Source: a virus. From it: DNA of 13,840 nt. Location of the stretch: UHGV virus genome UHGV-0179107; one strand, given 5' to 3'. Numbering within the stretch: the first letter of the stretch is position 1; the number at the start of each line of letters is the position of its first letter. Made by a program: the position numbers and the translations under genes. The notes beneath the pieces were generated by a model. That model saw nothing but the letters and a program-made list of their open reading frames with translations, ran no database searches and had not been told where the DNA came from. This document shows positions 1-13,840 of this stretch, in pieces.

Positions 1-432
1 CTGAGCAACCAGAGAGCCATCAAACATGCTGCTGATTCGTGCACTGTTGGCCCCTACACGTGCTTTTCTGTGCTGAACATCTCCAACACTACGATCTAAC
101 AGTTTTTGTTGTCTGGCGGCCTCTCTGGCTTGCTGCTGATAGAACTTGCGCATAGAGTTAAGTTCGGAATTGTTGCCCCCGGTCAGACGGCTGACAGCCT
201 GAGCACGTTGTTTCTTCTGTGCTCTGGCGATCTGCTCTTCCACCTTAGCGCGTGTTCTTTGTGTTCTGAGTACAGCCTGATTAGACTTAAAATCAGCTTT
301 AGCAATATCGTCGGTGGCTTTCTTCCAGGATTTTTTATAATCCTCAAGCCGTTTAACCTCTCTACGCCAGGAGGATTTATCAGAATCCCAGTAAATAACG
401 TTTGTTAGTCTGGCTACTTCCTTCATTGCCAT
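1..432 (-). CDS. Hypothetical coiled-coil-rich protein, N-terminal 144 codons only; gene continues past the window start
   Basis: Hand translation of the reverse complement gives an open frame from ATG 432-430 (MAMKEVARLTNVIYWDSDKSSWRREVKRLEDYKK...GSLVAQ) to position 1 with no stop. GAGG lies 6 nt upstream of the ATG, and the ATG is 1 nt after the TAA of the upstream gene. Not in the ORF track because it has no stop in the window. Overlapping plus-strand ORF 106..408 is low-complexity and judged spurious. Confidence 0.5.
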   Translation of the reverse strand, partial: MAMKEVARLTNVIYWDSDKSSWRREVKRLEDYKKSWKKATDDIAKADFKSNQAVLRTQRTRAKVEEQIARAQKKQRAQAVSRLTGGNNSELNSMRKFYQQQAREAARQQKLLDRSVGDVQHRKARVGANSARISSMFDGSLVAQ

Positions 433-433
433 T

Positions 434-670
434 TTATACCTCGCCTTGTCTTAAAGATTTTGATAATGAAATAGCCCTTTTCAGGGCCTCTTTATCAATA
501 TTATATTTCTCTGCCAGCTCTTCGATTGAGAGGCCTTCTGTGTGGGATCCACTTTTAATAATGGTGGACCCCTCTTTCGCTGACTCTGGCAGGTGACATA
601 CTGTCACCCCTTCGGGCGTGTCTTCGGAGTCCTTAACCAGTTTTTGATAAATCTTTTCGTAGGTATTCAT
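434..670 (-). CDS. Small protein (78 aa) with a probable helix-turn-helix near the C-terminus
   Basis: ORF track; ATG 670-668 sits 1 nt after the TGA of the upstream gene (translational coupling). The segment LSIEELAEKYNIDKEALKRAI looks HTH-like by eye. Function not recognised. Confidence 0.55.
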   Translation of the reverse strand: MNTYEKIYQKLVKDSEDTPEGVTVCHLPESAKEGSTIIKSGSHTEGLSIEELAEKYNIDKEALKRAISLSKSLRQGEV

Positions 671-671
671 A

Positions 672-1061
672 TCATTTACCTTTACGCTTCAGTGGGCACT
701 TATCTCCCACAGACCATACAAAAATATAATGGCGCTTGCTTTCAGCTTTAGGATTTAATAATTCTTTATGCAAATATCCGGCTGAAAGCATTTTATCGAT
801 CAGGTTTTTCACTCTTTGCCCTTCCTCAAATGTTTGTGCTTTAAAATAGAGATTTGGGAAGTTCTGACCTGTATATTTTCCATCTTCATATAAGCGGGTG
901 CATACCCAGCGACATAAATCATCATCGTTAAGATCACTAACGTGTGGTTTATCCTCACTGCTAAATAACGCCTGTTTAAAACGGGAGTATTTAAACTCCC
1001 CATCTTCCAGGAAATCACCCTCATCGAACTCAACTATCATTTCTTCAATATTCATAGGCAT
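672..1061 (-). CDS. Hypothetical protein (129 aa), acidic N-terminus
   Basis: ORF track. AAGGA is only 1-2 nt from the ATG at 1061, so the second in-frame ATG at 1055 (spacing about 7) may be the true start. No family recognised. Confidence 0.55.
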   Translation of the reverse strand: MPMNIEEMIVEFDEGDFLEDGEFKYSRFKQALFSSEDKPHVSDLNDDDLCRWVCTRLYEDGKYTGQNFPNLYFKAQTFEEGQRVKNLIDKMLSAGYLHKELLNPKAESKRHYIFVWSVGDKCPLKRKGK

Positions 1062-1080
1062 ATCCTTTTAGATAAACGTG

Positions 1081-1122
1081 AAAAGTAAGATAAATAAAGG
1101 CACCCCCATTTTTTGAGGGTGC
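1081..1122 (-). terminator. Candidate intrinsic terminator or attenuator inside the leftward operon
   Basis: On the minus strand, a GC-rich 6-bp stem (GCACCC / GGGTGC, plus 1100-1105 and 1117-1122) starts 7 nt after the TGA of the 147-aa gene and is followed by UUUAUUUAUCUUACUUUU. The stem is short, so strength is uncertain. Confidence 0.4.
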
Positions 1123-1129
1123 TTATTAA

Positions 1130-1573
1130 TCATTCAAGATTGACCAGTTTGAGAGGCTTCACCGCCTGCAGCATGGCCTGCATCATTCCTACGCTTATTT
1201 CGAAGAGGTCTGCCATGTTTTGAAGGCTGGCACCTTCTGCCTCAATCATTGATTTGGAGAGCGCCGCGATCACGAATCCATCCTTGGCGTTATCCCACAT
1301 GCTGAGGAGGGGATCATCTCCGTGCTGGCGCATAAGGTCTTGAATCATCCACAATCTACATGCCATAACCACCAAATCGACATAAAAAACATCACCATTG
1401 GCGGACTTGCATTCAGCAAAAGCGTGATGCCTGTGTTTTAAGAAGTGCTCTTTGTCACGGGTAAATGCCAGGGTGTTGGTAAACTTGCCATCTAAAAGAT
1501 CCTGGCGAACTTTTGAATCTTCAGCGTCGATAGCTTTGATAACCTGGGATAATAATTTAGCGATTTGAGACAT
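1130..1573 (-). CDS. Hypothetical protein (147 aa)
   Basis: ORF track; AGGA 8 nt upstream of ATG 1573-1571. No family recognised. Confidence 0.6.
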   Translation of the reverse strand: MSQIAKLLSQVIKAIDAEDSKVRQDLLDGKFTNTLAFTRDKEHFLKHRHHAFAECKSANGDVFYVDLVVMACRLWMIQDLMRQHGDDPLLSMWDNAKDGFVIAALSKSMIEAEGASLQNMADLFEISVGMMQAMLQAVKPLKLVNLE

Positions 1574-1593
1574 TTGGAATTCCTTAAATTAGA

Positions 1594-1671
1594 GCCCCGG
1601 AAGGGGTTAAACTCGTGCAAGTAGCCCTCGTCTCGAGGGTGTTAAAGTGAGTCGAAAATAAATAAATAAAT
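1594..1671 (-). promoter_or_regulatory. Intergenic element inside the operon: two short GC hairpins plus an (AAAT)4 tract
   Basis: Seen directly: CCCC-GGAA-GGGG (1595-1606), CCCTCG-TCT-CGAGGG (1625-1639) and (AAAT)x4 (1656-1671), all within the 112-nt spacer between the 162-aa and 147-aa genes. Role (mRNA processing, stability or attenuation) is unknown. Confidence 0.3.
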
Positions 1672-1685
1672 CGAAGAGATAAAAC

Positions 1686-2174
1686 TTAGGCTTTCTGGGC
1701 CATTGCTTTCTGGACTTTATTTCTATGGCGGCGGTAGATGAATATAAATTCGCGATAAGCACGACTACCGGGCTTAGGCAAACGTTGATTAAGCTCCTTA
1801 CGTGGCAGGATTTCACTCAACAAGCCCCATATATGAAAGCAGGTTACTTTTAATTCTTTTGCTATCTCTTCAATATTCATCCCACAATTCCACATTAAAA
1901 GAGATTTGCGGCGGCGATCTTCGAAGACATTTTTATCTCTATCTATGTCGTTATAGACACTGAGGGGAACTCGACACCGTGGATTCCAGGACTCATTATA
2001 TAGTTTTTGGACTTTCTCAAGTTTAACGCCTGTATATTCCGCCACGAATTCAGGGGTAAAGCCCTCGACTAATAAGTGTTTAGCCTGTCGTGTTGGTTGA
2101 TCATCACTGGGAAGATATTTCTGCAGTGCTACCAGTTTTTCGAATTGAGAATCAGAAAGATTAGATTTGAACAT
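1686..2174 (-). CDS. Putative transcription regulator (162 aa) with two HTH-like segments; C-terminal part resembles Mor/C-family phage activators
   Basis: ORF track; GGAG upstream of ATG 2174-2172. The segment RKSLLMWNCGMNIEEIAKELKVTCFHIWGLL matches, from memory, the W-N-x-G-x-N...E-L-A...V-T motif of phage Mu Mor-type activators. The family call is tentative. Confidence 0.55.
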   Translation of the reverse strand: MFKSNLSDSQFEKLVALQKYLPSDDQPTRQAKHLLVEGFTPEFVAEYTGVKLEKVQKLYNESWNPRCRVPLSVYNDIDRDKNVFEDRRRKSLLMWNCGMNIEEIAKELKVTCFHIWGLLSEILPRKELNQRLPKPGSRAYREFIFIYRRHRNKVQKAMAQKA

Positions 2175-2287
2175 GATTAATTCTCCGAACGTTTAAAAGA
2201 TCAGGGCAATCAATCTAGTTCTAGTTCTATATGTAATTAGTTTATTTAGTTTATTTGGGATAACAGGGGAGGAGTAATAATCAAAAA

Positions 2288-2446
2288 TTAATAATCTTCA
2301 TCATAATCATCGTCAAATGTTCTTAACTCTGCAATATAACCGTCTTTCGCGGTATGCTCATAATATTCTTGAGTCTGTTTATCATAAGCCAAATCATCAA
2401 GATATTCTTTGCTAACAACCATATCGGTTAAATCTAAAGTTATCAT
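2288..2446 (-). CDS. Small acidic protein (52 aa), below the ORF-track length cutoff
   Basis: Hand translation: MITLDLTDMVVSKEYLDDLAYDKQTQEYYEHTAKDGYIAELRTFDDDYDEDY, with AAGGA about 8 nt upstream of ATG 2446-2444. It fills the gap between the 305-aa and 162-aa genes on the same strand. Confidence 0.35.
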   Translation of the reverse strand: MITLDLTDMVVSKEYLDDLAYDKQTQEYYEHTAKDGYIAELRTFDDDYDEDY

Positions 2447-2479
2447 AAGAGTTTTCCTTAATTAACTGAAAGGTAAAAA

Positions 2480-3397
2480 TTATTTATCAAGTAAAACCAT
2501 CTTGCCCTCTCTTAAGCGGCAATTTTGCCATGCTGGGAAGGGGTTCAATAAATCTCCGGGATTGGCTTCAGTGTCCACAATAATTTCTATCCCTTCGTTT
2601 TCTTTTAATAGATTTGCTAGACGAAAGGCTTGATCAGTAAGATGCCAATATTTAGCAGAATTCATTATTTTGCCATCAATGGTGCCTTTAATATTTTTCA
2701 TCACCTCATAGCCATAGATTTCATCACGCAATACGCTAAGTTTTACCCTTCCTTTACCTTTATATTTAGCTTTAGCTGCCAGATATGCCGCCTTTGCTTC
2801 AGAATTCGTCAGAACTGGATAACCGTAAAAATCTTTCTCACGTTTGCCAGCGTCTCTACGGCGTTCTCTGCGTTCTTTTTTAGGTTGGGAAGGGGATTGC
2901 ATTGCCTCGGGCTTTTCAGGCTGCTGTGCGGCTTGTTTTGGGGCTTCCTGAGGCTGTTCTACTTTAGCGGCAGTCTTTCCGAAAGTCTCTAAGATGCCTT
3001 CTGGAATATTTACGCCCTTCTCGATGCACATATCCAACAATTGATCAGGGGTTTTCAGCAATTCGTAATGATTAGATTTGCCTTTTTTAACAATTGAAAT
3101 AAGCCCAGCATTTTCAAGAGATTTAATAGCGCTGGCTATTTTCCCGCGATCCTTTCTGAGTTGAGTTGCCAGTTTTTGCTCTGAAATATAAATTCCCTCA
3201 CCGTTAAAATGAAAGCCCACCATTTTTCCATAAATTAACATTTCAAAGTCTGTTAAATAAAAGCGCTCTTTAACTGTTCCCGTCTTTTTATTAGAGATTG
3301 TTGTTGCTACCGGTTTATCAAAATCATACTGAATAAAGAAATCGAAAGAGGGGGTAAAAGGTGCCCCCAGTCTATTTCCTGCCATAATTTCCCCCAT
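2480..3397 (-). CDS. Putative iteron-binding replication initiator / replisome organiser (305 aa): N-terminal winged-helix domain, Q/P/E/K-rich linker, C-terminal domain
   Basis: ORF track. The N-terminal domain (KERFYLTDFEMLIYGKMVGFHF...ISEQKLATQL...AIKSLENAGLISIVKKGKSNHYEL) has the winged-helix layout of lambda-O / phage replisome-organiser type proteins, followed by a basic low-complexity linker (KKERRERRRDAGKREKD). ATG 3397 overlaps the TAA of the upstream paralog; an alternative start at 3385 gives matching MA-N N-termini in both paralogs. Confidence 0.65.
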   Translation of the reverse strand: MGEIMAGNRLGAPFTPSFDFFIQYDFDKPVATTISNKKTGTVKERFYLTDFEMLIYGKMVGFHFNGEGIYISEQKLATQLRKDRGKIASAIKSLENAGLISIVKKGKSNHYELLKTPDQLLDMCIEKGVNIPEGILETFGKTAAKVEQPQEAPKQAAQQPEKPEAMQSPSQPKKERRERRRDAGKREKDFYGYPVLTNSEAKAAYLAAKAKYKGKGRVKLSVLRDEIYGYEVMKNIKGTIDGKIMNSAKYWHLTDQAFRLANLLKENEGIEIIVDTEANPGDLLNPFPAWQNCRLREGKMVLLDK

Positions 3398-3783
3398 TAA
3401 TATATAAAATATTCTCTAATACCCTGCTCATCGCACATCTTGCCAAGCTGATCAGGGGTAATTAGCAATTCGTAGATATTCGATTTGCCCTGTTCTCGTT
3501 TAACGTTTATCAGACCTGCAGCTTCTAATGTTTTGATTGCCGACCTTACTGTTTTCTCTGTAACATCATAATCGTCTGCTAATGTCTGCGTCGAAAGCTC
3601 TGAGATAATTATTTCTTCACCCTCCTTAAAAGAATAACTTACCATTTCACCATAAATTGTTACCTCCAACAAATTTAAGTGAAATCTTTCTTTATTGGTT
3701 GCAGTTTTTGCAATCGGATTTTTAAAAGTGTATTTGATGAAACGTTTAAAAATGGGAGTAAAATTTTCATCGTTGTTTGCCAT
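3397..3783 (-). CDS. Truncated paralog of the adjacent initiator (about 128 aa): winged-helix DNA-binding domain only
   Basis: Clear paralogy with the N-terminus of the 305-aa protein (NFTPIFKRFIKYTF vs PFTPSFDFFIQYDF; GKSNIYELLITPDQLGKMCDEQG vs GKSNHYELLKTPDQLLDMCIEKG). The track start at 3798 is a TTG that overlaps the SD; ATG 3783-3781 with GGAGG 8 nt upstream is the likely start. Confidence 0.65.
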   Translation of the reverse strand: MANNDENFTPIFKRFIKYTFKNPIAKTATNKERFHLNLLEVTIYGEMVSYSFKEGEEIIISELSTQTLADDYDVTEKTVRSAIKTLEAAGLINVKREQGKSNIYELLITPDQLGKMCDEQGIREYFIY

Positions 3784-3807
3784 AATATGATCCTCCAAGA
3801 TTATTTA

Positions 3808-4017
3808 TCAAAGTAGGTGTTTATATCTTTCCAGCTCACGCTCGATGCGGATAAGGTTAAGTTTTTCTATTGCCGCTTCAATATGTGGGTATTTTCCTTT
3901 GTTACGACGGATAAAAGCATAAACAGAATTTTTATAGAACTTGCCGCTAAGCACGTTCTCTACGATTTCGTCAGTAGTCCAGTTTACCAGGGGGCTGACT
4001 GGCCCGTTGCTCGCCAT
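3808..4017 (-). CDS. Small protein (69 aa), first gene of the leftward operon
   Basis: ORF track; perfect AGGAGG (plus 4025-4030) 7 nt upstream of ATG 4017-4015. The opposite-strand ORF 3817..4077 is low-complexity and rejected. Function unknown. Confidence 0.6.
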   Translation of the reverse strand: MASNGPVSPLVNWTTDEIVENVLSGKFYKNSVYAFIRRNKGKYPHIEAAIEKLNLIRIERELERYKHLL

Positions 4018-4138
4018 AATGAGGCCTCCTATAATTCGAATCAGAATGATATACGGTTAAAAAGAAACGGGAACTAATAGCTCCCGCCAGTTAATTAAGG
4101 AAATCCACTATGATGACTTAGTGTATCCCTATGCTTTA

Positions 4139-4170
4139 TATTTTATCAGACATTCGTCAAATTGTCAACA
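4139..4170 (-). promoter_or_regulatory. Candidate sigma70 promoter for the leftward operon (-35 TTGACA, 17-nt spacer, -10 TAAAAT)
   Basis: Minus-strand reading: TGTTGACAATTTGAcgaatgtctgaTAAAAT. The first 14 nt are identical to the -35 region of the capsid promoter at 8017-8030, and the spacers are similar. About 115 nt of leader would precede ATG 4017. Confidence 0.4.
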
Positions 4171-4340
4171 ATCTTTTTGTATTTATCTATCATTTTTTCT
4201 TCAAGATTGTCGATTGCAGTCACTCCGGCTATGTAGGCAACACCGCACCACAGTACAGCCAGGTTGATGATCGCTATTGCATCAGTAATTTCCACATTGA
4301 CCTCCGGATCTGTTTCTCCCCCTATTTATAATCTTATCAT

Positions 4341-4489
4341 ATTGTCAACCAATTGTCAATGAGAATTATTATCATTTAGGTGTGCTATAGGTACAAGCAA
4401 GTCCACAGCAAAGGGGTAAGCATTATTAATGGCCCCTACCGTGTCAAAACCAAAATCACTTATAGCATTTATTCAATAAGATTGTCAAT
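4341..4489 (-). promoter_or_regulatory. Three further ATTGTCAA(C/T) sites (4341-4349, 4352-4360, 4481-4489), each a TTGACA hexamer on the minus strand
   Basis: Seen directly. With the site at 4161-4169 this makes four same-orientation copies in about 330 bp. Possible -10 elements are weak (TAAGAT, TATAAG), so these may be operators or secondary promoters. Confidence 0.35.
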
Positions 4490-4801
4490 GGCCCACAACA
4501 TGCCTTCCTGCAGAAGGTTTGATTTTAATCAAATCCACGAAGTGGACCACAGGAGGGAGAGCACTTTTTGCCTTAGGCGCTCTAAAATCAATTCTAACGC
4601 GATTTAGAGGTCAGGTAATGCAATTGCACTACTCACCACAGTTAATGCAGCCAGAAGGCCATTTAGGGGCCCTATTTTTGATTTATGAGTGTCATATTAC
4701 GTGCATGCACGCGCGGGAGACTCTTTGCTGCCTCCTTCCGGCGCTGGCAAGCTTTCGGCAGCGGTCCACATTGTGGGCCTCATGCTGACGCATTCGCCGG
4801 A

Positions 4802-4963
4802 CCCACACAGACCCGAAGGGCTTAGCCATGGGCTAAGGTGCCGTAGGCACTCCCACACACAATTGGGTGACGTGTCATGTATGGAATACATTGTCACCCC
4901 ACACACAGGCCGACGTAGTCGGTTTAGCTGTATAGCTAAAGTCACAAAGTGACCCACACACAG
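4802..4963 (+). repeat. Array of about 50-bp units, each beginning with CCCACACACAG and containing different short perfect palindromes
   Basis: Punctuation motif at 4802, 4852, 4898 and 4954. Palindromes: CTTAGCC-ATG-GGCTAAG (4821-4837), GTGCC-GTA-GGCAC (4838-4850), GGGTGAC...GTCACCC (4865-4899), CCGAC-GTA-GTCGG (4910-4922), TTAGCT-GTAT-AGCTAA (4924-4939), GTCAC-AAA-GTGAC (4941-4953). Confidence 0.6.
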
Positions 4964-4966
4964 ATT

Positions 4967-5003
4967 GCCTAAAGAGTCGCTCATGCTCTTTAGGCTTTCA
5001 TTT
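4967..5003 (+). terminator. Candidate intrinsic terminator closing the hairpin array
   Basis: Perfect 10-bp stem GCCTAAAGAG / CTCTTTAGGC (4967-4976 and 4986-4995) with a 9-nt loop, followed by TTTCATTT. The minus-strand side has no U-tract. Confidence 0.4.
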
Positions 5004-5124
5004 GTGGGTTAAGCTTTTCCCTTAGAAAACCTTCCCCACTCTCTGATCCCTCCCCATCCCCCCTTGTTGGGGGATTATAGGGGGAGTTCTTTTTATTGAT
5101 CTATTCTCTTTATCTATTAGTGTG

Positions 5125-5270
5125 GGAAATCCCAGCATATATATGTAGGAAATTCCCGCATATATATGTTGGAAATACCAGCATATCCCTTTCTGTGTAT
5201 GGTTGAATATGCGGGAAATTCCAGCATATCGATCCCTATGCATGTGGGAACATGTGGGAAATACCGACAG
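5125..5270. repeat. Iteron array, candidate replication origin: GGAAAT-N-CC-(A/C)-GCATAT repeats
   Basis: Four 16-bp copies at 5125-5140, 5148-5163, 5171-5186 and 5214-5229. The first three are spaced exactly 23 bp (about two helical turns), the fourth is 43 bp further. Degenerate copies follow (tandem CATGTGGGAA x2 at 5241-5260; GGAAATACCGACAG at 5257-5270; GGAAATATGCAGATC at 5403-5417). Confidence 0.55.
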
Positions 5271-6332
5271 GTCTGTGTGGCTTAATTTGACTTGATATTG
5301 ACTAACAAAGGCCTTCGTAGAAGGTTTGAGATGAGCTCAAATCACCATATGTGACTAACAAACCTCTCTCCTCTCTCTTTGCTTTGATTTTCTCTCATGT
5401 GTGGGAAATATGCAGATCAACACCCTTTGATTTTATCGACAGGTATGTTGACACGCCCTACGGTTGTGAGGCCCGGGCATCATAAGTATGGCCCCTGGGG
5501 CAGTCCATCCTTCCCTCACACAGGACAATGAATACACTCCTTGCAGTCATGAATACATAAAGAACATGAAAGACTGTTCACACCAACACGCCGATAAATT
5601 GCCTGAAGAGGCTTACATGGTGGGATTGTTGTGTGGGTAATAGTGATCATGCTAACAGATTATGTTAATCAGATGTAAATTCCGATTTTGTGGTCTGCAG
5701 ATAGCAAACTATACTGGTTAGATGATCAGGGGAATGACTACAAAACAATCAAAAATGTGGGATATAGACATCTATACTTCTAATGTGCTGTGTGGGGTGT
5801 TAGTGCGTCCTAACCTCTAAGTCATTGATTTTAAGTGTTGGGAGAGATGCATTTAACATAATAGATCTTATCTACACTAATAAAGCGCACTACAAAATCT
5901 GATTTAAAAATCATGATAAGGAGGCCCAGAATTTACGTACAGTCACCTGAATAAATAATGTGCACAACATACAGCAAAGCTTAAGAATTAACATAATAGC
6001 AACGTGGTCAGTAGTGGTGTGATATTTGAGAATTGTTAGAAGAAAAAAGGGAGGTGGGGGAGCGCCTGCCTGGCACCTCAGACGAACATCTGACGGGTAT
6101 TAATACCGCTAATGGATATTTCTGACACCCACACCCAAGACCGCTTTCAGCACATAGCCATACACCGCACAGGATGCAATTGTGATAACAAAAAATGGGG
6201 GTGTAATAGGGTAGGCTGTCTTTCATCAAAATCACTTCTACGACGTTACCAGAGTGATAACAAGAAAACAGGCCTCTAAGATTATCTGTGCCTCGTTTTT
6301 AGCTTTTTGTGTGGTTACCAGGTGAAGAGGAA

Positions 6333-6497
6333 ATGTTAAAAACTGTTCATTTTATGCACAAACTAGTCAGGGTGATACCACAAAATGAGGCGCAAGAAAT
6401 CCAGCTGCAGATAATCTTGCAGCCAGATTTTGCAGTTTTTGAGGGTATGTTAAATTTGACAAAAATAGAGAAAAGGCTTATTAAGATAACTTATTGA
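6333..6497 (+). CDS. Possible small ORF (54 aa from ATG 6333), weak
   Basis: ORF track 6309..6497 starts at a GTG; the internal ATG 6333 has GGTGA about 7 nt upstream. It is the only moderately plausible ORF in the 2.7-kb gap, with no recognisable family. Could be non-coding. Confidence 0.2.
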   Translation: MLKTVHFMHKLVRVIPQNEAQEIQLQIILQPDFAVFEGMLNLTKIEKRLIKITY

Positions 6498-6571
6498 TTT
6501 TATTAGTATTATGAAAAAGGGTTACACCCTCTCTCTTACTCTGTCAACCGGGCGGTTGTGGCATAAAACGG

Positions 6572-6697
6572 ATTAAATCAATAAATAGGCATTAAATACC
6601 CATTAAATACCCCTTAAATAGGGGTTAATTGCTCAGGACTGAAAGGAGTGTAAATAGGGGATAAATAGGGGTTAATTGAGGGATAAATAAAAAGGGG
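6572..6697. repeat. AT-rich direct-repeat cluster: TAAATAGGGGTTAATTG x2 plus shorter TAAATAGG and ATTAAAT copies
   Basis: 17-mer at 6615-6631 and 6662-6678 (47 bp apart); TAAATAGGGG at 6651-6660; TAAATAGG at 6582-6589; ATTAAAT at 6572, 6591 and 6603. Lies just beyond the terminator of the membrane-protein operon. Confidence 0.55.
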
Positions 6698-6710
6698 CCG
6701 TGATGGCCCC
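6681..6710 (-). terminator. Rho-independent terminator of the leftward HTH / membrane-protein operon
   Basis: Minus strand: GGGGCC-AUCAC-GGCCCC (plus 6694-6710) followed by UUUUUAUUUAU, starting 8 nt after the TGA at 6721-6719. Confidence 0.7.
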
Positions 6711-6718
6711 CTGGTAGG

Positions 6719-7237
6719 TCAGAACAGTTTTTTGCTTTTTCTCCAACTAACGCCGCGTTTGCCTATGCTCAGCCAGCCGCCAGCGAATCGGGTACCTGCG
6801 GTAACACTAGCTCCCCTGGTGCCTACATGTGCATAAATACCTGCCCCACTGCTACCACCGCTTCTACGGCTTTTTCCGCCATCGATATCGAGGAGAGCAC
6901 AGATTGCACCCCACAAAAAGCCAACCAACCAATATACATATGCTAAGCCTAAAACACCCCAGGTTACCGCCCACCCCTCTAGACTAGTGGGGAAGTAGAA
7001 AGCATTGAGAACAGCATTTATAGGACGGATCAGGAGAGAATCTATAAAACCAATATCCACATGAAACGGGCCATCACCGAACTTGCTACTGCCAATAAAC
7101 AAGGTAGCAGGGTAAAAACAGATAGCCATTAACCAAGGCCCGGCTATCAAAAACGCTGCAGTGTACTGAAAGAACATTTTTACCAGTTCTTTAAAAAGCC
7201 TTTTATTTACTGATTCTTTGTCTTTCTGGAATAACAT
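6719..7237 (-). CDS. Membrane protein (172 aa) with two predicted transmembrane helices and a Gly/Ser/Arg-rich C-terminal tail
   Basis: ORF track. Hydrophobic segments FFQYTAAFLIAGPWLMAICFYPATLFI and WAVTWGVLGLAYVYWLVGFLWGAICALL; tail GKSRRSGGSSGAGIYAHVGTRGAS...SWRKSKK. A purine-rich SD-like stretch precedes ATG 7237. No family recognised. Confidence 0.65.
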   Translation of the reverse strand: MLFQKDKESVNKRLFKELVKMFFQYTAAFLIAGPWLMAICFYPATLFIGSSKFGDGPFHVDIGFIDSLLIRPINAVLNAFYFPTSLEGWAVTWGVLGLAYVYWLVGFLWGAICALLDIDGGKSRRSGGSSGAGIYAHVGTRGASVTAGTRFAGGWLSIGKRGVSWRKSKKLF

Positions 7238-7294
7238 AGCGGTACCCCTTTGCGAGAAGTTGAATTTAGTTAATAACCTGTTGGACCGTTTACA

Positions 7295-7555
7295 TTACTT
7301 AGCTTTCTTGAATCTCCCGTCCTCCTTTCTTTCGATATTGTGGTAGTCGGCATAGGCTTTCAGCCTTCTGTGCACGGTGGCTATCCCCACACCGAAGGTT
7401 TTAGCAATAACCTGTCGTGGTGTTCCCTCCTCGACCATCTTAAACATCTGTGCCGCTACATCCATTTGTGCGGCTATCTCCATTTGCTTTGCCTTTGCTT
7501 TAACTTCAGCTATCAGCTCTTCCCTCAGTCTCCTGATATCTTTAGCCCCCGTCAT
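7295..7555 (-). CDS. Small DNA-binding protein (86 aa): N-terminal coiled coil, C-terminal resolvase/Hin-type HTH
   Basis: ORF track. The segment TPRQVIAKTFGVGIATVHRRLKAY fits the resolvase-type HTH pattern (IA...GV...TV.R.L). GAGGAG precedes ATG 7555-7553. Confidence 0.6.
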   Translation of the reverse strand: MTGAKDIRRLREELIAEVKAKAKQMEIAAQMDVAAQMFKMVEEGTPRQVIAKTFGVGIATVHRRLKAYADYHNIERKEDGRFKKAK

Positions 7556-7597
7556 AAACTCCTCTCAATGCTGTTCATAAACTCATCTCAATGATGA
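7552..7597. repeat. Tandem 23-bp duplication spanning the RBS and start codon of the HTH gene
   Basis: Plus strand TCATAAACTCCTCTCAATGCTGT (7552-7574) and TCATAAACTCATCTCAATGATGA (7575-7597). On the minus strand the upstream copy creates an 8-codon uORF (MNSIERSL) whose TGA overlaps the HTH start codon. Confidence 0.6.
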
Positions 7598-7656
7598 TTA
7601 ATACAAAATCTAAGACTACCAGACCTATTAAAAATGCTTTGCCTCCTTTGCCCATC

Positions 7657-7779
7657 TCATACCTCCACACACAGAGCTAACATCAGGGCTAACACTCCAA
7701 CCACCTCAATTGCCTTAACCATGTGTGGGTGATGAAACCTAGCCTTTTGCCATGCGCTGGCACTGTTCTTGATACCCAT
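7657..7779 (-). CDS. Possible small hydrophobic peptide (40 aa), below the ORF-track cutoff
   Basis: Hand translation: MGIKNSASAWQKARFHHPHMVKAIEVVGVLALMLALCVEV. Its 5-prime leader shares a 15-mer (plus-strand TTTGCGAGAAGTTGA at 7791-7805 and 7249-7263), within a roughly 26-nt homologous region, with the leader of the membrane-protein gene. Confidence 0.3.
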   Translation of the reverse strand: MGIKNSASAWQKARFHHPHMVKAIEVVGVLALMLALCVEV

Positions 7780-8016
7780 ATCTATAACCTTTTGCGAGAA
7801 GTTGATTTGTTTGCTCGGTTGGGTGCTATCAATGCTCCCCTTCCTTGATTCGAACTATAGCCGGGTAAATCCCCGGAAAACATTGATATTGATCAAAAGA
7901 TATCTATCACGAATGAAAAAGTTATGATAGATGCTATGAGATGACGTATTGATGGGATTGATAGAGGTCTGAAAATACCGTTACCACGCTAATTATTAGA
8001 ATTTATATAATCAGGG

Positions 8017-8047
8017 TGTTGACAATTTGAGAGAATACTGATATAAT
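8017..8047 (+). promoter_or_regulatory. Consensus sigma70 promoter upstream of the capsid genes
   Basis: TTGACA (8019-8024), 17-nt spacer, TATAAT (8042-8047), with an AT-rich UP-like tract upstream (7985-8015). The 14-mer TGTTGACAATTTGA (8017-8030) is identical to the reverse complement of 4157-4170. Confidence 0.6.
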
Positions 8048-8190
8048 ATACATATACACCGTAAATCTTTGGTGAAAGTGATTTGCCGTATTTTCCTCCA
8101 AAGTAAAGGCGACCAGGTAGCGGTGCCGCCTTATAAATAACACTACCCTGATCATCGTTGAGTGGTCGATTAATTCTCCTATTGGGCTAG

Positions 8191-8199
8191 TTATCCACA
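8191..8199 (+). promoter_or_regulatory. Perfect DnaA-box consensus TTATCCACA in the capsid leader
   Basis: Exact 9-mer seen directly. It overlaps the left arm of an 8-bp inverted repeat CCACACAG / CTGTGTGG (8195-8202 and 8221-8228). Only one copy, so a chance match is possible. Confidence 0.3.
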
Positions 8200-8366
8200 C
8201 AGTTTTCTTTTGCGGGTTTTCTGTGTGGGTAGCTATCCCGAAAGGTATTTCCCCGCTGATGTGACCGCAGCCTGAACTGATTCGGGGGAGTGCCTTTCGT
8301 GATAGTGCTCTCAAGCAACCGTAACCATGTGCTATCAGCCAACTTTGTTGGTTTTCCTCATGTGGA

Positions 8367-8396
8367 ATAGCCCCCGCTTGGACGGTGCGGGGCTAT
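8367..8396 (+). terminator. Terminator-like or attenuator hairpin in the capsid leader
   Basis: ATAGCCCC(C)GC / GCGGGGCTAT stem with one bulged C and a 9-nt loop, followed by a pyrimidine-rich but imperfect U-tract (CTCCCTCTTCTTAT). Lies between the promoter and the first capsid-module gene. Confidence 0.3.
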
Positions 8397-8525
8397 CTCC
8401 CTCTTCTTATATCAATCTCCCTTTTAATAGATTTCCGGCATAACTTTTCGGCCCGAGCCTGTCGTAGTTCTAGAGGTTATGCCGGAACTCTTTGAGGGGA
8501 GTTAATTTAAATCGCAGGTGATCAA

Positions 8526-8861
8526 ATGAGAGATATGACTATCCGCACACGCGGACACATCATTTCATACGCCGCAGATGAGCAATTCTCTATTCGTGAC
8601 GTGGAAGTGAAAAATAAAGTTAAGGCTGAGATCCCGGCCGGCACTGTTGTTGTGGTGACTGAGGCTGGCGAGGTTGAGACCTTCGTTAAAGCAACGCACA
8701 CCGGTAAAACTCCGCTGCTGGTTGTAGAACGTGCTGAGGTTGGTGATGCTTTTATCGTTGTTGCCAACAAAGGCTGTTATATCAATCCGGCCTACGTGGA
8801 TAAAGACGGCTTAGCCGCTGTTATCGCTGCCAGCAATGGCGATCTGCGTGTTGCACAATAA
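8526..8861 (+). CDS. Putative head decoration or accessory capsid protein (111 aa), immediately upstream of the major capsid gene
   Basis: ORF track; AGGTG 5 nt upstream of ATG 8526. Codon usage looks typical of highly expressed genes. Position and size parallel lambda D relative to E, but no direct sequence similarity was recognised, so the product call is positional. Confidence 0.55.
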   Translation: MRDMTIRTRGHIISYAADEQFSIRDVEVKNKVKAEIPAGTVVVVTEAGEVETFVKATHTGKTPLLVVERAEVGDAFIVVANKGCYINPAYVDKDGLAAVIAASNGDLRVAQ

Positions 8862-8872
8862 GGAGGTTGAAG

Positions 8873-9919
8873 ATGGCTAAAAAAGAATTCGAAGTTCGCG
8901 ATCTGTGTGGTCTGATTAAAGACATCCCGCTGGATAACCAGATTATTTCAGCAATGGATATCTTTAACACTACTGCTCTGTGCAATACCTTTAAATTTGA
9001 ATATGACAAAGTCCGCCAGGTGAAACAAACCGCTTTCGGTCAGTATCCGCGCTACGGTGAACAGATGGCGACCATTACCGCAGATGAGCGTGAAACGGGC
9101 ACGGGTGATATGGCATTCACTGCCGCATCCAGTGCTATTTATCCTTCTGACTGGCAGGGTATTCGTGTTCCGGGCAAAGATTCCGAAGAGAATTTAGAGT
9201 CTGTTACCGCTCGGCGTGTTATTCAGTTGGGTGAAGGCTTACGCCAGACCCATGAAGAAGCACGCCAGCTTGCTCTCTTTGAGAACAAAATTATCCTCAC
9301 CAAGGGTAAAGAACTGAATGTGTGCGAACTGCTGGGCGCACAGCAAACCACCTCGGAAGTGGATTTAGCTAAAGATATCCTTAAACAGCTGCAGGACCTG
9401 GTTGCACTGAGCAAGATTAAACAGCGTGGTGTCGTTCGCGCTCTTCGTGGTTTCACCCTGTTCTGCCGTGCTGAGCTCTTTGCTGCAATTCAGACTGATG
9501 AACTGTTGAGAAAAGTGCTGTTGTTCGGCAATCAGAATATTACCGACAAAGGTCTGATGTTCCCTGAGGATATTCTGCCGGGCTTCCCGACCTTCCGCAT
9601 TCCGGGCTTAGCCCTGCGTGTGGTGCAAATGGATAGTCTGCCAGAGAATACTGCTTATCTGGTCCCACAATTCCAGCCACATGCGTTAGGCGATATGGTG
9701 GGCGTTTATACTCAATTTTTCGGCCCTTGCGCTCGCAACTTGAAGCTTGCAAACGGCGCTGCACGTGAAGCTTTCATGTATATGGAAGAGTCCAGAGGTA
9801 AACGAGAAATCTTCATTGAATCCTCTTATGCTTTCATGAACATGATGCCTGAGGTTGTGGTTAAAGTGAGTGTTAGTAACTCCGCCGCCGCTGCTCTGGC
9901 AAAAGCCAAGGCTAAATAA
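8873..9919 (+). CDS. Major capsid protein, lambda gpE-like family (348 aa from ATG 8873)
   Basis: Track start 8867 is a TTG; ATG 8873 has a perfect AGGAGG 6 nt upstream. Size and the C-terminal LPENTAYLVP segment parallel lambda gpE (341 aa; LPDNTMVLG), recalled from memory. Confidence 0.8.
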   Translation: MAKKEFEVRDLCGLIKDIPLDNQIISAMDIFNTTALCNTFKFEYDKVRQVKQTAFGQYPRYGEQMATITADERETGTGDMAFTAASSAIYPSDWQGIRVPGKDSEENLESVTARRVIQLGEGLRQTHEEARQLALFENKIILTKGKELNVCELLGAQQTTSEVDLAKDILKQLQDLVALSKIKQRGVVRALRGFTLFCRAELFAAIQTDELLRKVLLFGNQNITDKGLMFPEDILPGFPTFRIPGLALRVVQMDSLPENTAYLVPQFQPHALGDMVGVYTQFFGPCARNLKLANGAAREAFMYMEESRGKREIFIESSYAFMNMMPEVVVKVSVSNSAAAALAKAKAK

Positions 9920-9950
9920 GGTCCTTCTTCGAAGGCCAAATAAAAGCAAA

Positions 9951-9999
9951 GGGAAGAGGTGAGAGATCGGGGATAGGTCTTTCCCTCTTCCCTTTTTTT
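9951..9999 (+). terminator. Strong rho-independent terminator after the major capsid gene
   Basis: GGGAAGAGG (9951-9959) pairs with CCTCTTCCC (9984-9992), followed by TTTTTTT (9993-9999). A small CCTTC-TTC-GAAGG hairpin (9923-9935) sits just after the stop codon. Confidence 0.7.
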
Positions 10000-10033
10000 A
10001 TTATCCCCGTCTTAAGTTTTTGAGGTGTCTTTT

Positions 10034-10285
10034 ATGAAAATTGTTTTATACGGCGACCGTGACGACGTGCCTTTTGATATTATCCATATCGATGACGAGG
10101 ATCTGCCGGAATTCCTGCGTATCTCCACATTTGCCGCCTGCTATGACGTTAGCCGCCAGGCTATGCACAAGTACCGTGAATATAATAAATGCACCTGGGC
10201 CGAGACTTTCGAACATTTTATTGCACGCAAACAAACCCAGGACCGCAAAAAAGCCCTGAATGCGCATAATCGTTTTGCAAAATAA
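10034..10285 (+). CDS. Small protein (84 aa), acidic N-terminus and a possible HTH
   Basis: Track start 10025 is a GTG; ATG 10034 has GAGGTG about 7 nt upstream. The segment LRISTFAACYDVSRQAMHKY looks HTH-like by eye. Function unknown. Confidence 0.5.
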   Translation: MKIVLYGDRDDVPFDIIHIDDEDLPEFLRISTFAACYDVSRQAMHKYREYNKCTWAETFEHFIARKQTQDRKKALNAHNRFAK

Positions 10286-10359
10286 CGATAGATAGCCCTG
10301 TCTTTTTATCAGAATTCACACAGGGCCACCAAAAGATTCAATTTGGAGGCATGTTTAAT

Positions 10360-11163
10360 ATGGCTAGTGATGCTCTGACAGCTGCAAAACAAGCTGAGTC
10401 GAGATCTCCTGCATTCACTGTTATGTGTGGGGGATATTCACAAAACAAAAATATAATGGATGGCTTCAACTATACCGATAATGTGGCTATCTTCTTTGAC
10501 TCTATCTCTGATGTCAGCTATTCGTTCCCTGTTGAGAAATCGAGCTATGCGGTCGAGGATGGCACCACCATGTCAGACCATGCCGTCATTAAAGATAAAT
10601 CTGTCAGCTTTACGGGTATTATTACCTCTTCCCCTCATATCATCCGGAAAGAGAACTACATTGACCGGAACACTGATCCAGATAATCCCCGTGAGTCTAT
10701 GCGCCCTGCTGCCGCTGTTCAGGCACTTATGGAAATGAGAGACAAGCGCCAGCTAGTCAGCCTGGTGAGTGAAGATGCCGGACTCCTTGAGAACTTCATC
10801 ATGACGAAATGTGAAGTTAAGCGTAGCTCTTCCTCTGGCGACTGCATCACTATTGATTGCACCTTTGAAGAATTCCGCACCTTCAAGGTGAAGATGGTCG
10901 AAAATGCCGGAGTCTTCACTAACAGCAAGAAGGTGAACAAAACACAGCAAAAGGGTGCTGTTAACAGTGCTAAAGAGGGTAGTAACGCTGGCAATGCTGC
11001 TACGAAATCCACCAGGGCTAAGCATCGCGGGGAATATGCACAGGGAGAGGCAGCGGGAAAGATTGCCGCAGGTGATAAGTCTGTTGTGTCGAACGAGTTC
11101 CACGAAACGATGATCGATAAGGCCAACATGTTGCTTGATGACATAACGGAGATCAATAAATGA
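10360..11163 (+). CDS. Phage morphogenesis-module protein of unknown role (267 aa), with a Lys/Ala/Gly-rich low-complexity C-terminus
   Basis: ORF track 10351..11163. GGAGG (10345-10349) is 1 nt from ATG 10351 but 10 nt from ATG 10360, so 10360 is preferred. The stop overlaps the next start (ATGA at 11160-11163). Confidence 0.55.
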   Translation: MASDALTAAKQAESRSPAFTVMCGGYSQNKNIMDGFNYTDNVAIFFDSISDVSYSFPVEKSSYAVEDGTTMSDHAVIKDKSVSFTGIITSSPHIIRKENYIDRNTDPDNPRESMRPAAAVQALMEMRDKRQLVSLVSEDAGLLENFIMTKCEVKRSSSSGDCITIDCTFEEFRTFKVKMVENAGVFTNSKKVNKTQQKGAVNSAKEGSNAGNAATKSTRAKHRGEYAQGEAAGKIAAGDKSVVSNEFHETMIDKANMLLDDITEINK

Positions 11164-11618
11164 GTCCTAAAGTCCGGTGCACCATAGACAAGCGCATGAT
11201 GGATAAGCTGCATAAAGAGCTCTCACAGATGGAAGGTGTAGCGGTTGGCTGGGATGACGGAAAGCACTATAGCGGCCTGAATTATGCCACACTGGCAGCA
11301 ATTCATTCTGAGGGGTGGGGTGATTTGCCTAAGCGCTCCTTTATGGAATCTGCACACGCTGCAATGCTCTATGAGAGCCTGAGACACACAAAAGCCCTGA
11401 TTAATGCAATCGTAAAGGGTGGAAGCTCTGAGGCCGTCAGGAAGCGAATTGGCAAGCGATACGCCGACATTTTGGAGACTATCCTGATTAGTGGGCAATT
11501 CAGCAATAACAAGGTATCCCCACAATGGGCAAGCTATAAAGGCTTCAATGATGCCATGCGCCACTATGATGATTTGATCGGTGCAATCAAATACTGGTCA
11601 AATGTGGGGAGAGGTTGA
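11160..11618 (+). CDS. Putative tail-completion / virion-morphogenesis protein (152 aa), HK97 gp10 / P2 gpS-like
   Basis: ORF track; translationally coupled to the upstream gene. The segment NYATLAAIHSEGWGDLPKRSF resembles the YA-x-IH-x-FG motif recalled for these head-tail joining families. Assignment is from memory, not a search. Confidence 0.55.
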   Translation: MSPKVRCTIDKRMMDKLHKELSQMEGVAVGWDDGKHYSGLNYATLAAIHSEGWGDLPKRSFMESAHAAMLYESLRHTKALINAIVKGGSSEAVRKRIGKRYADILETILISGQFSNNKVSPQWASYKGFNDAMRHYDDLIGAIKYWSNVGRG

Positions 11619-11959
11619 AAAAGACAATAGTGTTCTTTTGAGGCCGTAGTGATACACCACAAATCAGCCCCTTTCCACTTCTTTTTCTCGCGATTGGTCC
11701 CTTGTGAGAATCCTTTATCAGGTATGCATTGTCCCGTGCATGAGCGGTCGATAGAGCCAGCCTCTTTCCCGGACTGGTTAGGATTTAGTGCGCTGATTGA
11801 GCGCCGCTATCACTGTTAGCCTGTTTATCGTTGCCTGGTTTGTGCATCACTGCACCCCCTGGGCACCGGACCCGCCTCAAAGGTCGGATCATCACAATTG
11901 GCGGGGCGGTTTTATAGTCGCTTTAAGGTTTATAGGCCGGAGTTGACTTACCTTCCGGC

Positions 11960-12007
11960 AACCTGCTAACATTAGTCTCGCGAGAGGTTGATTTTTGTTA
12001 GCAGGTT
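11960..12007. repeat. Perfect 12-bp inverted repeat with a nested palindrome in the convergent intergenic region
   Basis: AACCTGCTAACA (11960-11971) and TGTTAGCAGGTT (11996-12007), separated by 24 nt that contain the 10-bp palindrome TCTCGCGAGA (11976-11985). Confidence 0.6.
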
Positions 12008-12036
12008 CGCCCCGCATCAAAAGGATACCGGAGAAG

Positions 12037-12067
12037 AGCCCCTTTGTTAACACTTAGGGGCTTTTTT
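12037..12067 (+). terminator. Intrinsic terminator, plus-strand orientation
   Basis: AGCCCCT (12037-12043) pairs with AGGGGCT (12056-12062) around a 12-nt loop, followed by TTTTT (12063-12067). The minus-strand side has an A-run before the stem and no U-tract after it. Confidence 0.5.
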
Positions 12068-12145
12068 CTTGCCTGGAGTTTATCCGGTTAAGCTAACTTA
12101 TTGATTTTGATCACAATATCAGTAAAGCTGCACTATCTTCCAGCA

Positions 12146-13840
12146 TTAGAAAAGCTGATTAGATTCCTGTGTGGCTTTCCAATCCAACTGATCGCTGACT
12201 TCCTTCTGGATCACCCTGGCAATTCCCCCCTCATCAATGGTTATCTCCCATTTGCCGGAGATCTCACCATGAGGCACCACATTAACCTGAGCAGGTTGAT
12301 AGCCGCCATTCTGAATAGCCGTACCCGTGCTAGGAGTAGGACGTGACGGGCTAATTGTTGGATATGGATTAAAGGAAGCTCCTTTGCTGATGTAGCTATG
12401 GTTATAGGCCCCTGGCTTGGTCATAGCATCCTGCTCATCACTGAGAAGGCCTTTAGATTTAGCCCACTCCCCGAACTGATCAGCCTTGCTTTGCATCCAT
12501 CCTCTGAACTTCTCACCTACCGTCTTAGCGCCAAGTGCGCCAGCGACACCAACACCCACACCTGCGGCACTGCCAGCGGCTAATGCTGTTGTTGGGCTTC
12601 CAGCGACTGCCCCGCCAGCACCCTTAACGAGATTGCCCAGACCTGGAATCTTGCCTATCAGAGAAATCAGTTGGGTGACAAGTGAAACAAATCCGGTTAG
12701 AGGGGAAAGCAGTGTAGTAATAACTTTCAGACCAGCTAAGCCAACCACCAGTTTTCCGATAAGCTCGCCAACCTCTGATCCGGTCATGCCGAACTCTTTA
12801 GCCTTAACCTCGATATAGCCCTTAGCGAAGCCTACCCAATACATGATCTCACGCATGGCAGCCCCGACTGCCTCACCAAACTGTTTTGCCGCGCTCCCGC
12901 TGCCGTCCATATCAGTGGTGAGGTCTTCGAAGATGGAGATTAGAGATTCAGATAAGCTAATAACGCCATCTGCAGGATCTACAACACCCATAAACTGAAT
13001 CGCCAGCTCGTTAAAGCTGTTTTTCATGCGCTGCATTGCTACTTCTGGCTGTTTCATGGATTCAGCAAAAGCTTTAGTTTCTTTTGCAGCACCCCAGATT
13101 TTCACCAGAGAAGGAAGAAGCTTGTCCAGGGTGATTTTGCCATCTTTAAGGGCTTTATCGAATTCCTGGGCATTCTTGATGATTCCGGCATCAATAGCGG
13201 CCTGTTGGAAGTCTTGTTGTGAGCCTGCAAAGGCTTCTGCCAGCTGCCCCCGCAGCTCCTCCGCCATGACTTTATTTTTTGAAGCCATTTGTTGGACCGC
13301 AACAAGCGCCCTGTTTTGTTGCTCACCAGTAGCACCCACTGAGCGGCCTTTAATAGCCATAGCCTCAAAAAGAGCCTGCTTATCAGATTCCTTCATGGTG
13401 GGGGTAGCGGCAGCAAAACGCATATAGCCGCCTTCCATCTCACGCTGATCCATCCCGTAGGTGTAGGCTGTGTTCTTGATGAAAGCCATCTGTTGGTCAG
13501 TCTTGGCTTTATCATCCTTGTTCTGGGCCATTAAACCGAAGTAGGCACTGTTGCGATCTGCAAGGCTGCTCATAGCACCACTAACAGCACGCTGAACACC
13601 CCAGCCAGCGGCAGTAAGGCCGATAGCTATCTTGCCTAAAGTGGAATTCAGTTTCCCCAGGTTGTCATGCAGCTTGGCCCCTGTGATCGCAACTTTATCC
13701 AGTCTGCTCTGGAATTTTCCGGCTTCTGCTGTTGCCATCTTCATTTCAGCTCTGAGTCGGGCCATTTTCTGATTATAGGTCTGCAGGTTGATAGCCCCTT
13801 TAGCATAATCAGCATTAACTCTCTGAATTCTGGATTGGAA
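12146..13840 (-). CDS. Tail tape measure protein, C-terminal about 564 codons; start codon lies beyond the window end
   Basis: Hand translation shows the frame is open from 13840 to the stop at 12148-12146; the track's M at 13765 is internal. Contains a TMP-core-like segment (TGEQQNRALVAVQQMASKNKVMAEELRGQLAEAF), coiled-coil N-terminal part, and a Gly/Ala-rich hydrophobic segment typical of tape measure proteins. Confidence 0.8.
   Translation of the reverse strand, partial: FQSRIQRVNADYAKGAINLQTYNQKMARLRAEMKMATAEAGKFQSRLDKVAITGAKLHDNLGKLNSTLGKIAIGLTAAGWGVQRAVSGAMSSLADRNSAYFGLMAQNKDDKAKTDQQMAFIKNTAYTYGMDQREMEGGYMRFAAATPTMKESDKQALFEAMAIKGRSVGATGEQQNRALVAVQQMASKNKVMAEELRGQLAEAFAGSQQDFQQAAIDAGIIKNAQEFDKALKDGKITLDKLLPSLVKIWGAAKETKAFAESMKQPEVAMQRMKNSFNELAIQFMGVVDPADGVISLSESLISIFEDLTTDMDGSGSAAKQFGEAVGAAMREIMYWVGFAKGYIEVKAKEFGMTGSEVGELIGKLVVGLAGLKVITTLLSPLTGFVSLVTQLISLIGKIPGLGNLVKGAGGAVAGSPTTALAAGSAAGVGVGVAGALGAKTVGEKFRGWMQSKADQFGEWAKSKGLLSDEQDAMTKPGAYNHSYISKGASFNPYPTISPSRPTPSTGTAIQNGGYQPAQVNVVPHGEISGKWEITIDEGGIARVIQKEVSDQLDWKATQESNQLF

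Follow-up and report, generated by a model that had tools for sequence, protein, structure and literature searches.

The small gene immediately upstream of the replication initiator gene rep in this Escherichia coli plasmid encodes, as judged by sequence comparison, an origin-binding winged-helix domain of the B′ lineage that is foreign to the Rep class of its own plasmid. The function that we rank as most likely, with a probability of roughly 0.4, is that of an accessory, trans-acting origin blocker directed against sibling plasmids with a different Rep/iteron specificity. This reading appears to fit all of the observations and is placed above control of the plasmid's own copy number.

The replicon and its family

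The window, by which we mean the whole 13,840-nucleotide stretch of DNA analysed, is a complete circular replicon, a 13.8-kb E. coli plasmid that aligned end to end with seven complete E. coli plasmids of 13.3–13.7 kb at 92–95% identity (one of the seven is deposited as a 39.6-kb trimer). The element carries phage structural genes for a major capsid protein, a Dit-like baseplate protein and a tail-completion homologue, together with a tape measure gene that spans the window ends; the remaining ORFs have no assigned role. A PHROG scan of ten neighbouring ORFs left eight without a match, with the tail-completion/Neck1 homologue alone clearly assigned, and found no P/DnaC-like loader gene near rep. 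Weak PHROG matches to HTH/invertase-type DNA-binding families were seen for orf86 (7295–7555).

No phage record matched the 13.8-kb element, megablast and tblastn recovered no relatives from the phage collection, IMG/VR or the GTDB representative genomes, and an Rfam scan of the whole window gave no matches. The plasmid family, whose members are 13–14 kb in size and carry a few phage structural genes, is widespread in E. coli, and the protein encoded by orf49 is indexed in 1657 collection blocks. A literature search by accession and keyword found no published description of the family. Family members co-occurred in one metagenome sample, and none of the seven complete genomes contained two members resident in one cell.

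Organization of the rep operon and its two winged-helix proteins

Read leftward, the operon begins with a strong candidate promoter and a leader that contains a terminator-like hairpin (4088–4066); orf69, the short gene and rep follow, and then further unknown genes (Table 1). The leader hairpin may serve as an attenuator or as the orf49 terminator. The only initiator-like gene on the replicon is rep, and its product starts at ATGGCA (MAGN...) in every relative compared, in agreement with the gene call in L009. An alternative in-frame ATG at 3397 allows the 305-aa reading (3397 to 2480) of the original prediction, but the conserved start at 3385 gives a protein of 301 aa. The TAATG overlap through which the two genes had been proposed to be translationally coupled is likewise present in the letters but not conserved, the ATG being out of frame with Rep in L011, and comparison of the junction among relatives led us to reject it as a conserved coupling device. 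The stop codon of the short gene lies 11 nt ahead of the conserved Rep start. Among five carrier arrangements compared, four have an upstream stop 10–13 nt ahead of the Rep start, and L016 has a wider gap. A conserved GGGGGA/GAGGGA element precedes the start in every relative, and where the short gene is missing it lies directly 3′ of the orf69/71 stop.

AlphaFold models of both proteins were built on family alignments and reached moderate confidence (mean pLDDT 62–70). The model of Rep (mean pLDDT 70) consists of an N-domain, in which residues 11–135 mostly score 70–90, and a folded C-domain (residues 182–301). The linker between them carries a conserved QEAPKQAxQQ stretch that appears to be a recombination joint between N- and C-domain alleles. 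Across the family, Rep is a mosaic of N-alleles A, B, B′, C, C′, D, F and G with C-alleles X, Y, Z and the acidic W, and the Rep of the window is A/X. Only ten relatives at E ≤ 1e-10 were recovered when 1.84 billion representative proteins were searched with a profile; four are full-length, five have the N-domain only and one has the C-domain only (P0155). This small and mixed set indicates that the initiator protein has a narrow distribution and a modular make-up.

The short protein is 49% identical to the adjacent Rep over 130 residues (BLASTP, E = 2e-30), with the match limited to residues 5–129 of the long protein; it has neither linker nor C-terminal domain and ends precisely at the domain boundary. 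In its model (mean pLDDT 62), helices and strands follow one another as they do in the long N-domain, and together with the BLASTP match this bears out the tandem paralogy first proposed, in which the 128-aa protein is a copy of the Rep N-domain. Both proteins gave near-threshold Pfam winged-helix matches (HTH_36, HTH_11, GntR and PaaX) and PHROG matches annotated as replication initiation protein, O-like, or as DnaD-like loader. Neither matched a Pfam RepA_N or DnaD profile, and searching PDB sequences with the long protein gave no significant match. By comparison of whole models, in which matches to the N-domain predominated, the Rep N-domain is an N-terminally extended winged helix that is structurally similar to 4pta and 8ojj.

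A recent tandem duplication of the adjacent rep was rejected as the source of the short gene, which is nearer to the Rep alleles of other plasmids: identity between the short protein and the B′ N-domain of the L005/L007 Rep is 84%, compared with 54% for that of its own neighbour. At the nucleotide level, the short gene is a mosaic of a B/B′-like 5′ part, a B′-like recognition helix and a G-like wing.

Table 1 Features of the rep region and iteron array in the window
Feature	Position	Strand	Basis or remarks
Full-length initiator Rep, 301 aa from the conserved ATGGCA start	2480..3385	-	Conserved start and Shine-Dalgarno; PHROG initiator matches; structure model
Rep C-terminal domain, allele X, ~aa 182–301	2483..2842	-	Structure model; missing from the short protein
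Rep linker, ~aa 126–181	2843..3010	-	Presumed disordered; pLDDT <50 for aa 141–181
Rep N-terminal winged-helix origin-binding domain, allele A, ~aa 1–125	3011..3385	-	Recognition helix GKIASAIKSLENAGLI
rep Shine-Dalgarno-like GGGGGA, conserved	3390..3395	-	Between the short-gene stop (3399–3397) and the Rep start (3385)
Short winged-helix gene, 128 aa + stop	3397..3783	-	ORF; private tail IREYFIY
Shine-Dalgarno GGAGG of the short gene	3792..3796	-	8 nt 5′ of the ATG; sequence and junction comparison
orf69, small conserved gene at the operon head	3808..4017	-	ORF; no PHROG match
Terminator-like hairpin and T-run in the leader between promoter and orf69	4056..4088	-	Sequence
Sigma-70-type promoter candidate of the operon	4140..4168	-	TTGACA, 17 nt, TAAAAT, extended TG
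Iteron array, 5 copies, spacing 23, 23, 43 and 43 nt	5121..5275	+	4 × TGTGGGAAATnCCAGCATAT, 1 × TGTGGGAAATACCGACAGGT

Recognition helices and iteron types

The iteron array is located 1.1 kb upstream of the rep operon and has the core GGGAAATnCC. Its architecture (23/23/43-nt spacing) was constant across relatives, and its sequence varied with the Rep allele. All 31 loci in which a Rep helix and an iteron array were both present showed a one-to-one correspondence between the class of recognition helix, read from the start of the helix, and iteron type, with seven helix sequences assigned to six iteron types without exception. The helix GKI[AV]SAIKSL pairs with the core GGGAAATnCC, PTVINSIKSL and PTIIKAIKSL both pair with GTAAAAnATTTTnAC, the B′ helix KTVRSAIKTL with CGGAAATATTTACCG, RKIRDSIKSL with CGGAGAAATCTTCCG, RKIIESIKTL with GTGAGAAATCTTCA and KTVRTAIHSL with CGGTAAATTTTACCG, a pairing that is kept in a distant relative on another element (L035/36). 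Plasmids of the B′ type include pJNE25-003_2 (L005), whose iterons are at 10563–10690, and p3RM10740. A candidate exception, the D-type Rep of L003 with its B′-like iterons, was resolved by an extra, private set of 29–30-nt repeats that occurs in D-type plasmids only. Because each helix class pairs with one iteron type, the N-domain is the specificity determinant. Rep, whose helix co-varies with the nearby repeats in this way, is probably an iteron-binding protein and the predicted initiator of replication.

The recognition helix of the short protein, KTVRSAIKTLEAAGLI, is identical over 16 residues to that of the B′-type initiators and begins with KTVRSAIKTL (B′ class), as against GKIASAIKSL (A class) in the adjacent Rep. 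The iterons of the window are of the A class, fitting the helix class of the adjacent allele-A Rep and not that of the short protein. No B′- or G-type iteron was found in the window, in which a single match with three mismatches is at chance level (0.35 expected). The idea that the short protein shares the DNA specificity of its neighbour, on which competition for the plasmid's own iterons had been premised, is contradicted by these class assignments. The identity of the 16 helix residues is weakly above the expectation from 84% overall identity (0.84^16 ~0.06).

These data bear on the proposal that the short protein is a negative regulator in cis, or copy-number control, acting through the plasmid's own GGAAAT half-sites or through defective mixed Rep oligomers. 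The short gene is in the operon of rep, immediately upstream of it, and because the two genes share an operon with only the 11-nt interval between them, their products would be co-expressed at a fixed ratio. RepA_N/DnaD-type N-domains oligomerise. As the N-domain described here resembles these families, a protein–protein effect on the plasmid's own Rep is conceivable, and the near-palindromic iteron cores suggest binding as a dimer, so that a heterodimer would be defective. A GGAAAT-like half-site is common to all iteron types, with A- and B′-type half-sites one base apart, and the short protein could therefore bind its own A-type iterons to some degree. However, its helix comes from another specificity class whose cognate array is missing in cis, about 90% of relatives have no short gene, including some with the same N-allele (L004) or C-allele (L027–L033), and a pure poison subunit would need no selection to keep or swap its recognition helix. 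The built-in copy control of the original prediction is supported in part, by a protein reduced to its DNA-binding domain and encoded in the operon of rep. It is not supported on own-iteron specificity, given a B′ helix facing A iterons, nor on conservation, as some 90% of the family lacks the gene. We regard control in cis as unlikely.

Distribution and allelic types of the short gene

The same 128-aa gene with the IREYFIY tail was found in L009/L010 (96% identical), beside an A/X Rep, and in L011/L012 (88% identical), beside a C/X Rep; the B-type short gene adjoins two Rep N-alleles, A (window and L009) and C (L011). An E-type short gene of 121 aa is present in L001 and L039, and D-type short genes of 164–172 aa are present in L016, L034, L037 and L038, in at least six clusters at 90% identity. 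There are at least three allelic short types, and each differs from the adjacent Rep N-domain in every case. The D-type helix of L034 nearly equals that of the L003 Rep and the helix of L037 equals that of the L023 Rep, both of which are full-length D Reps, and the 29–30-nt D repeats are absent from the carriers L034, L037 and L038. The E-type short gene of L001/L039 had no counterpart among the full-length Rep alleles found. All three types have the 5′ leader GGAG(G)ATCA, which is private to short genes and unlike the rep leader, and each type has its own conserved tail. This combination of a shared private leader with type-specific tails points to a dedicated gene slot rather than to random truncation.

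In a neutral sample of the family, consisting of eight complete relatives, ten places reached via the neighbouring orf49 and three metagenome loci, the short gene was found in about 2 of 21 members; it was absent from seven of the eight complete relatives, all ten orf49-sampled places and two of the three metagenome loci. On this frequency it is an accessory gene, not a conserved part of the replicon, and about 90% of family members replicate without it. Among the loci compared, it is absent from L002–L008, L014, L015 and L017–L033. As L027–L033 have X-type Reps but no short gene, an obligatory pairing of the short gene with C-domain X was rejected.

Comparison of carriers with non-carriers also bears on another alternative, in which the short protein is a co-opted transcription factor whose targets are not origins but, for example, host genes, the element's structural genes or a helper phage. 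Stand-alone winged-helix proteins are typically repressors, the source annotation of the short protein reads 'transcription repressor', and its Pfam matches include GntR, HTH_11 and PaaX; moreover, the element has phage structural genes and could depend on a helper. Yet when the short gene and the region coding for Rep C-domain X were set aside, the carrier-specific extras, namely the leader hairpin and a G/C-rich stretch by the iterons, resembled no repeated operator, and no carrier-specific repeated operator was found in the window. The operon promoter candidate is kept in all relatives and is identical in carriers and non-carriers, and the recognition helix is still identical to that of working initiators. 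A transcriptional role is improbable on these grounds.

Selection and recombination

The short copies had dN/dS values of 0.16–0.18 at a dS of 0.41–0.43 (Fisher p = 2e-8), matching the range of full-length N-domains (0.04–0.21), and the D-type short genes were under looser constraint (0.28–0.50). Three clusters at 90% identity all have the 128-aa ORF intact, free of frameshifts and premature stops. Because the dN/dS of the short copies is as low as that of full-length N-domains, a decaying duplicate is ruled out. A pseudogenised copy absent from relatives, an outcome raised at the outset, describes the distribution, since most relatives do lack the gene, but not its state, as it is intact and selected where present.

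A related explanation is that the short gene is a functionless leftover, the N-half of a replaced rep allele that was perhaps kept as an upstream ORF for coupling. The rep genes of the family are highly mosaic, truncated forms of Rep exist (P0003, of 173 aa, P0110 and P0143), and the stop of the upstream ORF always lies close ahead of rep, all of which would agree with such an origin. In addition to the constraint and intact reading frames described above, however, the gene stops precisely at the domain boundary, private tails are conserved and a private leader recurs across three allelic types, the short gene is found beside two Rep alleles, and orf69/71 already provides coupling in non-carriers. 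This explanation is already disfavoured, and we consider it very improbable.

The D-type short genes of L037 and L016 are 98–100% identical at the nucleotide level outside a stretch of ~60 nt that codes for the recognition helix, and seven of the nine amino-acid differences between them fall inside 20 residues (corrected p = 6e-4). In this ~60-nt segment, the L037 short gene is 100% identical to the full-length rep of L023, which indicates that short genes have recombined with the full-length reps of other plasmids. The part changed by the exchange is precisely the predicted DNA-reading segment.

Predicted role of the short protein

The reading that we prefer, an origin blocker acting in trans, brings these features together. 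Lying between orf69 and rep as an inserted accessory cassette, the short gene would code for an origin-binding winged helix of another specificity class. Co-expressed from the rep operon, the short protein would bind the B′ (possibly also G) iterons of a sibling plasmid that shares or enters the cell. Having no linker and no C-domain, it would sit unproductively on the rival origins and block their replication, while the A-type origin of its own plasmid would stay free. We infer the DNA binding, the target and the inhibitory outcome from comparisons of sequences and sites. In a test of target matching, the window combined a rival-like helix, in a domain 84% identical to B′ N-domains, with no cognate site in cis, and the D-type short genes independently gave the same result.

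More tentatively, the position between orf69 and rep may be a swappable 'anti-replicon' slot, in which gene conversion redirects stand-alone origin-binding domains towards the iterons of competing siblings; the resulting arms race could drive the diversification of Rep and iterons and the mosaicism of the family. Such a slot would amount to protein-based, sequence-specific exclusion between plasmids and would differ from classical incompatibility. This extension is possible rather than probable.

Incompatibility is usually seen as a passive outcome of shared replication control. If the origin-blocker reading is true, the short gene would represent an active, evolved and sequence-specific shutdown of the origin of a related competitor by nothing more than a borrowed DNA-binding domain. 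It could also account for the fast diversification and recombination of initiator and iteron specificities in the family, and it would offer matched protein/site pairs, which the comparative data already set out and which could be used to build orthogonal replicons or to cure particular plasmids. An E. coli plasmid family with phage structural genes merits study by itself.

Comparison with known systems

Rep has the layout of lambda O, in which a flexible linker joins an iteron-binding winged helix at the N terminus to a C-terminal domain, and it gave weak matches to the PHROG 'replication initiation O-like' families (E = 2e-7 to 5e-6). Unlike in lambda, the iterons are located 1.1 kb from rep rather than inside the initiator gene, and no P/DnaC-like loader lies nearby; there was no match to Pfam Phage_rep_O, and tblastn against 50,697 phage records gave no match. 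With the RepA_N/DnaD structures (pSK41/pTZ2162 RepA, 4pta; DnaD N-domain, 8ojj and 2vn2), the sequence identity is 11–21%, and the Rep C-domain is unrelated at the sequence level to RepA_N/DnaD-like initiators, PLE RepA being among the comparators.

Effector-less forms that retain the DNA-binding or multimerisation part and antagonise the full-length protein include papillomavirus E2-TR/E8^E2, Tn5 Inh, IS1 InsA and short R6K pi. Such antagonists resemble the proposed blocker in mechanism, but they arise from the same gene, by internal starts, splicing or frameshifting, with exactly its specificity, and the element they affect, in cis, is their own. The short protein, in contrast, is encoded by a separate gene of another allelic lineage, and its predicted sites are absent in cis. 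PrpA, which is not an initiator, competes with Rep at iterons and so lowers the replication of its own plasmid. It differs from the short protein in fold and origin, and also in acting on its own plasmid. The binding of the PrpA antitoxin to plasmid iterons is among the work cited in PMC9731233.

By analogy, the closest documented logic to that proposed for the short gene is that of ICP1 Odn (Gp88), an origin-directed nuclease that acts against the PLE satellite (Barth, Nguyen and Seed 2021, PMC8263062). Odn contains a captured RepA_N-like domain that is 42% identical to that of its rival and has the same iteron specificity as the rival's, and it has been proposed to drive the swapping of replicon modules in its targets (PMC8263062). 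In both cases a mobile element appears to carry a captured copy of the origin-binding domain of a rival's initiator, which in Odn is turned on the rival's origin, and in both the target replicon modules are swapped and diversified. The two differ in their effectors, since Odn is a domain fused to a T5orf172 nuclease that cleaves the origin whereas the short protein is the domain alone and is predicted to act by occupancy. They differ also in their opponents: Odn sets a phage against a satellite, whereas the carrier of the short gene and its presumed target are sibling plasmids.

Nature of the plasmid family

The window (1–13840) is a complete circular plasmid, 13.8 kb in size, of E. coli/Shigella/E. 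albertii, with relatives at loci L001–L039. Homologues of phage structural proteins in the window are limited to a capsid, a Dit-like protein, a Neck1/tail completion protein and a tape measure, and neither a terminase nor a portal was found there. Multimers occur among the family records, including a 39.6-kb trimer and a record of 26.7 kb, and a 79-kb contig contains one copy of the plasmid. The protein encoded by the neighbouring gene orf49 is indexed in 1657 collection blocks, and a Rep initiator identical to that of the window is labelled 'Caudoviricetes sp.' in nr. The plasmid family, on which literature searches found no paper, may be a plasmid-borne phage satellite.

Features of the window and of relatives carrying D-type initiators
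Feature	Location	Strand	Basis or remark
Candidate rep operon promoter (TTGACA, 17 nt, TAAAAT)	within 4056–4168	minus	sequence
Terminator-like hairpin and T-run	within 4056–4168	minus	
Iteron array	5121–5275		inside the ORF-poor region
11-nt repeat arrays, TAAATAGGGG/TAAATACCCC	6582–6689		
Capsid	8867–9919		
Dit-like	10351–11163		
Neck1/tail completion	11160–11618		
Tape measure	spans window ends		
Private 29–30-nt repeats	L003 13012–13118; L023 2034–2139		

Rep operon leader and ORF-poor region

The rep operon has a strong candidate promoter, followed ~45 nt further on by a terminator-like hairpin with a T-run that precedes orf69, the small gene heading the operon. This arrangement is kept in all relatives, and the leader could act as an attenuator or give rise to a small RNA of roughly 75 nt. 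The region from 4300 to 6700 (2.4 kb) is poor in ORFs, contains several hairpin-like GC-rich elements in addition to the iterons, and has no Rfam match. The 11-nt repeats occur in most relatives examined.

Two inverted repeats were observed. The arms of the first (46 nt; 4137–4182 and 8005–8050; 74% complementary) are each a near-consensus promoter sequence, one oriented towards the rep operon, which runs leftward, and the other towards the capsid operon, which runs rightward. The second (32 nt; 2437–2468 and 4088–4119; 84% complementary) brackets the module of orf69, the stand-alone winged-helix short gene and rep, and may mark the ends of an exchangeable replication cassette or be due to chance.

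Variation of rep modules and iteron arrays

The 15.5-kb metagenome contig ERZ506993 NODE-631 (L014 and L016) wraps the plasmid circle, and its ends differ in the rep module, one carrying B/Y (N-/C-domain alleles) without a short gene and the other F/X together with a short gene of D type. A single sample therefore contains two coexisting variants of the plasmid. At L013 (10001–10522), orf71, a counterpart of orf69, accompanies a B-type Rep of 173 aa truncated past the linker, within a 40-kb contig with many small ORFs, a setting that points to movement of this module into a larger, phage-like element as well.

The arrays of L002, L003, L005, L006, L008, L011 and L037 contain single 'orphan' iterons from other specificity classes in addition to 3–4 allele-specific iterons; many of these arrays, not all, have 1–2 A-type copies (TGTGGGAAATnCCAACAGGT), the class matching the window's own Rep, at the far end.

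Plasmids with D-type Reps have a private set of three 29–30-nt repeats, spaced by 33/44 nt and adjoining a retained B'/C-type iteron array, a combination resembling a second layer of origin specificity. The C-domain of D-type initiators (L003 10591–11502; L023 3527–4384) is replaced by an extended acidic tail whose last residues are DSAIPY. The distant N-domain-only relative P0152 ends in DDFAPLF, and orf52 (2288–2446), downstream of rep in the window, in DDDYDEDY. All of these ends resemble the SSB C-terminal tip and could recruit host replication proteins.

Follow-up and report, generated by a model that had tools for sequence, protein, structure and literature searches.

Conserved non-coding DNA of an E. 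coli plasmid resembles the origin and terminal-repeat end of rV5-like phages, suggesting the control region of a phage satellite

Satellites such as P4, which uses the cos site of P2, and cos-type SaPIs such as SaPIbov5 are small, lack a terminase or portal of their own, carry a short copy of the recognition sequence found at their helper's genome ends, and replicate from an origin of their own with their own initiator; P4 is also able to persist as a plasmid. Capsid-forming PICIs, PLE of Vibrio cholerae and PICMI encode structural proteins of their own and need a helper for the rest, with PLE and PICMI exploiting virulent helpers, and PLE contains a large non-coding region with an iteron origin to which its own RepA binds. 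The E. coli plasmid described here resembles the first group in the traits listed, with an apparent copy of a genome-end sequence, and resembles the second in its structural proteins and in the virulent helper that it would exploit. Unlike P4 and SaPIbov5, it would have as its helper not a cos phage but a virulent myovirus of 136 kb with direct terminal repeats of 459 bp; its major capsid protein, tape measure and tail-tube initiator are encoded on the element itself; and it is a plasmid in every record found, with no integrase found on it and its packaging only predicted. Whereas PICIs, PLE and PICMI are chromosomal islands with integrases, this element is a plasmid that carries tail-length and tail-initiation genes rather than a full head module, and about 30% of it is conserved non-coding DNA. 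We read this non-coding DNA as a cis-acting control hub, belonging to a satellite that lives as a plasmid and exploits rV5-like (Vequintavirus) phages; we give this reading a probability of roughly 0.55.

The window analysed, virus genome record UHGV-0179107 (13,840 nt), had been taken for a phage genome, with a decayed cryptic prophage segment as the counter-reading. Neither description was borne out: it is a whole circular E. coli plasmid of ~13.8 kb with Vequintavirus-related structural genes, and belongs to a family of 13.2–13.8 kb in which every record found is a plasmid from a bacterial isolate. More than 5 kb in all are given to capsid, tape-measure and tail genes related to those of rV5-like phages; identity to the proteins of phage MaxTheCat is 51% for the tail-tube initiator, 45% for a 152-aa tail protein and 25% for the tape measure. 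The largest ORFs encode the tape measure (715 aa), the capsid protein (350 aa), Rep (305 aa) and the tail-tube initiator (270 aa), and since the remainder reach at most 175 aa, neither a portal nor a large terminase can be encoded; family searches likewise matched none of the window's proteins to a terminase or portal family. The plasmid is without genes essential for making its own virion, which is one mark of a satellite, and judging by its sequence it is probably an undescribed, plasmid-resident satellite of rV5-like phages. The link to these phages came first via a protein and then through a sensitive search of one phage genome, and the likeness, which comprises three proteins and two non-coding elements, is one of similarity rather than demonstrated interaction. 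No relatives were found among GTDB representative genomes, and members of the capsid family occur in E. coli alone, at identities of at least 82%, the relative at 82% lying on a 4.9-kb contig without the non-coding region. The IMG/VR viral contigs contained no copy of the element, which is weak negative evidence on packaging.

The region of interest, 4018–6718, had been described as about 2.7 kb without a convincing ORF. It holds no ORF longer than 95 aa, but a 49-aa gene lies within it at 4146–4295 on the minus strand, so that the ORF-free part proper spans 4296–6718 (about 2.4 kb); the equivalent 2.2–2.4 kb is left empty in the NCBI annotation of nine related complete plasmids. The annotation of every relative includes the small gene, whose product has a hydrophobic N-terminal half; its frame is intact in 9/9, with 5, 6 and 20 substitutions on codon positions 1, 2 and 3, as in real genes. 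Together with a second probable case outside the region (7657–7779; substitutions 1/1/11 by codon position), it lends some credit to the idea that gene callers missed several small protein genes of 20–60 aa. We nevertheless find this very improbable, as none of 32 ORFs of at least 25 aa within 4131–6500 shows an excess of third-position changes, the ORF at 6309–6497 is intact in 0/9 relatives and that at 6112–6279 in 4/9, and no frame has a PHROGs match. A 73-aa ORF at 5022–5243, suspected to be no more than iterons in translation, does overlap the iterons and is intact in none of the nine relatives.

An ORF-poor region of this length, on an element that has lost most phage functions, might also be thought to consist of decayed remnants of ordinary phage genes (a repressor, Q or lysis genes) in a cryptic element. 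Diversity across 5560–6470 is 0.041, however, against 0.066–0.136 at the third codon positions of neighbouring genes; this stretch evolves ~2–3 times more slowly than those positions and is therefore constrained, not decayed, in agreement with the original prediction of function. All relatives keep the ORF-free region with its layout unchanged, its six-frame translations match no PHROGs family at E up to 0.1, and megablast and blastn against 50,697 phage records gave no match. Stronger conservation than at synonymous sites, an unchanged layout and the absence of recognisable gene remnants largely refute the decay reading, which we rate as extremely improbable.

The anticipated composite of origin and regulatory hub found support in iterons, an AT-rich stretch, promoter-like sites and an iteron type that follows the N-terminal domain of Rep. 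Five 23-nt iterons (TGTGGGAAATNCCAGCATAT), as predicted, occupy 5121–5275 on the plus strand with spacings of 23, 23, 43 and 43 nt. Two further features were read directly from the sequence: a C-run/G-run segment at 5030–5086 and, abutting the first iteron, an AT-rich stretch of ~19% G+C at 5087–5120 that is likely to be the DNA unwinding element (5030–5120 is 80–89% conserved). The families matched by Rep (305 aa) are O-like/HTH_36. Relatives vary in iteron sequence, which tracks the N-terminal third of Rep; this third is 93–100% identical within an iteron type and 50–64% identical between most types, that of the type C relative L003 being 80% identical to type B. The one exception is a relative (L010) with type-B iterons yet an unrelated Rep. 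Direct repeats, an adjacent AT-rich stretch and a cognate initiator that changes together with the iterons are the marks of an iteron-type (theta) origin, and all are present. DnaA boxes beside the iterons are common in such origins, though not universal; here none lies within 1 kb, and exact TTWTNCACA occurs in the window only at 6352, 6836 and 8191. We propose that 5087–5275 would serve as the plasmid's own origin, used by Rep for maintenance in uninfected cells. A strong terminator-like hairpin of 11 pairs followed by a T-run (4967–4995, plus strand; 91% conserved) separates this origin from an array of further hairpins.

That hairpin array, expected at 4800–5000, has folding z-scores of −3.6 to −6.9. 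It consists of four modules on the minus strand (4802–4960), each pairing a unique hairpin with the word CTGTGTG(TG)GG, and its module number ranges from 1 to 4 among relatives; one of its hairpins presents a UUCG loop on the minus strand. The dispersed sites that had also been noticed are real, TGTGTGGG having 11 occurrences in the window where 0.28 would be expected, a count reached in 0/200 shuffles. Beyond the array lies an origin-adjacent structured element of ~106 nt (4707–4812, minus strand) that is homologous to MaxTheCat 131683–131794 (E 1e-15 to 2e-16), and beyond that a 93% conserved block at 4613–4672 with two words in common with the phage origin region, CAGGTAATGCAATTGCAC (17/18, inverted relative to the phage) and AGGGCCCCTAAAT.

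The homologous phage segment belongs to an origin region (MaxTheCat 130960–131951) of which we found no description in the searchable literature. It encodes a 116-aa initiator (phrog_12838, E 5e-80), followed by four 21–22-bp iterons and an AT-rich stretch. Five features are alike in phage and plasmid and stand in the same order, which on the plasmid runs along the minus strand: a winged-helix initiator, 21–23-bp iterons, an AT-rich stretch, one or more hairpins with TGTGTGGG, and a ~110-nt element followed by AGGCCCCTAAAT. Both the satellite Rep and a 133-aa protein resemble the winged helix of the phage initiator (E 6e-5 and 1e-6, respectively). The two modules differ in that their iteron sequences are unrelated, the satellite Rep has an extra C-terminal part that brings it to 305 aa, the initiator gene lies on the opposite side of the module, and the satellite has multiplied the hairpin/TGTGTGGG unit up to four times.

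The structured element comprises a closing helix P1 (TGTGTGGG:CCCGCGCG), a small hairpin H1, a conserved AAUGUGGA and a long hairpin H2. Its covariance model finds one match per genome in satellites and Vequintavirus (75–103 bits), with no extra copies in either satellite or phage; scanning IMG/VR by pattern turned up a single weak candidate (L032, 18 bits). Overall, 99% of alignment cells are paired, against 28–58% in slid-partner controls, in which at most one pair changed on both sides. In H2 all six pairs are 100% paired and four of the six have changed on both sides, across three lineages. Such retention of pairs through two-sided changes in independent lineages is what a structured RNA should display, and H2 displays it, in an alignment made by hand around the proposed structure and covering only 3–4 independent lineages. 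P1 has complementarity only, with no two-sided change and three invariant U.G pairs, and TGTGTGGG may be a protein-binding word instead of a helix strand. The G.U pairs and the UUCG loop point to the minus strand as the likely active one. The arrangement, in which iterons are followed by an AT- or G+C-rich stretch and by a hairpin element specific to one strand, recalls RSF1010 oriV (ssiA/ssiB), ColE1 RNA II and the R-loop origins oriF/oriG of T4, as does the fact that structure is conserved more than loop sequence; in sequence, the element here is similar to none of them. We suggest that 4613–5030 supplies the rest of a phage-type origin module, ending in an element that the satellite has in common with the single iteron origin of the helper, and that the form in which this element works, at a priming or loading step, is most likely RNA or minus-strand single-stranded DNA, through which the helper's replication machinery would copy the satellite after infection.

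Two other proposals for these sequences were rejected. TGTGTGGG was considered as a DnaA box, a Chi site or a promoter used generally by the phage; it differs from all three consensus sequences, and most of its phage copies lie inside genes without a common context. A long-range complementarity between 4601–4615 and 5809–5823 is not kept in relatives.

On the other side of the iterons lies a conserved non-coding block of ~950 nt (5560–6520; 94–100% column identity). It carries no codon signal and no compact RNA structure, folding z-scores of 120-nt windows falling mostly between −2 and +2 on both strands. With the terminal non-coding region of the phage it has in common a vocabulary of 10–18-nt words, including 45 shared 10-mers against 11.6 ± 4.8 in shuffles, and the phage windows richest in these words all lie at 89.5–93.5 kb, in its 2.5-kb non-coding gap (z about 6–7). 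This phage gap holds the 459-bp terminal repeat, MaxTheCat 91167–91625 (PMC7471380; PMC6563267). At 6021–6075 on the plus strand, the block contains a two-part site like the right end of that repeat: GATATTTGAGAATTGTTAGAAGAA matches the phage at 23/24 positions (z 9.2), and GCCTGGCA (GCC|TGGCA), the motif that spans the phage repeat boundary, follows 50 nt from the 24-mer, a spacing identical to that in the phage. The boundary itself comes from this analysis and PMC7471380. Both parts are invariant in 10/10 satellites and kept in four phages, one of which has a single mismatch in the 24-mer. As the boundary motif stands at the phage's own distance, a cut is predicted at 6070/6071. No significant counterpart of the left terminal-repeat boundary was found in the satellite, and the convincing match is to the right boundary only. 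The words TATGTTAA, CTCTTCAGG and GATATTTG, considered as genome-wide phage motifs, were discarded, being concentrated in the phage terminal region and rare elsewhere.

Purifying selection without a coding signal would also be expected if 5560–6520, and possibly 4600–5000, gave rise to long non-coding RNA of a new family, in one or several species serving as a regulator, as antisense RNA or as a decoy for helper factors, with selection acting on RNA rather than DNA. The plus strand is purine-rich across 5400–6800 and bears TGTGTGGG at 5398, 5630 and 5789, and the element at 4707–4812, with its G.U pairs and compensated stems, is RNA-like. The original prediction had likewise entertained non-coding RNA genes, for which we obtained no support: the region matched neither a known RNA family nor a tRNA, and thermodynamically the conserved block lacks structure. 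Rfam 15 covariance models found no match in the region at E up to 1, their sole match in the window being ctRNA_p42d at 12032–12072, outside the region and scoring 23.6 bits where the threshold is 50; in both phage regions all matches were chance ones below threshold, and ARAGORN detected no tRNA or tmRNA in the window. Moreover, the block is not bracketed by a convincing promoter and terminator pair, and the words that it has in common with the phage occur in both orientations, a better fit to DNA sites than to RNA. We therefore judge a long RNA to be improbable. If the block is instead part of a satellite control hub, it would imitate the terminal non-coding region of the helper, whose terminase would recognise and cut the site at 6021–6075, such that satellite DNA is packaged in capsids built of the satellite's own capsid protein. 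This role attaches to the two-part site, a small part of a block with about 900 nt more.

A more conventional explanation is that the whole region serves ordinary plasmid maintenance, as an origin with copy-number control and a partition or multimer-resolution site, that its likeness to phages records the ancestry of a mobile replication module, and that no helper is used. Iterons, an AT-rich stretch and a Rep are typical plasmid features; the records are all plasmids from bacterial isolates and the element is absent from IMG/VR; and the distant kinship of the Rep winged helix with the phage initiator would allow the origin modules to be simply homologous. Two clusters of 11-bp-phased repeats (TAAATAGGGG / TAAATACCCC) at 6582–6689 on the plus strand, whose copy number varies among relatives, also resemble the layout of a centromere. 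They are probably an array of protein-binding sites. A parC-type centromere would be accompanied by genes for an adaptor protein and a partition NTPase, and neither the ORF list nor family searches revealed a ParM, ParA or TubZ-like gene on the element. Against maintenance alone also stand the more than 5 kb given to Vequintavirus-related capsid, tape-measure and tail genes, and the match to the terminal-repeat end, with its 24-mer, boundary motif and equal spacing, is unrelated to replication ancestry. We regard pure maintenance as unlikely, although it is the alternative that we take most seriously; the words common to plasmid and phage may have come with modules of shared descent and need not signal exploitation today.

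A fuller version of the satellite reading, which we offer tentatively and with less confidence than the control hub itself, is that these plasmids represent an undescribed satellite class parasitising virulent rV5-like myoviruses through a two-mode hub. In uninfected cells the Rep/iteron origin would operate; after infection the structured element would recruit the phage replisome and the boundary mimic would direct terminase packaging into the satellite's own capsids, with tail length set by its own tape measure. If so, a virulent phage group widely used in E. coli biocontrol and therapy has a plasmid-borne satellite, which might reduce the yield of phage and carry DNA from one strain to another. 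In Vequintavirus genomes, the comparison draws attention to a pair of elements missing from the annotation, namely an iteron origin with its conserved structured element and, where the terminal repeat ends, a candidate terminase site; the copies in the satellite serve as a natural filter of conservation that shows which phage bases matter. More generally, long conserved ORF-free stretches of small mobile elements may be decodable via the non-coding DNA of their likely helpers.

The region contains several smaller features besides. Of two palindromes reported at 4700–4711 and 6096–6107, both are present, but the first lies in a variable stretch and the second is broken in 4/10 relatives. At the left edge, a sigma-70-type promoter-like site (TTGACA-17-TAAAAT with TG; 4140–4168, minus strand; 11/12 matches) faces the leftward rep operon and overlaps a word, ATTGTCAAC, that recurs nearby, in a stretch 96–99% conserved; ATTGTCAA has five occurrences against 0.93 expected. 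A second such site (TTGACA-17-TAAGAT with TG; 4331–4359, minus strand; 96% conserved) lies upstream of the 49-aa gene. In the leader of the operon, a terminator-like hairpin with a 10-pair stem and a T-run (4066–4088, minus strand) is a possible attenuator. Within the proposed hub, 4018–4360 would contribute promoters, an operator-like word and the 49-aa gene at the head of the replication operon, from which transcription would run leftwards. At the opposite edge, the minus-strand operon of HTH and membrane-protein genes ends in an intrinsic terminator at 6692–6712 (minus strand), with eight pairs, six of them G-C, followed by a T-run.

We read the ORF-poor gap between the start of the leftward operon and the stop of the membrane-protein gene (4018–6718) as a cis-acting hub; to the overall picture, with the helper roles proposed below, we give a probability of about 0.55. 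The window itself is a circular plasmid of E. coli, ~13.8 kb in size, whose genes for capsid, tape measure, tail-tube initiator and tail proteins are related to those of rV5-like phages, and it represents one full circle, because the tape-measure gene spans its ends. Seven complete E. coli plasmids (13.2–13.7 kb) match it at 92–95% identity over 75–88% of its length. The family also includes three metagenome contigs and a 39.6-kb record (NZ_CP043822.1) made up of three head-to-tail units; this is either a genuine multimer, which would be relevant to concatemer packaging, or an artefact of long-read assembly. Ten or more records of the family are complete. Recognised genes encode a 715-aa tape measure, a 350-aa HK97-type major capsid protein, a Dit-like tail-tube initiator, a 152-aa tail protein, an O-like replication initiator of 305 aa (Rep), a related 133-aa protein and an 86-aa HTH protein; all remaining ORFs are <175 aa, and the element is therefore unable to encode a portal or large terminase. 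Against MaxTheCat, a 135-kb rV5-like Vequintavirus, the tail-tube initiator matched at 51%, the 152-aa protein at 45% and the tape measure at 25%. The element is probably a plasmid-resident satellite, or defective relative, of rV5-like phages, belonging to a satellite family undescribed so far: a literature search for a description found no paper, and a 2025 review knows of one plasmid satellite and no more (PMC12282955).

The gap is non-coding save for one small gene, is constrained, and holds a plasmid origin. The original prediction of 2.7 kb without a convincing ORF stands in that 2.2–2.4 kb is empty in the NCBI annotation of 9/9 relatives, but it overlooked a 49-aa gene (4146–4295, minus strand), intact in 9/9 relatives, whose substitutions by codon position 1/2/3 (5/6/20) follow the pattern of control genes such as the capsid gene (43/19/142). 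This bias was absent from all 32 other gap ORFs of at least 25 aa, many of which are broken in relatives. The profile search proposed for degraded genes, using six-frame translations of 4296–6718 against PHROGs, returned no family at E up to 0.1, and Rfam and ARAGORN gave no match within the gap, arguing against the suggested non-coding RNA as a member of a known family. Alignment of ten elements revealed a mosaic of conserved and variable stretches: 4168–4367 was 96–99% conserved, 4400–5560 was variable with many insertions and deletions, and 5560–6520 was 94–100% conserved, level with structural genes. Nucleotide diversity across 5560–6470 (0.041) fell below the range for third codon positions in nine genes nearby (0.066–0.136), which places the block under purifying selection, in keeping with the earlier preference for function over decay. 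Conservation ran base by base over the whole length of this 950-nt block, and folding z-scores in 120-nt windows were mostly near zero on both strands, in contrast to 4900–5170 (−3 to −7). The block at 5560–6520 is no compact folded RNA; it is a possible source of a long non-coding RNA.

A composite origin, as had been proposed, is found in five 23-nt iterons (5121–5275) beside an AT-rich stretch (5087–5120), with a C-run/G-run segment also adjoining. Iterons of relatives fall into several sequence types, and the N-terminal third of Rep is 93–100% identical within a type and 50–64% between most types, the exception being plasmid L003 (type C), 80% identical to type B; the remaining two-thirds of Rep recombined independently. 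Plasmid NZ_CP020521.1 encodes an unrelated Rep (annotated MarR family), still keeps type-B iterons, and carries, aligned at window ~4963–5011, an insertion of ~700 nt that has repeats of its own (TATCACATTGATATGTTGATA); this has the look of a replication module being exchanged.

Two parts of the gap correspond to non-coding elements of Vequintavirus. The first lies in an unannotated iteron origin of these phages (MaxTheCat 130960–131951), comprising, in order, a 116-aa winged-helix initiator (phrog_12838 'replication initiation protein', E 5e-80), four 21–22-bp iterons (CTGTCCGTGATACGGACA), an AT-rich stretch, a G+C-rich hairpin, TGTGTGGG and a ~110-nt segment. This segment is homologous to window 4707–4812 on the minus strand (blastn E 2e-16, nhmmer E 1.2e-15), with a core of 63 nt at 84% identity; its annotation is empty in most phage records, and one record calls part of it a 56-aa hypothetical protein, probably spuriously. 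The satellite minus strand follows the phage order of iterons, AT-rich stretch, hairpins with TGTGTGGG and shared element, then AGGGCCCCTAAAT, and both Rep (E 6e-5) and the 133-aa protein (E 1e-6) resemble the phage initiator's winged helix. TGTGTGGG occurs 11 times in the window and 20 times in the phage, its orientation flipping at the iterons, and relatives vary from 1 to 4 hairpin/TGTGTGGG modules.

Structure of the shared element was compared across three lineages, namely two satellite types (mutually only ~60% identical here) and the phages. Hairpin H2 occupies the same place in all three with unrelated stem sequences (GCUGCC/GGCAGC, GUCCGGAU/AUCCGGAC and ACCGAC/GUCGGU); in a hand-made alignment it was 100% paired, with 4/6 pairs changed on both sides, and 99% of cells overall were paired, vs 28–58% with partners slid by 1–3 columns. 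RNAalifold, run on that hand-made alignment itself, returned two helices identical to those proposed. The closing helix, in which TGTGTGGG pairs with CCCGCGCG, three U.G pairs included, showed no true covariation, its sole variation being C-to-U changes that preserve G.U pairs. In each satellite and each phage genome, a covariance model found a single copy and no more (75–103 bits). Both the G.U pairs and a CCCUUCGGG hairpin that recurs speak for the satellite minus strand; they suggest RNA, with single-stranded DNA as the alternative. The covariance model also gave a weak match (18 bits) on a 53-kb IMG/VR contig (L032 3437–3544, minus strand), where the likeness to the phage element extends past the search pattern into the flanks (TGTGTGGGAA ... 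CCCGCGCGAG); an unrelated phage may carry a distant copy here.

The second correspondence links the conserved block to MaxTheCat's own 2.5-kb gene-free region (90052–92583), which holds the physical genome ends and clusters of CTCTTCAGG, TGTGTGGG, GATATTTG and AAGGCAACTAT-type repeats. When a 2.5-kb window was slid along the phage against satellite 5300–6720, the best five windows for shared words all lay at 89.5–93.5 kb (50 shared 10-mers vs a mean of 12.3, sd 6.6; 18 shared 12-mers vs 1.2), and dinucleotide shuffles of the satellite block gave 11.6 ± 4.8 shared 10-mers (maximum 27) vs 45 observed. In the Gotham record each end carries an annotated 459-bp repeat; these map to MaxTheCat 91167–91625, and further phage records begin or end at those two boundaries. 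Two papers describe terminal repeats of 458–459 bp and packaging that starts at a fixed point (PMC7471380, PMC6563267). Published records disagree, some calling these phages circularly permuted and others giving them fixed ends. The top shared word (satellite 6021–6044, phage 91576–91599; 23/24 positions, z 9.2) is followed in both, exactly 50 nt past its start, by GCC|TGGCA, where the bar is the phage right repeat boundary. This site is invariant in 10/10 satellites and kept in 4/4 phages examined, one with one 24-mer mismatch. Other words shared in both orientations and rare elsewhere in the phage were CTCTTCAGG, GATATTTG, TATGTTAAAT and TGTGGGATATAG. The left repeat boundary had no convincing satellite counterpart. 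Window 6716–6731 (GTCAGAACAGTTTTTT) matches the left junction (GTCA|GACAAGTTTTTC) at 14/16 positions, a likeness that may be chance; it sits 650 nt to the right of the site resembling the right junction, whereas the phage has the two in reverse order.

From these correspondences we infer that the helper, a putative rV5-like phage, would copy the satellite with its replication machinery through the common origin element, and that 6021–6075 would serve as terminase recognition and cut site, with a predicted end at 6070/6071. The main rival, in which the plasmid has no helper and owes the resemblance simply to inheritance of a replication module of phage type, leaves unexplained both the repeat-end match and the structural genes.

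Other non-coding stretches were also apparent. Repeats phased at 11 bp (TAAATAGGGG / TAAATACCCC) form two clusters at 6582–6689 and vary in copy number among relatives; their layout resembles a parC-type centromere, but the element lacks a partition NTPase gene. The stretch at 11619–12145, where the tail and tape-measure operons converge, has a diversity (0.0155) below that of its neighbours' first and second codon positions, and a terminator-like hairpin at 12032–12072 gave the sole Rfam near-match (ctRNA_p42d, 23.6 bits vs a threshold of 50). A further conserved stretch of ~1 kb without annotated genes (7556–8525, diversity 0.05) contains plus-strand TGTGTGGG sites at 7722 and 8222 and a perfect DnaA box (TTATCCACA, 8191–8199) overlapping an inverted TCCACACAG / CTGTGTGGG pair. 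Within it, upstream of the HTH gene, lies an unannotated 40-aa ORF (7657–7779, minus strand) with substitutions of 1/1/11 by codon position 1/2/3 among relatives, probably a genuine small gene.

Follow-up and report, generated by a model that had tools for sequence, protein, structure and literature searches.

Two near-consensus promoters and their predicted regulatory leaders on a satellite-like Escherichia coli plasmid

In the viral genome UHGV-0179107, a leftward operon and a capsid operon are preceded by the same 14-mer on opposite strands, which raises the question of whether one regulator gates both. The stretch analyzed here (the window, 13,840 nucleotides) is a complete circular 13.8-kb E. 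coli plasmid encoding a replication initiator, a capsid protein, a tape measure and a tail-tube initiator (Table 1). The proximal leftward genes match Pfam HTH_36 and PHROG replication initiation O-like families. Further along, the 129-aa and 78-aa genes occupy tail chaperone positions, followed across the window ends by the tape measure gene (Pfam TMP_3; PHROG 5255, E=3e-149), a gene order equal to that of the chaperone-tape measure module of an rV5-like phage. Database matches of the capsid operon comprise PHROG 29 (E=6e-21), Pfam Dit_like (E=2e-25) and PHROG 222, with 51% and 45% identity to rV5-like phage proteins. No recognizable portal, protease or terminase gene was found on the element. 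As three proteins and a non-coding hairpin are common to the plasmid and virulent rV5-like phages, it is probably a satellite-plasmid, most likely of these (Vequintavirus) phages, on whose help we infer it to depend.

Table 1 Features of the window discussed in the text
Feature	Position	Strand	Description
Distal leftward genes	434-2174	-	162 aa, 147 aa, terminator 1122-1100, 129 aa, 78 aa
Small acidic ORF	2288-2446	-	52 aa (48-62 aa in relatives); presumed regulated gene, head of distal operon part
Leader RNA target	2437-2468	-	Shine-Dalgarno (AAGGA) and ATG of small acidic ORF, just 3' of replication gene
Proximal leftward genes	2480-4017	-	69 aa (4017-3808), 133-aa winged helix (3798-3397), 305-aa replication initiator (3397-2480)
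P_L leader RNA (predicted)	4058-4134	-	about 77 nt; 5' hairpin, single-stranded linker UAAUUAACUG, intrinsic terminator
Antisense ("seed") segment of leader RNA	4088-4119	-	32 nt, 84% complementary to 2437-2468
P_L (leftward promoter)	4137-4170	-	-35 TTGACA 4168-4163, 17-nt spacer, TG 4148-4147, -10 TAAAAT 4145-4140
49-aa ORF	4146-4295	-	one hydrophobic helix; shares leader terminator; annotated in all RefSeq relatives
Promoter-like site	4331-4359	-	TTGACA-17-TAAGAT with TG, 10/12; 5' of 49-aa ORF; kept in relatives
Promoter-like site	4459-4488	-	TTGACA-18-TATAAG with TG, 11/12; kept in several relatives
86-aa helix-turn-helix protein	7295-7555	-	resolvase-type, Pfam HTH_7 E=1e-6; divergent from P_cap
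P_cap (capsid-side promoter)	8017-8050	+	-35 TTGACA 8019-8024, 17-nt spacer, TG 8039-8040, -10 TATAAT 8042-8047
Capsid operon untranslated leader	8054-8525	+	477 nt; highly structured, conserved
Capsid operon	8526-11618	+	111 aa, major capsid protein 8867-9919, 86 aa, Dit-like (tail-tube initiator) 10351-11163, 152 aa (tail-completion-like)
Tape measure gene, 3' part	12146-13840	-	5' part 432-1; joined 708 aa without stop codons

Extent of the resemblance between P_cap and P_L

The recurrence is real: exact copies of TGTTGACAATTTGA lie at 8017-8030 (+) and 4157-4170 (-), and as many matches arose in 0/200 dinucleotide shuffles. Each copy is followed, as predicted, by a 17-nt spacer and a -10 element with TG. 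P_cap matches the consensus at 12/12 positions with TG, being the top-scoring site of the window, and P_L at 11/12 with TG; both rank among the window's three best sigma-70 matches. Three sites with at least 11/12 and TG were observed (8019+, 4168- and 4488-), compared with 0.013 expected per window from Markov simulations. P_cap and P_L sit upstream of the two operons, each with an A/T-rich region upstream and predicted starts at ~8054 (+) and ~4134 (-), and P_L is embedded in the 3' end of the 49-aa ORF. Judging by the consensus match, the position before operons and a core kept in relatives, both are very probably real promoters, and strong, probably constitutive ones for the host housekeeping RNA polymerase. 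Two extra TTGACAAT-type sites on the same strand as P_L (4359-4331, which holds a tandem second copy, and 4488-4459) were absent from the original prediction.

Relatives separate the core from its surroundings. At P_cap, TTGACAAT and ACTGATA[T/C]AATATACA are invariant in 21 relatives around a spacer found in 10 sequence variants; at P_L, which was recovered from 19 relatives, TGTTGACAAT and TGATAAAATATA never change and the spacer has 4 variants. TGTTGACAAT is also nearly invariant at P_cap, where two relatives carry GGTTGACAAT and the divergent L131 (capsid protein only 82% identical) carries TCTTGACAAT and keeps the promoter with a completely different spacer. Between the two promoters, bases 11-14 of the 14-mer change independently, as does the remainder of the spacer, and only 6/21 related elements have the 14-mer at both.

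The two cassettes had been called near-identical, which overstates their likeness. Alignment yields 74% identity over 46 nt, concentrated in TTGACAAT and TGATAWAATATA with 12 nt between, where 19/20 positions of the RNA-polymerase contact elements agree; 24 of the remaining 70 positions from -30 to +60 match, which is chance level (0.31 expected per position, p=0.34). No shared dyad or other motif was found flanking P_cap and P_L. The 20-base skeleton gave at least 120 matches, found in viral contigs and in genomes that are unrelated and mostly from Firmicutes, and the -35 region of the E. coli chromosomal trp promoter contains the identical 11-mer TGTTGACAATT. In a phage database, the best matches were weak and belonged to unrelated phages, those ranking highest being in unannotated regions of Bacillus phages. 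The cassettes agree only at positions that any strong E. coli promoter would share, and therefore offer no pointer to a shared regulator. From these comparisons we conclude that the element common to both sites is an RNA-polymerase contact set with no operator, and that the two are alike because both sit at consensus. Structural genes had been expected to be under late control; an rV5-like phage, the candidate helper, carries TTGACAAT-N12-TGGTAAAAT before its own tail chaperone/tape measure module, and a sigma-70-type promoter in this position is therefore not anomalous in the lineage.

Leaders downstream of the two promoters

A terminator scan identified a stem at 4088-4066 followed by UUUCUUUUU, and a terminator lies 76-99 nt past the P_L start in every relative analyzed, including L009 and L381 with their unrelated leader sequence. 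The predicted leader RNA (77-79 nt) folds at -23.9 kcal/mol (z=-3.9), leaving its variable segment unpaired. The complementarity score of seed and target was attained in 0/500 shuffles, and the best complementary stretch of the operon is the ribosome-binding site of the small ORF (shuffles reaching the score: 0/500 for the window type, at most 3/500 for type B and 0/500 for type C). Pairing of the type D leader was not significant (60/500 shuffles on Watson-Crick scoring), and energy-based scores of the leader-target duplex are modest (z=-0.7 to -3.1). Leader and target covary across three sequence types, with 10, 8 and 9 of 10 pairs formed in cognate combinations versus 3-7 in non-cognate ones, and L006 and L008, which have the same replication protein, differ concordantly in leader and target. 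Wherever leader pairing is seen among relatives, the small acidic ORF is there; L001, L132 and L384, which lack the ORF, show no significant leader pairing. Thus, the leftward operon appears to produce a short RNA antisense to the ribosome-binding site of the small ORF, with control exerted after initiation, although gene conversion of an inverted duplication, and not selection on RNA pairing, could be what keeps leader and target alike.

The capsid leader has a minimum free energy of -171.5 kcal/mol (z=-6.3), attained in 0/100 shuffles, and a core of ~230 nt that is almost invariant across relatives. Eight pairs show double changes among relatives, a thin covariation that comes mostly from one divergent sequence. 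Within the leader, the terminator scan detected no intrinsic terminator, no ORF has a convincing start and no Rfam family matched; between 8050 and 8526 no further promoter-like site was found.

Alternative explanations

We assign a probability of about 60% to the reading that P_cap and P_L are strong host-polymerase promoters, alike by consensus, on a satellite plasmid whose gating would occur after initiation. The original prediction, that an element- or helper-encoded DNA-binding protein recognizes the 14-mer and switches both operons together, draws on the exact repeat, the conservation of TGTTGACAAT, the genes for small HTH proteins nearby and the fact that repressors commonly bind sites overlapping the -35 element; a repressor site coinciding with TGTTGACAAT itself is a candidate of this kind. 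We nevertheless consider one common regulator improbable, given a generic motif with independently varying spacers, similarity absent outside the polymerase contacts and no dyad symmetry, the ATCAG/CTGAT repeat around P_cap being disrupted in relatives. None of the HTH genes has a copy of the motif upstream, not even that of the 86-aa HTH_7 protein, which is the sole candidate for a protein regulator near P_cap; as had been noted, a cI-like repressor was not detected in the window. It is similarly doubtful that the promoters copy the rV5-like promoter class so as to stay active or preferred after helper takeover of host transcription. In phage MaxTheCat, TG precedes 36/175 TTGACA hexamers and two exact TTGACAAT-N12-TGnTAnAAT sites occur, one before the tail chaperone/tape measure module, and the proteins and hairpin common to element and rV5-like phages fit such mimicry; however, the trp promoter and many unrelated genomes have the same promoter features, so nothing about them is helper-specific, and no helper factor altering promoter choice was identified.

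Duplication or conversion of one cassette within the element, leaving a similarity that is only historical, would account for five TTGACAAT sites where we estimate ~0.4 from sequence length, for the tandem TTGACAAT pair at 4359 and 4348, and for the 77% likeness of units 4463-4492 and 4188-4217. Since flanks beyond the skeleton are at chance similarity, any duplication must be old or very short; this explanation, which we regard as unlikely, is compatible with the preferred one and adds no regulatory meaning. Also unlikely is that the main role of P_cap, in place of driving the capsid genes, is to make the 477-nt leader as a non-coding RNA with a function of its own, or that P_cap marks a site acting at the DNA level, for instance a packaging signal. 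The stability of the leader, its conserved core and the want of convincing ORF starts favor this view, but the leader runs into the 111-aa gene with no terminator in between, no other promoter-like site lies from 8050 to 8526, and the thin covariation and missing Rfam match lend it no help.

Known systems and proposed control

Consensus sigma-70 extended -10 promoters (E. coli trp and the tac/trc derivatives) share with P_cap and P_L the TTGACA, the 17-nt spacer and TGnTAWAAT. TrpR represses the trp promoter at an operator overlapping its -10 region, whereas no comparable operator is detectable at P_cap or P_L. Lambda P_R'/Q likewise places a constitutive strong promoter before late genes with control downstream of initiation; unlike there, the capsid leader lacks an intrinsic terminator and is much longer and highly structured, and Pfam and PHROG searches found no Q-like gene on the element.

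For the leftward leader, the immI operon of P1/P7 (c4, icd, ant) offers a parallel to what is predicted here: its regulator RNA comes from the leader of the operon under its control and pairs at the ribosome-binding region of a small ORF, the first of the regulated genes. Citron and Schuster reportedly found in 1990-92 that P1 and P7 differ by matched changes of regulator and target, as relatives do here, and that RNase P cuts c4 out of the transcript; the leader RNA predicted here would instead be released by an intrinsic terminator. It has no c4 sequence or Rfam similarity, and a known antirepressor lies downstream in P1/P7, compared with unknown proteins and tail genes here. P4, a satellite able to live as a plasmid, has no protein repressor and derives its CI RNA from the leader of the constitutive P_LE, causing premature termination before replication and late functions. 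The element would resemble it in satellite-plasmid life, constitutive early promoter, leader-derived small RNA, such premature termination and lack of a protein repressor, but the P4 RNA pairs with the nascent leader to terminate upstream of the replication gene, whereas the target here lies downstream, at a ribosome-binding site; no homology to P4 genes was found on the element. The c4 RNA is described as a trans-acting RNA that represses Ant synthesis (PMC8546580).

In plasmid size class, own replication functions and capsid genes, the element is akin to cf-PISP and PISP of Vibrio, circular 11-16 kb plasmids with their own replication and capsid genes, proposed to be episomally maintained phage satellites (Nat Commun 2026, PMC13230959). 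These, reported only in Vibrio, lack tail genes and have a portal, protease or small terminase; the E. coli element has a tape measure, a tail-tube initiator and a tail-completion homolog, and its phage relatives are virulent rV5-like myoviruses. It looks like a plasmid-borne phage satellite of an undescribed kind.

From sequence and covariation, we propose that P_L transcripts would mostly stop at the intrinsic terminator ~77 nt downstream, yielding a small RNA whose linker and anti-Shine-Dalgarno segment would base-pair at the small acidic ORF, over its ribosome-binding site. As this ORF lies past the replication gene, read-through would allow expression of the replication genes and keep that of the distal genes, the tape measure gene last, low. 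P_cap would produce the structured 477-nt leader, which presumably restricts expression for as long as no helper phage is present. The satellite-like expression logic suggested originally is thus plausible for a different reason, in that control would reside in transcribed leaders and not in a promoter cassette, and it is these leaders, rather than the resemblance of the promoters, that may hold the more interesting control.

Two near-consensus promoters and the question of a shared operator

The exact 14-mer TGTTGACAATTTGA at the capsid-side promoter (P_cap) and, inverted, at the leftward promoter (P_L) was confirmed as originally predicted, and a third, imperfect copy was identified; three such matches were reached in 0 of 200 shuffles. 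A window-wide consensus scan ranks P_cap and P_L first and second, and three sites match at least 11 of the 12 consensus positions with a TG, a number that Markov simulations put at 0.013 per window. Both 14-mer/promoter sequences are present beyond chance. They also display the features of sigma-70 extended −10 promoters, namely hexamers near TTGACA/TATAAT, a 17 ± 1 nt spacing and a TG one base upstream of the −10 element. P_L is located 116 nt upstream of the 69-aa gene and P_cap 478 nt upstream of the 111-aa gene, each oriented towards its gene, and no further sites of at least 9/12 were found in between. As the recognition elements of both are kept in relatives while neighboring bases drift, P_cap and P_L are very probably promoters.

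Coordinates and composition of the features discussed (positions in the window)
Feature	Position	Strand	Description
P_cap	8017-8050	+	−35 TTGACA 8019-8024, 17 nt, TG, −10 TATAAT 8042-8047; 12/12 consensus match
P_L	4137-4170	−	−35 TTGACA 4168-4163, 17 nt, TG, −10 TAAAAT 4145-4140; 11/12 consensus match
Third-ranked promoter-like site	4359-4331	−	consensus scan
Additional promoter-like site	4488-4459	−	11/12 with TG, separate scan
14-mer at P_cap	8017-8030	+	exact
14-mer at P_L	4157-4170	−	exact reverse complement
14-mer, third copy	4337-4350	−	2 mismatches
T4-type late promoter sequence TATAAATA	8132; 4323	+; −	
RfaH ops-like GGTAGCG	8112-8118		in a leader hairpin loop
P_cap leader	8054-8525	+	477 nt
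Hairpin in P_cap leader	about 8346-8360		CCAAC/GUUGG versus CCGAC/GUCGG
P_L leader terminator	4088-4058		10-bp GC-rich hairpin, then UUUCUUUUU
P_L leader segment	4119-4088		complementary to target
Target of leader segment	2468-2437		AAGGA Shine-Dalgarno and ATG of the 52-aa ORF
Match to UCAUCAUAGUG	about 11558-11572	+	CACTATGATGA, inside 152-aa gene
ORF antisense to 49-aa gene	4131-4331	+	
Intrinsic terminator	1100-1122	−	between 147-aa gene and 129-aa/78-aa/tape measure module
Leftward operon, proximal			49-aa membrane peptide, 69 aa, 133-aa winged-helix, 305-aa phage O-type replication initiator
Leftward operon, distal			52-aa acidic peptide, 162, 147, 129, 78 aa, tape measure
Rightward operon			111 aa, major capsid protein, 86 aa, Dit-like, 152-aa tail-completion-like protein
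Dit-like gene	10351-11163		
152-aa gene	11160-11618		
Divergent pair			86-aa HTH_7 protein and 172-aa protein
Replication module	2480-3798		
73-nt repeat	3015-3087; 3422-3494		in 133-aa and 305-aa genes
22-nt tandem duplication	7552-7596		RBS and start of 86-aa HTH gene
43-nt repeat	7224-7266; 7766-7808		start regions of 172-aa and 40-aa ORFs
40-aa hydrophobic ORF	7779-7657		
ORF-poor region	4400-6700		2.3 kb
Iterons	5121-5280		five copies of 23-bp TGTGGGAAATCCCAGCATATATA
11-bp repeat array	6582-6689		TAAATAGGGG-type
Stretch shared with phage	4710-4772	−	63 nt, non-coding
TGTGTGG(G) copies	4770-4960	−	several, each then a short GC-rich hairpin
Joined tape measure gene	432-1 + 13840-12146		708 aa

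The original prediction described the two sites as near-identical cassettes and proposed that one regulator gates both. Aligned formally from −30 to +60, the cassettes comprise 20 positions of the polymerase-contact skeleton, TTGACAAT and TGATAWAATATA, and 70 others. They are identical at 19 of the 20 skeleton positions and match at 24 of the remaining 70, the level predicted by composition (p = 0.34), so that near-identity holds for the skeleton and not for its surroundings. Because two near-consensus promoters must look alike, and any such pair will always resemble a shared cassette, the resemblance is not evidence for a shared regulator. An operator common to both sites should extend beyond the polymerase contacts and be kept at both across relatives, and neither was found. 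In a comparison of 21 elements, namely the window together with nine records of plasmids or contigs and another eleven contigs, with ten sequence variants of P_cap and four of P_L, the polymerase-contact elements are exactly the invariant parts and spacers vary freely. Spacers differ between P_cap and P_L and vary independently among relatives, and a change at one promoter is not mirrored at the other. The TG preceding the −35 element is replaced by GG in two relatives, and the divergent relative L131, whose spacer is wholly different, has TC there. Both promoters carry the exact 14-mer in only 6 of the 21 elements, one promoter in 11 and neither in four. No dyad or other common motif was found around P_cap and P_L, and a 5-bp ATCAG/CTGAT inverted repeat around P_cap is broken in relatives. 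Unlike a lambda O_L/O_R-like regulon, the pair therefore shows neither a common operator beyond the polymerase contacts nor its conservation, and the single-regulator proposal is not supported. As had been noted originally, no cI-like repressor gene is recognizable: profile searches (Pfam, PHROGs, NCBIfam, PADLOC) gave no match to a cI/Cro-type repressor, and small HTH proteins of unassigned specificity are present.

The skeleton TTGACAAT-N12-TGATAWAATATA, with 19 fixed bases and one two-fold position, would by our estimate occur by chance about twice in 596 Gb. It has at least 120 matches in unrelated, mainly Firmicutes, genomes and at least 120 in viral contigs, so that the motif is in substance common in unrelated genomes, an outcome the original prediction had itself named as speaking against it. 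The 14-mer likewise has at least 120 matches in IMG/VR, a count that is uninformative given the size of that collection. BLAST of the cassette against phages yielded only weak hits to unrelated phages (E no better than 0.2), led by unannotated stretches of Bacillus phages, and the −35 region of the E. coli trp promoter reads TGTTGACAATT. The original prediction took such promoters to be unusual for structural genes. In this lineage they are not: in the rV5-like phage MaxTheCat (MZ501094), our candidate-helper comparison, the module of tail chaperones and tape measure is immediately preceded by TTGACAAT-N12-TGGTAAAAT, and extended −10 sites of similar kind lie before other tail genes. As a promoter pair, P_cap and P_L are unremarkable. 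Two further candidate signals were rejected: the T4-type late promoter sequence is imperfect in L131 and absent from the scanned 14.6-kb tail-gene stretch of MaxTheCat, and the RfaH ops-like motif, compared by eye, matches 7 of 12 ops positions, without the bases that form the ops hairpin.

Predicted leader RNAs downstream of the promoters

Judged from sequence, the regulatory content appears to sit downstream of the promoters, in the leaders, and the satellite-like expression logic suggested originally is likely in this sense. The 3′ end of the 49-aa ORF contains P_L, and the terminator hairpin follows ~45 nt after the predicted start of this promoter, ahead of the 69-aa gene. A terminator is found 76-99 nt after the start in every relative analyzed, including L009 and L381, whose leaders are unrelated in sequence and form another hairpin. 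The predicted 79-nt P_L RNA consists of a 5′ hairpin and the terminator (z = −3.9), separated by the unpaired linker UAAUUAACUG. Part of this leader is complementary (32 nt, 84%) to a segment 1.6 kb away on the same strand, at the translation start of the small acidic ORF directly after the replication gene.

Complementarity was searched in 3.2 kb of the leftward operon per relative, using contiguous-complementarity tests, as energy-based duplex scoring is noisy and dominated by long loop-rich duplexes. The best complementary site of relatives is found at the same functional place although both partner sequences differ. Three leader/target types were distinguished: type A in the window, L377 and L379 (0/500 shuffles), type B in eight elements (at most 3/500) and type C in five (0/500). 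A fourth, type D, in L009 and L381, pairs with the start codon of their own 62-aa ORF, including two G-U pairs, and is not significant under Watson-Crick scoring (60/500 shuffles). Across a 10-nt variable segment, cognate partners form 10, 8 and 9 pairs compared with 3-7 for non-cognate ones. L006 and L008 harbor the same replication protein and differ concordantly in leader and target, and three relatives lacking the small ORF, with a different replication module, yield no significant pairing. Leader/target type does not always travel with initiator type.

A regulator segment in the 5′ leader of its own target operon, complementarity covering a translation start region and matched variation of both partners, here in three types, are features of c4/CI-type regulation. 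The pair would work in the same way as the P1 c4/P4 CI class, but without membership of the Rfam C4 family; it differs from known regulator RNAs in its predicted release by termination rather than processing, and shares no homology with them. Searching Rfam with both leaders and the ORF-less region identified no family at gathering threshold or E ≤ 5. We propose that P_L is constitutive and that most of its transcripts end as a ~77-nt small RNA, while a minority read through and allow expression of the replication genes. The small RNA would block translation of the small ORF and thereby, via polarity, depress the distal genes up to and including that of the tape measure. A strong intrinsic terminator would form a second barrier before the tail genes.

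Other readings of this region were rejected. An invertible segment, built from the 32-nt inverted repeat and the HTH_7 protein, is disfavored because the element encodes no catalytic domain of a recombinase, the two arms are not alike at their centers and inversion would set P_L antisense to the replication genes. The ORF antisense to the 49-aa gene does not keep its frame in relatives when inspected by eye. No credible target of the P_L RNA was found in the capsid operon: the one candidate, an 11-15-nt match inside the 152-aa gene, is borderline (4/300, 21/300 and 20/300 shuffles) and not at a translation start. It involves the conserved 5′ hairpin segment UCAUCAUAGUG, complementary in three leader types.

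The P_cap leader harbors no convincing ORF, intrinsic terminator or Rfam family. Its predicted stability is −171.5 kcal/mol compared with −134 for shuffles (z = −6.3), and it is among the most structured segments of the element. Among relatives, the first ~30 nt are variable and the next ~230 nt almost invariant. A consensus fold contains 128 pairs, eight of which show double changes, mostly from one divergent sequence; one hairpin also displays a compensatory change among close relatives. In the fold of close relatives, a TGATCA segment pairs with the downstream Shine-Dalgarno region of the 111-aa gene, and L131 does not retain this pairing. Searches for an antisense partner with the variable 5′ end returned background-level matches only. 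It is very probable that expression of the capsid genes is limited or conditioned by the P_cap leader.

A plasmid family related to rV5-like phages

Over most of its length the window is 91-95% identical to E. coli plasmids of 13.2-13.8 kb, and the phage collection, queried with the window, gave no match. Carriers amount to 7 of 5,426 complete E. coli genomes, always on a plasmid. Joining the window ends yields a tape measure gene without stops, of which ORF lists show only a 539-aa fragment; because this gene is uninterrupted, the window represents the whole circle, a circular permutation of a ~13.8-kb plasmid. Circular records of 13.2-13.8 kb, occurrence on plasmids only, initiator matches and iterons identify it as a small autonomous replicon. 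The iterons are probably the replication origin, and the 11-bp array, which directly follows the terminator of the 172-aa gene, may be a site for partition or for binding of some other protein. Among 5.8 billion proteins, only 18 are related to the capsid protein at ≥82% identity; those with a source name are all from E. coli, and most of the 18 are on 13-14-kb contigs. The capsid protein cluster is present in several hundred Logan assemblies, with 441 members in cluster P0001 alone. Members of the family occur in E. coli isolates of human, bovine, porcine and chicken origin and can harbor resistance genes. One relative lies on a 30-kb contig (NTNY01000053.1), where aminoglycoside phosphotransferase genes, a TetR-family regulator gene and a transposase are its neighbors.

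Several local duplications were observed. The replication module is mosaic, relatives carrying at least three initiator types, and the 133-aa and 305-aa proteins have a common N-terminal winged-helix segment, encoded by the 73-nt repeat. A tandem duplication contains the start of the 86-aa HTH gene together with its ribosome-binding site, and AACTTCTCGCAAAAGG precedes both the 172-aa and the 40-aa ORF, whose start regions share a 43-nt repeat.

Neither Pfam nor PHROGs recognized terminase, portal, sheath or tube genes, and NCBIfam and PADLOC assigned no function to the unassigned proteins. The Dit-like protein shares 51% identity with the “tail tube initiator” that rV5-like Vequintavirus phages encode behind their tape measure gene. 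For the 152-aa protein, identity is 45% to the product of the gene that follows the tail-capping gene in these phages, and the tape measure is 25% identical to its homolog in these virulent myoviruses; tblastn detected no phage homolog of the capsid protein. An incomplete virion gene set, part of it with homologs in a helper phage, is expected of a satellite, and for a satellite, head and tail-length genes without terminase, portal, sheath and tube are an unusual combination.

A non-coding stretch of the plasmid is 84% identical to an intergenic region of MaxTheCat (131729-131791), within patchy similarity extending over ~250 nt. All three arm differences of its 6-bp stem are compensated (plasmid GCUGCC/GGCAGC, phage ACCGAC/GUCGGU), and the stem encloses the conserved loop GAAAGCUUGCCAGCGCCGKAAGGAG. 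Within the phage collection, the stretch is confined to 119 records. Inspected records are Vequintavirinae; 18 are labeled Campylobacter phage, and these also match the rV5-type tail-tube-initiator. The stretch may represent a structured RNA common to plasmid and phage, or a site for packaging or regulation that was taken over from the helper. The adjacent TGTGTGG(G) copies vary in number among relatives, L004 and L386 for instance lacking some, and similar TGTGTGG motifs flank the homologous phage region.

Given the shared tail proteins and non-coding stretch, the most suitable reading of the element is a satellite of virulent rV5-like phages that is carried on a plasmid, its helper dependence being inferred. 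One record (NZ_CP043822.1) is a 39.6-kb head-to-tail trimer with one damaged copy; a satellite packaged by the headful might form such multimers of about phage-genome size, and the record could also have arisen as an assembly artefact. Satellite-plasmids of tailed phages have been reported only in Vibrio, and these, unlike the E. coli element, have no tail genes (PMC13230959). According to a 2025 review, many of the plasmids that lack known mobility functions may be satellites, and satellite plasmids are expected, yet essentially undescribed (PMC12282955).

Possible silencing without a protein repressor

Our tentative overall reading, with a probability of roughly 0.3, is that of an undescribed E. 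coli satellite-plasmid family parasitizing virulent rV5-like phages with its own capsid, tape measure and tail-tube initiator, and silenced without a protein repressor by constitutive promoters combined with RNA-level gates. The first gate would be the terminator-released leader RNA, with exchangeable specificity types, blocking the small ORF that heads the distal genes, and the second the capsid leader, large and structured. Should one of the gated distal genes encode the factor that opens this leader, one regulator would control both operons; it would be an RNA acting post-initiation, not a protein at the shared 14-mer. The element and its covarying leader/target RNA pair are new variations on known kinds, in contrast to the ordinary promoter pair. 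With such covarying pairs, a mechanism of immunity or specificity based on RNA can be tested directly. With rV5-like phages available, the family promises a tractable E. coli system for satellite gene timing under a virulent phage, in which one may also ask how a satellite remodels both head and tail.

Follow-up and report, generated by a model that had tools for sequence, protein, structure and literature searches.

Clustered RTTGACAAT boxes as probable -35 regions of co-directional promoters on a satellite-like 13.8-kb plasmid

In the E. coli trp promoter, from which Ptac was derived, the TrpR operator overlaps the -10 region and not the -35 box. Tandem co-directional promoters are familiar from rrn (P1/P2) and gal (P1/P2), the operators of phage lambda are 17-bp dyads located beside the repressor gene, and the phage-plasmid P1 carries scattered C1 operators that follow an asymmetric 17-mer, ATTGCTCTAATAAATTT. 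Rep proteins often repress their own promoters via repeated sites, and control by termination within a leader is established for satellite P4 and for the phage-plasmids P1 and N15. Here, we compare with these systems a cluster of short repeated boxes in a window of 13,840 bases (the whole stretch of DNA that was analysed); searches of the literature by topic and by accession number did not turn up a paper on the element or on its promoters.

The window represents one whole circular element of 13.8 kb, opened within the tape-measure gene: joining its two ends gives a 714-codon frame that spans the junction. Circular plasmids of 13.2-13.7 kb from E. coli are closely related to it, being present in 7 of 5,426 complete genomes and never chromosomal, and many contigs of 13.3-14.4 kb from E. 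coli, Shigella, and E. albertii represent further relatives. One plasmid record (NZ_CP043822.1; 39,610 bp) matches the element in three places, which corresponds to ~3 x 13.2 kb, and may be a trimer or concatemer. The element has its own capsid, tail-initiator, tail-completion, and tape-measure genes in addition to a plasmid Rep and iteron module. Its tail-tube initiator is ~51% identical to the counterpart in rV5-like phages (Vequintavirus), its major capsid protein is distantly related to the capsid proteins of large myoviruses, and no terminase or portal gene was found in the element. A search with the whole window against phage genomes gave no match, the relatives coming from plasmid and E. 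coli collections, and scans of genome and viral contigs with the capsid protein were also without a match. Since its relatives are plasmids only, its structural genes are rV5-like, and terminase and portal genes are lacking, the element resembles a satellite of virulent rV5-like phages that is carried as a plasmid; probably it has not been described before, and an rV5-like phage is the likely helper.

The initial annotation had pointed to four ATTGTCAAY sites of the same orientation upstream of the early operon, each placing TTGACA on the minus strand, and to the same core over the -35 box of the capsid promoter in the opposite orientation. These observations were borne out: exact matches lie on the plus strand at 4161-4169 (site 1), 4341-4349 (site 2), 4352-4360 (site 3), and 4481-4489 (site 4), all four with TTGACA on the minus strand, and a fifth, capsid-side copy lies on the minus strand at 8018-8026, with TTGACA on the plus strand. 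Five exact matches in the 13,840-base window compare with 0.41 expected, a count reached in 0 of 200 dinucleotide-preserving shuffles, and the 8-mer TTGACAAT is found at the same five places (0.80 expected; 1 of 200 shuffles). On the transcribed strand, all five boxes read RTTGACAAT, each with a perfect TTGACA. The window holds nine TTGACA hexamers in total, six of them within 4160-4490 and all six leftward-reading, including one at 4442-4447 that the initial annotation did not list. When one mismatch to ATTGTCAAY was allowed, 10 matches were obtained against 8.5 expected; the one-mismatch count being near chance, the copies are sharp and have no degenerate family around them. One degenerate sixth copy, ATTGTCGAT, is located on the minus strand at 4206-4214 inside a 49-codon ORF (minus-strand reading ATCGACAAT; repeat family D11). 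The form shared by sites 3 and 4, ATTGTCAAT, is a 9-bp palindrome (ATTG-T-CAAT) found at only two of the five sites, and sites 2 and 3 are direct copies separated by 11 bp, or one helical turn. Scans of viral and genome contigs for the exact tandem-box pattern returned unrelated sequences only, apparently by chance.

The boxes are probably ordinary control signals in a little-known element, and we put at roughly 70% the probability that they represent the -35 regions of co-directional sigma-70 promoters starting the leftward operon. A consensus scan of the whole element, with matches scored out of 12, yielded 24 promoter-like sites, a number not above chance, and its three best matches are motif sites. 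These three alone among the high-scoring sites have a TG-extended -10 box. For the composite pattern TTGACA-N13-15-TGnTAnnnT, the window has three matches against 0.03 expected (0 of 200 shuffles reached three), with the same 17-nt spacing (TTGACA-N17) at site 1, site 3, and the capsid copy. Promoter P1, at site 1 (4140..4168, minus strand), combines a -35 TTGACA at 4168..4163, a 17-nt spacer, TG at 4148..4147, and a -10 TAAAAT at 4145..4140 (TTGACA-17-TGaTAAAAT, 11/12 with TG in the consensus scan); its start would lie near 4133. The promoter overlaps the last codons and the stop of the 49-codon ORF, with the -10 box directly after the stop codon, and site 1 itself supplies the codons V-D-N (GTT GAC AAT) of that frame. 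Promoter P3, at site 3 (4331..4359, minus strand), consists of TTGACA at 4359..4354, TG at 4339..4338, and a -10 TAAGAT at 4336..4331 (TTGACA-17-TGaTAAGAT, 10/12 with TG), and is predicted to start transcription near 4324. The capsid-operon promoter (8019..8047, plus strand) carries the fifth box and scores 12/12 (TTGACA-17-TATAAT with TG).

Site 2 (4341..4349 on the minus strand, GTTGACAAT) lies in the spacer of P3, downstream of site 3. No -10 box is present 16-18 bp away (the nearest TATAAA is at 12-13 nt), and neither promoter scan listed the site; for want of a correctly placed -10, it cannot be a -35 box and is putatively a spare -35-like copy. At site 4, a putative promoter P4 (4459..4488, minus strand) would comprise TTGACA at 4488..4483, an 18-nt spacer, TGc, and TATAAG at 4464..4459, a -10 that is without the final T and fails the -10 rule of the scan; a weaker, dispensable promoter is plausible here. 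Thus, the suggestion that the sites are stacked promoters stands for sites 1 and 3 and the capsid copy, which are the best sigma-70 matches and are conserved, is plausible for a weaker site 4, and falls for site 2. Set against a reading as plain promoters are an identity past the hexamer that exceeds the needs of sigma-70 recognition, the exact helical turn that separates site 3 from a site 2 devoid of a -10, and the loss at site 4 of a conserved -10 base.

Comparison with other promoters bears on this extra identity. Site 1 and the capsid promoter have in common the 11-mer TGTTGACAATT, which also forms the -35 region of the trp promoter in E. coli and stands directly upstream of trpL in 5,188 of 5,426 E. 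coli genomes, so the extended context exists in a classical strong host promoter. Within the element, the capsid promoter and P1 are 74% similar over 46 nt (repeat pair I1), and a stretch of the 49-codon ORF (4188-4217) is 77% like the 30-nt context of site 4, a score matched in 1 of 500 shuffles; part of the identity beyond the hexamer may thus have arisen by copying of promoter cassettes. Most simply, the two extra shared bases (TTGACA-AT) would be a favourable or inherited promoter context.

The arrangement of genes fits promoters at these positions, with P3 placed before an RBS and GTG, and P1 before a terminator that is itself followed by an RBS and ATG. The first gene after P3 is the 49-codon ORF (4146..4295, minus strand; VEITDAIAIINLAVLWCGVAYIAGVTAIDNLEEKMIDKYKKIVDNLTNV), whose RBS (GGAGG, 4305..4301) and GTG start (4295) lie ~30 nt downstream of the promoter. 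Its translation predicts one hydrophobic helix followed by a charged tail, i.e., a membrane-type peptide, and it is an annotated CDS in all relatives, with 90-100% DNA identity across the family. An intrinsic terminator found by the terminator scan (4058..4088, minus strand; a GC-rich hairpin with its stem at 4088..4066, then a T-run) is positioned 45-75 nt downstream of the predicted P1 start and upstream of a 69-codon ORF and the Rep genes; its RNA fold has an energy of -23.9 kcal/mol (z = -3.4). The 69-codon ORF (3808..4017, minus strand), with an RBS and ATG, is the first gene after the terminator and is followed by two Rep-like winged-helix genes (3397-3798 and 2480-3397, minus strand) identified by PHROG and Pfam matches. 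The leftward operon runs from the 49-codon ORF through the 69-codon ORF, the two Rep/DnaD/O-like winged-helix genes, and several unknown genes to the tape-measure gene; the genes next to the cluster encode the 49-residue peptide and the 69-residue protein with no family match.

If the boxes are promoters, host sigma-70 polymerase would transcribe leftward from P3, P1, and perhaps P4, the last as a weaker upstream promoter in an optional cassette, and rightward from the capsid promoter, with the fifth box as its -35. Transcription from P3 would cover the small membrane-peptide gene. Transcripts from P1 would meet the conserved intrinsic terminator ahead of the replication genes, so most of them should end as an RNA of ~75 nt, and read-through would supply Rep and the downstream genes; promoter activity, start points, and read-through are here deduced from sequence. 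The segment 4058-4134 (minus strand) could constitute a small RNA or attenuator for copy-number control. The terminator is present in all haplotypes; in the relative L003, the leader is of unrelated sequence and brings a GC hairpin and a U-run of its own. No covariation was seen in the P1 leader hairpin among close haplotypes. This independent replacement in L003 argues for the terminator as the one supported part of the P1 leader.

On the capsid side, the rightward operon encodes a 111-residue protein, the major capsid protein, a Dit-like tail-tube initiator, and a tail-completion protein, and ~480 nt of leader (8048-8525) separate the promoter from the first ORF at 8526. Within this leader, CCACACAG is present twice in inverted orientation (8178-8202 and 8221-8245), a GC hairpin lies at 8369-8395, and 8429-8491 holds a 16-nt inverted repeat. 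On a resident plasmid, a 12/12 promoter ahead of capsid genes would come at a cost unless it were sometimes repressed, and capsid-gene control may reside within the 480-nt leader. Taken together, consensus promoters, a terminator before the replication genes, and a long capsid leader would place control after initiation or in an unseen factor.

Conservation was assessed in 24 elements, that is, the window and 23 relatives, which represent 19 distinct haplotypes of the cluster region and range from 31 to 100% in Rep identity. The composite promoter pattern has exactly three matches, at homologous places, in each of the 23 relatives, and the capsid promoter is conserved in all of them. All 24 elements agree in the P1 -35 box, including its AAT tail, and in TGATAAAAT, and likewise in the P3 hexamer and TGATAAGAT. 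Variation affects the remainder: the P1 spacer exists as two haplotypes differing at 5 positions, the tail of site 3 changes from AAT to ATT in 6/24 elements (sites 2 and 3 between them showing the tails ATT and AGT in six), and site 2 appears as GTTGACAGT in 6/24 and as GTTGTCAAT in 6/24, its hexamer being TTGTCA in six elements other than those with changed tails. Across the 19 haplotypes, the promoter elements of P1 and P3 are thus kept more than spacer, tails, and flanks. Site 4 is present in 19/24 elements, with G or A as the last base of its -10, and is missing together with a ~100-bp cassette (~4395-4490) from the other five (L004, L007, L008, and L179/L180). Conservation of the four clustered sites in related elements, a point raised in the initial annotation, holds for the hexamers of sites 1 and 3, while site 4 is optional and site 2 drifts. 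Two more distant Rep relatives, L190 and L191, are represented by short contigs in which no boxes were found. The architecture of the boxes, their statistical excess, and their conservation are direct observations.

These patterns bear on the proposal, also contained in the initial annotation, of a multi-site operator comparable to OR/OL arrays or to scattered operators in phage-plasmids. As an explanation for the boxes, it would have a protein bound to RTTGACAAT, or to the palindrome ATTGnCAAT, occlude the -35 boxes of P1, P3, P4, and the capsid promoter and keep both operons co-regulated until the helper phage infects. An identity of 8-9 nt at all five sites, beyond the hexamer, agrees with such a role, as do the same box on both divergent transcription units, the direct copies at sites 2 and 3 with no -10 partner for site 2, and the need to silence a perfect-consensus capsid promoter. 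The variants speak otherwise: in six relatives, sites 2 and 3 retain TTGACA without the tail or palindrome, whereas in six others site 2 keeps the palindrome halves and loses the hexamer, so no single protein-binding consensus is kept at site 2. No inverted repeat of at least 8 nt within 30 nt exists anywhere in 4100-4520, and hence no such dyad around any site; one-mismatch copies are not in excess; site 4 is dispensable; and the same 11-mer occurs in the trp promoter.

The binding protein could be encoded by the helper or by the element, where the best candidate is an 86-residue HTH_7 protein (7295-7555), 92-100% conserved across the family, as are the boxes. Its gene is 3 kb from the cluster, its likeness to the Hin DNA-binding domain is weak (E = 0.0014), and it is the only conserved HTH gene, no cI-like repressor gene adjoining the cluster. 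The distribution of the three site haplotypes follows that of no DNA-binding protein variant of the element. We therefore consider an additional operator function unlikely, and the multi-site operator was not upheld, lacking a dyad, degenerate copies, an adjacent cI-like repressor, and co-variation with DNA-binding proteins. Nor did an operator of the phage-plasmid type emerge, the 17-bp C1 consensus of phage-plasmid P1 having no match in the window with up to 3 mismatches allowed. Also unlikely, in our estimate, is the fuller scheme in which the RTTGACAAT boxes double as a satellite switch: one conserved small DNA-binding protein, or a helper early protein, would sit on the -35 of all strong promoters, with sites 2-3 acting cooperatively, repress the operons for capsid and replication as long as the element is in the carrier state, and free both together upon infection by an rV5-like virulent phage. 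Around the HTH_7 gene, a 22-nt direct repeat (7552-7596) duplicates the RBS and start region and creates an 8-codon mini-ORF whose stop overlaps the ATG of the gene.

The boxes lie just upstream of the replication genes, a position at which they might serve as iterons or auto-operators for the Rep or winged-helix proteins of the element. The Rep module is highly variable among relatives, however, its proteins diverging to 31-50% identity while the boxes are unchanged, and separate 23-nt iterons at 5121-5275 change with Rep type. The constancy of the boxes across divergent Rep types led us to reject this reading, which is almost certainly wrong. The repeats at 5121-5275 are five 23-nt direct copies (TGTGGGAAATCCCAGCATATATA), replaced at the same place by different units in other Rep types, and appear to behave as expected of replication-origin iterons.

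The preferred reading, that of -35 regions of sigma-70 promoters, can also be viewed from the side of the likely helper. The rV5-like phage MaxTheCat contains 22 matches of the composite promoter class, often with G before TTGACA. The design shared by site 1, site 3, and the capsid copy is a consensus TTGACA with an extended -10, TGnTAnnnT; as this design is abundant in rV5-like phages too, host RNA polymerase should recognise it without an extra factor. The AT that follows TTGACA at 5/5 motif sites follows only 18 of the 175 TTGACA hexamers in MaxTheCat; the AAT tail is therefore not a general feature of helper promoters, and a helper-generic -35 context was rejected as its source.

In a further proposal, which we hold to be very unlikely, the promoters are tuned to the transcription programme of the helper, and an extended -10 copying TGnTAAAATA is the main point of the design; transcription of the operons would then continue, or increase, late in infection, with the -35 mattering mainly in uninfected cells. 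TGnTAAAATA occurs 10 times in MaxTheCat (2.4 expected; e.g., at 3927, 8436, 11957, 26112, 31383, and 37714). Six copies lie on the coding strand immediately before structural genes, and the partner of the motif is in most cases a -35 box of the TTGC or TTGA type. The motif may be a late promoter signal of this phage, although the signal derives from one genome and was obtained by eye and a simple count. One of the six copies, ATTGACAAT-N12-TGGTAAAATA, stands before the genes preceding the tape-measure gene. P1 provides the only exact match in the window (TGATAAAATA) and the capsid promoter is one base off (TGATATAATA), whereas P3 and P4 have no match, and the proposal explains the -10 side and not the repeated 9-mer. 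We know of no factor that reads TGnTAAAATA. A weak inference from this one genome is that the satellite promoters may stay usable during infection. A 40-kb contig from the Logan assembly of SRR32969907 (L192) represents an rV5-like phage 95-98% identical to MaxTheCat in which, at 9781-10507, a homologue of the 69-codon ORF and a truncated Rep-like winged-helix gene replace ~1.6 kb of early-region DNA; it is either a helper-satellite gene exchange or an assembly chimera.

Other sequences of the element are more widely scattered or shared than the boxes. The motif CCCACACA has 11 copies in the window against 0.32 expected (0 of 200 shuffles), located on the plus strand at 4802, 4852, 4898, and 4953, on the minus strand at 5398, 5630, 5789, 7722, and 8222, and also at 539 and 10424, and the shorter CCACACA occurs 17 times against 1.2 expected. 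Found mostly in non-coding DNA, CCCACACA has 6-11 copies in every relative and 20 in MaxTheCat, six of these in its 2.5-kb non-coding stretch, and is a much stronger scattered motif than ATTGTCAAY. A non-coding, structured 63-nt segment at 4704-4772 (extending to about 4618-4790) is shared between the element and rV5-like phages: 119 Vequintavirus records, and nothing else, contain a stretch 82-87% identical to it, present in single copy and mostly without annotation. The 6-bp stem of the segment shows compensatory changes (GCTGCC/GGCAGC in the satellite versus ACCGAC/GTCGGT in the phages) around an invariant loop, and it may be a shared structured RNA or a helper-recognised DNA site for packaging or an origin. 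About half of the satellites have this version; the others have a different hairpin (the L003-type variant of the phage-like segment), for which no phage match was found. A search of the window against Rfam gave only a sub-threshold ctRNA match at 12032-12072 and none in the cluster region or at 4704-4772. An array of 11-bp repeats (TAAATAGGGG and variants; families D2 and D3) is present at 6582-6689, adjoining the terminator of a 172-residue gene.

As promoters, the boxes map three, possibly four, transcription starts of a compact 13.8-kb plasmid, and they are the first thing to map in any study of this family as a satellite of the virulent coliphages employed in phage therapy and typing. Their surroundings hold more interest than the boxes themselves, namely the satellite-like plasmid, the CCCACACA motif, and the structured 63-nt segment.

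With regard to the systems described at the outset, the likeness to lambda OR/OL proposed in the initial annotation extends to closely spaced repeats over promoter elements, two of them one helical turn apart. It goes no further: the unit here is 9 bp long and is not part of a larger dyad, a repressor gene is not found next to it, and sequence changes leave the polymerase hexamer, not the symmetry, intact. As with the C1 operators of phage-plasmid P1, one short motif stands at several promoters of an extrachromosomal phage-related element, which unlike phage-plasmid P1 has neither a C1 operator match nor a C1-like gene; if any motif is a scattered-site candidate here, it is CCCACACA. Satellite P4 and the phage-plasmids P1 and N15 resemble the element in that, ahead of the replication genes, a strong promoter leads within ~75 nt into a structured leader and a terminator, a likeness that is architectural only, since no sequence similarity and no complementary RNA or target was found.

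The trp promoter shares with the element TTGACA at -35 and the 17-nt spacing, and the TGn extension is common to the element and the rV5-like phage. Unlike trp and the early promoters of rV5-like phages, the element has three to four promoters of one direction, their activity predicted from sequence, within 350 bp, one of them inside a coding sequence. To our knowledge, no regulator has been described for these tandem promoters. They differ from rrn and gal in the intrinsic terminator and the small gene placed between the promoters and the main operon, and resemble them in forming a series that would feed one operon, an arrangement that allows different strengths or regulation.

Follow-up and report, generated by a model that had tools for sequence, protein, structure and literature searches.

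The CI RNA of P4 (with its seqA, seqB and seqC), the c4 RNA of P1 and RNA II and RNA I of ColE1 are structured non-coding leaders with short complementary motifs and gating terminators. In the nut/rut sites of lambda (rutA-boxB-rutB), C-rich, G-poor unpaired segments lie between small hairpins with purine-rich loops. The REP/BIME sequences of E. coli are mosaics of palindromic units and short linkers, the copy number of which varies between strains, while CRISPR arrays alternate a constant mark with variable units. Hairpins of a particular type are also found in single-stranded DNA signals. The C(GNA)G mini-hairpin is extraordinarily stable in DNA, its RNA counterparts being much less stable, and it occurs in the complementary-strand origins of G4, St-1 and alpha3, in ssiA of RSF1010 (as CCGAAGG) and in the N4 promoters (PMC13037366). 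In the G4-type ssi signals, that is, the G4, St-1 and alpha3 origins and the plasmid G-sites, about three stable hairpins flank a short unpaired recognition sequence, GNA or GNNA mini-hairpins are present, and the signal acts in one strand only, near the origin (PMC13037366). In RSF1010 a CCGAAGG hairpin and a nearby linear start motif lie beside iterons and an AT-rich region (PMC8567376, PMC13037366), and the two sites, ssiA and ssiB, are on complementary strands (PMC8567376).

The element described here resembles these origin-proximal signals (the ssi sites of G4 and RSF1010, the leaders of P4 and ColE1) but lacks defining features of each family with which it was compared. It is found in a stretch of viral DNA of 13,840 nucleotides (UHGV-0179107), analysed at its full length and referred to here as the window, which is a complete member of a family of circular plasmids of 13.3-14.4 kb from Escherichia, Shigella and E. 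albertii. A gene 500 nt away from the array specifies a 49-aa protein that is recorded in 1,657 sample blocks, mostly on 10-20 kb contigs. About 2.4 kb of the plasmid, at 4300-6700, is non-coding. In Pfam and PHROG scans of ten proteins, the gene content includes two winged-helix, O-like initiators and HTH proteins. The plasmid also encodes structural proteins, namely a major head protein, a Dit-like tail protein (50% identical to rV5 gp048), a tail-completion protein (45% identical to gp056) and a tape measure (27% identical to gp049). Because these capsid and tail proteins are related to those of rV5, the plasmid is most likely a satellite of rV5-like phages (Vequintavirus). According to a 2025 review, plasmid nature had been demonstrated for a single satellite only (PMC12282955). 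The literature we searched held no description of this plasmid family or of rV5 satellites and no Vequintavirus transcriptomes.

The array consists of four units on the + strand, each of which begins with the constant 8-mer CCCACACA (starts at 4802, 4852, 4898 and 4953; spacing 50, 46 and 55 nt). In unit 1 (4802-4851), identified by direct reading, a hairpin scan and covariation with the variants T2-T6, the 8-mer is followed by a triple-hairpin cassette made up of CCC-GAA-GGG (4812-4820), CTTAGCC-ATG-GGCTAAG (4821-4837) and GTGCC-GTA-GGCAC (4838-4850). Unit 2 (4852-4897; direct reading, folding and known variants) has a nested cassette, with ATGTAT-GGA-ATACAT (4877-4891) inside GGTGAC/GTCACC. 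Unit 3 (4898-4952; direct reading, hairpin scan and covariation) has a second triple-hairpin cassette with CCGAC-GTA-GTCGG (4910-4922), TTTAGCT-GTAT-AGCTAAA (4923-4940) and GTCAC-AAA-GTGAC (4941-4953). Unit 4 (4953-5008) has a terminator-like hairpin, GCCTAAAGAG..CTCTTTAGGC at 4967-4995, followed by TTTCATTT and a closing TGTGGG, which is the complement of CCCACA. A first-pass annotation, made from the sequence alone, had described perfect palindromes punctuated by a constant mark, and the sequence agrees with this apart from small corrections. The mark had been given as the 11-mer CCCACACACAG, which is exact in units 3 and 4, while unit 1 reads CCCACACAGAC and unit 2 CCCACACACAA. One of two outlying palindromes that it listed, CCTTC-GTA-GAAGG, is present, with a G-N-A loop on the + strand, but sits at 5312-5324, one base from where it had been placed; the other, AGGGT-TAC-ACCCT, was found as described at 6518-6530.

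The array is far from random. Its 202 nt contain 8 perfect hairpins (stem >=5, loop 3-5) against 0.56 +/- 0.82 in 2000 shuffles, about 14 times the chance rate, and CCCACACA is present in 11 copies in the 13.8 kb window against 0.32 expected, with none of 200 shuffles having as many. Folding of both strands as RNA and as single-stranded DNA, which the first-pass annotation had proposed as a check, gave z-scores of -4.9 (+ strand) and -4.3 (- strand) for RNA and of -5.6 (+ strand) and -5.0 (- strand) for DNA, all four being 4-6 SD better than shuffles. Each cassette comprises one to three abutting hairpins that fold independently, and since the hairpins abut without a linker only CCCACACA plus 2-5 nt is left unpaired. 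These unpaired segments read CCCACACA(CA)(G/A/T), and the number of CCCACACA copies per element ranges from one to five.

Comparison of more than 40 family members yielded at least 22 distinct arrays. The repertoire of cassettes bounded by CCCACACA comprises the triple-hairpin cassette T, the nested cassette B, the cassettes F (~97 nt) and G (~75 nt), the terminator cassette D and the leader E or an alternative, E'. The orders seen are T-B-T-D, B-T-D, T-B-D, B-D, E-F-D, T-F-G and E'-B-T-D, and plasmids that are otherwise similar differ in cassette number and order. The suggestion that homologues be examined for compensatory changes was borne out, in that the stems are kept through paired changes. 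All three stems are kept in the seven variants of the T cassette. Both sides have changed in 7 of its 17 pairs (16 cells) and one side only in none, and 99.1% of the cells are paired. The covariation score was not reached in any of 500 shuffles, and when the partners were slid by 1-3 columns only 0-1 compensatory pairs were left. The polymorphisms between close relatives sit in loops, not stems. As the T-cassette stems are kept by compensatory changes, the structure itself, and not the primary sequence alone, is on this comparative evidence under selection. The hairpin chain, parted by unpaired CCCACACA, is real and evolutionarily maintained; its role is still putative.

The units are 46-56 nt long, lengths that do not divide by 3, so that insertion or deletion of a cassette breaks any frame, and the overlapping ORFs of the array region have no Pfam match at E <= 1. 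The region is therefore non-coding, and we rejected a protein-coding gene or its remnant on these grounds. A decayed fragment of a known gene, which had been named as a possible outcome fatal to the idea of a structured element, is not what we find, as neither a protein family nor a coding frame fits.

Palindromes are symmetric and folding energies therefore cannot identify the strand that folds; with similar z-scores on both strands, for RNA as well as DNA, we discarded folding energy as a discriminator. The loops are more informative. The catalogue of cassettes, taken with the flanks, contains 17 distinct triloops, of which 15 have the form R-N-R on the + strand (GAA, GTA, GGA, AAA, AGA, ATG, AGG, GGG and GTG) and none is Y-N-Y. 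Between 4534 and 5324 the + strand has five C(GNA)G mini-hairpins, the - strand none. Since the G-N-A and purine-rich loops are found there only, the + strand is the one that folds and hence the functional strand. The triloops of rV5, taken genome-wide, have no G-N-A bias, and such hairpins are therefore not a general feature of this phage. The motif too is oriented. All seven copies of CCCACACA outside the array in the plasmid are in the complementary orientation (UGUGUGGG on the + strand), and those checked in relatives keep their positions. Three of these - strand copies, at 5398-5405, 5630-5637 and 5789-5796, lie to the right of the iterons, with positions kept in all relatives examined. 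To the left of the iterons CCCACACA is thus on the + strand and to their right on the - strand, in either case the leading-strand template.

The limits first given for the array enclosed a real structure but missed its context, since a longer conserved element (~4500-5095), shared with rV5-like phages, extends beyond the array, which makes up its distal part. At 4502-4546 there is a group of + strand hairpins, GCCTTC..GAAGG followed by a T-run, TTTGAT-TTTA-ATCAAA and the mini-hairpin TCCAC-GAA-GTGGA. The palindrome CGTGCATGCACG, read directly at 4700-4711 on the + strand, comes immediately before the leader, and its place is taken by CGTATACG or CGTGT..ACACG in other leader types. The leader module E (4711-4772, + strand) consists of GCGCGGGAGACTC, a stem in which GCTGCC (4727-4732) pairs with GGCAGC (4757-4762), a conserved 24-nt loop and GGTCCACATT, and a covariance model matches it once per element. 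It is followed by a second leader hairpin, GGC..ATGC-TGAC-GCAT..GCC (4773-4801, + strand), identified by direct reading and folding, and then by the array. The only sigma-70-like candidate upstream of the array on this strand is TTGTCA-16-AATTAT at 4342-4369. The equivalent place is also occupied in two relatives (L001 and L005, array strand). We regard the site as weak because it scores 9/12 and overlaps a divergent leftward promoter. The terminator-like hairpin at 4502-4518 (GCCTTC..GAAGG with its T-run) stands between this candidate and the array, and the 300 nt upstream contain no convincing sigma-70 promoter in rV5 or in any of four leader types.

Downstream, the terminator-like hairpin with which the array had been said to end (4967-4995 plus TTTCATTT) was also flagged by our scan (-18.8 kcal/mol, z -4.2). 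Most relatives have it, and a divergent unit-4 variant in one of them (L004) has kept the T-rich tail (TTCTCTTT). A second such hairpin, CCUCCCCAUCCCCCC..GGGGGAUUAUAGGGGGAG followed by TTCTTTTTATT, lies at 5050-5093 on the + strand (hairpin 5050-5086, -23 kcal/mol, C/G-rich), and equivalents were flagged on the array strand in L001, L005 and L155. In both structures (4967-5003 and 5050-5093), which other leader types have kept, the T-tract is confined to the + strand, and both show the GC-containing stem-loop with a direct T-tract that is expected of an intrinsic terminator. An AT-rich stretch (~5085-5120) then precedes the iterons that form the plasmid origin, five 23-nt copies at 5121-5275, which had been correctly recognised as adjoining the array. 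The iteron sequence varies among family members while CCCACACA is constant, and we therefore rejected the idea that the 8-mer is tied to iteron specificity.

The array element is one of only two non-coding stretches common to the plasmid and rV5. Leader E (4711-4772) is 84% identical over 63 nt to rV5, and in 119 Vequintavirus genomes a match of ~84% identity lies beside iterons, between genes and without annotation. The layout in rV5 is E, one CCCACACA, two hairpin modules, ~140 nt of AT-rich sequence, the iterons (GTGTCCGTA.CACGGACAG) and the initiator gene. This gene encodes a 116-aa winged-helix protein, annotated in RefSeq as "replication initiation protein", which is weakly similar to the 133-aa initiator of the plasmid. 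The rV5 locus has no Rfam, tRNA or tmRNA match, and no terminator was seen in its version of the element. Distant versions of E are also found on IMG/VR phage contigs of 117-139 kb (L124, L127 and L189), and on L127 the genes to either side correspond to the rV5 neighbourhood. The MAFFT alignment under the covariance model had L124 and L127 out of register; the pair counts of the model were therefore dropped and the E stem was read directly instead. Conservation within E covers its 24-nt loop and both flanks, GCGCGGGAGACTC and GGTCCACATT, but not the stem, which reads GCTGCC/GGCAGC in the plasmids, ACCGAC/GTCGGT in rV5, GACGGC/GCCGTC in L124, GCCGGA/TCCGGC in L127 and GTCCGGAT/ATCCGGAC in the E' plasmids, that is, five different stems at one place among plasmids, rV5 and IMG/VR phages. 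The IMG/VR contigs and E' plasmids have hairpin cassettes of their own, punctuated by CCCACACA and closed by ATTTGTGGG. Module G, which is last in some plasmids, matches the last rV5 module with two compensatory changes. Because the stems have been swapped while the flanks, the loop and CCCACACA are constant, the conserved features are the unpaired motifs and pairing as such, not the stem sequences.

The 8-mer is also enriched five-fold in rV5 as a whole (21 copies against ~4 expected). All nine of its non-coding copies are in the sense of local transcription, and two rV5 5' UTRs have the form hairpin-CCCACACA-...-AGAGGAAAACAT-ATG. Scans of viral contigs for CCCACACA..CCCACACA gave mostly chance matches, the only true relatives being L124 and L127, and a scan with the E-loop pattern recovered only L124 and L189. 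A metagenome scan with the leader as anchor found only two near-identical plasmids, and the terminator pattern found a single unrelated palindrome in viral contigs. When genome contigs were scanned for three marks, CRISPR arrays with a period of 61 nt, the repeat of which contains CCCACACA, dominated the matches and made the scan uninformative.

Compared with the described systems, the element shares with the P4, P1 and ColE1 RNAs the form of a structured leader, with CCCACA/TGTGGG as its counterpart of their complementary motifs, and P4 is likewise a plasmid-capable satellite. It differs in having no Rfam C4 match and in pointing at an origin, not an operon, and a cassette architecture with a repeated punctuation mark is not known from the P4, P1 or ColE1 RNAs. 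The C-rich, G-poor linkers and purine-rich loops recall lambda nut/rut, but the sequences are different and no N-like or boxA element was identified at the array. The role of the array being only putative, its likeness to the G4-type signals is one of form: unit 1 is a cluster of three hairpins that abut, and so is unit 3, the G-N-A loops being on the + strand. Unlike those signals, it has units that are repeated and shuffled, an 8-mer motif, T-tract terminators after it and no conserved CTG on its + strand to match the unpaired CTG next to hairpin I. The CCGAAGG of RSF1010 ssiA is the core of the unit-1 hairpin, and CCCACACA on either side of the iterons recalls the two RSF1010 sites on complementary strands. 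In RSF1010, however, each is a single site of 40 nt that is recognised by a RepB' primase encoded on the plasmid itself, whereas the array plasmid has no recognisable primase and its hairpins are not mirrored. REPs are imperfect palindromes of ~35 nt in alternating orientation and dispersed on the chromosome, whereas the array units are direct, perfect, short and confined to the origin region.

The first-pass annotation had set aside a CRISPR array and a tRNA, and we agree. The mark is 8-11 nt long, against 23-47 nt for CRISPR repeats, the units of 46-56 nt are palindromic hairpins shared between related plasmids where CRISPR spacers are unique and unstructured, there are no cas genes, and ARAGORN found 0 tRNA or tmRNA genes. 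In Rfam, including the C4 antisense RNA and ctRNA families, the region 4350-5100 has no match better than E = 2 (14 bits). A type III toxin-antitoxin RNA array was rejected because the units are dissimilar and the array is followed by an origin, not a toxin gene. DnaA boxes do not explain the region, as there is no enrichment of relaxed boxes and the single perfect one lies at 8191, and CCCACACA as a T7-type primase site (GGGTC, opposite strand) fits only 2 of the 4 units. A tRNA-like structure, an integron attC site, an oriT nic-site, a CsrB-type sponge and a retron were also rejected, the defining partner gene or motif being absent in each case.

In the reading that we favour, at a probability of about 45%, the array would be the distal half of a + strand non-coding leader that points at the iteron origin, displays CCCACACA and is stopped by the two terminator-like hairpins. 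Such a leader, of ~300-630 nt, is most likely transcribed. RNA polymerase would start upstream, at the weak conserved site at 4342-4369 or at a helper-dependent promoter, and the cassettes would be transcribed, their hairpins presenting CCCACACA as a single-stranded handle. This handle might be read by the UGUGUGGG sites on + strand transcripts, by Rho, or by a host or phage RNA-binding factor. The first are candidates because all seven non-array copies are so oriented and because TTTGTGGG closes the array, and Rho is one because the linkers are C-rich and G-free, like a 60-nt tract after rV5 gp158. Reading of the handle could then gate between a stop at the tandem terminators and transcription that enters the origin. 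The principle would be the one known from replication-control or immunity leaders such as the P4 CI RNA and ColE1 RNA II, or from the transcriptional activation of phage origins. If the cassettes are redundant, they could be gained, lost and reshuffled through recombination at the CCCACACA repeats. The + strand terminators, the conserved promoter-like site and the sense orientation of CCCACACA in rV5 suggest a transcript, and the position of the two tandem terminators, directly ahead of the AT-rich and iteron core, implies that this core is reached by + strand transcription. The want of a good nearby promoter, the intervening hairpin at 4502-4518 and the rV5 element without a terminator suggest the opposite. 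As read, the ~54 pairs of the array stems contain no G.U, and folding adds few, at helix ends (9 of 189 pairs over all modules). This near-absence of G.U speaks against RNA, and C-G-closed G-N-A loops would be an unexpected choice for one.

The same features bear on a DNA signal. If the origin is unwound, the + strand mini-hairpins may exclude SSB and leave CCCACACA exposed for priming or helicase loading, as in an ssi site, with host DnaG or the T7-like primase-helicase of the rV5 helper as possible users, the latter giving the satellite access to the helper replisome. The array lies directly beside the AT-rich and iteron core in both plasmid and rV5, its mini-hairpins of the C(GNA)G type are confined to the + strand, the stems as read are all Watson-Crick, the motif alone is unpaired between abutting hairpins, and we found no good promoter from which the array might be transcribed. 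The presence of CCCACACA on the leading-strand template both left and right of the iterons also recalls RSF1010 ssiA/ssiB (PMC8567376). Such a signal should however have a start site for DnaG, and a conserved unpaired CTG is missing from the + strand; the plasmid has no primase recognisable by Pfam and PHROG among ten proteins, the - strand to the right of the iterons has no mirror image of the hairpins (at 5312, too, the G-N-A loop is on the + strand), the 8-mer is too rare for a general priming site, and the two T-tract terminators are left unexplained. We consider this DNA reading, which the first-pass annotation had raised alongside a structured non-coding RNA ending at the 4967-5003 hairpin, the main rival, though somewhat unlikely. 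It is unlikely, too, that the array and leader E together are an origin module copied from the helper, serving the T7-like replisome of rV5, or some factor of that phage, as a signal for loading, priming or transcript activation.

Two further explanations do without a single-stranded reader. The cassettes might be neutral or selfish units of REP/BIME type, spread by slippage and by recombination at CCCACACA, with nothing reading the motif specifically and with at most a generic role as insulator or stabiliser of RNA ends. Variable copy number and order would be expected of such filler, and similar hairpin pairs do occur at other intergenic places (after the stop of rV5 gp158; window 571-628). 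The 8-mer, however, is exactly kept across elements with fully diverged stems, the position beside the origin is fixed, the loops are strongly strand-asymmetric, and polymorphisms spare the stems, all of which makes filler very unlikely. The array might also be bound as duplex by a plasmid or helper protein, for example the small terminase, at operators, a centromere or a pac site. Direct repeats ~five helical turns apart are reminiscent of centromere or pac arrays, and a satellite must share a packaging signal with its helper, for which the array, as one of two non-coding stretches shared with rV5, would qualify. A protein that reads duplex would not tolerate arms that change freely yet stay complementary, the loop asymmetry indicates one strand, and the array is constant where iterons and Rep proteins vary; we regard duplex sites as highly improbable. 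The first-pass annotation had offered a set of operators as an alternative to a structured single-strand element beside the origin. The core of its idea holds, given the compensatory stems and + strand loops, while the operators are disfavoured because the stem sequences change freely while pairing is kept.

Three aspects of the element are new, namely a constant unpaired 8-mer between freely evolving hairpin modules, an element common to the origin of a lytic phage and a satellite-like plasmid, and the variation of this element in copy number. If functional, it would be an undescribed structured module under strong selection, situated where the replication of both plasmid and phage is controlled and carried by abundant capsid-encoding E. 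coli plasmids (>1,600 sample blocks) as well as by lytic Vequintavirus, a major group of therapeutic candidates. It could offer a handle on how a plasmid-borne satellite senses or exploits its helper and on the form, DNA or RNA, in which short G-N-A mini-hairpins act in vivo, and the cassette architecture may serve as a natural model for the presentation of a short single-stranded motif. If the module was copied from the helper, up to five copies beside private iterons might allow the plasmid to switch from host-driven to helper-driven amplification. The satellite could then out-compete the phage origin, which would be a new route of satellite parasitism and a new class of modular single-strand origin signal.

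Hairpin pairs were also observed away from the origin. In rV5, just after the gp158 stop codon, there is a hairpin pair with a 60-nt G-free tract around CCCACACA. Positions 571-628 of the window resemble rV5 105688-105736, a similar intergenic hairpin pair.

The window (1-13840) belongs to a very common family of Escherichia/Shigella plasmids of 13.3-14.4 kb. It encodes a capsid gene of its own, and its tail genes are akin to gp048, gp056 and gp049 of the Vequintavirus phage rV5. The window is probably a plasmid-borne satellite of a Vequintavirus. The plasmid family appears to be undescribed so far, and a literature search for it found no paper. In the 39,610 bp record NZ_CP043822.1 the region was matched at three places; this record probably holds a ~13.2 kb unit three times over, as a trimer, or else is an assembly artefact.

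The rV5 genome contains an unannotated stretch of 2.6 kb (NC_011041, 104013-106618, which is 4013-6618 of our rV5 locus L147) with a hairpin pair immediately past the gp158 stop codon. It also holds a G-free tract of 60 nt, a promoter (TTGACA-17-TAAAAT), several copies of CCTGAAGAG, about 10 repeats resembling ACTGTTTAC and five copies of CCCACACA, the 8-mer that separates the array hairpins, with one switch of orientation among the copies. Positions 105688-105736 of this stretch are 80% identical to window 571-628. The hairpins GGTGAC..GTCACC and CCC-TTCG-GGG are common to both, with a compensatory difference between them. The window segment adjoins a further CCCACACA (539-546, minus strand) and is close to where a small ORF starts, itself upstream of the tape-measure gene.

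Three more copies of CCCACACA, at fixed spacing, are found in a non-coding block on the minus strand (5380-5830) that shows ~90-95% conservation and in which a 21-nt indel is a duplication of ATGTATTCAT. This block may serve as a packaging site or encode a second RNA. Another conserved copy (8222-8229, minus strand) lies ~30 nt from a perfect DnaA box, TTATCCACA (8191-8199), which is located in the 970 nt of intergenic DNA that separate the HTH gene from the capsid operon. CCCACACA also forms part of a widespread CRISPR repeat with a 61-nt period (...TTTCCCCACACACGTGGGGGTGAACC...), present in many phyla (genome contigs L197-L276 and viral loci L030 and L121), and any scan by pattern for the 8-mer is swamped by these arrays.

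Strong leftward sigma-70 promoters are predicted on the minus strand at 4331-4494; a scan gave TTGACA-17-TAAGAT (4359-4331) and TTGACA-17-TAAAAT (4168-4140), and TTGACA-18-TATAAG (~4490-4460) was read by eye, all on this strand. The rep operon is preceded by repeated ATTGTCAA motifs. At 6582-6689, next to a 172-aa ORF, the 11-nt units TAAATACCCAT and TAAATAGGGGA each form a tandem run of 3.5 copies; both runs are probably binding sites for some protein. In the relatives L155 (reverse strand, right of the array), L135, L136 and L166, iterons of the types that other members of the family use, such as gtgaaaattcttcacagg, gcggtaatatttaccgg, gcggagaaattctccgg and gtaggaaataccgac, occur in one copy each to the right of the plasmid's own iteron set. 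The single copies could be decoy or incompatibility sites.

Follow-up and report, generated by a model that had tools for sequence, protein, structure and literature searches.

A polar C/A-rich motif around an origin-like region in a small Escherichia coli plasmid that resembles a satellite of rV5-type phages

The window, i.e., the whole 13,840-nt stretch analyzed here (UHGV-0179107), is a complete circular E. coli plasmid of about 13.8 kb. Elements of this type (13-15 kb) have a major capsid protein of their own and a small number of morphogenesis genes and occurred exclusively as circular plasmids, with no chromosomal copies in 5,426 genomes. The plasmid yielded no integrase, and neither a terminase nor a portal gene was recognized in a partial gene scan. 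Homologs of its distal tail protein (50% identity), neck protein (45%), and tape measure (25%) occur in rV5. The plasmid thus looks like an undescribed satellite of rV5-type phages, the evidence being this homology to rV5 structural genes and non-coding modules. It resembles cfPICIs and the P4 plasmid state in size, in having its own major capsid protein with few morphogenesis genes, and in carrying genes homologous to one specific phage group. Unlike those elements, it is found as a circular plasmid only, with no integrase, and its putative helper, known here through homology, is a virulent 138-kb myovirus.

Features of the region around the motif (A)CCCACACA(CA)(G) are listed in Table 1. At its left end lies a modular array (4646-4995) in which four motif copies join hairpin cassettes. 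Core module I runs in the order GCGCGGGAGACTCT, covarying stem, GGCGCTGGCAAGCTTTCG, stem partner, GGTCCACATT; four of the six pairs in this stem are compensatory among the window, rV5, and the relatives L027 and L025, and an alternative core II replaces the module at the same position in some relatives. Different cassettes sit between identical joints in the relatives, with 1-4 cassettes in each of 14 plasmids. Cassette content differs among plasmids that are otherwise 92% identical, with breakpoints exactly at the joints, and the joints vary in CA-unit number and C-run length.

Table 1. Motif copies and associated features, in window coordinates
Feature	Position	Strand	Remark
Exact motif copy, beyond the range of the sequence-only reading	538-546	-	adjoins 47-nt island
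Conserved lead-in (TGCAGCCAGAAGGCCATTTAGGGGCC) and core module I	4646-4801	+	rV5-like phage match, stem covariation
Joint repeat 1 (CCCACACAG)	4802-4810	+	
Hairpin cassette A: three small hairpins, loops GAA, ATG, GTA	4811-4851	+	
Joint repeat 2 (CCCACACACA)	4852-4861	+	
Hairpin cassette B	4862-4896	+	
Joint repeat 3 (CCCCACACACA)	4897-4907	+	
Hairpin cassette C: three hairpins, loops GTA, GTAT, AAA	4908-4952	+	stems covary
Joint repeat 4 (CCCACACACA)	4953-4962	+	
Terminator-like hairpin GCCTAAAGAG...CTCTTTAGGC, then TTTCATTT	4967-4995	+	
C-run/G-run palindrome, then AT-rich stretch (putative unwinding element)	5035-5120		same order in rV5
Five 23-nt iterons, TGTGGGAAATnCCAGCATAT	5121-5275	+	repeat family D1
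Right-hand motif copy (CTGTGTGGC on plus strand)	5272-5281	-	
Invariant right-hand copy CATGTGTGGGAAATA, after CT-rich tract	5396-5410	-	8/9 DnaA-box match
CCCTCACACAG variant	5513-5523	+	
Non-coding block, 95-98% identical among relatives	5540-6600		holds right-hand copies
Invariant right-hand copy (TTGTGTGGG on plus strand)	5629-5637	-	
Invariant right-hand copy CTGTGTGGGG	5788-5797	-	follows hairpin on minus strand
Invariant TTGTGTGGT copy	6306-6314	-	
Conserved 40-aa ORF (MGIKNSASAWQKARFHHPHMVKAIEVVGVLALMLALCVEV)	7657-7779	-	
Structural-operon promoter, consensus sigma-70 (TTGACA-17-TATAAT)	8019-8047	+	conserved in L011/L027
Leader RNA hairpin; stem is motif pair 8194-8202/8221-8229	8178-8245	+	perfect DnaA box at 8191-8199

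Cassette A is present in some relatives and absent from others, its stems covarying, and pairing in the L006 variant of cassette B is kept via a G.T pair on the plus strand. In the two cassette helices tested, all 84 cells were Watson-Crick paired and 7/12 pairs were compensatory, with no G.U. The plus strand carries the few G.T pairs, the GNA-type triloops, and also the terminator-like hairpin that ends the array in every relative. Stem covariation, including that of the core stem in rV5, suggests that the array hairpins are under selection. The motif is not obligatory between hairpins, because L025 has a single joint copy and its hairpins abut without it; five CCCCACACA joints remain in L027. 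A search of the plasmid turned up no convincing promoter from which the array could be transcribed. The structure is not a CRISPR array, as its repeats measure 8-11 nt against the required minimum of about 21 nt and its "spacers" are self-complementary hairpins; a search for cas genes and for Rfam CRISPR repeats above noise found neither. We also rejected a type III toxin-antitoxin (ToxI-like) RNA array, in which identical tandem repeats are expected, since the units are unequal in sequence and length and the hairpin at 4967-4995 leads into iterons rather than a toxin ORF. Neither strand of the window contains a Chi (RecBCD) site (GCTGGTGG).

Judged by 200 dinucleotide-preserving shuffles of the window, 0.07 exact copies of CCCACACAG are expected and four are present; with up to one mismatch allowed, 2.1 are expected and 20 are present (shuffle maximum, 6). 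An unbiased k-mer scan ranked TGTGTGGG as the top over-represented 8-mer of the window (11 observed, 0.31 expected), with a density of 2.6 per kb at 4800-8230, 0.19 per kb elsewhere in the element, and 0.11 per kb in phage rV5; 50 kb sampled from the E. coli K-12 chromosome contained none. Exact copies of CCCACACAG or its complement start at 4802, 5788(-), 8221(-), and 538(-). One-mismatch copies occur in the array (4852, 4898/4900, 4953/4955), at 5-6 kb (5273(-), 5397(-), 5515, 5629(-)), at 7-8.2 kb (7386, 7666, 7721(-), 8194), and further at 8903(-), 10423(-), and 12167(-).

An earlier, sequence-only reading of this DNA had called the motif well above chance, which these counts bear out, and had placed all of its copies correctly to within 1-2 nt, while missing the exact copy at 538(-); the neighboring island (573-619, 47 nt) is 87% identical to a gene-free region of rV5. 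It had also reasoned that an equal frequency in the host would indicate compositional bias. With 2.6 copies of TGTGTGGG per kb at 4800-8230 and none in the K-12 sample, the frequencies are therefore not equal, on that sample. The non-coding or leader location that it proposed does not apply to the copies at 7666 and 7721, which fall inside the conserved 40-aa ORF. Enrichment, persistence in relatives whose proteins are as little as 46% identical, and presence in rV5-like phages support the view that the motif is a cis-acting signal rather than a compositional bias. A single uniform set of sites for one protein does not fit the data: the copies form four classes (array joints, right-hand sites, iterons, and distant pairs) and stand in five kinds of context, namely hairpin-array joints, origin-flanking sites, plasmid-specific iterons, small-ORF codons, and a leader RNA hairpin stem.

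The center of this arrangement is origin-like. An AT-rich stretch (5090-5120), conserved as TTATCTATTAG, precedes the iterons, and both this stretch and the 23-nt tandem direct repeats are as found in iteron-containing theta-type origins, where such repeats measure about 17-23 bp. Two winged-helix HTH_36/replication-initiator-like genes lie at 2480-3798; Rep genes and iterons are both variable among relatives, each of which carries its own iteron set at the same position. From the iterons, AT-rich stretch, and Rep-like genes, we infer a replication origin in the plasmid. The window's own iterons (TGTGGGAAAT) include the motif core, and the copies at 5121-5263 are part of plasmid-specific iterons; those of relatives are unrelated, TGTGGG is found within iterons of this plasmid type only, and the overlap is a coincidence.

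Motif copies right of the core have the opposite orientation and lie within non-coding DNA. The block at 5540-6600 exceeds the genes in conservation, its ORFs are broken in relatives, and it contains short islands identical to the rV5 gene-free region. The site homologous to 5396-5410 is kept in L025, and the hairpin (GTTAG..CTAAC) that precedes the 5788-5797 copy on the minus strand has a variable loop. Across the 14 plasmids, CCACACA and TGTGTGG numbered 39 versus 8 left of the core and 4 versus 49 right of it, counts that are not independent because these plasmids are closely related. Independent support comes only from L027, the divergent L025 (1/0 left, 0/4 right), and rV5 (2/0 left, 1/3 right). 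The motif is mirror-oriented about the core, and on each side the C/A strand therefore points, 5' to 3', at the iterons. Genome-wide 7-mer orientation in rV5 also tracks gene direction, so part of the polarity could reflect strand composition.

We regard the pairs at 7.66/7.72 kb and 8.19/8.22 kb as separate local features. The former (7664-7674/7719-7729) are the CVE and HPH codons of the small ORF. The latter belong to the leader hairpin, which contains a perfect DnaA box (8191-8199), is invariant in close relatives, and has U.G pairs that fit the plus strand; in L011/L027, both arms have changed together to GCCGC/GCGG and the motif pair is gone. In L025, TGTGTGGAACTGTGAACGT stands twice in tandem immediately before a gene and TGTGTGGATTGTGTGGGG lies in the leader; the tandem repeats look more like an operator.

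The motif, as CCCACACA(G), and the same modules occur in rV5-type phages beside the phages' own origin-like region. Positions 4704-4772 were matched in 121 rV5-like phages at about 84%, and the plasmid and rV5 have in common the order array, AT-rich stretch, iterons, along with one 68-nt module, the mirror orientation, and several 12-47-nt islands in non-coding regions. The two densest motif windows of rV5 are the origin-like locus and the 2.5-kb gene-free region. Next to the array/iteron locus, rV5 has a gene that several records label a replication initiation protein; its product shows weak similarity to the winged-helix Rep-like proteins of the plasmid.

A double-stranded operator, read by an element-encoded HTH protein that regulates divergent operons, is an unlikely explanation of the motif, and we do not favor this classical reading. 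Copies do lie in the leader/regulatory region (7.6-8.3 kb), the L025 repeats are placed as an operator would be, and candidate proteins exist: an 86-aa HTH_7 protein (7295-7555) and a 162-aa protein (1686-2174) with two HTH motifs in its model, conserved in all relatives. The latter had been proposed as a Mor/C-like activator reading the motif, a role that is unsupported. Pfam Mor (PF08765) does not hit the window protein and hits one of seven family members at E = 0.018, below threshold; the best weak matches of the window protein are KorA and sigma-70 region 4, and a Foldseek search with its predicted structure returned nothing with an E of ≤0.001, leaving neither a Mor match nor a Mor-like fold. 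Furthermore, rV5 shares the motif clusters yet has no homolog of either candidate protein. The sites have only an 8-mer in common, with no dyad or fixed spacing, array copies stand between hairpins that are conserved in structure rather than sequence, L027 has a covarying stem in place of the leader pair, and TGATAGA-like repeats between the HTH gene and P_R fit an operator better. Still less probable is a packaging (pac) signal, i.e., contact sites for the helper small terminase that the satellite would copy from rV5. Headful packaging from a pac site has been reported for rV5-like phages (PMC13211470), and a satellite must be recognized by the helper terminase; the motif clusters and islands common to rV5 non-coding regions and the conservation of the 5.5-6.6 kb block beyond the genes would agree with this. 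However, in both genomes the array lies directly beside iterons and an AT-rich stretch, and hairpin covariation is left unexplained.

Weak DnaA boxes clustered at a plasmid origin, with CCACA as the 3' half of TTATCCACA, are a very unlikely account. DnaA boxes flank the iterons of P1, F, and R6K, and 5400-5408 and 5632-5640 match at 8/9 positions, as does the homologous L025 site with its mismatch at a different position. Among the copies, however, only 8191-8199 is a perfect TTWTNCACA, and that box is lost in L027; the array joints match at 5-7/9 without T at position 4, and sites within one mismatch of the box show no clear enrichment in the window (42 versus 30.5 expected, a count reached by 3/200 shuffles). 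We give little credence to RNA-RNA pairing of the phage P4 CI type, in which CCCACACAG linkers of an array RNA would pair with CUGUGUGGG in the structural-operon leader and other transcripts to control termination or translation. A terminator-like hairpin closes the array on the plus strand, CUGUGUGGG sits in a leader hairpin followed by a terminator-like structure, and 4802-4811 and 8220-8229 are complementary over 10 nt. As with the P4 CI RNA (seqA/seqB/seqC) and P1/P7 C4 antisense RNA, these are short complementary copies in leaders with promoter-proximal terminators, in a small E. coli phage-plasmid or satellite. Unlike in those systems, joint and leader partners do not covary, since L027 keeps its joints while its leader arms have changed; the copies center on the putative origin, the cassettes lack G.U pairs, and no Rfam family, including C4, was matched, and antisense immunity of this type was rejected. 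Just as improbable are array copies without any reader, serving as mere microhomology for cassette recombination or slippage, with the other copies chance or inherited filler. The breakpoints at joints and the variable CA units and C runs are as expected from it, but the non-array copies are invariant and keep their orientation as far as L025 and rV5, and 20 copies exceed the 2.1 expected.

Our preferred reading, held tentatively at a probability of roughly one in three (0.35), is that the motif is a polar cis element associated with the origin and that it is read as a single strand. Left of the core of this satellite-like plasmid, it provides unpaired, C/A-only joints between independently folding hairpin modules, in an array homologous to that beside the rV5 iterons; right of the core, it stands in opposite orientation within ultra-conserved non-coding DNA. 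It may be read on unwound origin DNA or on transcripts converging on the origin, by a replication factor of the host or the helper that serves in origin activation, helicase loading, or priming. The repeated joints would also permit cassettes to be gained, lost, and swapped.

The arrangement has parallels among iteron origins (P1 oriR, F oriS, R6K gamma, RK2 oriV, and RSF1010 oriV with ssiA/ssiB). There, too, an AT-rich stretch and winged-helix genes of the Rep-like type adjoin tandem iterons of about 20 bp, related plasmids have iterons of different sequence, and short accessory sites flank the core in opposite orientation; RSF1010 has hairpin-forming single-strand initiation signals beside its iterons on opposite strands. 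In contrast, the accessory element described here is neither a recognizable DnaA box nor a known ssi sequence, joins variable, shuffled hairpin cassettes, and shares its modules with a lytic 138-kb myovirus. G4-type ssi (the phage G4 complementary-strand origin; R100, R6K, and ColIb-P9) are likewise clusters of three short, very stable hairpins near a short recognition sequence, and in each of cassettes A and C three stable hairpins follow one another on a single strand. When closed by C-G, GNA triloops form the extra-stable type of DNA mini-hairpin, and 5'-CTG-3', the DnaG start triplet, is present in the motif complement (CTGTGTGGG), on the minus strand only. Unlike G4-type ssi, to which they have no sequence similarity, the plasmid units are repeated, variable, and shuffled, and their GNA loops are on the C/A strand, where the triplet is CAG rather than CTG. 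The PeSL (promoter-early stem-loop) cassettes of T4-type phages, reportedly described by Arbiol et al. in 2010, are similar in that modules are shuffled among related genomes and are bounded by short, repeated motifs of a regulatory or structural kind. PeSLs carry a promoter and are found flanking genes, whereas the shuffled modules of the plasmid are 35-90-nt non-coding hairpin sets beside a putative origin.

The short C/A repeat, whose complement is TGTGTGG-like, was more abundant in the window than expected by chance. In dinucleotide shuffles, four exact copies of CCCACACAG or its complement compared with 0.07 expected, and 20 copies with at most one mismatch compared with 2.1 expected (shuffle maximum, 6); an unbiased k-mer count returned TGTGTGGG as the top 8-mer (11 observed, 0.31 expected). 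The sequence-only reading had placed the copies correctly to within 1-2 nt and had held that an equal frequency in the host would indicate compositional bias. None occurred in 50 kb sampled from the E. coli K-12 chromosome; on that sample, therefore, the motif is not a host-wide compositional feature. Motif density was 2.6 per kb across 4800-8230, 0.19 per kb in the remainder of the element and 0.11 per kb in rV5, the virulent 138-kb Vequintavirus presumed to be the helper. In a simple scan, which undercounts stems ending in a C-run, a hairpin lay directly upstream of motif copies only at 5788 and in the array of hairpin cassettes (A, B and C) that motif copies join. The window carried no Chi site.

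On the best-supported description, the motif is a polar cis element centered on a putative origin, links the units of a shuffled hairpin array and recurs in the likely helper phage. We counted 7-mers in the 700 nt to the left and the 1,300 nt to the right of the AT-rich/iteron core. Summed over 14 plasmids, CCACACA and TGTGTGG occurred 39 and 8 times on the left and 4 and 49 times on the right. The corresponding counts were 1 and 0, then 0 and 4, in the divergent plasmid L025 (46% identity in a shared protein), and 2 and 0, then 1 and 3, in rV5. The C/A strand is thus directed at the iterons from both flanks. The sites at 5272, 5396, 5629, 5788 and 6306 were all TGTGTGG on the + strand and invariant, and the one past a CT-rich tract (5396) was recognizable in L025. 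These right-hand copies sit in a block (5.5-6.6 kb) whose 95-98% identity among relatives exceeds the conservation of the genes. A coding role for the small ORFs of this block was rejected, as relatives carry stops in three of the four and, in 3 of 13 cases, a frameshift in the last. A 3-nt hypervariable spot (6135-6137; CCA, ATA, CTG, CTT or CTA) directly 3' of the invariant CACCCACAC was surrounded by sequence conserved at 98%. The iterons differ wholly between plasmid relatives; the TGTGGGAAAT copies are therefore plasmid-type specific and fall outside the conserved motif set.

Alignment of the stretch 4646-4995 from the 14 plasmids revealed a fixed array order. A conserved lead-in comes first, then a core module of which at least two alternatives exist; between one and three cassettes (35-90 nt each) follow, and a terminator-like hairpin closes the array. 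All array junctions were C2-4ACACA(CA), and cassette sets differed between otherwise near-identical plasmids; for example, the window has A-B-C, L001 has A, L003 has B-C and L007 has D. Cassettes of the A and C types each comprise three small hairpins. Across seven versions of two tested helices, one version from rV5, all 84 of 84 cells were Watson-Crick paired, with 7 of 12 pairs changed on both sides and no G.U pairs. Cassette loops were mostly GNA triloops on the + strand, the strand also indicated by the few G.T pairs and the T-tracted closing hairpin. Complete pairing, two-sided changes and this strand preference argue for selection on + strand hairpin formation in the array, whether in DNA or in RNA. 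The joints, composed of C and A only, cannot pair with one another. Rfam searches covering the window and two parts of rV5, its origin-like locus and its gene-free region, returned nothing above noise, and a hammerhead reading of CCTGAAGAG (CUGANGA) was dropped for want of Rfam support. The sequence GCCTAAAGAG / GCCTGAAGAG (4967-4976 and 5601-5609) was itself kept, beyond its stem, in all relatives including L025, and recurs six or more times in the rV5 gene-free region. It resembles the CCTAAAG repeats of T7, which adjoin the terminal repeats of that phage; rV5 encodes a T7-like DNA polymerase and helicase-primase. Plasmid L002 (NZ_CP020521.1) carries ~500 extra nt past the array, aligned after window position ~4962, with an rV5-type module (GGAGGCCCG...GGGCCGACAC) and three copies of a ~40-nt repeat, AAGTATATCAnnTTGATATnTTGATA; this insert looks like a second origin-like block.

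Window positions 4704-4772 matched 121 rV5-like phages at ~84% in an unannotated intergenic region, and the core-module stem covaried among the window, rV5 and the divergent plasmids L027 and L025 (4 of 6 pairs compensatory). The rV5 locus comprises, in order, CCACACA, the core module, CCCACACA, a hairpin, a structured module also found in L002 and L027, an AT-rich stretch, iterons (three to six copies of GTGTCCGTAnnACGGACAG) and a small winged-helix gene, which is labeled 'replication initiation protein' in several GenBank records and whose product has weak similarity to the plasmid Rep-like proteins. The plasmid order matches: array, C/G-run, AT-rich stretch (5090-5120) and iterons (5121-5275). 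With its iterons beside the winged-helix gene, this rV5 region is a good candidate for a replication origin; the rV5 genome paper mentions a non-coding box and leaves the origin unlocated. The two densest 3-kb windows of rV5 for the 7-mer were this locus and a 2.5-kb gene-free region that holds an A-type cassette with flanking CCTACAGG. The latter region also contains repeated CCTGAAGAG; the same sequence occurs at window position 5601 and, as CCTAAAGAG, within the closing hairpin of the array. Islands of 12-47 nt were identical or near-identical between the rV5 gene-free region and the plasmid. A stop codon interrupts the 78-aa ORF frame in the rV5 copy of the longest island, so that its conservation is at the nucleotide level. 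Both gene-free regions of rV5 were rich in CCACACA, CCTGAAGAG and hairpin cassettes.

Coordinates of features in the window and in rV5 (L016 and L019 are stretches of rV5)
Feature	Location	Strand	Remarks
Island	573-619		47 nt, 87% to rV5 gene-free region; inside 78-aa ORF (434-670, -)
Left promoter	4168-4140	-	Consensus; terminator-like hairpin follows at 4088-4066 (-)
Closing hairpin, GCCTAAAGAG...CTCTTTAGGC	End of array (4646-4995)	+	Terminator-like, T-tract
Island	6016-6038		24 nt, 96% to rV5 gene-free region; opposite strand
Right promoter	8019-8047	+	Consensus; terminator-like hairpin follows at 8367-8410 (+)
rV5 gene-free region	rV5 64320-64979 (L016 2347-3006)
rV5 gene-free region, larger	rV5 104001-106559 (L019 4001-6559)		TGTTTACA repeats

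The motif sits between hairpins selected for folding, has neither dyad symmetry nor fixed spacing, and is strand-polar about the putative origin, features from which we infer, with a probability of roughly one in three, that a host or helper replication factor would act on its single-stranded form. Alternatively, the motif could be the operator of a helix-turn-helix (HTH) protein, as the tandem repeats upstream of genes in L025 would suggest, but rV5 lacks a homologous protein. The sequence-only reading had named a Mor/C-like activator (1686-2174) as a candidate reader; this assignment was not supported, since the 162-aa protein has two HTH motifs, no Mor membership and no significant structural match (no significant PDB match for a model of pLDDT 79). 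Weak DnaA boxes account for one perfect and two 8/9 matches, but overall enrichment was not found and we reject them as a general explanation. Two further rivals to a single-stranded reading are a pac signal for the helper terminase and mere recombination microhomology.

RNA-RNA pairing between array and leader is disfavored on the evidence of the more distant copies. The pair at 8194/8221 forms a hairpin stem in the ~470-nt leader of the structural operon, upstream of the terminator-like hairpin. In L011 and L027 both arms of this stem are jointly altered to GCCGC/GCGG, and the L027 array retains five CCCCACACA joints. That the arms changed in concert shows the leader copies to be important as a stem, and, with the leader copy missing in L027, the evidence argues against conserved pairing with the array. 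The pair at 7664/7719 lies within a 40-aa ORF conserved at the protein level in L011 and L027, its motif bases being CVE and HPH codons.

A broader reading, which we regard as rather unlikely, is that the array with its CCCACACA joints and mirror copies would represent a new, helper-mimicking class of modular origin element common to the rV5 group and a plasmid-borne satellite. The satellite would copy the origin and non-coding signals of the helper, so that after infection the T7-like replisome of the helper, perhaps along with the packaging machinery, would fire on satellite DNA; the cassettes, which are shuffled rapidly, would determine specificity or act as decoys. Accessory flanking sites and single-strand initiation hairpins are already known from iteron origins; we found no description of a hairpin-cassette array that varies around a fixed C/A joint, is mirrored on the two sides of the iterons and is common to a virulent myovirus and a small plasmid. 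If true, this would be an undescribed origin architecture, iterons flanked by polar C/A repeats and shuffled hairpin modules, common to Vequintavirus (therapeutic-candidate coliphages) and a plasmid with phage-like distal tail, neck and tape-measure genes. It would also offer an experimental handle on replication start in rV5-type phages, on the means by which a satellite resident in a plasmid detects and exploits a virulent helper, and on cassette-like evolution as it occurs naturally in non-coding DNA.

The window represents an entire circular plasmid of ~13.8 kb, with ends falling within the tape-measure gene. Circular plasmids of 13.2-13.7 kb, ~92% identical to it, occurred in 7 of 5,426 complete E. 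coli genomes; none of these 5,426 carried the element in the chromosome, and it was always extrachromosomal. It was also present on hundreds of ~13.5-kb contigs and in hundreds of sequencing runs; Logan contigs of the family number roughly 440, and pE275a_13 is one named member plasmid. A 39,610-bp record (NZ_CP043822.1) matched in three places as a head-to-tail trimer, either an assembly artifact or a real multimer or concatemer. Viral collections held no close relatives (megablast against phages; IMG/VR scans by protein), and a 21-nt leader pattern retrieved none from GTDB species genomes and IMG/VR; in the collections searched, the family was seen only in E. coli isolates and metagenomes. 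Our literature search found no description of these plasmids, of any rV5 satellite or of the motif.

Identity to rV5 is 50% for the Dit-like protein (against a structural protein), 45% for a 152-aa protein (against the neck protein) and 25% for the tape measure (against its counterpart); relatives of the capsid protein are all remote. In a partial gene scan of the window, no genes for a terminase, portal or integrase were recognized. The element has the look of a so far undescribed satellite of Vequintavirus phages, carried as a plasmid, which brings an unrecognized satellite-like plasmid family to notice. Two similar consensus promoters appear to drive transcription in diverging directions. 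In the left operon are two winged-helix genes of replication-initiator-like type, together with several small genes and the tape-measure gene; the right operon encodes the major capsid protein, the distal tail (Dit-like) protein and others. The interval between the promoters comprises ~2.6 kb of gene-free DNA, a cargo gene that varies, an HTH_7 gene (86 aa) and the 40-aa ORF. Promoter-proximal terminator-like hairpins on both sides suggest that both operons need antitermination, with the helper possibly as trigger. In L011 and L027 the right-hand hairpin is a strong T-run terminator.

The cargo slot (6719-7237, -) held at least three unrelated genes among relatives, encoding a membrane protein of 172 aa, a signal-peptide-bearing protein of 195 aa and a third product of ~236 aa, and in L025 it carried 270-aa and 162-aa genes; such turnover is typical for an accessory or defense hotspot. 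Just past the cargo-gene terminator, at 6582-6689, TAAATAGGGG/TAAATACCC repeats with an 11-bp period vary in copy number among relatives and are possibly centromere-like or a second iteron set.

Follow-up and report, generated by a model that had tools for sequence, protein, structure and literature searches.

The tandem repeats at 5118-5275 of the analyzed DNA, a stretch of 13,840 nucleotides which is referred to as the window in the following, raise the question which protein reads them and whether they belong to the replication origin of the element on which they are located. Alignments of the whole window showed 91-95% identity to circular plasmids of 13.2-13.7 kb from complete E. coli genomes. 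Such plasmids were present in 7 of 5,426 complete genomes, without a single chromosomal match. As the matching plasmid records correspond to the window in a circularly permuted form, the window represents a complete circular replicon (~13.8 kb), and as a whole circular plasmid the element must carry an origin. Alignments of records from end to end had raised the suspicion of a linear element, which was ruled out as these records are circular and merely permuted. Likewise, plasmid p3RM10740 (39.6 kb) is not a cointegrate of elements with different repeat classes; it consists of one unit that is present as a head-to-tail trimer. Homologs of the winged-helix protein of 305 amino acids encoded by the window (hereafter Rep) form ~97-100 clusters at 90% identity, nearly all of them on contigs of 13.3-14.4 kb from E. 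coli, Shigella or E. albertii. Two examined PLSDB records of relatives are classed as non-mobilizable, without a replicon type in the typing line. No description of this plasmid family was found in the searched literature.

Among the gene products of the window are a major capsid protein, a tape measure protein and a Dit-like baseplate protein, along with small unknown proteins. Scans of the ORFs with Pfam, PHROGs and NCBIfam, together with the record annotations, revealed no polymerase, helicase, primase, loader, partition NTPase, terminase or integrase, and no portal gene was recognized among the ORFs of the window. Downstream of rep, the ORFs of 52, 162, 147, 129, and 78 aa matched no loader or helicase family in these three collections, and no scanned ORF matched the family of a ParA, ParM or TubZ-type NTPase. 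Rep is the only candidate replication protein which was found in the window. Around 2.3 kb (4360-6690) are devoid of any credible ORF; they include an ORF-free block of ~1 kb (5546-6500) that is more conserved than any other part of the element. The window contains no tRNA, and no Rfam match reaches its gathering score (the only one listed was a ctRNA at 12032 with 23.6 bits against a threshold of 50). GC skew was judged to be uninformative for an element of this size and gene orientation. Searches against 50,697 phage records with the whole window (megablast), the conserved non-coding block (blastn) and the capsid protein (tblastn) yielded no match, and no relative of Rep could be confirmed in IMG/VR.

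A repeat search revealed five 23-nt copies at 5121-5143, 5144-5166, 5167-5189, 5210-5232, and 5253-5275, with a spacing of 23, 23, 43, and 43. The 16-mer GGAAATNCCNGCATAT is exactly present at 5125, 5148, 5171, and 5214. This confirms the three 16-bp repeats at 23-bp intervals, with a fourth one 43 bp further on, that had been noticed in a sequence-only reading. With up to two mismatches and on both strands the 16-mer has seven matches against 0.17 expected, a number which was reached by none of 200 dinucleotide-preserving shuffles and is far above chance. The list of inverted repeats and the minus-strand matches unveil that each unit is a 23-bp near-palindrome (ATATGyNGGAAATNCCNGCATAT). As each unit is palindromic, the sites are dimer-type sites in a tandem arrangement, and not simple direct repeats. 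Of the two styles of iterons that the sequence-only reading had offered, the palindromes fit to that of the lambda origin, but not to the direct repeats of the plasmid style. In the palindromic register, the first three sites are contiguous without any spacer and the fourth follows 43 bp on. Iteron 1 (TAGTGTGGGAAATCCCAGCATAT, 5118-5140; palindromic core and right half) begins immediately 3′ of the conserved TTATCTATTAG. Iteron 2 (ATATGTAGGAAATTCCCGCATAT, 5141-5163) and iteron 3 (ATATGTTGGAAATACCAGCATAT, 5164-5186) are 23-bp near-palindromes, each contiguous with the preceding iteron. Iteron 4 (ATATGCGGGAAATTCCAGCATAT, 5207-5229), 43 bp from iteron 3, is the best palindrome of the set and has an offset that is common to every relative.

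Degenerate copies had also been claimed downstream of these iterons. Such matches are present, but they are heterogeneous. One of them is a fifth site (ACATGTGGGAAATACCGACAGGT, 5250-5272; TGTGGGAAATACCGACAGGT, 5253-5275, in the register of the repeat search), which has the same core GGGAAATnCC as iterons 1-4, but the outer arm ACAGGT of a different class, termed A2 below; most of the relatives shown have an A2-like site at the right cassette edge. Another one, TGTGTGGGAAATATGCA (5396-5412), is invariant in all relatives with any iteron class. As it is kept regardless of the class, it is not a class-specific iteron.

The surroundings of the iterons are conserved as well. On the left side, iteron 1 is directly abutted by an AT-rich block (5087-5120; ~75% A + T), which is conserved across the family, contains TCTATT repeats and the 13-mer-like GATCTATTCTCTT and ends in the family-invariant TTATCTATTAG (5110-5120). 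The motif GATCTATTCTCTT resembles the 13-mer GATCTnTTnTTTT of the E. coli oriC, and the block is a candidate for a DNA-unwinding element. On its far side it is followed by a conserved region (5030-5086) with a C-rich tract and then an inverted repeat of a C-run and G-runs (CCCCCC TTGTT GGGGG ... GGGGG). Further away, an intrinsic terminator on the plus strand (4967-4995), which is kept in nearly all relatives, ends a plus-strand non-coding transcription unit, which spans 4377-4995 and is aimed at the putative origin. The right flank (5352-5441) is conserved and identical in relatives of a different class. It comprises TGACTAACAAA, the polypyrimidine tract CCTCTCTCCTCTCTCTTTGC, the above-mentioned invariant motif, the palindrome ATCAACACCCTTTGAT, and TTATCGACA (5433-5441). 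The latter is a single DnaA-box-like sequence (8/9 match), which is partly conserved in relatives, while the sole exact DnaA box (TTATCCACA) is located at 8191, distant from the cassette. Neither a cluster of DnaA boxes nor an IHF consensus nor an enrichment of GATC was found at the cassette. A 21-mer from the right flank occurred at three metagenome loci, in no GTDB representative and in no viral contig.

Which protein could read these sites is indicated by the comparison with relatives. BLAST alignments of the window with nine relatives exhibited a backbone of 90-95% identity with two shared breaks. The first break is the rep gene, where homology is lost or much reduced from ~2270 up to 2630-3800, depending on the relative. 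The second one is the iteron cassette, in which homology ends at 5120-5131 and returns at exactly 5352 in all relatives but one (L004). Cassettes were taken from 34 elements, to which three further ones (L037-L039) were added, with the invariant TTATCTATTAG (5110-5120) as the left and the likewise invariant CATGTGTGGGAAATATGCA as the right boundary. All 34 cassettes contain units at the offsets 0, 23, 46, and ~90 after TTATCTATTAG, i.e., three contiguous 23-bp units and a fourth one. They fall into seven discrete sequence classes, namely A1 (GGGAAATnCC with GCATAT; window, L037-L039), A2 (GGGAAATnCC with ACAGGT; L001, L004, L013, L025), B (GTGAGAAATyyTCAG; L007, L015-L024, L034), C (CGGAGAAATyTTCCG; L006), D (GTAAAAnATTTTnAC; L002, L011, L012, L027-L029, L033, L035, L036), E (CGGnAATATTTACCG; L003, L005, L009, L030), and F (CGGTAAATTTTACCG; L008, L010, L026). 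A palindromic core and the constant 23-bp period are found in all classes, which include near-perfect inverted repeats such as CGGTAATATTTACCG, GTAAAATATTTTAC, and CGGAGAAATTCTCCG.

The rep gene is located on the minus strand (2480-3397) and comprises an ORF of 305 aa; its homologs in databases have 301 aa and start with MAGN, which corresponds to position 3385. An AlphaFold model (mean pLDDT 73) predicts a winged-helix domain (residues ~14-140), a disordered linker (145-185) of 40 residues rich in Q, P, K, and E, and a second folded domain (186-305), which is family-specific and unrelated to anything found. Three parts make up the mosaic Rep proteins of the family, namely the winged-helix domain at the N-terminus, a linker that is conserved (QEAPKQA...) and a C-terminal part for which several alleles exist. 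Their helix-turn-helix segment sorts exactly with the iteron class in ~35 elements, with LRKDRGKI[A/V]SAIKSL in class A, CGVSDRKIIESIKTL in class B, CGVSDRKIRDSIKSL in class C, SRPT[V/I]I[N/K][S/A]IKSL in class D, DATEKTVRSAIKTL in class E, and GWTPKTVRTAIHSL in class F. The recognition-helix segment of the Rep of the window, LRKDRGKIASAIKSL, is specific to the iteron class of the window. It is shared by all twelve Rep clusters that are 97-100% identical to this Rep, and the three inspected elements with Reps 97-98% identical to it (L037-L039) all contain A1 sites, also where the left flank is of another allele. Furthermore, like helices pair with like sites (E vs. F, B vs. C). Classes A1 and A2 have the GGGAAATnCC core in common and differ in the outer arm (GCATAT vs. 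ACAGGT), and their Reps differ at an Ala/Val position of the recognition helix and in the wing.

This pattern of covariation, which is to be counted as about seven independent comparisons (the classes) and not as ~35 (the genomes), is clean at the level of the sequences and spans fine-scale as well as coarse changes. It supports the repeats being putative specific sites for the N-terminal winged-helix domain of Rep, with which they would form a cognate protein-DNA pair. The C-terminal domain varies independently, as two to three C-terminal clusters are found per iteron class and four to five iteron classes per C-terminal cluster. In the 22 elements which were scanned for sites of their own class, three to four were located within the initial 140 bp of the cassette (four in 21 of the 22) and none or one further in the cassette, and there was none in the remaining ~13 kb of any element, including the rep promoter. 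One element (L003) had appeared as a counter-example, as it combines class-E sites with a very different protein of 303 aa. This was resolved by the finding that it has an extra repeat set of its own, a 500-bp insertion with three ~30-nt repeats (TATATCAnnTTGATATrTTGATA) with a spacing of 33 and 44 bp. The seven matched classes of domains and sites, with one pair differing by a single recognition-helix residue (plus the wing), provide a dataset for how winged-helix proteins read DNA.

The covariation also bears on the idea that the repeats are a packaging site (pac or cos), to which the small terminase of a helper phage would bind. The element encodes a capsid, a tape measure and a baseplate protein, and as neither a terminase nor a portal was recognized, it may rely on a helper, and a packaging signal would then be required somewhere in its large non-coding region. 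Nevertheless, we consider this idea as highly improbable, as the sites covary with the winged-helix protein of the element itself and not with any terminase. A site that is dictated by a helper would be expected to be conserved, yet seven classes are found on a near-identical backbone, and the phage records offered no similarity at all.

The covariation indicates a cognate pair, but not which process this pair serves, and so the other readings of the pair have to be weighed along with the one as an origin. Profile searches point to replication. The N-terminal domain of Rep matched the PHROG profiles "replication initiation protein" (1.8e-7) and "replication initiation O-like" (phrog_678, 4.9e-6; phrog_345, 4.9e-4), and almost all PHROG profiles which match this domain are replication initiators or O-like proteins. 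For Pfam HTH_36 (PF13730; threshold 25 bits), Rep remained below the threshold (20.8), whereas a paralog of 133 aa encoded next to it (see below) was above (27.4); many members of the Rep family carry a precomputed PF13730 match. Rep did not match Phage_rep_O at E ≤ 0.1, and there was no Pfam match to a Rep_3 (WH1-WH2) or a RepA_N domain. In a Foldseek search of Rep against the PDB, the N-terminal domains of RepA_N initiators (4pql, 4pt7, 5kbj) were among the top 50 (rank 2 to 43), but these matches are not significant (E 0.016-0.07; 22-25% identity) and no better than those to generic ArsR, MarR, and TubR proteins. Foldseek also returned phage proteins named "replication initiator," "replisome organizer," or "RepA-like" over ~260 columns with weak E-values.

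Based on these observations, the cassette (5118-5275) is probably the class-specific initiator-binding part of the plasmid replication origin. An iteron origin had already been proposed in the sequence-only reading, and it is still the best explanation for the covariation, the conserved geometry of four sites, the AT-rich block, the lack of a promoter and the presence of a sole replication gene. The observation that the iterons lie outside the initiator gene at a distance of ~1.3 kb also held, with this distance applying to the paralog and ~1.7 kb to rep. The iterons begin at 5118 and rep starts on the other strand at 3385/3397, with three other features in between. In the proposed mechanism, Rep dimers would bind to four, perhaps five, of the 23-bp palindromic iterons through their N-terminal winged-helix domain, with the fourth iteron being placed about four helical turns beyond the contiguous three. 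The resulting nucleoprotein complex of Rep and iterons, comparable to the O-some of lambda, would distort the DNA and open the AT-rich block (5087-5120). As genes for a helicase, loader, primase or polymerase are missing from the element, it is proposed that the C-terminal domain on its long disordered linker recruits the helicase of the host and its replisome. The actual binding, the stoichiometry of the dimers, the site of melting, the recruitment of host factors and the start of replication at this place are inferred. The initiator domain and the iterons would then constitute a specificity pair that can be swapped. Its classes, at least seven in number, would define incompatibility types and could be the foundation of an incompatibility typing scheme. 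For a family of phage-like E. coli plasmids of ~13-14 kb, this provides a concrete candidate for an origin together with its initiator.

A winged-helix protein with three palindromes plus one could also be a repressor with cooperative operators, and the locus a hetero-immunity or regulatory module. The operators would then control non-coding transcripts converging on this region, and replication would be driven by the host, e.g., RNA-primed from the non-coding flank. The sites are palindromic with a spacing of ~23 bp, similar to OR1-3 of lambda with 23-24 bp, and a covariation of DNA-binding domain and sites is also a property of classic immunity regions. One source names a Rep homolog "winged helix-turn-helix transcription repressor," and the best matches among solved structures include the repressors ArsR, SmtB, and MarR. 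In addition, the cassette is flanked by the terminator-ended plus-strand RNA unit and by a minus-strand promoter-like site (5507-5479), and the C-run/G-run and polypurine tracts are located close to it. However, a promoter scan of 5000-5478 on both strands found nothing, and no promoter-like site overlaps the iterons. Recognizable promoters are located at 4359-4331, 4168-4140, and 4342-4369, and a matching TTGACAAT...TATAAT was read directly at 8018-8050. The promoters of the element share the motif ATTGTCAA (five matches vs. 0.76 expected), which is independent of the class, and the promoter region is alignable at ~79-90% identity in relatives with other Rep classes. This independence of the promoter motif and region from the Rep class argues against Rep as a factor of transcriptional immunity. 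Moreover, the PHROG matches are overwhelmingly replication initiators, the disordered linker of 40 residues and the second domain of Rep do not include an oligomerization or peptidase domain of the repressor type, and the plasmid would be left without any replication protein. A role as such a module appears unlikely to us.

The pair of Rep and iterons could also be used for copy control, incompatibility or partition, with Rep handcuffing plasmids or marking a centromere and initiation taking place elsewhere in the non-coding region of 2.3 kb. The best sequence match among solved structures, although weak, is TubR, an iteron-binding winged-helix centromere protein; the additional sites of other classes, which are present singly in the cassettes, look like a titration or incompatibility sequence, and the most conserved block of the element, which has no ORF, is adjacent. 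Still, this role is quite unlikely in our view, as no NTPase of the ParA, ParM or TubZ type was detected, the four sites directly abut the conserved AT-rich block, as in origins, and there is no second set of cognate sites that could be the true origin.

Taken as an origin, the locus shows resemblance to several known systems. The lambda origin comprises four inverted-repeat iterons that adjoin an AT-rich tract (PMC7466680, PMC3349717). As in lambda O and its origin, an N-terminal DNA-binding domain and a linker are followed by a C-terminal domain for recruitment (proposed for Rep), four imperfect inverted-repeat iterons of the dimer type with a period of ~20-23 bp are placed next to an AT-rich tract, and initiator and origin occur as allelic pairs among relatives, in line with the "replication initiation O-like" match. 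Unlike in lambda, where the origin is located inside the initiator gene, it lies here ~1.7 kb outside of it. Furthermore, there is no gene for a P-like or DnaC-type loader and no Phage_rep_O match, the C-terminal domain is unrelated, and the element is a stably maintained plasmid of 13.8 kb. With iteron plasmids of the Rep_3/TrfA type (pSC101, F, P1, R6K, RK2) the element shares the nature of an autonomous plasmid with a single plasmid-encoded winged-helix initiator, the iteron cluster beside an AT-rich unwinding element (a candidate one here) and outside the rep gene, the pair of initiator and iterons as the expected determinant of incompatibility, and extra iteron-like sites near the origin. 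Their iterons are, however, direct repeats bound by monomers, whereas palindromic dimer-type sites are present here. There is also no Rep_3 domain, no cognate operator at the rep promoter and no clear array of DnaA boxes, and the spacing is 23 bp instead of ~22 bp. The RepA_N initiators from plasmids of staphylococci and enterococci (4pql, 4pt7, 5kbj) resemble Rep in the binding of iterons by a dimeric N-terminal winged-helix domain, as is proposed here, and in a separate C-terminal domain for host specificity, but the iterons of RepA_N plasmids are located inside the rep gene and those of the window outside. Lambda CI with OR and OL is similar with regard to three adjacent palindromes at ~23-24 bp with further sites at a distance and to the joint exchange of DNA-binding domain and sites among otherwise similar genomes. 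In contrast to CI, the sites here overlap no promoter, the profile matches are initiator-like and there is no C-terminal domain of the CI type. Overall, the locus looks like an iteron origin with a winged-helix initiator, which is lambda-like in its function and iteron-plasmid-like in its placement. Two features would be unusual, although unproven: the matched swapping of domain and cassette across ~1.7 kb and the retention of foreign domain fragments and iterons.

The first of these foreign parts is the paralog (3397-3798, minus strand), which consists of an N-terminal domain only (133 aa from TTG, 128 aa from an ATG at 3783) and ends right after the winged-helix domain, where the present rep begins. 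Its PHROG match to replication initiators is at 1e-8. The paralog has only 50% identity with the N-terminal domain of the Rep of the window, but 80% with those of two class-E Reps (L005 and L009), whose recognition helix TEKTVRSAI it shares. By this comparison, it is the truncated N-terminal domain of a class-E Rep. The class-E site CGGnAATATTTACCG is absent in the window, its best match having three mismatches and being no better than chance. The sequence-only reading had assigned the repeats to both tandem winged-helix paralogs. This stands for the 305-aa Rep, which is supported by the covariation, but it is not supported for the protein of 128/133 aa, which belongs to class E and has no cognate site in the window. 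Most relatives are without such a paralog and others have a different protein with only an N-terminal domain. Among the latter are a family of 166 aa, for which the protein of L003 is the full-length counterpart, and a protein of 126 aa from yet another class in L001. For the class-E fragment of the window and for the 166-aa family, the class differs from that of the resident Rep, and no cognate sites are present in the element that carries the fragment.

Foreign iterons are present in the cassettes as well. The four sites of their own class are followed downstream in the cassettes by well-preserved single copies of sites from other classes, whose order is partly syntenic. Such copies may represent fossils of former cassettes which were displaced from the AT-rich block, or they may be functional decoys. 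For lambda, it is known that iteron-bearing plasmids silence its replication (PMC3349717). It is conceivable, though doubtful, that replication specificity is a contested and exchangeable trait in this family, with matched swaps of domain and cassette, and with foreign fragments and iterons as weapons or shields in a rivalry of co-infecting relatives. The foreign parts could act by a dominant-negative occupation of the origin of a rival or by titration of its Rep. If this were true, the 133-aa protein would be an exclusion factor against class E and not a relic, and, provided that they prove functional, the foreign fragments and iterons would exemplify warfare between sibling plasmids at the level of replication. 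The ORF of the paralog is intact and exhibits a dN/dS of ~0.27 relative to the class-E domains. After a truncation these two observations are no proof, yet they are compatible with a retained function.

The 8-mer CCCACACA occurs in 11 copies in the window (within 4802-4960 and at 539, 5398, 5630, 5789, 7722, 8222 and 10424), against 0.32 expected. Four copies lie left of the iterons, on the plus strand, and the other seven are all on the minus strand, so that the orientation of the motif reverses across the iteron cassette, the proposed replication origin. This pattern is mostly kept among the related elements, with a few copies being oriented the opposite way. CCCACACA could function as a polar motif related to replication or, alternatively, as an element for RNA-RNA pairing. 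It also forms part of a plus-strand non-coding unit (4377-4995), which runs from a promoter-like site at 4342-4369 to a conserved terminator at 4967-4995 and consists of small hairpin modules with CCCACACA(C)AG between them. Among the relatives these modules are shuffled, duplicated or replaced, the unit varying in length from 390 to 628 nt. Its MFE z-score is only -2.5.

On the other side of the cassette, a promoter-like site on the minus strand (5479-5507, TGGACT-17-TATGAT), whose -35 sequence is kept in relatives, would give rise to an RNA running into the origin. The 5′ part of this predicted RNA contains CCCACACA as well as the long polypurine run AGAGAGAGGAGAGAGG (within 5352-5395), which could be relevant to R-loop formation or priming. 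Adjacent to this site lies a block of about 1 kb (5546-6500) without any ORF, in which column conservation among 32 elements amounts to 88-98%, mostly 92-98%, and exceeds that of the neighbouring gene at 6719-7237 (64-78%). Variable columns within the whole aligned stretch 5396-6845 are distributed over the three phases as 234/217/202, i.e., without any 3-nt periodicity, and a comparison with Rfam yielded no match for the block. The block could encode a large non-coding RNA, or it could act in cis, for example as a packaging signal.

The cassettes of all relatives contain, downstream of the four own-class iterons (those matching the N-terminal domain of the resident Rep), single well-preserved palindromes of other classes, as exemplified by the related elements L003 (13233-13623) and L010. 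The order of these single sites is partly syntenic. One of them, GTGAAAATTCTTCAC, is the primary class in no sampled element. L003 carries, in addition, three repeats of about 30 nt (TATATCAnnTTGATATrTTGATA; 13005-13117) with spacings of 33 and 44 bp, located in a 500-bp insertion to the left of the conserved C-rich tract. Repeats of this type were not found in any other element examined. Many relatives (L011, L013-L025 and L037-L039) encode between the 71-aa gene and rep a second winged-helix family of about 166 aa, which starts with MVDIRDVF and exhibits several alleles of its recognition helix; L001 has a 126-aa protein of a further class. This family is the counterpart of the N-terminal part of a 303-aa protein of L003 (10591-11502), which combines the Rep linker with a different, acidic C-terminus. 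The L003 repeats probably constitute iterons of a second type, for which this protein would be the cognate partner.

Strong promoter-like sites at 4140-4370 and 8018-8050 have the extended -35 motif TTGACAAT in common, and a similarity of 46 nt links the regions 4137-4182 and 8005-8050. The sequence ATTGTCAA occurs five times, with 0.76 occurrences being expected. The TTGACAAT-bearing sites probably share an operator, to which a class-independent regulator would bind. The first gene of the minus-strand early operon is a 49-aa ORF (4148-4294), which has GGAGG as its ribosome-binding site and encodes a hydrophobic segment; in all relatives it is annotated as a 49-aa hypothetical protein. A terminator-like hairpin on the same strand (4088-4066) is located directly upstream of the 69-aa gene.

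With regard to the nature of the element, the window (1-13840) is a complete, circular, plasmid-like element of ~13.8 kb that contains genes for capsid, tape measure and Dit-like baseplate proteins, and no terminase, portal, integrase or replication enzymes were recognisable in it. A search of 50,697 phage records yielded nothing resembling the window, and no paper describing this plasmid family was found in the literature searched. Its relatives are plasmids of 13.2-14.4 kb in E. coli, Shigella and E. albertii. Possible identities of the element are a plasmid-borne phage satellite and a minimal phage-plasmid. One relative, L041 (NZ_CP043822.1, 39,610 bp), consists of three head-to-tail copies of one 13.2-13.6-kb unit, the copies being frameshifted. 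This arrangement reflects either multimerisation or an artefact of long-read assembly.

The block comprising the 69-aa gene, the paralog and rep is flanked by a 32-bp inverted repeat with 84% complementarity (arms at 2437-2468 and 4088-4119). Both arms are also present in the relative L016 and one arm in L026; among the remaining relatives that were checked, the repeat was absent. Module exchange may have left it as a recombination joint.

What the first reader, a model, noticed from the sequence alone, without database searches (positions are those of the whole stretch)
6572..6697. TAAATAGGGGTTAATTG repeat cluster next to the operon terminator
Two identical 17-mers and several partial copies form an AT-rich direct-repeat block. 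Blocks like this are typical of centromere-like partition sites, integrase arm-type sites or regulator binding arrays, yet no partition or integrase gene is in the window.
Basis: seen in the sequence. Interest (0 to 1): 0.45.

Follow-up and report, generated by a model that had tools for sequence, protein, structure and literature searches.

The report
Phased 11-bp protein-binding repeat array
A conserved run of short DNA repeats, spaced one turn of the helix apart, lies at the end of a small regulator operon on a 13.8-kb E. coli plasmid that looks like a phage satellite; it is most likely a docking site for a small DNA-binding protein that helps the plasmid persist, though a DNA-packaging signal is not excluded.

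Summary
The unit is not a 17-mer but an 11-bp repeat, N-TAAAT-A-(G4 or C4). Nine copies lie in register in two blocks (6582-6636 and 6651-6694) and abut the minus-strand terminator at 6692-6712.

The window is a whole circular plasmid (about 13.8 kb) of an undescribed E. coli family. It carries capsid, tape-measure, Dit-like and Neck1-like genes, a Rep/iteron module, and no terminase, portal, integrase or partition NTPase. Its tail proteins and three short non-coding islands match virulent rV5-like phages, the probable helpers.

All 28 relatives keep the array, in 15 layouts of 66-174 bp, and short-array length changes keep the 11-bp register. A deeply divergent lineage keeps array plus terminator although the DNA on both sides is unalignable. 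The Rep/23-bp iteron module is swapped between relatives while the array stays constant, so these are not Rep iterons. There is no integrase and no chromosomal copy, so they are not arm-type sites.

The best reading (about 0.35) is a one-face array for cooperative binding of a small HTH protein. The best candidate is the adjacent 86-aa Hin-like protein, and the function would be a centromere-like maintenance site resembling R388 stbS/StbA. A satellite-specific packaging site (about 0.2) and a regulatory site or roadblock (about 0.12) are not excluded.

The parts
6573..6599 (+). Invariant left edge of the array, ATTAAATCAATAAATAGGCATTAAATA. It includes an out-of-register TAAATCAA and the first 11-bp unit.
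   Evidence: Invariant apart from one C/T position in 21 distinct family sequences, while the 22 bp to its left are only 45% conserved. Retained from TTAAATAGGCAT onward in the deep lineage L092.
6582..6636 (+). Block 1: five 11-bp units in register (TAAATAGGCAT, TAAATACCCAT, TAAATACCCCT, TAAATAGGGGT, TAATTGCTCAG).
   Evidence: Unit logo from 91 units: T2 A3 A4 (A/T)5 T6 invariant, A7 86%, then 3-4 G or C.
6630..6650 (+). 21/22-bp second repeat type, TGMTCAKGACYGNARGGAGTG. There is one copy here and 0-3 in relatives. It shifts the register by 3 bp.
   Evidence: Inverted copies lie at 5535-5552 and 5452-5469; the pattern occurs 3 times against 0.14 expected.
6651..6694 (+). Block 2: four 11-bp units in register (TAAATAGGGGA, TAAATAGGGGT, TAATTGAGGGA, TAAATAAAAAG). 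The last unit merges with the terminator U-tract.
   Evidence: Copy number is variable among relatives. The + strand has 18 G and 1 C over 6637-6691.
6692..6712 (-). Intrinsic terminator of the operon (small peptides, HTH_7, 172 aa): GGGGGCCATCACGGCCCC followed by TTTTTATTTAT.
   Evidence: Conserved in every relative, including L092. The last unit plus hairpin is 29/32 identical to a terminator of rV5-like phage FV3 (14022-14052).
6487..6499 (-). IHF-consensus site AATCAATAAGTTA (WATCAANNNNTTR), inside a 21-bp sequence duplicated at 12088-12108.
   Evidence: TATTGATTTTA is invariant within an otherwise variable stretch. Absent in L092, so it is accessory at most.
6542..6548 (+). Invariant TGTCAAC island between the IHF-like site and the array. 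It reads TTGACA on the minus strand, with no conserved -10.
7295..7555 (-). [quoted passage not shown] It is the best candidate binder of the array.
   Evidence: Pfam HTH_7 E 1.2e-6. Hin DNA-binding domain E 1.4e-3. AF2 model pLDDT 84 with helices 3-42, 47-54 and 58-72. The HTH is invariant in the family. The recognition-helix core IATV-RRL--Y is kept at 58% overall identity in L092.
6719..7237 (-). Variable 172-aa predicted membrane protein (cargo). It is the last gene of the operon and ends 7 bp before the terminator.
   Evidence: no family hit. It is replaced by 165-236-aa variants in relatives.

Best explanation
The block is a selected, cis-acting array of at least five same-orientation recognition sites, each TAAAT(A) followed by a 3-4-bp G or C tract. 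The sites are spaced 11 bp apart, so they all face one side of the helix.

A small helix-turn-helix protein binds one site per turn and polymerises cooperatively along or around the DNA. The best candidate is the 86-aa protein (long helix plus Hin-like HTH) encoded in the operon that terminates at the array.

The resulting nucleoprotein complex acts as a plasmid-maintenance site. It would be a centromere-like handle of the NTPase-free kind known from R388 StbA/stbS and pSK1 Par. It would let this 13.8-kb satellite-like plasmid be inherited while it waits for a helper phage. The terminator shields the site from read-through transcription.

Shown: the phased array, its conservation, its independence from Rep, and the adjacent HTH gene.

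Inferred: which protein binds it, and that the output is segregation.
For: - Strict 11-bp periodicity far above chance.
- The array is present in all 28 relatives, in 15 architectures of 66-174 bp with at least 5 in-register units. The short arrays differ by whole 11-bp units, and added 22-bp elements leave the 3-bp offset between blocks unchanged.
- The left 27 bp are invariant apart from one C/T position, although the neighbouring 110 bp vary.
- In the deep lineage L092, coding DNA is 66-84% identical and the 1.2-kb non-coding flank is unalignable. Array plus terminator is still 84-92% identical, with the same order of unit variants.
- Rep genes and the 23-bp iterons are exchanged among relatives while the array is constant, so the binder is not Rep.
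- The adjacent 86-aa protein is an HTH_7/Hin-type DNA binder. Its HTH is invariant in the family, and its recognition-helix core is kept in L092.
- Its layout (long helix, then two short helices) is the same as that described for StbA(1-75) (10.1101/2022.04.29.490116).
- R388 stbS consists of two sets of five 9-bp repeats spaced by 2 bp, an 11-bp period. It works with a single HTH protein and needs no plasmid NTPase (PMC3098194).
- The element occurs only as a 13-14-kb plasmid (0 chromosomal places; 194 of 228 index blocks hold 10-20-kb contigs). It therefore needs a means of inheritance.
Against: - There is no ParA, ParM or TubZ anywhere in the element, so the canonical partition definition is not met.
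- The array lies downstream of the operon's terminator, not over its promoter. No TAAATA-type units occur upstream of the HTH_7 operon, so the usual centromere/autoregulation coupling is absent.
- No sequence or fold match to StbA, ParR or ParB was found, only generic HTH matches.
- The units are almost unchanged in L092 although the candidate binder is only 58% identical there. That fits a conserved host or helper factor at least as well.
- The Rep module diversifies among relatives, as expected under incompatibility pressure, but the array does not.
- Plasmid copy number is unknown.
- One metagenomic variant with a 9-residue deletion in the HTH still keeps the array.
Confidence: 0.35

Rival explanations
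1. Satellite-specific packaging-recognition site (pac-like). A small-terminase-like protein ring, either the 86-aa HTH protein or a helper protein, wraps the phased repeats and recruits the helper's large terminase to package the 13.8-kb genome into small capsids built from the element's own capsid protein.
For: - The element has capsid, decoration-like, Dit-like, Neck1-like and tape-measure genes but no terminase or portal. It must therefore be recognised by a helper's packaging motor.
- Genome size is tightly constrained at 13.2-14.3 kb.
- The array keeps its sequence while element proteins diverge, as expected if a conserved partner reads it.
- SaPI-type satellites place their own pac next to their own terS (own knowledge).
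Against: - The motif TAAATAGGGG/CCCC is absent from the whole genome of the rV5-like phage FV3, the probable helper type. The array is therefore not a copy of a helper pac.
- No part of 6440-6720 matches any phage beyond the terminator hairpin.
- Copy number and inserts vary between relatives, which is unusual for packaging signals.
- The 86-aa protein is shorter than known small terminases, and its HTH is C-terminal to the helix rather than N-terminal.
- Other conserved non-coding stretches (8050-8525, 4611-4964, 6020-6045) are equally good or better pac candidates.
Confidence: 0.2
2. Regulatory filament site of the Cox/Apl/Xis type, or a transcriptional roadblock or insulator. A small HTH protein from the element or the helper coats the array. 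It would then switch or silence transcription across the boundary between the cargo operon and the large non-coding block, or sense helper infection as P2 Cox does at P4 PLL.
For: - Cox-box arrays have at least 6 copies, 10-11 bp spacing and a 91-aa protein. They trigger the satellite P4 (PMC3936717).
- The units TTAAATACC (6592, 6603) match the cox-box TTAAA(G/C)NC(A/C) with one mismatch.
- The array sits exactly at a transcription boundary, next to a terminator.
- An invariant TTGACA on the minus strand (6542-6548) lies just left of the array.
Against: - Cox-box matches with one mismatch or fewer occur 69 times in the window against 50 expected, and only 2 of 9 units qualify, so the match is not significant.
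- No conserved -10 accompanies the TTGACA, and no promoter is predicted at the array.
- The single extra TAAATAGGGG at the early promoter (4319-4328) is not conserved in divergent relatives.
- The probable helper is rV5-like, not P2-like.
- There is no integrase, so there is no excision role.
Confidence: 0.12
3. Terminator-derived tandem amplification with only a generic role: a C-rich, G-poor Rho-loading (rut-like) backup terminator on minus-strand read-through RNA, or no function. The GGGG-TAAATA junction of a phage-type terminator was amplified by slippage.
For: - FV3 has a single-copy GGGGTAAATAAAAAGGGGCC...GGCCCC terminator that is 29/32 identical to the last unit plus hairpin.
- The first 78 nt of minus-strand read-through RNA have 24 C and 3 G. 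Both unit types in the terminator-proximal part are G-rich on the + strand.
- Copy number varies by whole units.
- Tandem TAAATAGGGG pairs arise in many unrelated genomes.
Against: - Slippage products should be homogeneous and labile. Here the units are heterogeneous (GGCAT, CCCAT, CCCCT, GGGGT) and their order is conserved even in L092.
- The most conserved part (left block) contains both C and G tracts.
- Short arrays give C/G ratios of only 1.0-2, so C-richness is not a conserved property.
Confidence: 0.1
4. Host nucleoid-protein site or bent DNA. The phased A/T blocks, with the neighbouring IHF-consensus site, form a bent or H-NS/IHF/Fis-bound architectural element without an element-specific binder.
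For: - An IHF consensus at 6487-6499 is conserved within a variable stretch.
- AAATCAATAAATAG at the array edge is one mismatch from the IHF consensus.
- GATAAAT resembles the H-NS nucleation motif (own knowledge).
- The sequence is constant across diverged lineages, which fits a host factor.
Against: - A wedge-model curvature scan gives only about -1.5 to -2 SD at the array. The strongest predicted bend is at 6326-6423 instead. The model parameters were recalled from memory.
- TpA steps interrupt the A-tracts.
- The IHF-like site is missing in L092 while the array is kept.
- G4/C4 tracts are atypical for H-NS targets.
Confidence: 0.08
5. Replication iterons (a second origin or a crr-like site), or integrase arm-type sites.
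For: - Direct repeats near an IHF-like site occur in iteron origins and in attP arms.
- P4 has a second iteron site, crr, distant from its ori (own knowledge).
Against: - The Rep genes and the 23-bp iterons at 5121-5278 are swapped together among relatives while the array is unchanged.
- The 11-bp motif is unrelated to the iteron motif.
- There is no integrase.
- The element is never chromosomal in 5,426 genomes.
Confidence: 0.03

Closest known systems
R388 stbS (stbDRs) with StbA, an NTPase-independent plasmid segregation system
   Same: - Direct repeats with an 11-bp period (9 bp plus 2), arranged in two sets (5+5, against 5+4 here).
- Bound cooperatively by one small HTH protein whose DNA-binding domain is a long helix followed by two short helices.
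- No plasmid NTPase is required (PMC3098194; 10.1101/2022.04.29.490116).
   Different: - stbS overlaps the stbA promoter and StbA autoregulates. Here the array lies after the operon terminator.
- The motif differs (TTGCATCAT).
- No sequence or fold-search link between the 86-aa protein and StbA.
- Most relatives have a single set of 5-6 units.
R1 parC with ParR (type II partition); also the pSK1 Par single-protein system
   Same: parC consists of ten 11-bp iterons in two groups of five, bound by a small protein that forms a helical or ring-like complex (own knowledge). pSK1 Par is a single HTH plus coiled-coil protein with upstream direct repeats (mentioned).
   Different: - ParR is a ribbon-helix-helix protein and needs the actin-like ParM. 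No such gene exists here.
- parC flanks the promoter.
P2 Cox / 186 Apl / lambda Xis binding arrays (cox-boxes), including the Cox site at satellite P4 PLL
   Same: - At least 6 sites at 10-11-bp spacing.
- A binder of about 90 aa that forms a filament and wraps DNA.
- Used by a satellite to sense its helper (PMC3936717).
- The units begin TTAAA, like the cox-box.
   Different: - The consensus match is not significant.
- No promoter or att site lies at the array, and there is no integrase.
- The helper appears to be rV5-like rather than P2-like.
pac sites read by small terminases (SPP1/SF6 pacL-pacR; SaPI terS/pac)
   Same: Phased short repeats on bent DNA next to a gene for a small HTH protein, in an element that must be packaged by a borrowed motor (own knowledge).
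   Different: - No terminase homology for the 86-aa protein.
- The motif is absent from the candidate helper genome.
- Copy number is variable.

Membership tests
Plasmid partition locus (types I-III) | Cis-acting centromere of repeated binding sites | tested here: met
   Nine in-register 11-bp units. The array is conserved in 28 relatives.
Plasmid partition locus (types I-III) | Partner NTPase (ParA Walker ATPase, ParM actin-like or TubZ tubulin-like) in the same operon | tested here: not met
   Seventeen ORFs were scanned against Pfam, ten of them also against PHROGs, and six against PADLOC. None is an NTPase. The only proteins over 200 aa are Rep, the capsid protein, the Dit-like protein and the tape-measure protein.
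Plasmid partition locus (types I-III) | Adjacent gene for a centromere-binding protein that binds the repeats | tested here: inconclusive
   An 86-aa HTH_7 protein is encoded 600 bp away in the operon ending at the array. Binding cannot be tested in silico.
Plasmid partition locus (types I-III) | Stabilisation in cis and incompatibility in trans | not testable with these tools
   Needs plasmid-loss and incompatibility assays.
StbA/stbS-type NTPase-free segregation | Arrays of direct repeats with an 11-bp period, in sets of about five | tested here: met
   Arranged 5+4 in the window and as 5-9 in-register units in relatives. Compared with PMC3098194.
StbA/stbS-type NTPase-free segregation | Binder homologous to StbA | tested here: not met
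StbA/stbS-type NTPase-free segregation | Site overlaps the operon promoter; the protein autoregulates | tested here: not met
   The array lies downstream of the terminator. No TAAATA-G/C units occur in 7556-8020.
Cox-box array (P2 Cox type) | Units match TTAAA(G/C)NC(A/C) | tested here: not met
   Only 2 of 9 units match with one mismatch or fewer. Such matches occur 69 times in the window against 50 expected.
Cox-box array (P2 Cox type) | At least 6 sites at 10-11-bp spacing | tested here: met
   compared with PMC3936717.
Iteron origin (Rep-binding repeats) | Repeats co-vary with the cognate Rep protein | tested here: not met
   The Rep/iteron module 2200-5350 is replaced among relatives while the array is constant.
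attP arm-type sites | Tyrosine integrase gene and integrated copies | tested here: not met
   No integrase. All 9 matching places in 5,426 E. coli genomes are on plasmids.
pac/cosB packaging site | Same recognition motif present in the helper phage genome | tested here: not met
   No TAAATAGGGG or TAAATACCCC occurs in the 136,947-bp FV3 genome. Only one rV5-like representative was scanned.
pac/cosB packaging site | Packaging initiates or DNA ends map at the site | not testable with these tools
   Needs virion DNA sequencing.
Intrinsically curved DNA | Predicted curvature far above the genome background | tested here: not met
   The wedge-model end-to-end ratio is 0.90-0.95 at the array, against a mean of 0.96 with SD 0.026. 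The strongest predicted bend is at 6326-6423. The model parameters were recalled from memory.

The most novel reading that the evidence does not exclude
The 86-aa coiled-helix/HTH protein and the 11-bp array form a minimal two-part module with no NTPase. It would either tether and segregate a plasmid-borne satellite of virulent rV5-like myoviruses, or mark it for packaging. The satellite brings its own capsid, Dit-like, neck and tape-measure genes. Plasmid-resident satellites of lytic coliphages are essentially undescribed, and this array would be their key cis-acting site.
Probability: 0.3. Interest if true: 0.65.

Novelty: new member of a known kind. Interest (0 to 1): 0.42.

Why it matters
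Phased direct-repeat arrays read by small proteins are a known design (parC, stbS, cox-boxes). The array itself is therefore a new example and not a new principle.

Its value lies in its context. It is the best-conserved non-coding feature of an undescribed, E. coli-restricted family of 13-14-kb plasmids that look like satellites of virulent rV5-like phages. [quoted passage not shown]

Knowing whether this site mediates inheritance or packaging would show how such an element persists and spreads. It would also provide a handle, the array plus an 86-aa protein, for testing NTPase-free segregation outside R388 and pSK1.

Tried and rejected
1. Promoter-operator link. The only extra exact TAAATAGGGG (4319-4328, minus strand, at the +1 of the early promoter) is not kept in divergent relatives.
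2. Intrinsic curvature. The wedge model gives no exceptional bend.
3. RNA families and tRNAs. Nothing at the array; there is only a sub-threshold ctRNA-like hit at 12032-12072.
4. Hairpin or RNA reading of CCCCTTAAATAGGGG. The C-tract units are absent in several relatives (L001, L004), so there is no conserved stem.
5. G-quadruplex. A motif appears only with loops up to 12 nt, and many relatives have just three G-tracts.
6. Xer/dif-like core at GGTATGTTAAAT (6445-6456). The XerC arm does not match (by inspection).
7. Lambda or P2 cos similarity around 6549-6562 and 11900. It is not conserved and gives no BLAST hit.
8. L010/L011, a lambda-like contig with TTAAATAGGGG x2. It is not enterobacterial and is unrelated.
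9. About 55 unrelated metagenomic or genomic contigs with tandem TAAATAGGGG. They share no neighbouring protein family.
10. Co-variation of the binder with the site. It is impossible within the family because the HTH is invariant. In L092 both the site and the recognition-helix core are retained.
11. Distant sister elements found through the capsid protein (P0028, P0029). Their contigs are too short or lack the HTH_7 and array region.
12. Copy number from the literature. No data were found.
13. The co-resident 100-kb plasmid of strain RM10740 as helper. It is an IncFII virulence plasmid, not a phage-plasmid.
14. T4-type late-promoter (TATAAATA) decoy idea. Units rarely match, and the G/C-tract motif is absent from FV3.

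Full report
**1.

The two 17-mers TAAATAGGGGTTAATTG are at 6615-6631 and 6662-6678. They are part of a finer pattern, an 11-bp unit N-TAAAT-A-(G or C)3-4.
- Five units are in register at 6582-6636 and four at 6651-6694.
- A 21-bp element, TGCTCAGGACTGAAAGGAGTG, separates the blocks and offsets the register by 3 bp.
- The last unit, TAAATAAAAAG, runs into the stem of the minus-strand terminator (6712..6692).

The periodicity is far above chance.
- Lag-11 self-identity is 0.58, against 0.26 +/- 0.05 for all 120-bp windows of the element. No other place exceeds 0.39, and 0 of 20,000 Markov simulations reach it.
- TAAATASSSS occurs 5 times against 0.5 expected.

**2. What the window is**

The window is a circular permutation of a complete element. 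Joining its two ends gives a 714-codon open frame with tape-measure homology.

It is 91-95% identical to non-mobilizable E. coli plasmids of 13.2-13.7 kb. One further record is a 39.6-kb trimer. In 5,426 complete E. coli genomes it occurs in 7, always on plasmids. The public index lists its HTH protein in 228 blocks, 194 of them with 10-20-kb contigs.

Minus-strand genes:
- a 49-aa and a 69-aa protein;
- two winged-helix Rep/O-like proteins;
- several small proteins;
- the tape-measure protein.

Plus-strand genes:
- a 111-aa protein;
- a 350-aa capsid protein, whose distant relatives carry Pfam Phage_cap_E;
- a Dit-like protein;
- a 152-aa protein.

A short minus-strand operon encodes small hydrophobic peptides, an 86-aa HTH_7 protein and a variable 172-aa membrane protein. 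This operon ends at the array.

The element has no terminase, portal, integrase or partition NTPase. A 2.5-kb stretch (4017-6570) has no credible ORF.

**3. Probable helper**

- The Dit-like protein is 50% identical (E 6e-61) to the gene next to the tape-measure gene of the virulent rV5-like phage FV3.
- The 152-aa protein is 45% identical (E 2e-34) to FV3's Neck1/tail-completion protein.
- The tape-measure proteins align at 26%.
- Three short non-coding islands are also shared with FV3:
  - 4710-4772, with compensatory changes in a helix;
  - 6021-6044;
  - 6679-6710, the last unit plus terminator.

I found no paper describing this plasmid family or any satellite of rV5-like phages.

**4. Conservation of the array**

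In 28 relatives the array is always present, in 15 architectures of 66-174 bp.
- In the 26 relatives tabulated and in L090, it starts with ATTAAATCAATAAATAGG(C/T)ATTAAATA. L092 lacks the TAAATCAA edge and starts at TTAAATAGGCAT.
- Every one has at least five in-register units. The short arrays differ by whole 11-bp units, and extra 22-bp elements leave the 3-bp offset between blocks unchanged.
- In 91 units, T2 A3 A4 (A/T)5 T6 are invariant. The following tract is G or C, with no strand preference overall.
- Across 21 distinct sequences the 110 bp to the left are variable (majority fraction 0.45-0.83). The exceptions are TATTGATTTTA, the core of an IHF consensus on the minus strand (6487-6499), and TGTCAAC. 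The first 27 bp of the array are invariant apart from one C/T position.

The strongest evidence comes from the deep lineage L092.
- Its coding DNA is 66-84% identical to the window, and the HTH_7 protein is 58% identical.
- The 1.2-kb non-coding flank does not align and the cargo gene is different.
- It still keeps TTAAATAGGCAT TAAATACCCAT TAAATAGGGGT TAAATAGGGGA TAAATAAAAAGGGGCC..., with the same order of unit variants.

This rules out a recent neutral slippage product.

**5. What the array is not**

*Not Rep iterons.* A separate array of five 23-bp repeats, TGTGGGAAATYCCAGCATATATA, lies at 5121-5278. It varies together with the Rep genes between relatives, while the 11-bp array stays the same.

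*Not arm-type sites.* There is no integrase, and the element is never chromosomal.

*Not a copy of a helper motif.* TAAATAGGGG and TAAATACCCC do not occur in the FV3 genome. No other phage or plasmid matches the region.

*Not a significant cox-box array*.

*Not exceptionally curved* by a wedge model.

*Not tied to the early promoter.* The copy at 4319 is not conserved.

**6. Candidate binder**

The 86-aa protein matches Pfam HTH_7 (E 1.2e-6). Its closest solved relative is the Hin DNA-binding domain (E 1.4e-3), which reads about 12 bp through a recognition helix plus minor-groove arms in A/T DNA (the Hin binding mode is from my own knowledge).

The AF2 model (pLDDT 84) has a 40-residue helix, then a two-helix HTH and a basic tail. 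That order of elements is the one reported for StbA(1-75). Fold searches return only generic HTH domains.

The HTH is invariant in the family, and its core is kept in L092. This is compatible with the constant TAAAT core but does not prove binding. The near-identity of the sites across a 42% protein divergence fits a host or helper reader equally well.

**7. Mechanism and ranking**

What is shown: a selected array of identical-orientation sites on one face of the helix, placed directly behind a terminator and next to a small HTH gene.

What is inferred: cooperative, filament-like or wrapping binding, as for StbA on stbS (two sets of five 9-bp repeats spaced by 2 bp; PMC3098194), ParR on parC, or Cox on cox-boxes (PMC3936717).

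I rank the functions as follows.
- **Centromere-like maintenance site, about 0.35.** The element lives only as a plasmid, the architecture is the classic direct-repeat centromere design, and NTPase-free precedents exist.
- **Satellite-specific pac site, about 0.2.** The element must be packaged by a borrowed motor and has a tightly bounded size. However, the helper lacks the motif and the array varies in copy number.
- **Regulatory filament or roadblock, about 0.12.**
- **Terminator-derived amplification with a generic, rut-like role or none, about 0.1.** The terminator-proximal read-through RNA has 24 C and 3 G in the window, but this is not consistent in short arrays.
- **Host nucleoid-protein site, about 0.08.**
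- **Iterons or arm-type sites, about 0.03.**

**8. Origin of the repeat**

FV3 has a single-copy terminator, GGGGTAAATAAAAAGGGGCCGTTTGGCCCC, that is 29/32 identical to the last unit plus hairpin. The array therefore probably arose by amplification of the GGGG-TAAATA junction of a phage-type terminator and was then fixed by selection.

**9. Verdict**

The array is real, conserved and phased. It is a new member of a known kind of cis-acting site.

The more unusual finding is the host element, an apparently undescribed plasmid-borne satellite related to rV5-like phages.

Noticed in passing
window 1-13840 (whole element): The window is a complete circular element of about 13.8 kb from an E. coli-only family that exists only as plasmids. 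It encodes capsid, decoration-like, Dit-like, Neck1-like and tape-measure proteins plus Rep, but no terminase or portal. Its tail proteins are 45-50% identical to those of the virulent rV5-like phage FV3. It looks like an undescribed plasmid-borne satellite of Vequintavirus phages. The capsid protein has only 29 relatives among 1.84 billion cluster representatives.
   Followed up: partly
window 5121-5278 (plus an extra copy near 5400): Five 23-bp iterons, TGTGGGAAATYCCAGCATATATA, spaced 23, 23, 43 and 43 bp. They are the probable origin. This region and the Rep genes (2200-4100) are exchanged as a module among relatives.
   Followed up: partly
window 4611-4995: A GC-rich, hairpin-dense stretch with four CCCACACACA motifs 46-54 bp apart, ending in a plus-strand terminator-like hairpin (4967-4995). 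It is 87-89% conserved in the deep lineage L092. The segment 4710-4772 is 84% identical to an intergenic region of rV5-like phages next to their 'replication initiation protein' gene, with compensatory changes (GCTGCC/GGCAGC against CCGAC/GTCGG). It may be a shared structured RNA. Rfam gives no hit.
   Followed up: partly
window 5350-6500: A 1.15-kb block without a conserved ORF. It is 93-99% identical among close relatives but unalignable in L092, except for small islands at 5497-5532, 6020-6045 and 6278-6318. The 24-bp island 6021-6044 is 96% identical to a site inside FV3's own 2.27-kb CDS-free gap (104328-106594).
   Followed up: partly
window 6481-6501 and 12088-12108: A 21-bp sequence, TTAAG(A/C)TAACTTATTGATTTT, is duplicated in direct orientation 5.6 kb apart. 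Each copy contains a perfect IHF consensus (AATCAATAAGTTA, minus strand). The second copy follows a strong plus-strand terminator at 12036-12066.
   Followed up: no
window 4137-4182 and 8005-8050: Inverted 46-nt similarity covering two near-consensus sigma-70 promoters, (GT)GTTGACAATTTGA...TAAAAT and ...TATAAT. One drives the early/tail operon and the other the capsid operon, which suggests a common operator.
   Followed up: no
window 5452-5469, 5535-5552 and 6633-6650: An 18-bp motif, TCAKGACYGNARGGAGTG, occurs once in the array spacer and twice in inverted orientation 1.1 kb to the left (3 matches against 0.14 expected). Relatives carry 0-3 tandem copies in the array, some of them with GATC sites.
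   Followed up: partly
window 7552-7800: Duplicated ribosome-binding-site and start regions (7552-7573/7575-7596 and 7224-7266/7766-7808), and two or three tiny hydrophobic ORFs (21-40 aa) upstream of the HTH_7 gene.
   Followed up: no
loci L018-L075 (metagenome and GTDB contigs): Tandem (A/G/T)TAAATAGGGG(G/A) arrays of 2-6 units occur in about 55 contigs from unrelated phyla. Many end in GGGGACAG followed by a palindrome (for example AAATAGGGACAGACACCTATTT). No neighbouring protein family is shared at BLASTP 1e-5. This recurrent repeat type is unexplained.
   Followed up: partly
NZ_CP043822.1 (L003): The 39.6-kb 'plasmid' p3RM10740 is a head-to-tail trimer of a 13.2-kb family member. It is either an assembly of multimers or a real multimeric form.
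   Followed up: no
window 3015-3087 and 3422-3494: The 133-aa winged-helix gene is a partial duplicate of the N-terminal part of the 305-aa Rep gene (71% over 73 nt). It is present in only some relatives.
   Followed up: no

Follow-up and report, generated by a model that had tools for sequence, protein, structure and literature searches.

A leftward operon ending in a swappable slot for predicted envelope proteins in probable satellite plasmids of Escherichia coli

In the morons and hotspots of temperate phages and their satellites (lambdoid phages; the defence loci of P2 and P4), one position holds alternative, unrelated genes. The superinfection-exclusion proteins, among them T4 Imm and Sp, P22 SieA, HK97 gp15, P1 Sim and T5 Llp, are small mobile-element proteins of the inner membrane or periplasm, some of them anchored, and they are variable and have no enzymatic domains. 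Satellites of the cfPICI and P4-like types have their own replication genes and an incomplete set of virion genes. According to a 2025 review, the sole plasmid shown to be a satellite is that of an inovirus (PMC12282955). We found nothing in the literature on satellites of rV5-like phages or on the plasmids described here, and no experimental report of helper-phage packaging or transfer of these plasmids.

The DNA that we analysed (the window, 13,840 nt) is a complete circular E. coli plasmid of 13.8 kb. Over its whole length it is 93-95% identical to circular E. coli plasmids of 13.2-13.7 kb and, judged by this similarity, is a member of an uncharacterised 13-14 kb plasmid family. The family's capsid protein, tape measure, tail-tube initiator and Neck1-like protein are related to those of rV5-like myoviruses; identity to the Vequintavirus MaxTheCat was 51% for the tail-tube-initiator homolog, 45% for the Neck1-like protein and 25% for the tape measure. 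Because its capsid and tail genes have these relatives, the plasmid is probably a phage satellite, of rV5-like phages. As in other satellites, a partial set of virion genes, whose homologs occur in a candidate helper, is combined with replication functions of its own, here Rep-like winged-HTH proteins and iterons. Portal, protease and terminase genes were neither annotated nor detected on the plasmid, and ORF, repeat and Pfam scans revealed no integrase gene. Searches of the window for tRNA and tmRNA found none, and no known RNA family reached its gathering score; the sole RNA-family match below E = 1 was to an unrelated ctRNA model (12032-12072).

We compared the locus in an alignment of seven plasmids and in a survey of 32 family members. 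According to the initial annotation, a leftward unit that ends in a terminator of its own separates the replication genes from the capsid genes. This was borne out: the unit was syntenic in 32/32 elements examined, and all of the features listed for it were present in the window at the coordinates given and conserved in relatives. In order, it comprises a 40-aa membrane peptide, a 26-aa ORF, an 8-codon bridge ORF, an 86-aa winged-HTH protein, a 57-nt spacer, a gene that we call the cargo, and the strong terminator. The 40-aa ORF (7657-7779, minus strand) encodes a peptide with a basic, His-rich N-terminus and a hydrophobic C-terminal helix, for which no family match was found in Pfam, PHROGs, PADLOC or NCBIfam. 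All 40 codons are intact in 32/32 relatives and dN/dS is 0.05-0.17, indicating purifying selection, so that what had been listed as a possible hydrophobic peptide is a real gene. One nucleotide separates it from a 26-aa hydrophobic ORF, MGKGGKAFLIGLVVLDFVLIIIEMSL (ATG at 7655 to stop at 7575, minus strand), which the initial annotation did not contain. This ORF has its GGAGG Shine-Dalgarno sequence just inside the 3' end of its 40-aa neighbour, and its stop codon, TGA, is shared in part with the start codon of the 8-codon ORF, so that the unit consists of ORFs coupled one to the next. A divergent lineage keeps the 26-aa ORF as 28 aa with some synonymous changes, and the ORF is frameshifted or truncated in 8 of the 32 relatives; the importance of its product is doubtful.

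Where the small ORF joins the HTH gene we found a 23-bp tandem duplication (7552-7573 and 7575-7596, minus strand; copies 91% identical). It creates the 8-codon ORF (7578-7552, minus strand; ATG AAC AGC ATT GAG AGG AGT TTA TGA), which has an ATGA overlap at both ends, its TGA overlapping the HTH ATG. The duplication is missing from L002, L006 and the divergent lineage L009/L010/L133/L134, and where it is absent the stop of the small ORF directly overlaps the HTH start region. Its length is not divisible by three, and only the copying of the stop-start junction as a whole makes it tolerable. The HTH start does lie inside the duplication with its short upstream ORF, as had been noted, but this arrangement, being polymorphic among relatives, is by that distribution a tolerated polymorphism and not a designed feature. 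Where the 26-aa ORF meets the 8-codon ORF, and this in turn the HTH gene, the overlaps and short upstream ORFs resemble those of ATGA-coupled operons. The difference is that the 8-codon ORF comes from a recent duplication that several relatives do not have, and it is therefore not an ancestral regulatory uORF.

The gene that follows the HTH gene belonged, among the 32 members, to one of three families: A, a membrane protein of 172-179 aa; B, an anchored periplasmic protein of 225-236 aa; or C, a secreted protein of 195 aa. The window carries type A (6719-7237, minus strand) and most relatives carry a secreted periplasmic protein. The window's exact 86-aa HTH protein precedes genes of 172, 176, 195 and 236 aa in relatives. 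Carriers of A, B and C agree at 97-98% of positions over the 600 nt that precede the cargo ATG; homology ends exactly at the ATG and resumes, between carriers of different cargo, at the terminator. Divergence is also discordant within the unit: for the pair L005 and L125, dS is 0.2 for the HTH gene but 1.05 for the cargo. Cargo dN/dS is 0.2-0.5 and the cargo evolves faster than the core. GC content is 0.46-0.49 across 6600-7200 compared with 0.37-0.44 to either side, a modest difference.

Both walls of this slot are common to all cargo types. On the 5' side is the cargo initiation region, leader 2 (7238-7266, minus strand), consisting of a 12-mer (7252-7263), the Shine-Dalgarno sequence AAAGGGG and the ATG. 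On the 3' side is an intrinsic terminator (6692-6712, minus strand; GGGGGCC-ATCAC-GGCCCCC and then a U-run), with an 8-bp stem, 6 GC pairs and, following it, UUUUUAUUU. Its RNA fold has a free energy of -15.2 kcal/mol (z = -2.8), and in 31 of 32 relatives, whatever the cargo, the same hairpin follows the stop codon at a distance of 10-28 nt. Comparison of the carriers shows that the cargo position is built as an expression socket between this leader and this terminator, and that whole ORFs have been exchanged in it between near-identical backbones. Since the same exact HTH protein stands before three unrelated cargo families, the HTH gene and the 40-aa peptide are, by this distribution, part of the core backbone, and the last gene alone is accessory. 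Unrelated genes have been swapped into a fixed socket, and the 172-aa protein is therefore an interchangeable cargo and not the partner of the DNA-binding protein. The grouping of peptide, HTH protein and membrane protein as a dedicated module, proposed earlier, is not supported, given an identical HTH before three unrelated cargo families. Its description as moron-like held in part: the cargo is replaced in relatives that are 97-98% identical and has its own terminator, but no sigma-70 promoter of its own was found, with nothing closer to a sigma-70 site than 8/12 (15-nt spacer) in the 180 nt that precede the cargo ATG. The cargo occupies the last place in a core operon and is not a free-standing moron. 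Homologous recombination in the conserved flanks best explains the exchange.

We then considered the products of the slot. Cargo A is predicted to lie in the inner membrane and to extend a conserved basic tail into the cytoplasm. Hydropathy places its hydrophobic segments at about residues 22-49 and 89-116, with peaks at 28-48 and 90-119, and the basic stretch covers 117-172. The basic, Gly/Arg-rich C-terminal tail, of about 45 residues, is nearly invariant even where overall identity is 45%, with a dN/dS of 0.06 compared with 0.3-0.5 for the N-terminal part. A low-confidence AF2 model (pLDDT 54) has helices followed by a 4-strand C-terminus. A likeness of the tail to DUF4236, seen by eye, was not borne out by Pfam (E up to 1 for the three family members P0003-P0005 and up to 0.1 for the window protein). 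The alternative cargos B and C have signal-peptide or TM N-termini and share a periplasmic segment (E = 2e-5), and all three families are predicted envelope proteins.

No homolog of known function was found for the cargo families in Pfam, PHROGs, PADLOC, NCBIfam, INPHARED or 1.84 billion representative proteins. When the 172-aa protein was run by tblastn against 50,697 phage records there was no match, and searches that included IMG/VR and GTDB genomes gave only about nine related clusters, all unannotated; a match to the 1414-aa P0010 proved to be a spurious repeat match. Distant cargo A homologs sit among small genes in phage-like contigs. The initial annotation had assigned neither the 86-aa nor the 172-aa protein to a known family, and in Pfam, PHROGs, PADLOC and NCBIfam neither matched a holin, structural or defence family; PADLOC gave nothing for the cargo and only weak HTH-level matches for the 86-aa protein. 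Our best inference, drawn by analogy, is that the cargo proteins may be accessory envelope factors of superinfection-exclusion or defence type. They are like the exclusion proteins named above in size, location and genomic behaviour only, and differ in that neither sequence nor profile comparison links them with any of these or with a PHROG.

The 86-aa protein (7295-7555, minus strand) scored above the Pfam cut-offs for HTH_7 (29.0 bits, gathering 23.8) and HTH_23 (27.4 bits, gathering 24.6). Its residues 35-67 align with the Hin DNA-binding domain (1HCR, E = 0.0014), and a confident AF2 model (pLDDT 84.8) shows one long N-terminal helix (residues 1-42), the HTH and a short C-terminal beta wing. 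These three results confirm that the protein had been correctly called as an HTH protein. The folds nearest to the model are winged-HTH DNA-binding regulators, none of them significant; no terminase subunits were among them, and a small-terminase identity was rejected. The gene is constrained whichever cargo follows (dN/dS 0.06-0.1), and its homologs are restricted to this plasmid family; roughly 230 public contigs carry the gene. The likeness to the Hin and Gin serine invertases (HTH_7; 1HCR) is confined to the HTH segment: the 86-aa protein has no catalytic domain (no Pfam match to the resolvase catalytic domain), stands alone and carries the long N-terminal helix and beta wing. On these profile and model results, it is most likely a regulator.

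Candidate sites for such a regulator are found in a conserved control region (7826-7964), where CTATCA/TGATAG (and ATCAAT) sites lie at 7826, 7904, 7925 and 7959. A motif scan located two further CTATCA/TGATAG sites at 8300 and 8332. Six of the 15 such sites in the window thus fall within 5% of the sequence (p about 8e-5), and the divergent lineage keeps three of the control-region sites. The hix half-sites of Hin are TTATCAAAAACC; we take the enriched CTATCA/ATCAA sites to resemble them, ATCAA being presumably the core of Hin-type half-sites. Two promoters are associated with the region. A weak candidate leftward promoter (minus strand; -35 GTGATA at 7910-7905, -10 TATCAA at 7888-7883, 16-nt spacer) matches the consensus at 8-9/12 positions, and its -35 is TTGATA in L003, L004 and L010. 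A rightward promoter facing the capsid operon (8019-8047, plus strand; TTGACA-17-TATAAT with an upstream TG) matches at 12/12 and is conserved. We propose that the HTH protein would bind the CTATCA/ATCAA-type sites in this divergent control region and regulate its own weak leftward promoter; the consensus promoter of the capsid operon is likely to be a target as well, and would probably also be regulated by it.

The 172-aa and 40-aa genes had been reported to share a homologous leader, and our comparison sustains and extends this claim. An exact 15-mer, TCAACTTCTCGCAAA (minus strand), is present at 7249-7263 and 7791-7805 within a 43-nt repeat that is 74% identical, and both copies end 11 nt before an ATG. 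The second of these positions belongs to leader 1 (7780-7808, minus strand), the translation-initiation region of the 40-aa gene. The invariant core of the leaders is a 12-mer, TCAACTTCTCGC, located at 7794-7805 in leader 1. It is unchanged at both leaders in 32/32 elements, ahead of all three cargo types, and is kept in a lineage whose flanks and Shine-Dalgarno sequence differ, indicating functional constraint. With up to 2 mismatches allowed, the window has 6 matches compared with 1.06 expected, and none of 200 shuffles reached 6. Every complete plasmid has exactly three copies on the same strand, the third allowing one mismatch. This third copy, TCAACCTCTCGC (11980-11991, minus strand), follows the tape-measure gene and occupies the loop of a 12-bp hairpin (-23.8 kcal/mol, z = -2.6), and the site is retained in L009/L010 despite different flanks. 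No conserved ORF follows it, and translation alone therefore does not fully account for the 12-mer. We suggest that the 12-mer would be a cis element, more likely acting on RNA, that puts the first gene and the cargo gene under common control.

Several specific roles for the 12-mer were tried and rejected. A hairpin sequestering the Shine-Dalgarno sequence was not supported, as the leader folds no better than shuffles (z from -0.9 to +0.8); no significant leader RNA structure was found, and small CUUCU/AGGGG stems are possible. A search of the plasmid for an antisense or sRNA partner, tolerating G-U pairs and followed by RNAduplex, returned nothing but the opposite strand of the motif itself; L009 does not conserve a partial complement located at about 11680-11697. 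Pairing with 16S rRNA in the manner of an epsilon-like enhancer gave a best duplex of -12.0 kcal/mol, whereas shuffled 12-mers paired more strongly on average (-13.7). A role as helper-phage promoter was also discarded. The complete genome of MaxTheCat contains 10 matches with up to 2 mismatches compared with 5-19 in shuffles, which is no enrichment, and in IMG/VR contigs the 15-mer occurs only as single matches at the estimated chance rate; the 12-mer is therefore not a known helper promoter motif. CTAAATAcCcc is a putative late-promoter motif of a related phage. TAAATA-CCCC/GGGG motifs are virtually absent from MaxTheCat (10-mers zero, one 9-mer twice). In the rV5 genome the late-gene motif is TggTAaAAtA (PMC3606486), a sequence not matched by the 12-mer or by the TAAATA-GGGG repeats.

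The order of the locus, a small HTH gene, then a gene for a membrane protein and a terminator, is what one would expect of a dedicated toxin-antitoxin, abortive-infection or regulator-effector pair in which the HTH protein neutralises or controls a toxic protein, and the upstream hydrophobic peptides are like type I toxins in size and composition. We nevertheless regard such a pair as very improbable. That the identical HTH is found beside three unrelated families, one of them secreted and soluble, argues against toxin-antitoxin or two-component pairing and for a moron-like slot; in addition, the HTH is strongly constrained whatever the cargo, it resembles site-specific DNA-binding domains and winged-HTH regulators, and PADLOC, Pfam and NCBIfam returned no toxin or antitoxin match. 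It is likewise improbable, though a little less strikingly so, that cargo A is a holin-like or lysis-timing protein that adjusts lysis during helper infection. Two or more hydrophobic helices and then a highly basic C-terminal tail do make up the general holin layout, a generic feature, and a second Met lies just ahead of the first helix. In the phage-like contig L008 a cargo A homolog is located about 1.3 kb upstream of an Rz-like spanin gene, but the intervening genes there are regulator- and Ant-like and include no endolysin. The plasmid has no endolysin or spanin gene, Pfam and PHROGs gave no holin-family match, and no homology of the membrane protein to a known holin or structural protein was found. 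A lysis-timing role is also a poor fit to a slot that a secreted periplasmic protein fills in most relatives, and to our knowledge the invariant beta-rich tail of cargo A is unlike the tails of known holins.

The repeats themselves admit two further explanations. If the 12-mer acted on DNA, as an operator, a roadblock or a promoter element for a plasmid or helper factor, the cargo would be an independent unit and a true moron. We consider this unlikely, yet it accounts for several observations: the third copy is not beside a conserved start codon, ATCAA, around which the enriched control-region motif is built, is present in copies 1 and 3, and no sigma-70 promoter was found for the cargo. In L004, moreover, extra hairpins are inserted between the HTH gene and leader 2, just upstream of the latter; these could block read-through, which would imply a separate cargo promoter. 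On the other side, all copies are on the transcribed strand, two of them at a fixed 13-15 nt from a start codon, the motif has no dyad symmetry, and the Vequintavirus and IMG/VR searches gave no enrichment. That the repeats have no function at all, the leader likeness being a relic of duplication and the 23-bp repeat a replication slip, seems to us scarcely credible. The 23-bp duplication is indeed polymorphic and dispensable, but a functionless leader is contradicted by a 12-mer that stays invariant in 32 elements while adjacent bases, Shine-Dalgarno sequences and downstream genes differ, and that is enriched over shuffles.

We therefore favour, as reasonably probable, the reading in which the leftward unit is the regulatory and accessory operon of a probable rV5-like satellite plasmid with a swappable envelope cargo. 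The cargo would be co-transcribed with the operon and translated from its conserved leader, and the cargo proteins would diversify by allele swapping. A broader proposal, which we put forward tentatively and think rather unlikely as it stands, is that these plasmids are undescribed extrachromosomal satellites of lytic rV5-like myoviruses with the leftward operon as their control centre. The 12-mer, read by an element-specific or infection-induced factor, would co-switch the peptide and regulator, the cargo and the untranslated region behind the tape-measure gene, and would define a socket that exchanges envelope-acting anti-phage or exclusion proteins. If the favoured reading holds, the locus offers a compact natural expression socket in which single ORFs are swapped between leader and terminator in near-identical plasmids, and the three orphan envelope-protein families become candidates for new superinfection-exclusion or defence functions that can be tested on E. 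coli phage collections. The regulator and peptides would provide an entry point to how a plasmid satellite senses its rV5-like helper. Comparative data would also have corrected the intuition that a small HTH gene and the adjoining membrane-protein gene form a functional pair.

Compared with morons and hotspots, the cargo slot described here is likewise closed by a terminator, non-core, filled at one position by alternative unrelated genes and exchanged by recombination between relatives. It differs in that no promoter of its own was detected, the swapped segment is exactly one ORF from leader to terminator, the cargos are orphan envelope proteins and not known defence systems, and the host element is a plasmid carrying lytic-type phage structural genes. 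The exchange of single ORFs at a fixed position 3' of common expression signals recalls integron cassettes, although an integrase, attC-like imperfect inverted repeats and an array are all absent from the plasmid. Like the cfPICI and P4-like satellites, the plasmid is small, with its own replication genes, some virion genes and an incomplete virion set. It differs from them in being extrachromosomal and without an integrase, in having a capsid protein, tape measure, tail-tube initiator and Neck1-like protein without portal, protease or terminase, and in having lytic rV5-like myoviruses as its phage relatives.

The three ORFs that the initial annotation had proposed for the leftward operon, encoding a 40-aa peptide, an 86-aa DNA-binding (HTH) protein (7295-7555, minus strand) and a 172-aa membrane protein, were all found in place. 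So were the terminator (6712-6692), which has a U-run behind a fold of -15.2 kcal/mol (z = -2.8), the two exact 15-mer copies (7249-7263 and 7791-7805) within a 43-nt repeat, the 23-bp tandem duplication at 7552-7596 and an 8-codon ORF whose TGA overlaps the HTH start. The HTH assignment is supported by scores above the Pfam gathering thresholds for HTH_7 and HTH_23. We also found an overlooked 26-aa hydrophobic ORF (7655-7575), whose GGAGG Shine-Dalgarno is inside the final codons of the 40-aa ORF and whose stop overlaps the ATG of the 8-codon ORF. On the minus strand the unit reads: leader 1 (the initiation region of the 40-aa ORF), 40-aa ORF, 1 nt, 26-aa ORF, ATGA overlap, 8-codon ORF, ATGA overlap, HTH gene, a 57-nt spacer with leader 2 (the initiation region of the last gene), 172-aa ORF and terminator.

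The operon was compared across 32 family members, complete plasmids and contigs found through the HTH protein and the product of the last gene (the cargo). In this non-random sample three cargo families were present. Family A (172-179 aa), to which the window's membrane protein belongs, occupied the position in 10 elements; B (225-236 aa), with an N-terminal membrane anchor and a periplasmic part, in 5; and C (195 aa), which bears a signal peptide, in 17. The window's exact HTH protein has neighbours from all three families: A proteins of 172 and 176 aa, a 236-aa B and a 195-aa C. In elements with the same HTH protein and different cargo, the 600 nt 5' of the cargo ATG were 97-98% identical; similarity ended at that ATG and returned 10-28 nt past the cargo stop, at the common terminator hairpin. 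The dS values were discordant, being 0.2 for the HTH gene and 1.05 for the cargo in one pair (L005 vs L125). One HTH protein with three cargos, sharp breakpoints and discordant dS together indicate that the last gene is a recombining cassette in a fixed slot. The idea of a moron-like module therefore holds for the accessory gene, which has its own terminator and is swapped in relatives, but not for the HTH and 40-aa genes, which belong to the core and are not inserted. The HTH and membrane proteins are not the dedicated pair proposed earlier, since the same HTH adjoins three cargo families, and a toxin-antitoxin pairing of the two is contradicted by the identical HTH protein standing beside A, B and C.

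The 40-aa ORF kept its 40 codons in 32/32 elements with conservative changes only (dN/dS 0.05-0.17) and, judged from sequence, is a real gene. The HTH gene is under equal constraint (dN/dS 0.06-0.1), and its homologs were seen in this plasmid family only (10-20 kb contigs in 194 of 228 index blocks). In the most divergent lineage the 26-aa ORF persists at 28 aa and shows some synonymous changes; in 8/32 elements it is truncated or frameshifted. Its translation may be more important than its product. An extra 35-aa, strongly acidic ORF (MSQAEMVIKAEELLERLQKAMDDAWNLIEELHEED) is found in the divergent lineage (L010:2111-2218, L133:2311-2418) between the 40-aa and 26/28-aa ORFs, tightly coupled to both. 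The tandem duplication, which nothing we saw marks as a regulatory innovation, appears incidental: it is missing from several relatives (L002, L006 and the L009/L010/L133/L134 lineage), where the stop of the small ORF directly overlaps the HTH start region. Its 23 bp are not a multiple of three and copy the entire stop-start junction, so that an 8-codon bridge ORF is added and coupling is preserved. It resembles a tolerated slip.

The products of all three cargo families are predicted to reside in the envelope. Cargo A is basic at its N-terminus and in its C-terminal tail, and has hydrophobic segments at ~22-49 and ~89-116; both termini are predicted to be cytoplasmic. Its last ~45 residues (SGxGVYAHVGTRGxSxTAGTRFAGGWLSxGKRGxSWRKSKKLF) are nearly invariant even at 45% overall identity, with a dN/dS of 0.06 against 0.3-0.5 for the remainder. 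Some distant members carry the same tail on different membrane anchors, one being an 87-aa single-pass protein. The AF2 model is poor (pLDDT 54), with helices followed by a four-strand C-terminus. The family is tiny: five clusters among 5.8 billion proteins, six representatives (one spurious) among 1.84 billion, and none in IMG/VR or GTDB representative genomes. Phage-like contigs hold two distant homologs, each with small genes around it; contig L007 carries Dit-like, tape-measure, Kil and HNH genes, and L008 methyltransferase-like, Ant-like and Rz-like spanin genes. Cargos B and C had no family matches in Pfam, PHROGs, PADLOC or NCBIfam; C was seen in this plasmid family only, and tblastn against phage records returned nothing for it. 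B and C have a short periplasmic segment in common (BLASTP E = 2e-5), and A and B a "GPW" motif in the first helix (by eye). Faster evolution than in the core, together with swapping from one backbone to another, is how accessory genes at the phage-host interface typically behave, and the cargo genes show both. Our best available, though tentative, guess at their function is superinfection exclusion or defence. A holin-like role is possible for cargo A but fits B and C poorly.

The window matched complete circular E. coli plasmids (13.2-13.7 kb) over its full length at 93-95% identity; NZ_CP020521.1, NZ_CP178698.1, NZ_CP035869.1, CP148565.1 and CP134895.1 match end to end, and PLSDB classes the matching plasmids as non-mobilizable. 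The tape-measure gene, on the minus strand, spans the junction of the two window ends (12146-13840 plus 1-432), so the window is one complete circular element. Further genes are those for the major capsid protein (phrog_29, 8867-9919), a "tail tube initiator" of Dit-like type (10351-11163), a protein like Neck1/tail-completion proteins (phrog_222, 11160-11618) and two paralogous Rep-like winged-HTH proteins (2480-3798, minus strand); no portal, protease, terminase, sheath or tube genes were found in the window. Three window proteins have homologs in rV5-like myoviruses (Vequintavirinae), with identities to phage MaxTheCat of 51% (tail-tube initiator), 45% (Neck1-like) and 25% (tape measure). 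The adjacent Rep-like ORFs (133 and 305 aa) share 50% identity over 131 aa; in relatives the annotation shows one Rep-like gene (~290-305 aa), so the window has an extra N-terminal-domain copy. Family members are 13-14.4 kb and reside in E. coli and Shigella; 7 of 5426 complete E. coli genomes carry the family, as do >200 index blocks of public assemblies. NZ_CP043822.1, an E. coli plasmid of 39,610 bp, matches the window in several places (4 counted), consistent with a head-to-tail multimer of the ~13.2-kb element, which may bear on packaging into a large helper capsid.

Behind the operon, 4400-6700 (~2.3 kb) holds no annotated or convincing ORF; in rV5 a region of 2.6 kb is likewise free of ORFs (PMC3606486). 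The probable replication origin is a set of five 23-nt iteron-like repeats (TGTGGGAAATYCCMGCATATATA) at 5121-5275. Positions 4710-4772 match MaxTheCat 131729-131791 (84%), and 6021-6044 gave a short match to that phage's 2.5-kb non-coding region. Directly behind the operon terminator are TAAATA(GGGG/CCCC) repeats with 11-bp phasing (6582-6689), which differ between plasmids in copy number and in an interspersed 'cactcctttcagtcctga' unit. They may form a centromere-like or protein-binding array. In the Vequintavirus genome examined the 10-mers were absent and one 9-mer occurred twice.

The 86-aa protein has no catalytic domain; its HTH segment can be aligned to the Hin recombinase DNA-binding domain (1HCR, E = 0.0014). 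Its confident model (pLDDT 84.8) places the helix-turn-helix between one long N-terminal helix and a short beta hairpin; the closest solved folds are winged-HTH transcription regulators, none significant. We infer that it is the element's regulator. The 700-nt inter-operon region contains a perfect sigma-70 consensus promoter with extended -10 TG (8019-8047), facing the capsid genes, and a weak leftward candidate (7910-7883, GTGATA-16-TATCAA; TTGATA in three relatives). CTATCA/TGATAG is the most enriched hexamer of this region, with 6 of its 15 window copies there (p ~8e-5); three sites are conserved in the divergent lineage and one overlaps the candidate -35. The sites resemble Hin-type half-sites (TTATCA...). 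The HTH protein might auto-regulate its own promoter and would probably repress the consensus capsid promoter until a helper infects. Between this promoter and the capsid operon is a ~470-nt untranslated leader (promoter and leader together, 8019-8525) with long inverted repeats (8178-8245, 8233-8305, 8429-8491), which suggests attenuation or other RNA-level control of the structural genes. Short hairpin-containing insertions (68, 48 and ~49 nt) were seen in the control regions of L003 and L004 (~7930 and ~7828 on the window in the alignment), and in L004 also between the HTH stop and leader 2; they leave conserved blocks undisturbed and may be miniature mobile or REP-like sequences.

The duplicated initiation regions noted initially are real and functionally constrained: their common 12-mer core, TCAACTTCTCGC, is unchanged at both leaders in 32/32 elements. 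It is held even in the L009/L010 lineage, though flanks and Shine-Dalgarno differ (AAAGGATG and AGGAG, against AAAAGG and AAAGGGG in the window), and ends 13-15 nt from the ATG. The 12-mer is enriched in the window relative to shuffles, and complete plasmids carry exactly three copies each (<=1 mismatch), on one strand throughout. The third lies 60-150 nt past the tape-measure stop, with no conserved ORF after it; in the window (11980-11991, minus strand) it sits in the loop of a stable 12-bp hairpin (11954-12010, -23.8 kcal/mol, z = -2.6). This hairpin is downstream of the tape-measure terminator, and its loop also holds the palindrome TCTCGCGAGA. The surrounding 500-nt non-coding region is conserved in the main plasmid group but not in L009, where only the 12-mer and a nearby GTCAACTC persist.

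As a helper-phage promoter motif the 12-mer can be set aside, being not enriched in the Vequintavirus genome, and the 15-mer giving single matches only in IMG/VR contigs; the 12-mer's pairing with 16S rRNA was weaker than that of shuffled controls. No complementary RNA partner was found on the plasmid, no significant local RNA structure at the leaders and no match to a known RNA family. This leaves a cis element that is specific to one strand and to this kind of plasmid; two copies are within ribosome reach of a start codon and one is away from any start. We favour an RNA-level operator or processing signal, a reading suggested by the strand bias and fixed spacing. Action as a DNA site is a less likely alternative. 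Copies 1 and 3 contain ATCAA, and the enriched motif of the control region has this sequence as its core too.

The gene set fits a phage satellite kept as a plasmid, and rV5-like lytic myoviruses are the candidate helpers that we infer for the family. We found no publication on this plasmid element; only one plasmid has been demonstrated to be a satellite, that of an inovirus (2025 review, PMC12282955). An accessory-gene hotspot in a phage-related mobile element, as this locus is, is a known kind of thing. What is unusual is that precisely one ORF is exchanged, with a conserved leader on one side and a terminator on the other, that the 12-mer signal gave negative results for the mechanisms tried, and that the carrier resembles a satellite of rV5-like phages, borne on a plasmid and so far undescribed.

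Follow-up and report, generated by a model that had tools for sequence, protein, structure and literature searches.

A conserved, structured leader RNA between a consensus promoter and the capsid genes of small Escherichia coli plasmids

What occupies the roughly 470 nt that lie, without a conserved open reading frame, between a strong promoter and the start codon of a capsid module at ATG 8526? The question is raised by a stretch of 13,840 nucleotides (UHGV virus genome UHGV-0179107), referred to here as the window. A first-pass annotation, made from the letters of the DNA, had described the interval as a leader containing a DnaA box, two inverted repeats and a terminator-like hairpin, and had compared it either to the late control region of phage lambda (PR′/tR′) or to a regulatory leader RNA. 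The second phrasing is the better of the two: the leader is a conserved, structured non-coding RNA of the + strand, with a terminator-type hairpin downstream of a consensus promoter, far beyond what chance would produce, and it includes a core of 203 nt that covaries. The features are listed in Table 1. The reading preferred here, with a probability of roughly 0.45, is that of a cis-acting regulatory leader, in which a constitutive promoter is followed by a leader and terminator gate that would be opened by a factor from a helper phage.

Table 1. Features of the leader and of the neighbouring genes in the window.
Feature	Position	Strand	Remarks
Sigma-70 promoter	8019..8047	+	−35 TTGACA 8019–8024, 17-nt spacer, −10 TATAAT 8042–8047
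Variable 5′ segment	8054..8103	+	Local hairpin 8067–8103 (MFE fold); sequence varies between sub-lineages
Conserved RNA core	8104..8306	+	H2, linker, H3 and H4; 203 nt here, 199–211 nt across lineages
Hairpin H2	8106..8132	+	7-nt loop AGGUAGC (8115–8121), invariant in 18 distinct sequences
Linker	8131..8148	+	U.AUAAAUAACACU then ACCC, invariant columns
Hairpin H3	8184..8239	+	18 pairs, 1 mismatch; 95.5% of cells paired
Hairpin H4	8233..8306	+	Core 8240–8298; possible extension CUAUC (8233–8237):GAUAG (8302–8306)
Spacer	8300..8352	+	Small hairpins 8300–8337 and 8338–8352 in lineages A and B
Hairpin T	8364..8400	+	−21 kcal/mol; begins at +311 from the predicted start
Tract rich in C/U and poor in G, 3′ of hairpin T	8397..8433	+	45 nt from 8400: C 13, G 3
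3′ hairpin H8	8409..8503	+	Middle is the 10-bp repeat; base conserved in all lineages
Shine-Dalgarno and start codon	8516..8528	+	AGGTGAT 8516–8522, ATG 8526–8528; annotated CDS in relatives
111-aa protein	8526–8861	+	First capsid-module gene; position of the head decoration gene in MaxTheCat
Major capsid protein (MCP)	8873–9919	+	PHROG 29, E = 6e-21; 24% identity over 325 aa to MaxTheCat MCP
Dit-like protein			51% identity to MaxTheCat counterpart
152-aa plasmid protein			45% identity to a MaxTheCat structural-region protein
Tape-measure protein			25% identity to MaxTheCat counterpart

The 611 bases around the leader match small E. coli plasmids only, namely seven RefSeq plasmids (13.2–13.7 kb, 92–99% identity; one 39.6-kb record contains three copies) and five plasmids in PLSDB, and there is no match among 50,697 phage records. 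The window appears to be an entire plasmid of this kind, linearised inside the tape-measure gene, since a 710-aa frame spans the junction. Leaders were gathered from RefSeq, PLSDB, Logan and NCBI draft and metagenome contigs, and the leader is conserved in three lineages of 13–14 kb E. coli plasmids. Lineage A comprises the window and most of the leaders, including a sub-lineage, A3; lineage B is GCA_033262085; and in lineage C the capsid protein is 82% identical and the homologue of the 111-aa protein 65–68% identical. With the MCP and the 111-aa protein as queries, only E. coli plasmids were retrieved, at identities of at least 82% and at least 65%, respectively, and a BLAST search with the lineage C leader added nothing new. 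Scanning metagenomes gave three further copies, all of lineage A, and an exact-pattern scan for distant relatives of the RNA in viral contigs gave a single chance match, in a coding region. The same kind of scan found no copy of the RNA in species-representative genomes. No description of these 13–14 kb plasmids was found in the searchable literature.

The window encodes two Rep-like winged-helix proteins, an 86-aa HTH protein, a Dit-like “tail tube initiator” and a tape-measure protein. The rV5-like myophages (Vequintavirinae) were represented in the protein comparison by phage MaxTheCat. Genes for terminase, portal and protease were not found in the plasmid. Since its structural genes are rV5-like and divergent and these three functions are missing, the plasmid is read, from its gene content, as probably a satellite of rV5-like virulent phages.

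The promoter, which the first-pass annotation had called perfect, is just that, scoring 12/12 at 17-nt spacing. It is the sole promoter-like site that a promoter scan found within 7500–9000, and the scan gave no second promoter between hairpin T and the capsid-module ATG. A TG at 8039–8040 makes the −10 box a TG-extended one, TGATATAAT (8039–8047), and transcription is predicted to start at about A8054. The promoter is kept in all three lineages as TTGACA, 17 nt and a TG-extended −10 box, which reads TAAAAT in lineage C. By eye, the alignment also has −10-like hexamers early in the transcript, TATAGT in A2 and TATAAT in C, with no good one in the window.

The promoters of rV5 are sigma-70-like, 11 of them with extended −10 boxes, and some of the latter precede morphogenesis genes (PMC3606486). 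Two of them, P051 and P074, have the form TTGACAAT...TGrTAAAAT (PMC3606486, Table S4), which the two strong promoters of the plasmid resemble. Since rV5 itself relies on sigma-70-type promoters with extended −10 boxes, control at initiation is less likely than control after it. The promoter of the leader would always be usable by the host polymerase, so that control after initiation is the economical explanation.

Two phage-type sequence signals were considered and set aside. The putative “late” motif of rV5, gTGGTAAAATA, is an extended −10 box (PMC3606486), which is why the two strong plasmid promoters match it; as a specific signal (TGGTAAAATA) it was rejected, its total count being at chance level. 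A T4-late-like TATAAATA in the invariant linker was likewise discarded, as its 2 copies in the window compare with 0.8 expected, which is not significant; in lineage C it reads AATAAATA.

The leader does not appear to code for protein. Nine open reading frames of at least 20 aa overlap 8040–8530 and seven lie inside the leader, but none is a conserved small ORF, the stop-to-stop frames differing between lineages. The ORF-free interval of about 480 nt that had been noted before the capsid module thus stands, as about 470 nt with no frame conserved between lineages. What is shared is the order of parts: promoter, variable 5′ segment, core, spacer, hairpin T, pyrimidine-rich tract, long hairpin, Shine-Dalgarno sequence (SD) and ATG. 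Among lineage A sequences, the core has a per-site diversity of 0.036–0.067, equal to that of the best-conserved stretches of the neighbouring genes but with no third-position pattern, and the first 25 transcribed bases and positions 8419–8518 are far more variable than the core.

Folding places this conservation in an RNA. The + strand from about 8054 to 8528 has a predicted free energy of −171.5 kcal/mol (z = −6.29), with 0 of 100 shuffled sequences as stable, and the homologous leader of lineage C gives z = −6.6. The opposite strand reaches only z = −2.55, and 26 of the 150 pairs in the leader fold are G-U; the structure is thus assigned to the + strand RNA on account of both the difference between strands and the G-U pairs.

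The core carries most of the comparative evidence. A covariance model of it (R1) finds one copy per plasmid, at 153–245 bits, and none elsewhere. Covariation was counted in an alignment of 18 distinct core sequences under two hand-drawn structure models. Standard pairs fill 92.6–93.3% of the pair cells, compared with 34–51% when the partners are slid by 1–3 columns, and the covariation score is 0.19 compared with at most 0.087 in the slid controls; none of 500 shuffles matches the observed pairing or covariation, the statistics resting on few events from only 3–4 independent lineages. Many one-sided changes in the core retain their pairs as G-U, and since this works only in the + strand RNA, it counts for structure in that RNA.

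The individual helices differ in how they vary. In H2, one G-C pair has become C-G in lineage C, and a BLAST comparison of lineages A and C detects H2 and the linker only. The linker is single-stranded, or its CUACCC (8143–8148) pairs with GGGUAG (8227–8232) in an alternative six-pair helix that is 100% paired, three of its pairs varying on one side only. The apical loop of H3 has a conserved UUUGCGGAUUU-type sequence, and the apex, CACACAG/CUGUGUG, has changed to CCGC/GCGG in C and to CAUGCAG with G-U pairs in A3. In H4, 100% of the cells are paired and four pairs vary on both sides; its distal half is wholly rewritten in lineages B and C yet still paired. For 8143–8306, two models fit equally well, one with a long H3 and the other with CUACCC:GGGUAG and an H4 extended by CUAUC:GAUAG. 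The GGUAGC of the invariant H2 loop is complementary to an invariant GCUAUC at 8232–8237, with no variation at either place; judged by complementarity, the two could form a tertiary contact or a switch.

Both inverted repeats of the first-pass annotation are present, although not as separate sites, being pieces of larger RNA helices. The 8-bp repeat, CCACACAG (8195–8202) and CTGTGTGG (8221–8228), is the top of the 18-pair H3 stem. The 10-bp repeat (8434–8443 and 8477–8486) is contained in the 16-nt arms (8429–8444 and 8476–8491) of the larger H8. Conservation of the stems in relatives, which had been named as a check, was observed, the stems being kept through compensatory and G-U changes. Outside the core, the spacer hairpin at 8338–8352 has a compensatory change from CCAAC/GUUGG to CCGAC/GUCGG within lineage A; in lineage C, the spacer hairpins are replaced by an unstructured pyrimidine-rich stretch.

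The same repeats and the DnaA box could be taken as parts of a DNA-level element for replication or packaging, acting through the DnaA box, the CCACACA boxes and GCTATC repeats. The sequence TTATCCACA at 8191–8199 is an exact DnaA box, the single exact copy in the window, and it overlaps the CCACACA motif that is common in the plasmid. CCACACAS occurs 12 times in the window compared with 0.46 expected, both arms of H3 included, and GCTATC 19 times compared with 6.8, three of them in the leader; in the gene-free region of phage MaxTheCat, which is rV5-like, CCACACA is likewise more frequent than expected (7 compared with 0.9). However, the DnaA box sits in the 5′ strand of H3, where the other lineages read TTATCCATG, TTATCCATA and TATCTACCC with pairing retained, and A3, B and C have kept the base pairing but neither the DnaA box nor the CCACACA boxes. 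The folding is strongly strand-asymmetric, and an iteron-type origin is found elsewhere, at 5121–5278. A DNA element is thus very improbable. The DnaA box is exact in its letters, as had been claimed, but it was rejected as a functional site or replication origin because it is not conserved and lies inside a covarying RNA stem, and coincidence is the best account of it.

The terminator-like hairpin of the first-pass annotation is also present, best drawn somewhat longer, as hairpin T in Table 1, but its tail in the window lacks a U-run. Across the lineages, hairpin T has −19 to −21 kcal/mol and keeps its distance from the predicted start, beginning at +306 to +337. The interior of its stem changes in a compensatory manner, from GCCCCCGC/GCGGGGC to GCCUCUCC/GGAGGGGC in B and to CUCC/GGGG in C. 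In lineage C, it is a canonical terminator of 15 pairs with a tail of U7–9, and it is called by a terminator scan. Hairpin T of lineages A and B is without a U-run; in the window, the C/U-rich tail CTCCCTCTTCTTAT fails the T-run rule of the scan, and the hairpin, followed by CUCCCUCUUCUU, is not called. Efficient intrinsic termination is therefore doubtful here, and read-through past hairpin T in lineages A and B could already be high. From its composition, the C/U-rich untranslated tract that follows is a possible Rho loading site.

When the nascent RNA is folded, the formation of hairpin T brings a gain of about 14 kcal/mol in each of the lineages. A riboswitch-style switch between terminator and antiterminator was rejected, as no conserved helix competes for the 5′ strand of T. 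These two results suggest that the default state is the one with the hairpin formed, and regulated read-through would then depend on a trans-acting factor and not on refolding of the riboswitch type.

The preferred model of a gate in cis would work as follows. Host RNA polymerase would initiate constitutively at the TG-extended consensus promoter, around 8054, and make an RNA of about 350 nt that consists of the 203-nt core and then the stable hairpin at 8364–8400. In cells with the plasmid only, most transcripts would end at or just past hairpin T, by intrinsic termination in lineage C and, in the window, probably by weak intrinsic termination, Rho-dependent termination in the C-rich untranslated tract, or both, so that the capsid genes would stay low. 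When a helper infects, probably an rV5-like myophage, a helper-made factor would act through the conserved core and allow the polymerase to continue past the hairpin to the decoration-like and capsid genes. From the anatomy of the locus, we infer the termination, the read-through, the identity of the helper and a sensing or recruiting function of the core. Antitermination is the best available mechanism and is partly supported. The virion genes downstream are related to those of rV5-like phages, and their expression in the absence of a helper would be a waste, which counts for the gate, as does the similar arrangement of the second long operon of the plasmid; the core is far larger than protein-recruiting sites such as nut and fits a stand-alone RNA equally well, which counts against it.

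Alternatively, the leader might control the translation or stability of the capsid mRNA after transcription, for example by pairing of UGAUCAUC (8149–8156) with GGUGAUCA (8517–8524), which would mask the ribosome site, or through processing at 8409–8503 that would leave a stable 5′ end. Positions 8149–8156 do pair with the SD region in the MFE fold of the window, and all lineages have a large hairpin with a conserved base just upstream of the SD. However, on the SD side lineage B has a change from GAUCA to GAUGA that, by eye, is uncompensated, and folding of lineage C does not predict the anti-SD helix; this long-range pairing was therefore rejected as not conserved in lineages B and C. Control after transcription would also leave the conserved core and hairpin T unexplained, and it is considered unlikely.

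A serious rival to the gate, if a doubtful one, is that the leader makes a stand-alone non-coding RNA of about 350 nt, which would be expressed constitutively and strongly, with the hairpin as its 3′ limit. Its effect would be in trans: it might bind or titrate a protein of the plasmid, the host or the helper, or pair with a transcript of the helper, and read-through into the capsid genes would then be secondary. The promoter is very strong, the canonical terminator of lineage C delimits a discrete RNA, and the core is large, conserved and covarying, has an invariant loop and linker and is more elaborate than the known cis antitermination sites. On the other hand, there is no complementary target of more than 12–14 nt elsewhere in the plasmid, and the core has no complementary target in the genome of the rV5-like phage MaxTheCat. 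The RNA has no further copy or homologue elsewhere, and the covariance model finds none in MaxTheCat. In every case the leader is joined to the same operon, which it precedes, and the capsid genes have no independent promoter; both points also count against a stand-alone RNA.

The leader was compared with known families and systems. With Rfam 15 at gathering thresholds, cmscan gave no match in the entire window, and relaxed thresholds (E ≤ 10 for 7950–8560, and E ≤ 5 for lineages B and C) gave only chance-level matches to miRNAs and others. The best match of the leader type was mgtC_leader, with 15.3 bits compared with a gathering score of 48 (E = 2.3), and the leader matches none of the riboswitch, T-box, leader and ribozyme families of Rfam 15.

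The layout of constitutive-type promoter and terminator-type hairpin described in the first-pass annotation holds in three lineages, while the likeness to lambda PR′/tR′ that went with it was not established. The region does resemble the lambda PR′/6S/tR′/Q system in having a strong constitutive promoter, an untranslated leader and a terminator-type hairpin before virion structural genes, with expression presumably by read-through. Lambda late control, however, has Q, and the plasmid has no Q gene and no match to the lambda system in sequence or structure. As had been noted, no Q-like antiterminator is detected among the window ORFs: Pfam and PHROG scans of 19 of them gave no Q, N or other antiterminator family. 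An element for Q binding or pausing that is conserved across the lineages was not identified either. The distance to the hairpin is about 350 nt, compared with 194 nt for the lambda late leader, and the plasmid leader, unlike that of lambda, has a covarying core of 203 nt and, in the window, a weak terminator. An antiterminating factor may be encoded by the helper, and the presumed activator would, in contrast to lambda Q, come from a virulent helper phage. To our knowledge, there is no known antiterminator in rV5-like phages.

Immunity of satellite P4 depends on a constitutive promoter, PLE, a CI RNA encoded in the leader and premature termination, and the C4 RNA of P1 and P7 and the CA RNA of N15 are related to the CI RNA of P4. 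The plasmid would share with these systems the silencing of an operon by termination in a structured leader made from a constitutive promoter. However, the C4/CI family (RF01695) has no match in the window even at E ≤ 10, and the leader has no long internal complementarity of the seqA/B/C type, only the six nucleotides of GGUAGC:GCUAUC. The operon downstream is a capsid module, whereas replication or antirepressor genes follow in the C4/CI systems.

The nut sites (boxA/boxB), the put sites of HK022 and the Bacillus EAR element are likewise conserved, structured RNAs near the promoter and upstream of terminators, in operons that depend on read-through, but the core is 2–3 times larger than put or EAR and has no match in Rfam. 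A boxA sequence (CGCUCUUA or UGCUCUUUAACAA) was looked for by eye and rejected, the best string, UGCUCUCAAGCAA at 8305–8317, agreeing at 10 of 13 positions, which is at chance level; no boxA-like string is present in lineage C, and no boxB-like pentaloop hairpin follows the string in lineage A. The type III toxin–antitoxin system ToxIN also combines a strong promoter, a non-coding RNA, a leaky terminator and a protein gene. The plasmid leader differs in having no tandem RNA repeats like the units of roughly 36 nt in ToxI (none of the 20 largest direct-repeat families listed falls within 8048–8525) and in being followed by capsid proteins instead of an endoribonuclease.

The leader RNA thus appears to have no described relatives, in an element that is itself apparently undescribed. 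If the gate model is right, the leader would be the point at which a phage satellite of the plasmid type controls the timing of its capsid production, and the control would be exerted by an RNA outside all described families. It would then offer a compact and testable case of infection sensing by a parasite of a virulent phage, and the few regulatory RNAs described in connection with phages would gain a structured motif with a defined promoter, core and terminator. A further-reading proposal, which is speculative and rather improbable, is that the core is a new class of structured RNA that serves as the infection sensor of an undescribed, plasmid-borne satellite of virulent rV5-like myophages. 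Made constitutively, it would bind a helper product upon infection, such as a small molecule, a protein or a modified form of RNA polymerase, and thereby switch on the capsid genes of the satellite; alternatively, its action would be in trans and directed at the helper.

The apex of H8 tolerates insertions of 66–100 nt in A3 and in lineage B, and the lineage B insertion contains a 29-nt match, at 93%, to a gene-free 2.5-kb region of phage MaxTheCat. The plasmids share short DNA modules with this gene-free region of an rV5-like phage. The other long operon of the plasmid, which carries rep and tail genes on the minus strand, has a promoter much like that of the leader, at 4168→4140, that scores 11/12 and includes the TG, and a terminator-like hairpin (4088→4066) with a T-run lies between this promoter and the first gene. 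The layout of promoter, terminator-type hairpin and gene thus occurs twice in the plasmid.

Taken as a whole, the window appears to be an intact E. coli plasmid of 13.8 kb. Structural genes of rV5-like phages (Vequintavirinae) are present on it as divergent copies, with identities to their rV5-like counterparts of 24% for the MCP, 25% for the tape measure, 45% for a 152-aa protein and 51% for the tail tube initiator. The window has no gene for a terminase, portal or protease. The element can probably be regarded as a satellite of virulent myophages that is carried on a plasmid; no description of it turned up in the searchable literature.

The gene-free DNA of plasmid and phage shows similar motifs. 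The CCACACA(S) box is strongly enriched in that of the plasmid (12 copies vs 0.46 expected) and likewise in the gene-free 2.5 kb of the rV5-like phage MaxTheCat (MZ501094, 90051-92584; 7 vs 0.9). The plasmid boxes at 4810-4960 are separated by short hairpin modules (ACCCGAAGGGC, GGTGCCGTAGGCAC) that resemble those of the phage region. Together, boxes and modules may constitute a replication or packaging signal common to the plasmid and the phage.

The phage region also resembles DNA inserted in the leader, the structured untranslated RNA ahead of the capsid module. The apex of its 3' hairpin holds insertions of 66-100 nt in lineage B of the related plasmids and in A3, a sub-lineage of lineage A. 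The lineage B insertion matches phage positions 90909-90937 over 29 nt (93%), and that of A3 is similar to phage 92548-92570. GCTATC, a hexamer expected 6.8 times in the window, has 19 copies there, a count that none of 200 shuffles reached. Eight plus-strand copies cluster within 7143-8397, including three in the leader, a grouping not clearly retained by lineage C.

The strong promoter of the rep/tail operon is similar to the leader promoter across 46 nt, and a terminator-like hairpin with a T-run lies between it and the first gene. One arm of a 32-nt inverted repeat adjoins this hairpin in the operon leader and the other directly follows the rep gene, an arrangement that would place both arms on one minus-strand transcript. 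The two Rep-like genes are paralogous, with 71% identity over a 73-nt stretch (3015-3087 vs 3422-3494). The iteron-like repeats are probably the origin at which the Rep-like proteins act to replicate the plasmid, and a further repeat cluster could serve in partition or as a binding array for a protein.

Features of the plasmid and its relatives (window coordinates unless stated)
Feature	Position	Strand	Details
Second strong promoter	4168->4140	minus	TTGACA, 17 nt, TG-TAAAAT
Terminator-like hairpin, T-run	4088->4066	minus	~50 nt downstream of promoter
Additional promoter-like site	4359->4331	minus	
Inverted repeat, 32 nt	2437-2468 and 4088-4119		84% complementary
Rep-like winged-helix genes, adjoining	2480-3397 and 3397-3798	minus	
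Five iteron-like direct repeats, 23-26 nt	5121-5278		TGTGGGAAATCCCAGCATAT...; spacing 23 and 43 nt
Repeat cluster	6582-6689		TAAATAGGGG / TAAATACCCC; 11-nt spacing; directly downstream of 172-aa gene
CCACACA(S) regions	4800-6310, 7665-7730, 8195-8228		
Hairpin apex in relatives	L024 2406-2434; L026 about 2400-2470		homologous to window 8445-8475

Multimer or cointegrate forms of the element can occur, since NZ_CP043822.1 (39,610 bp) holds three copies of the plasmid joined head to tail, and in a draft contig (NTNY01000053.1, 30,105 bp) the element is fused to aph (streptomycin), transposase and tetR-type genes.
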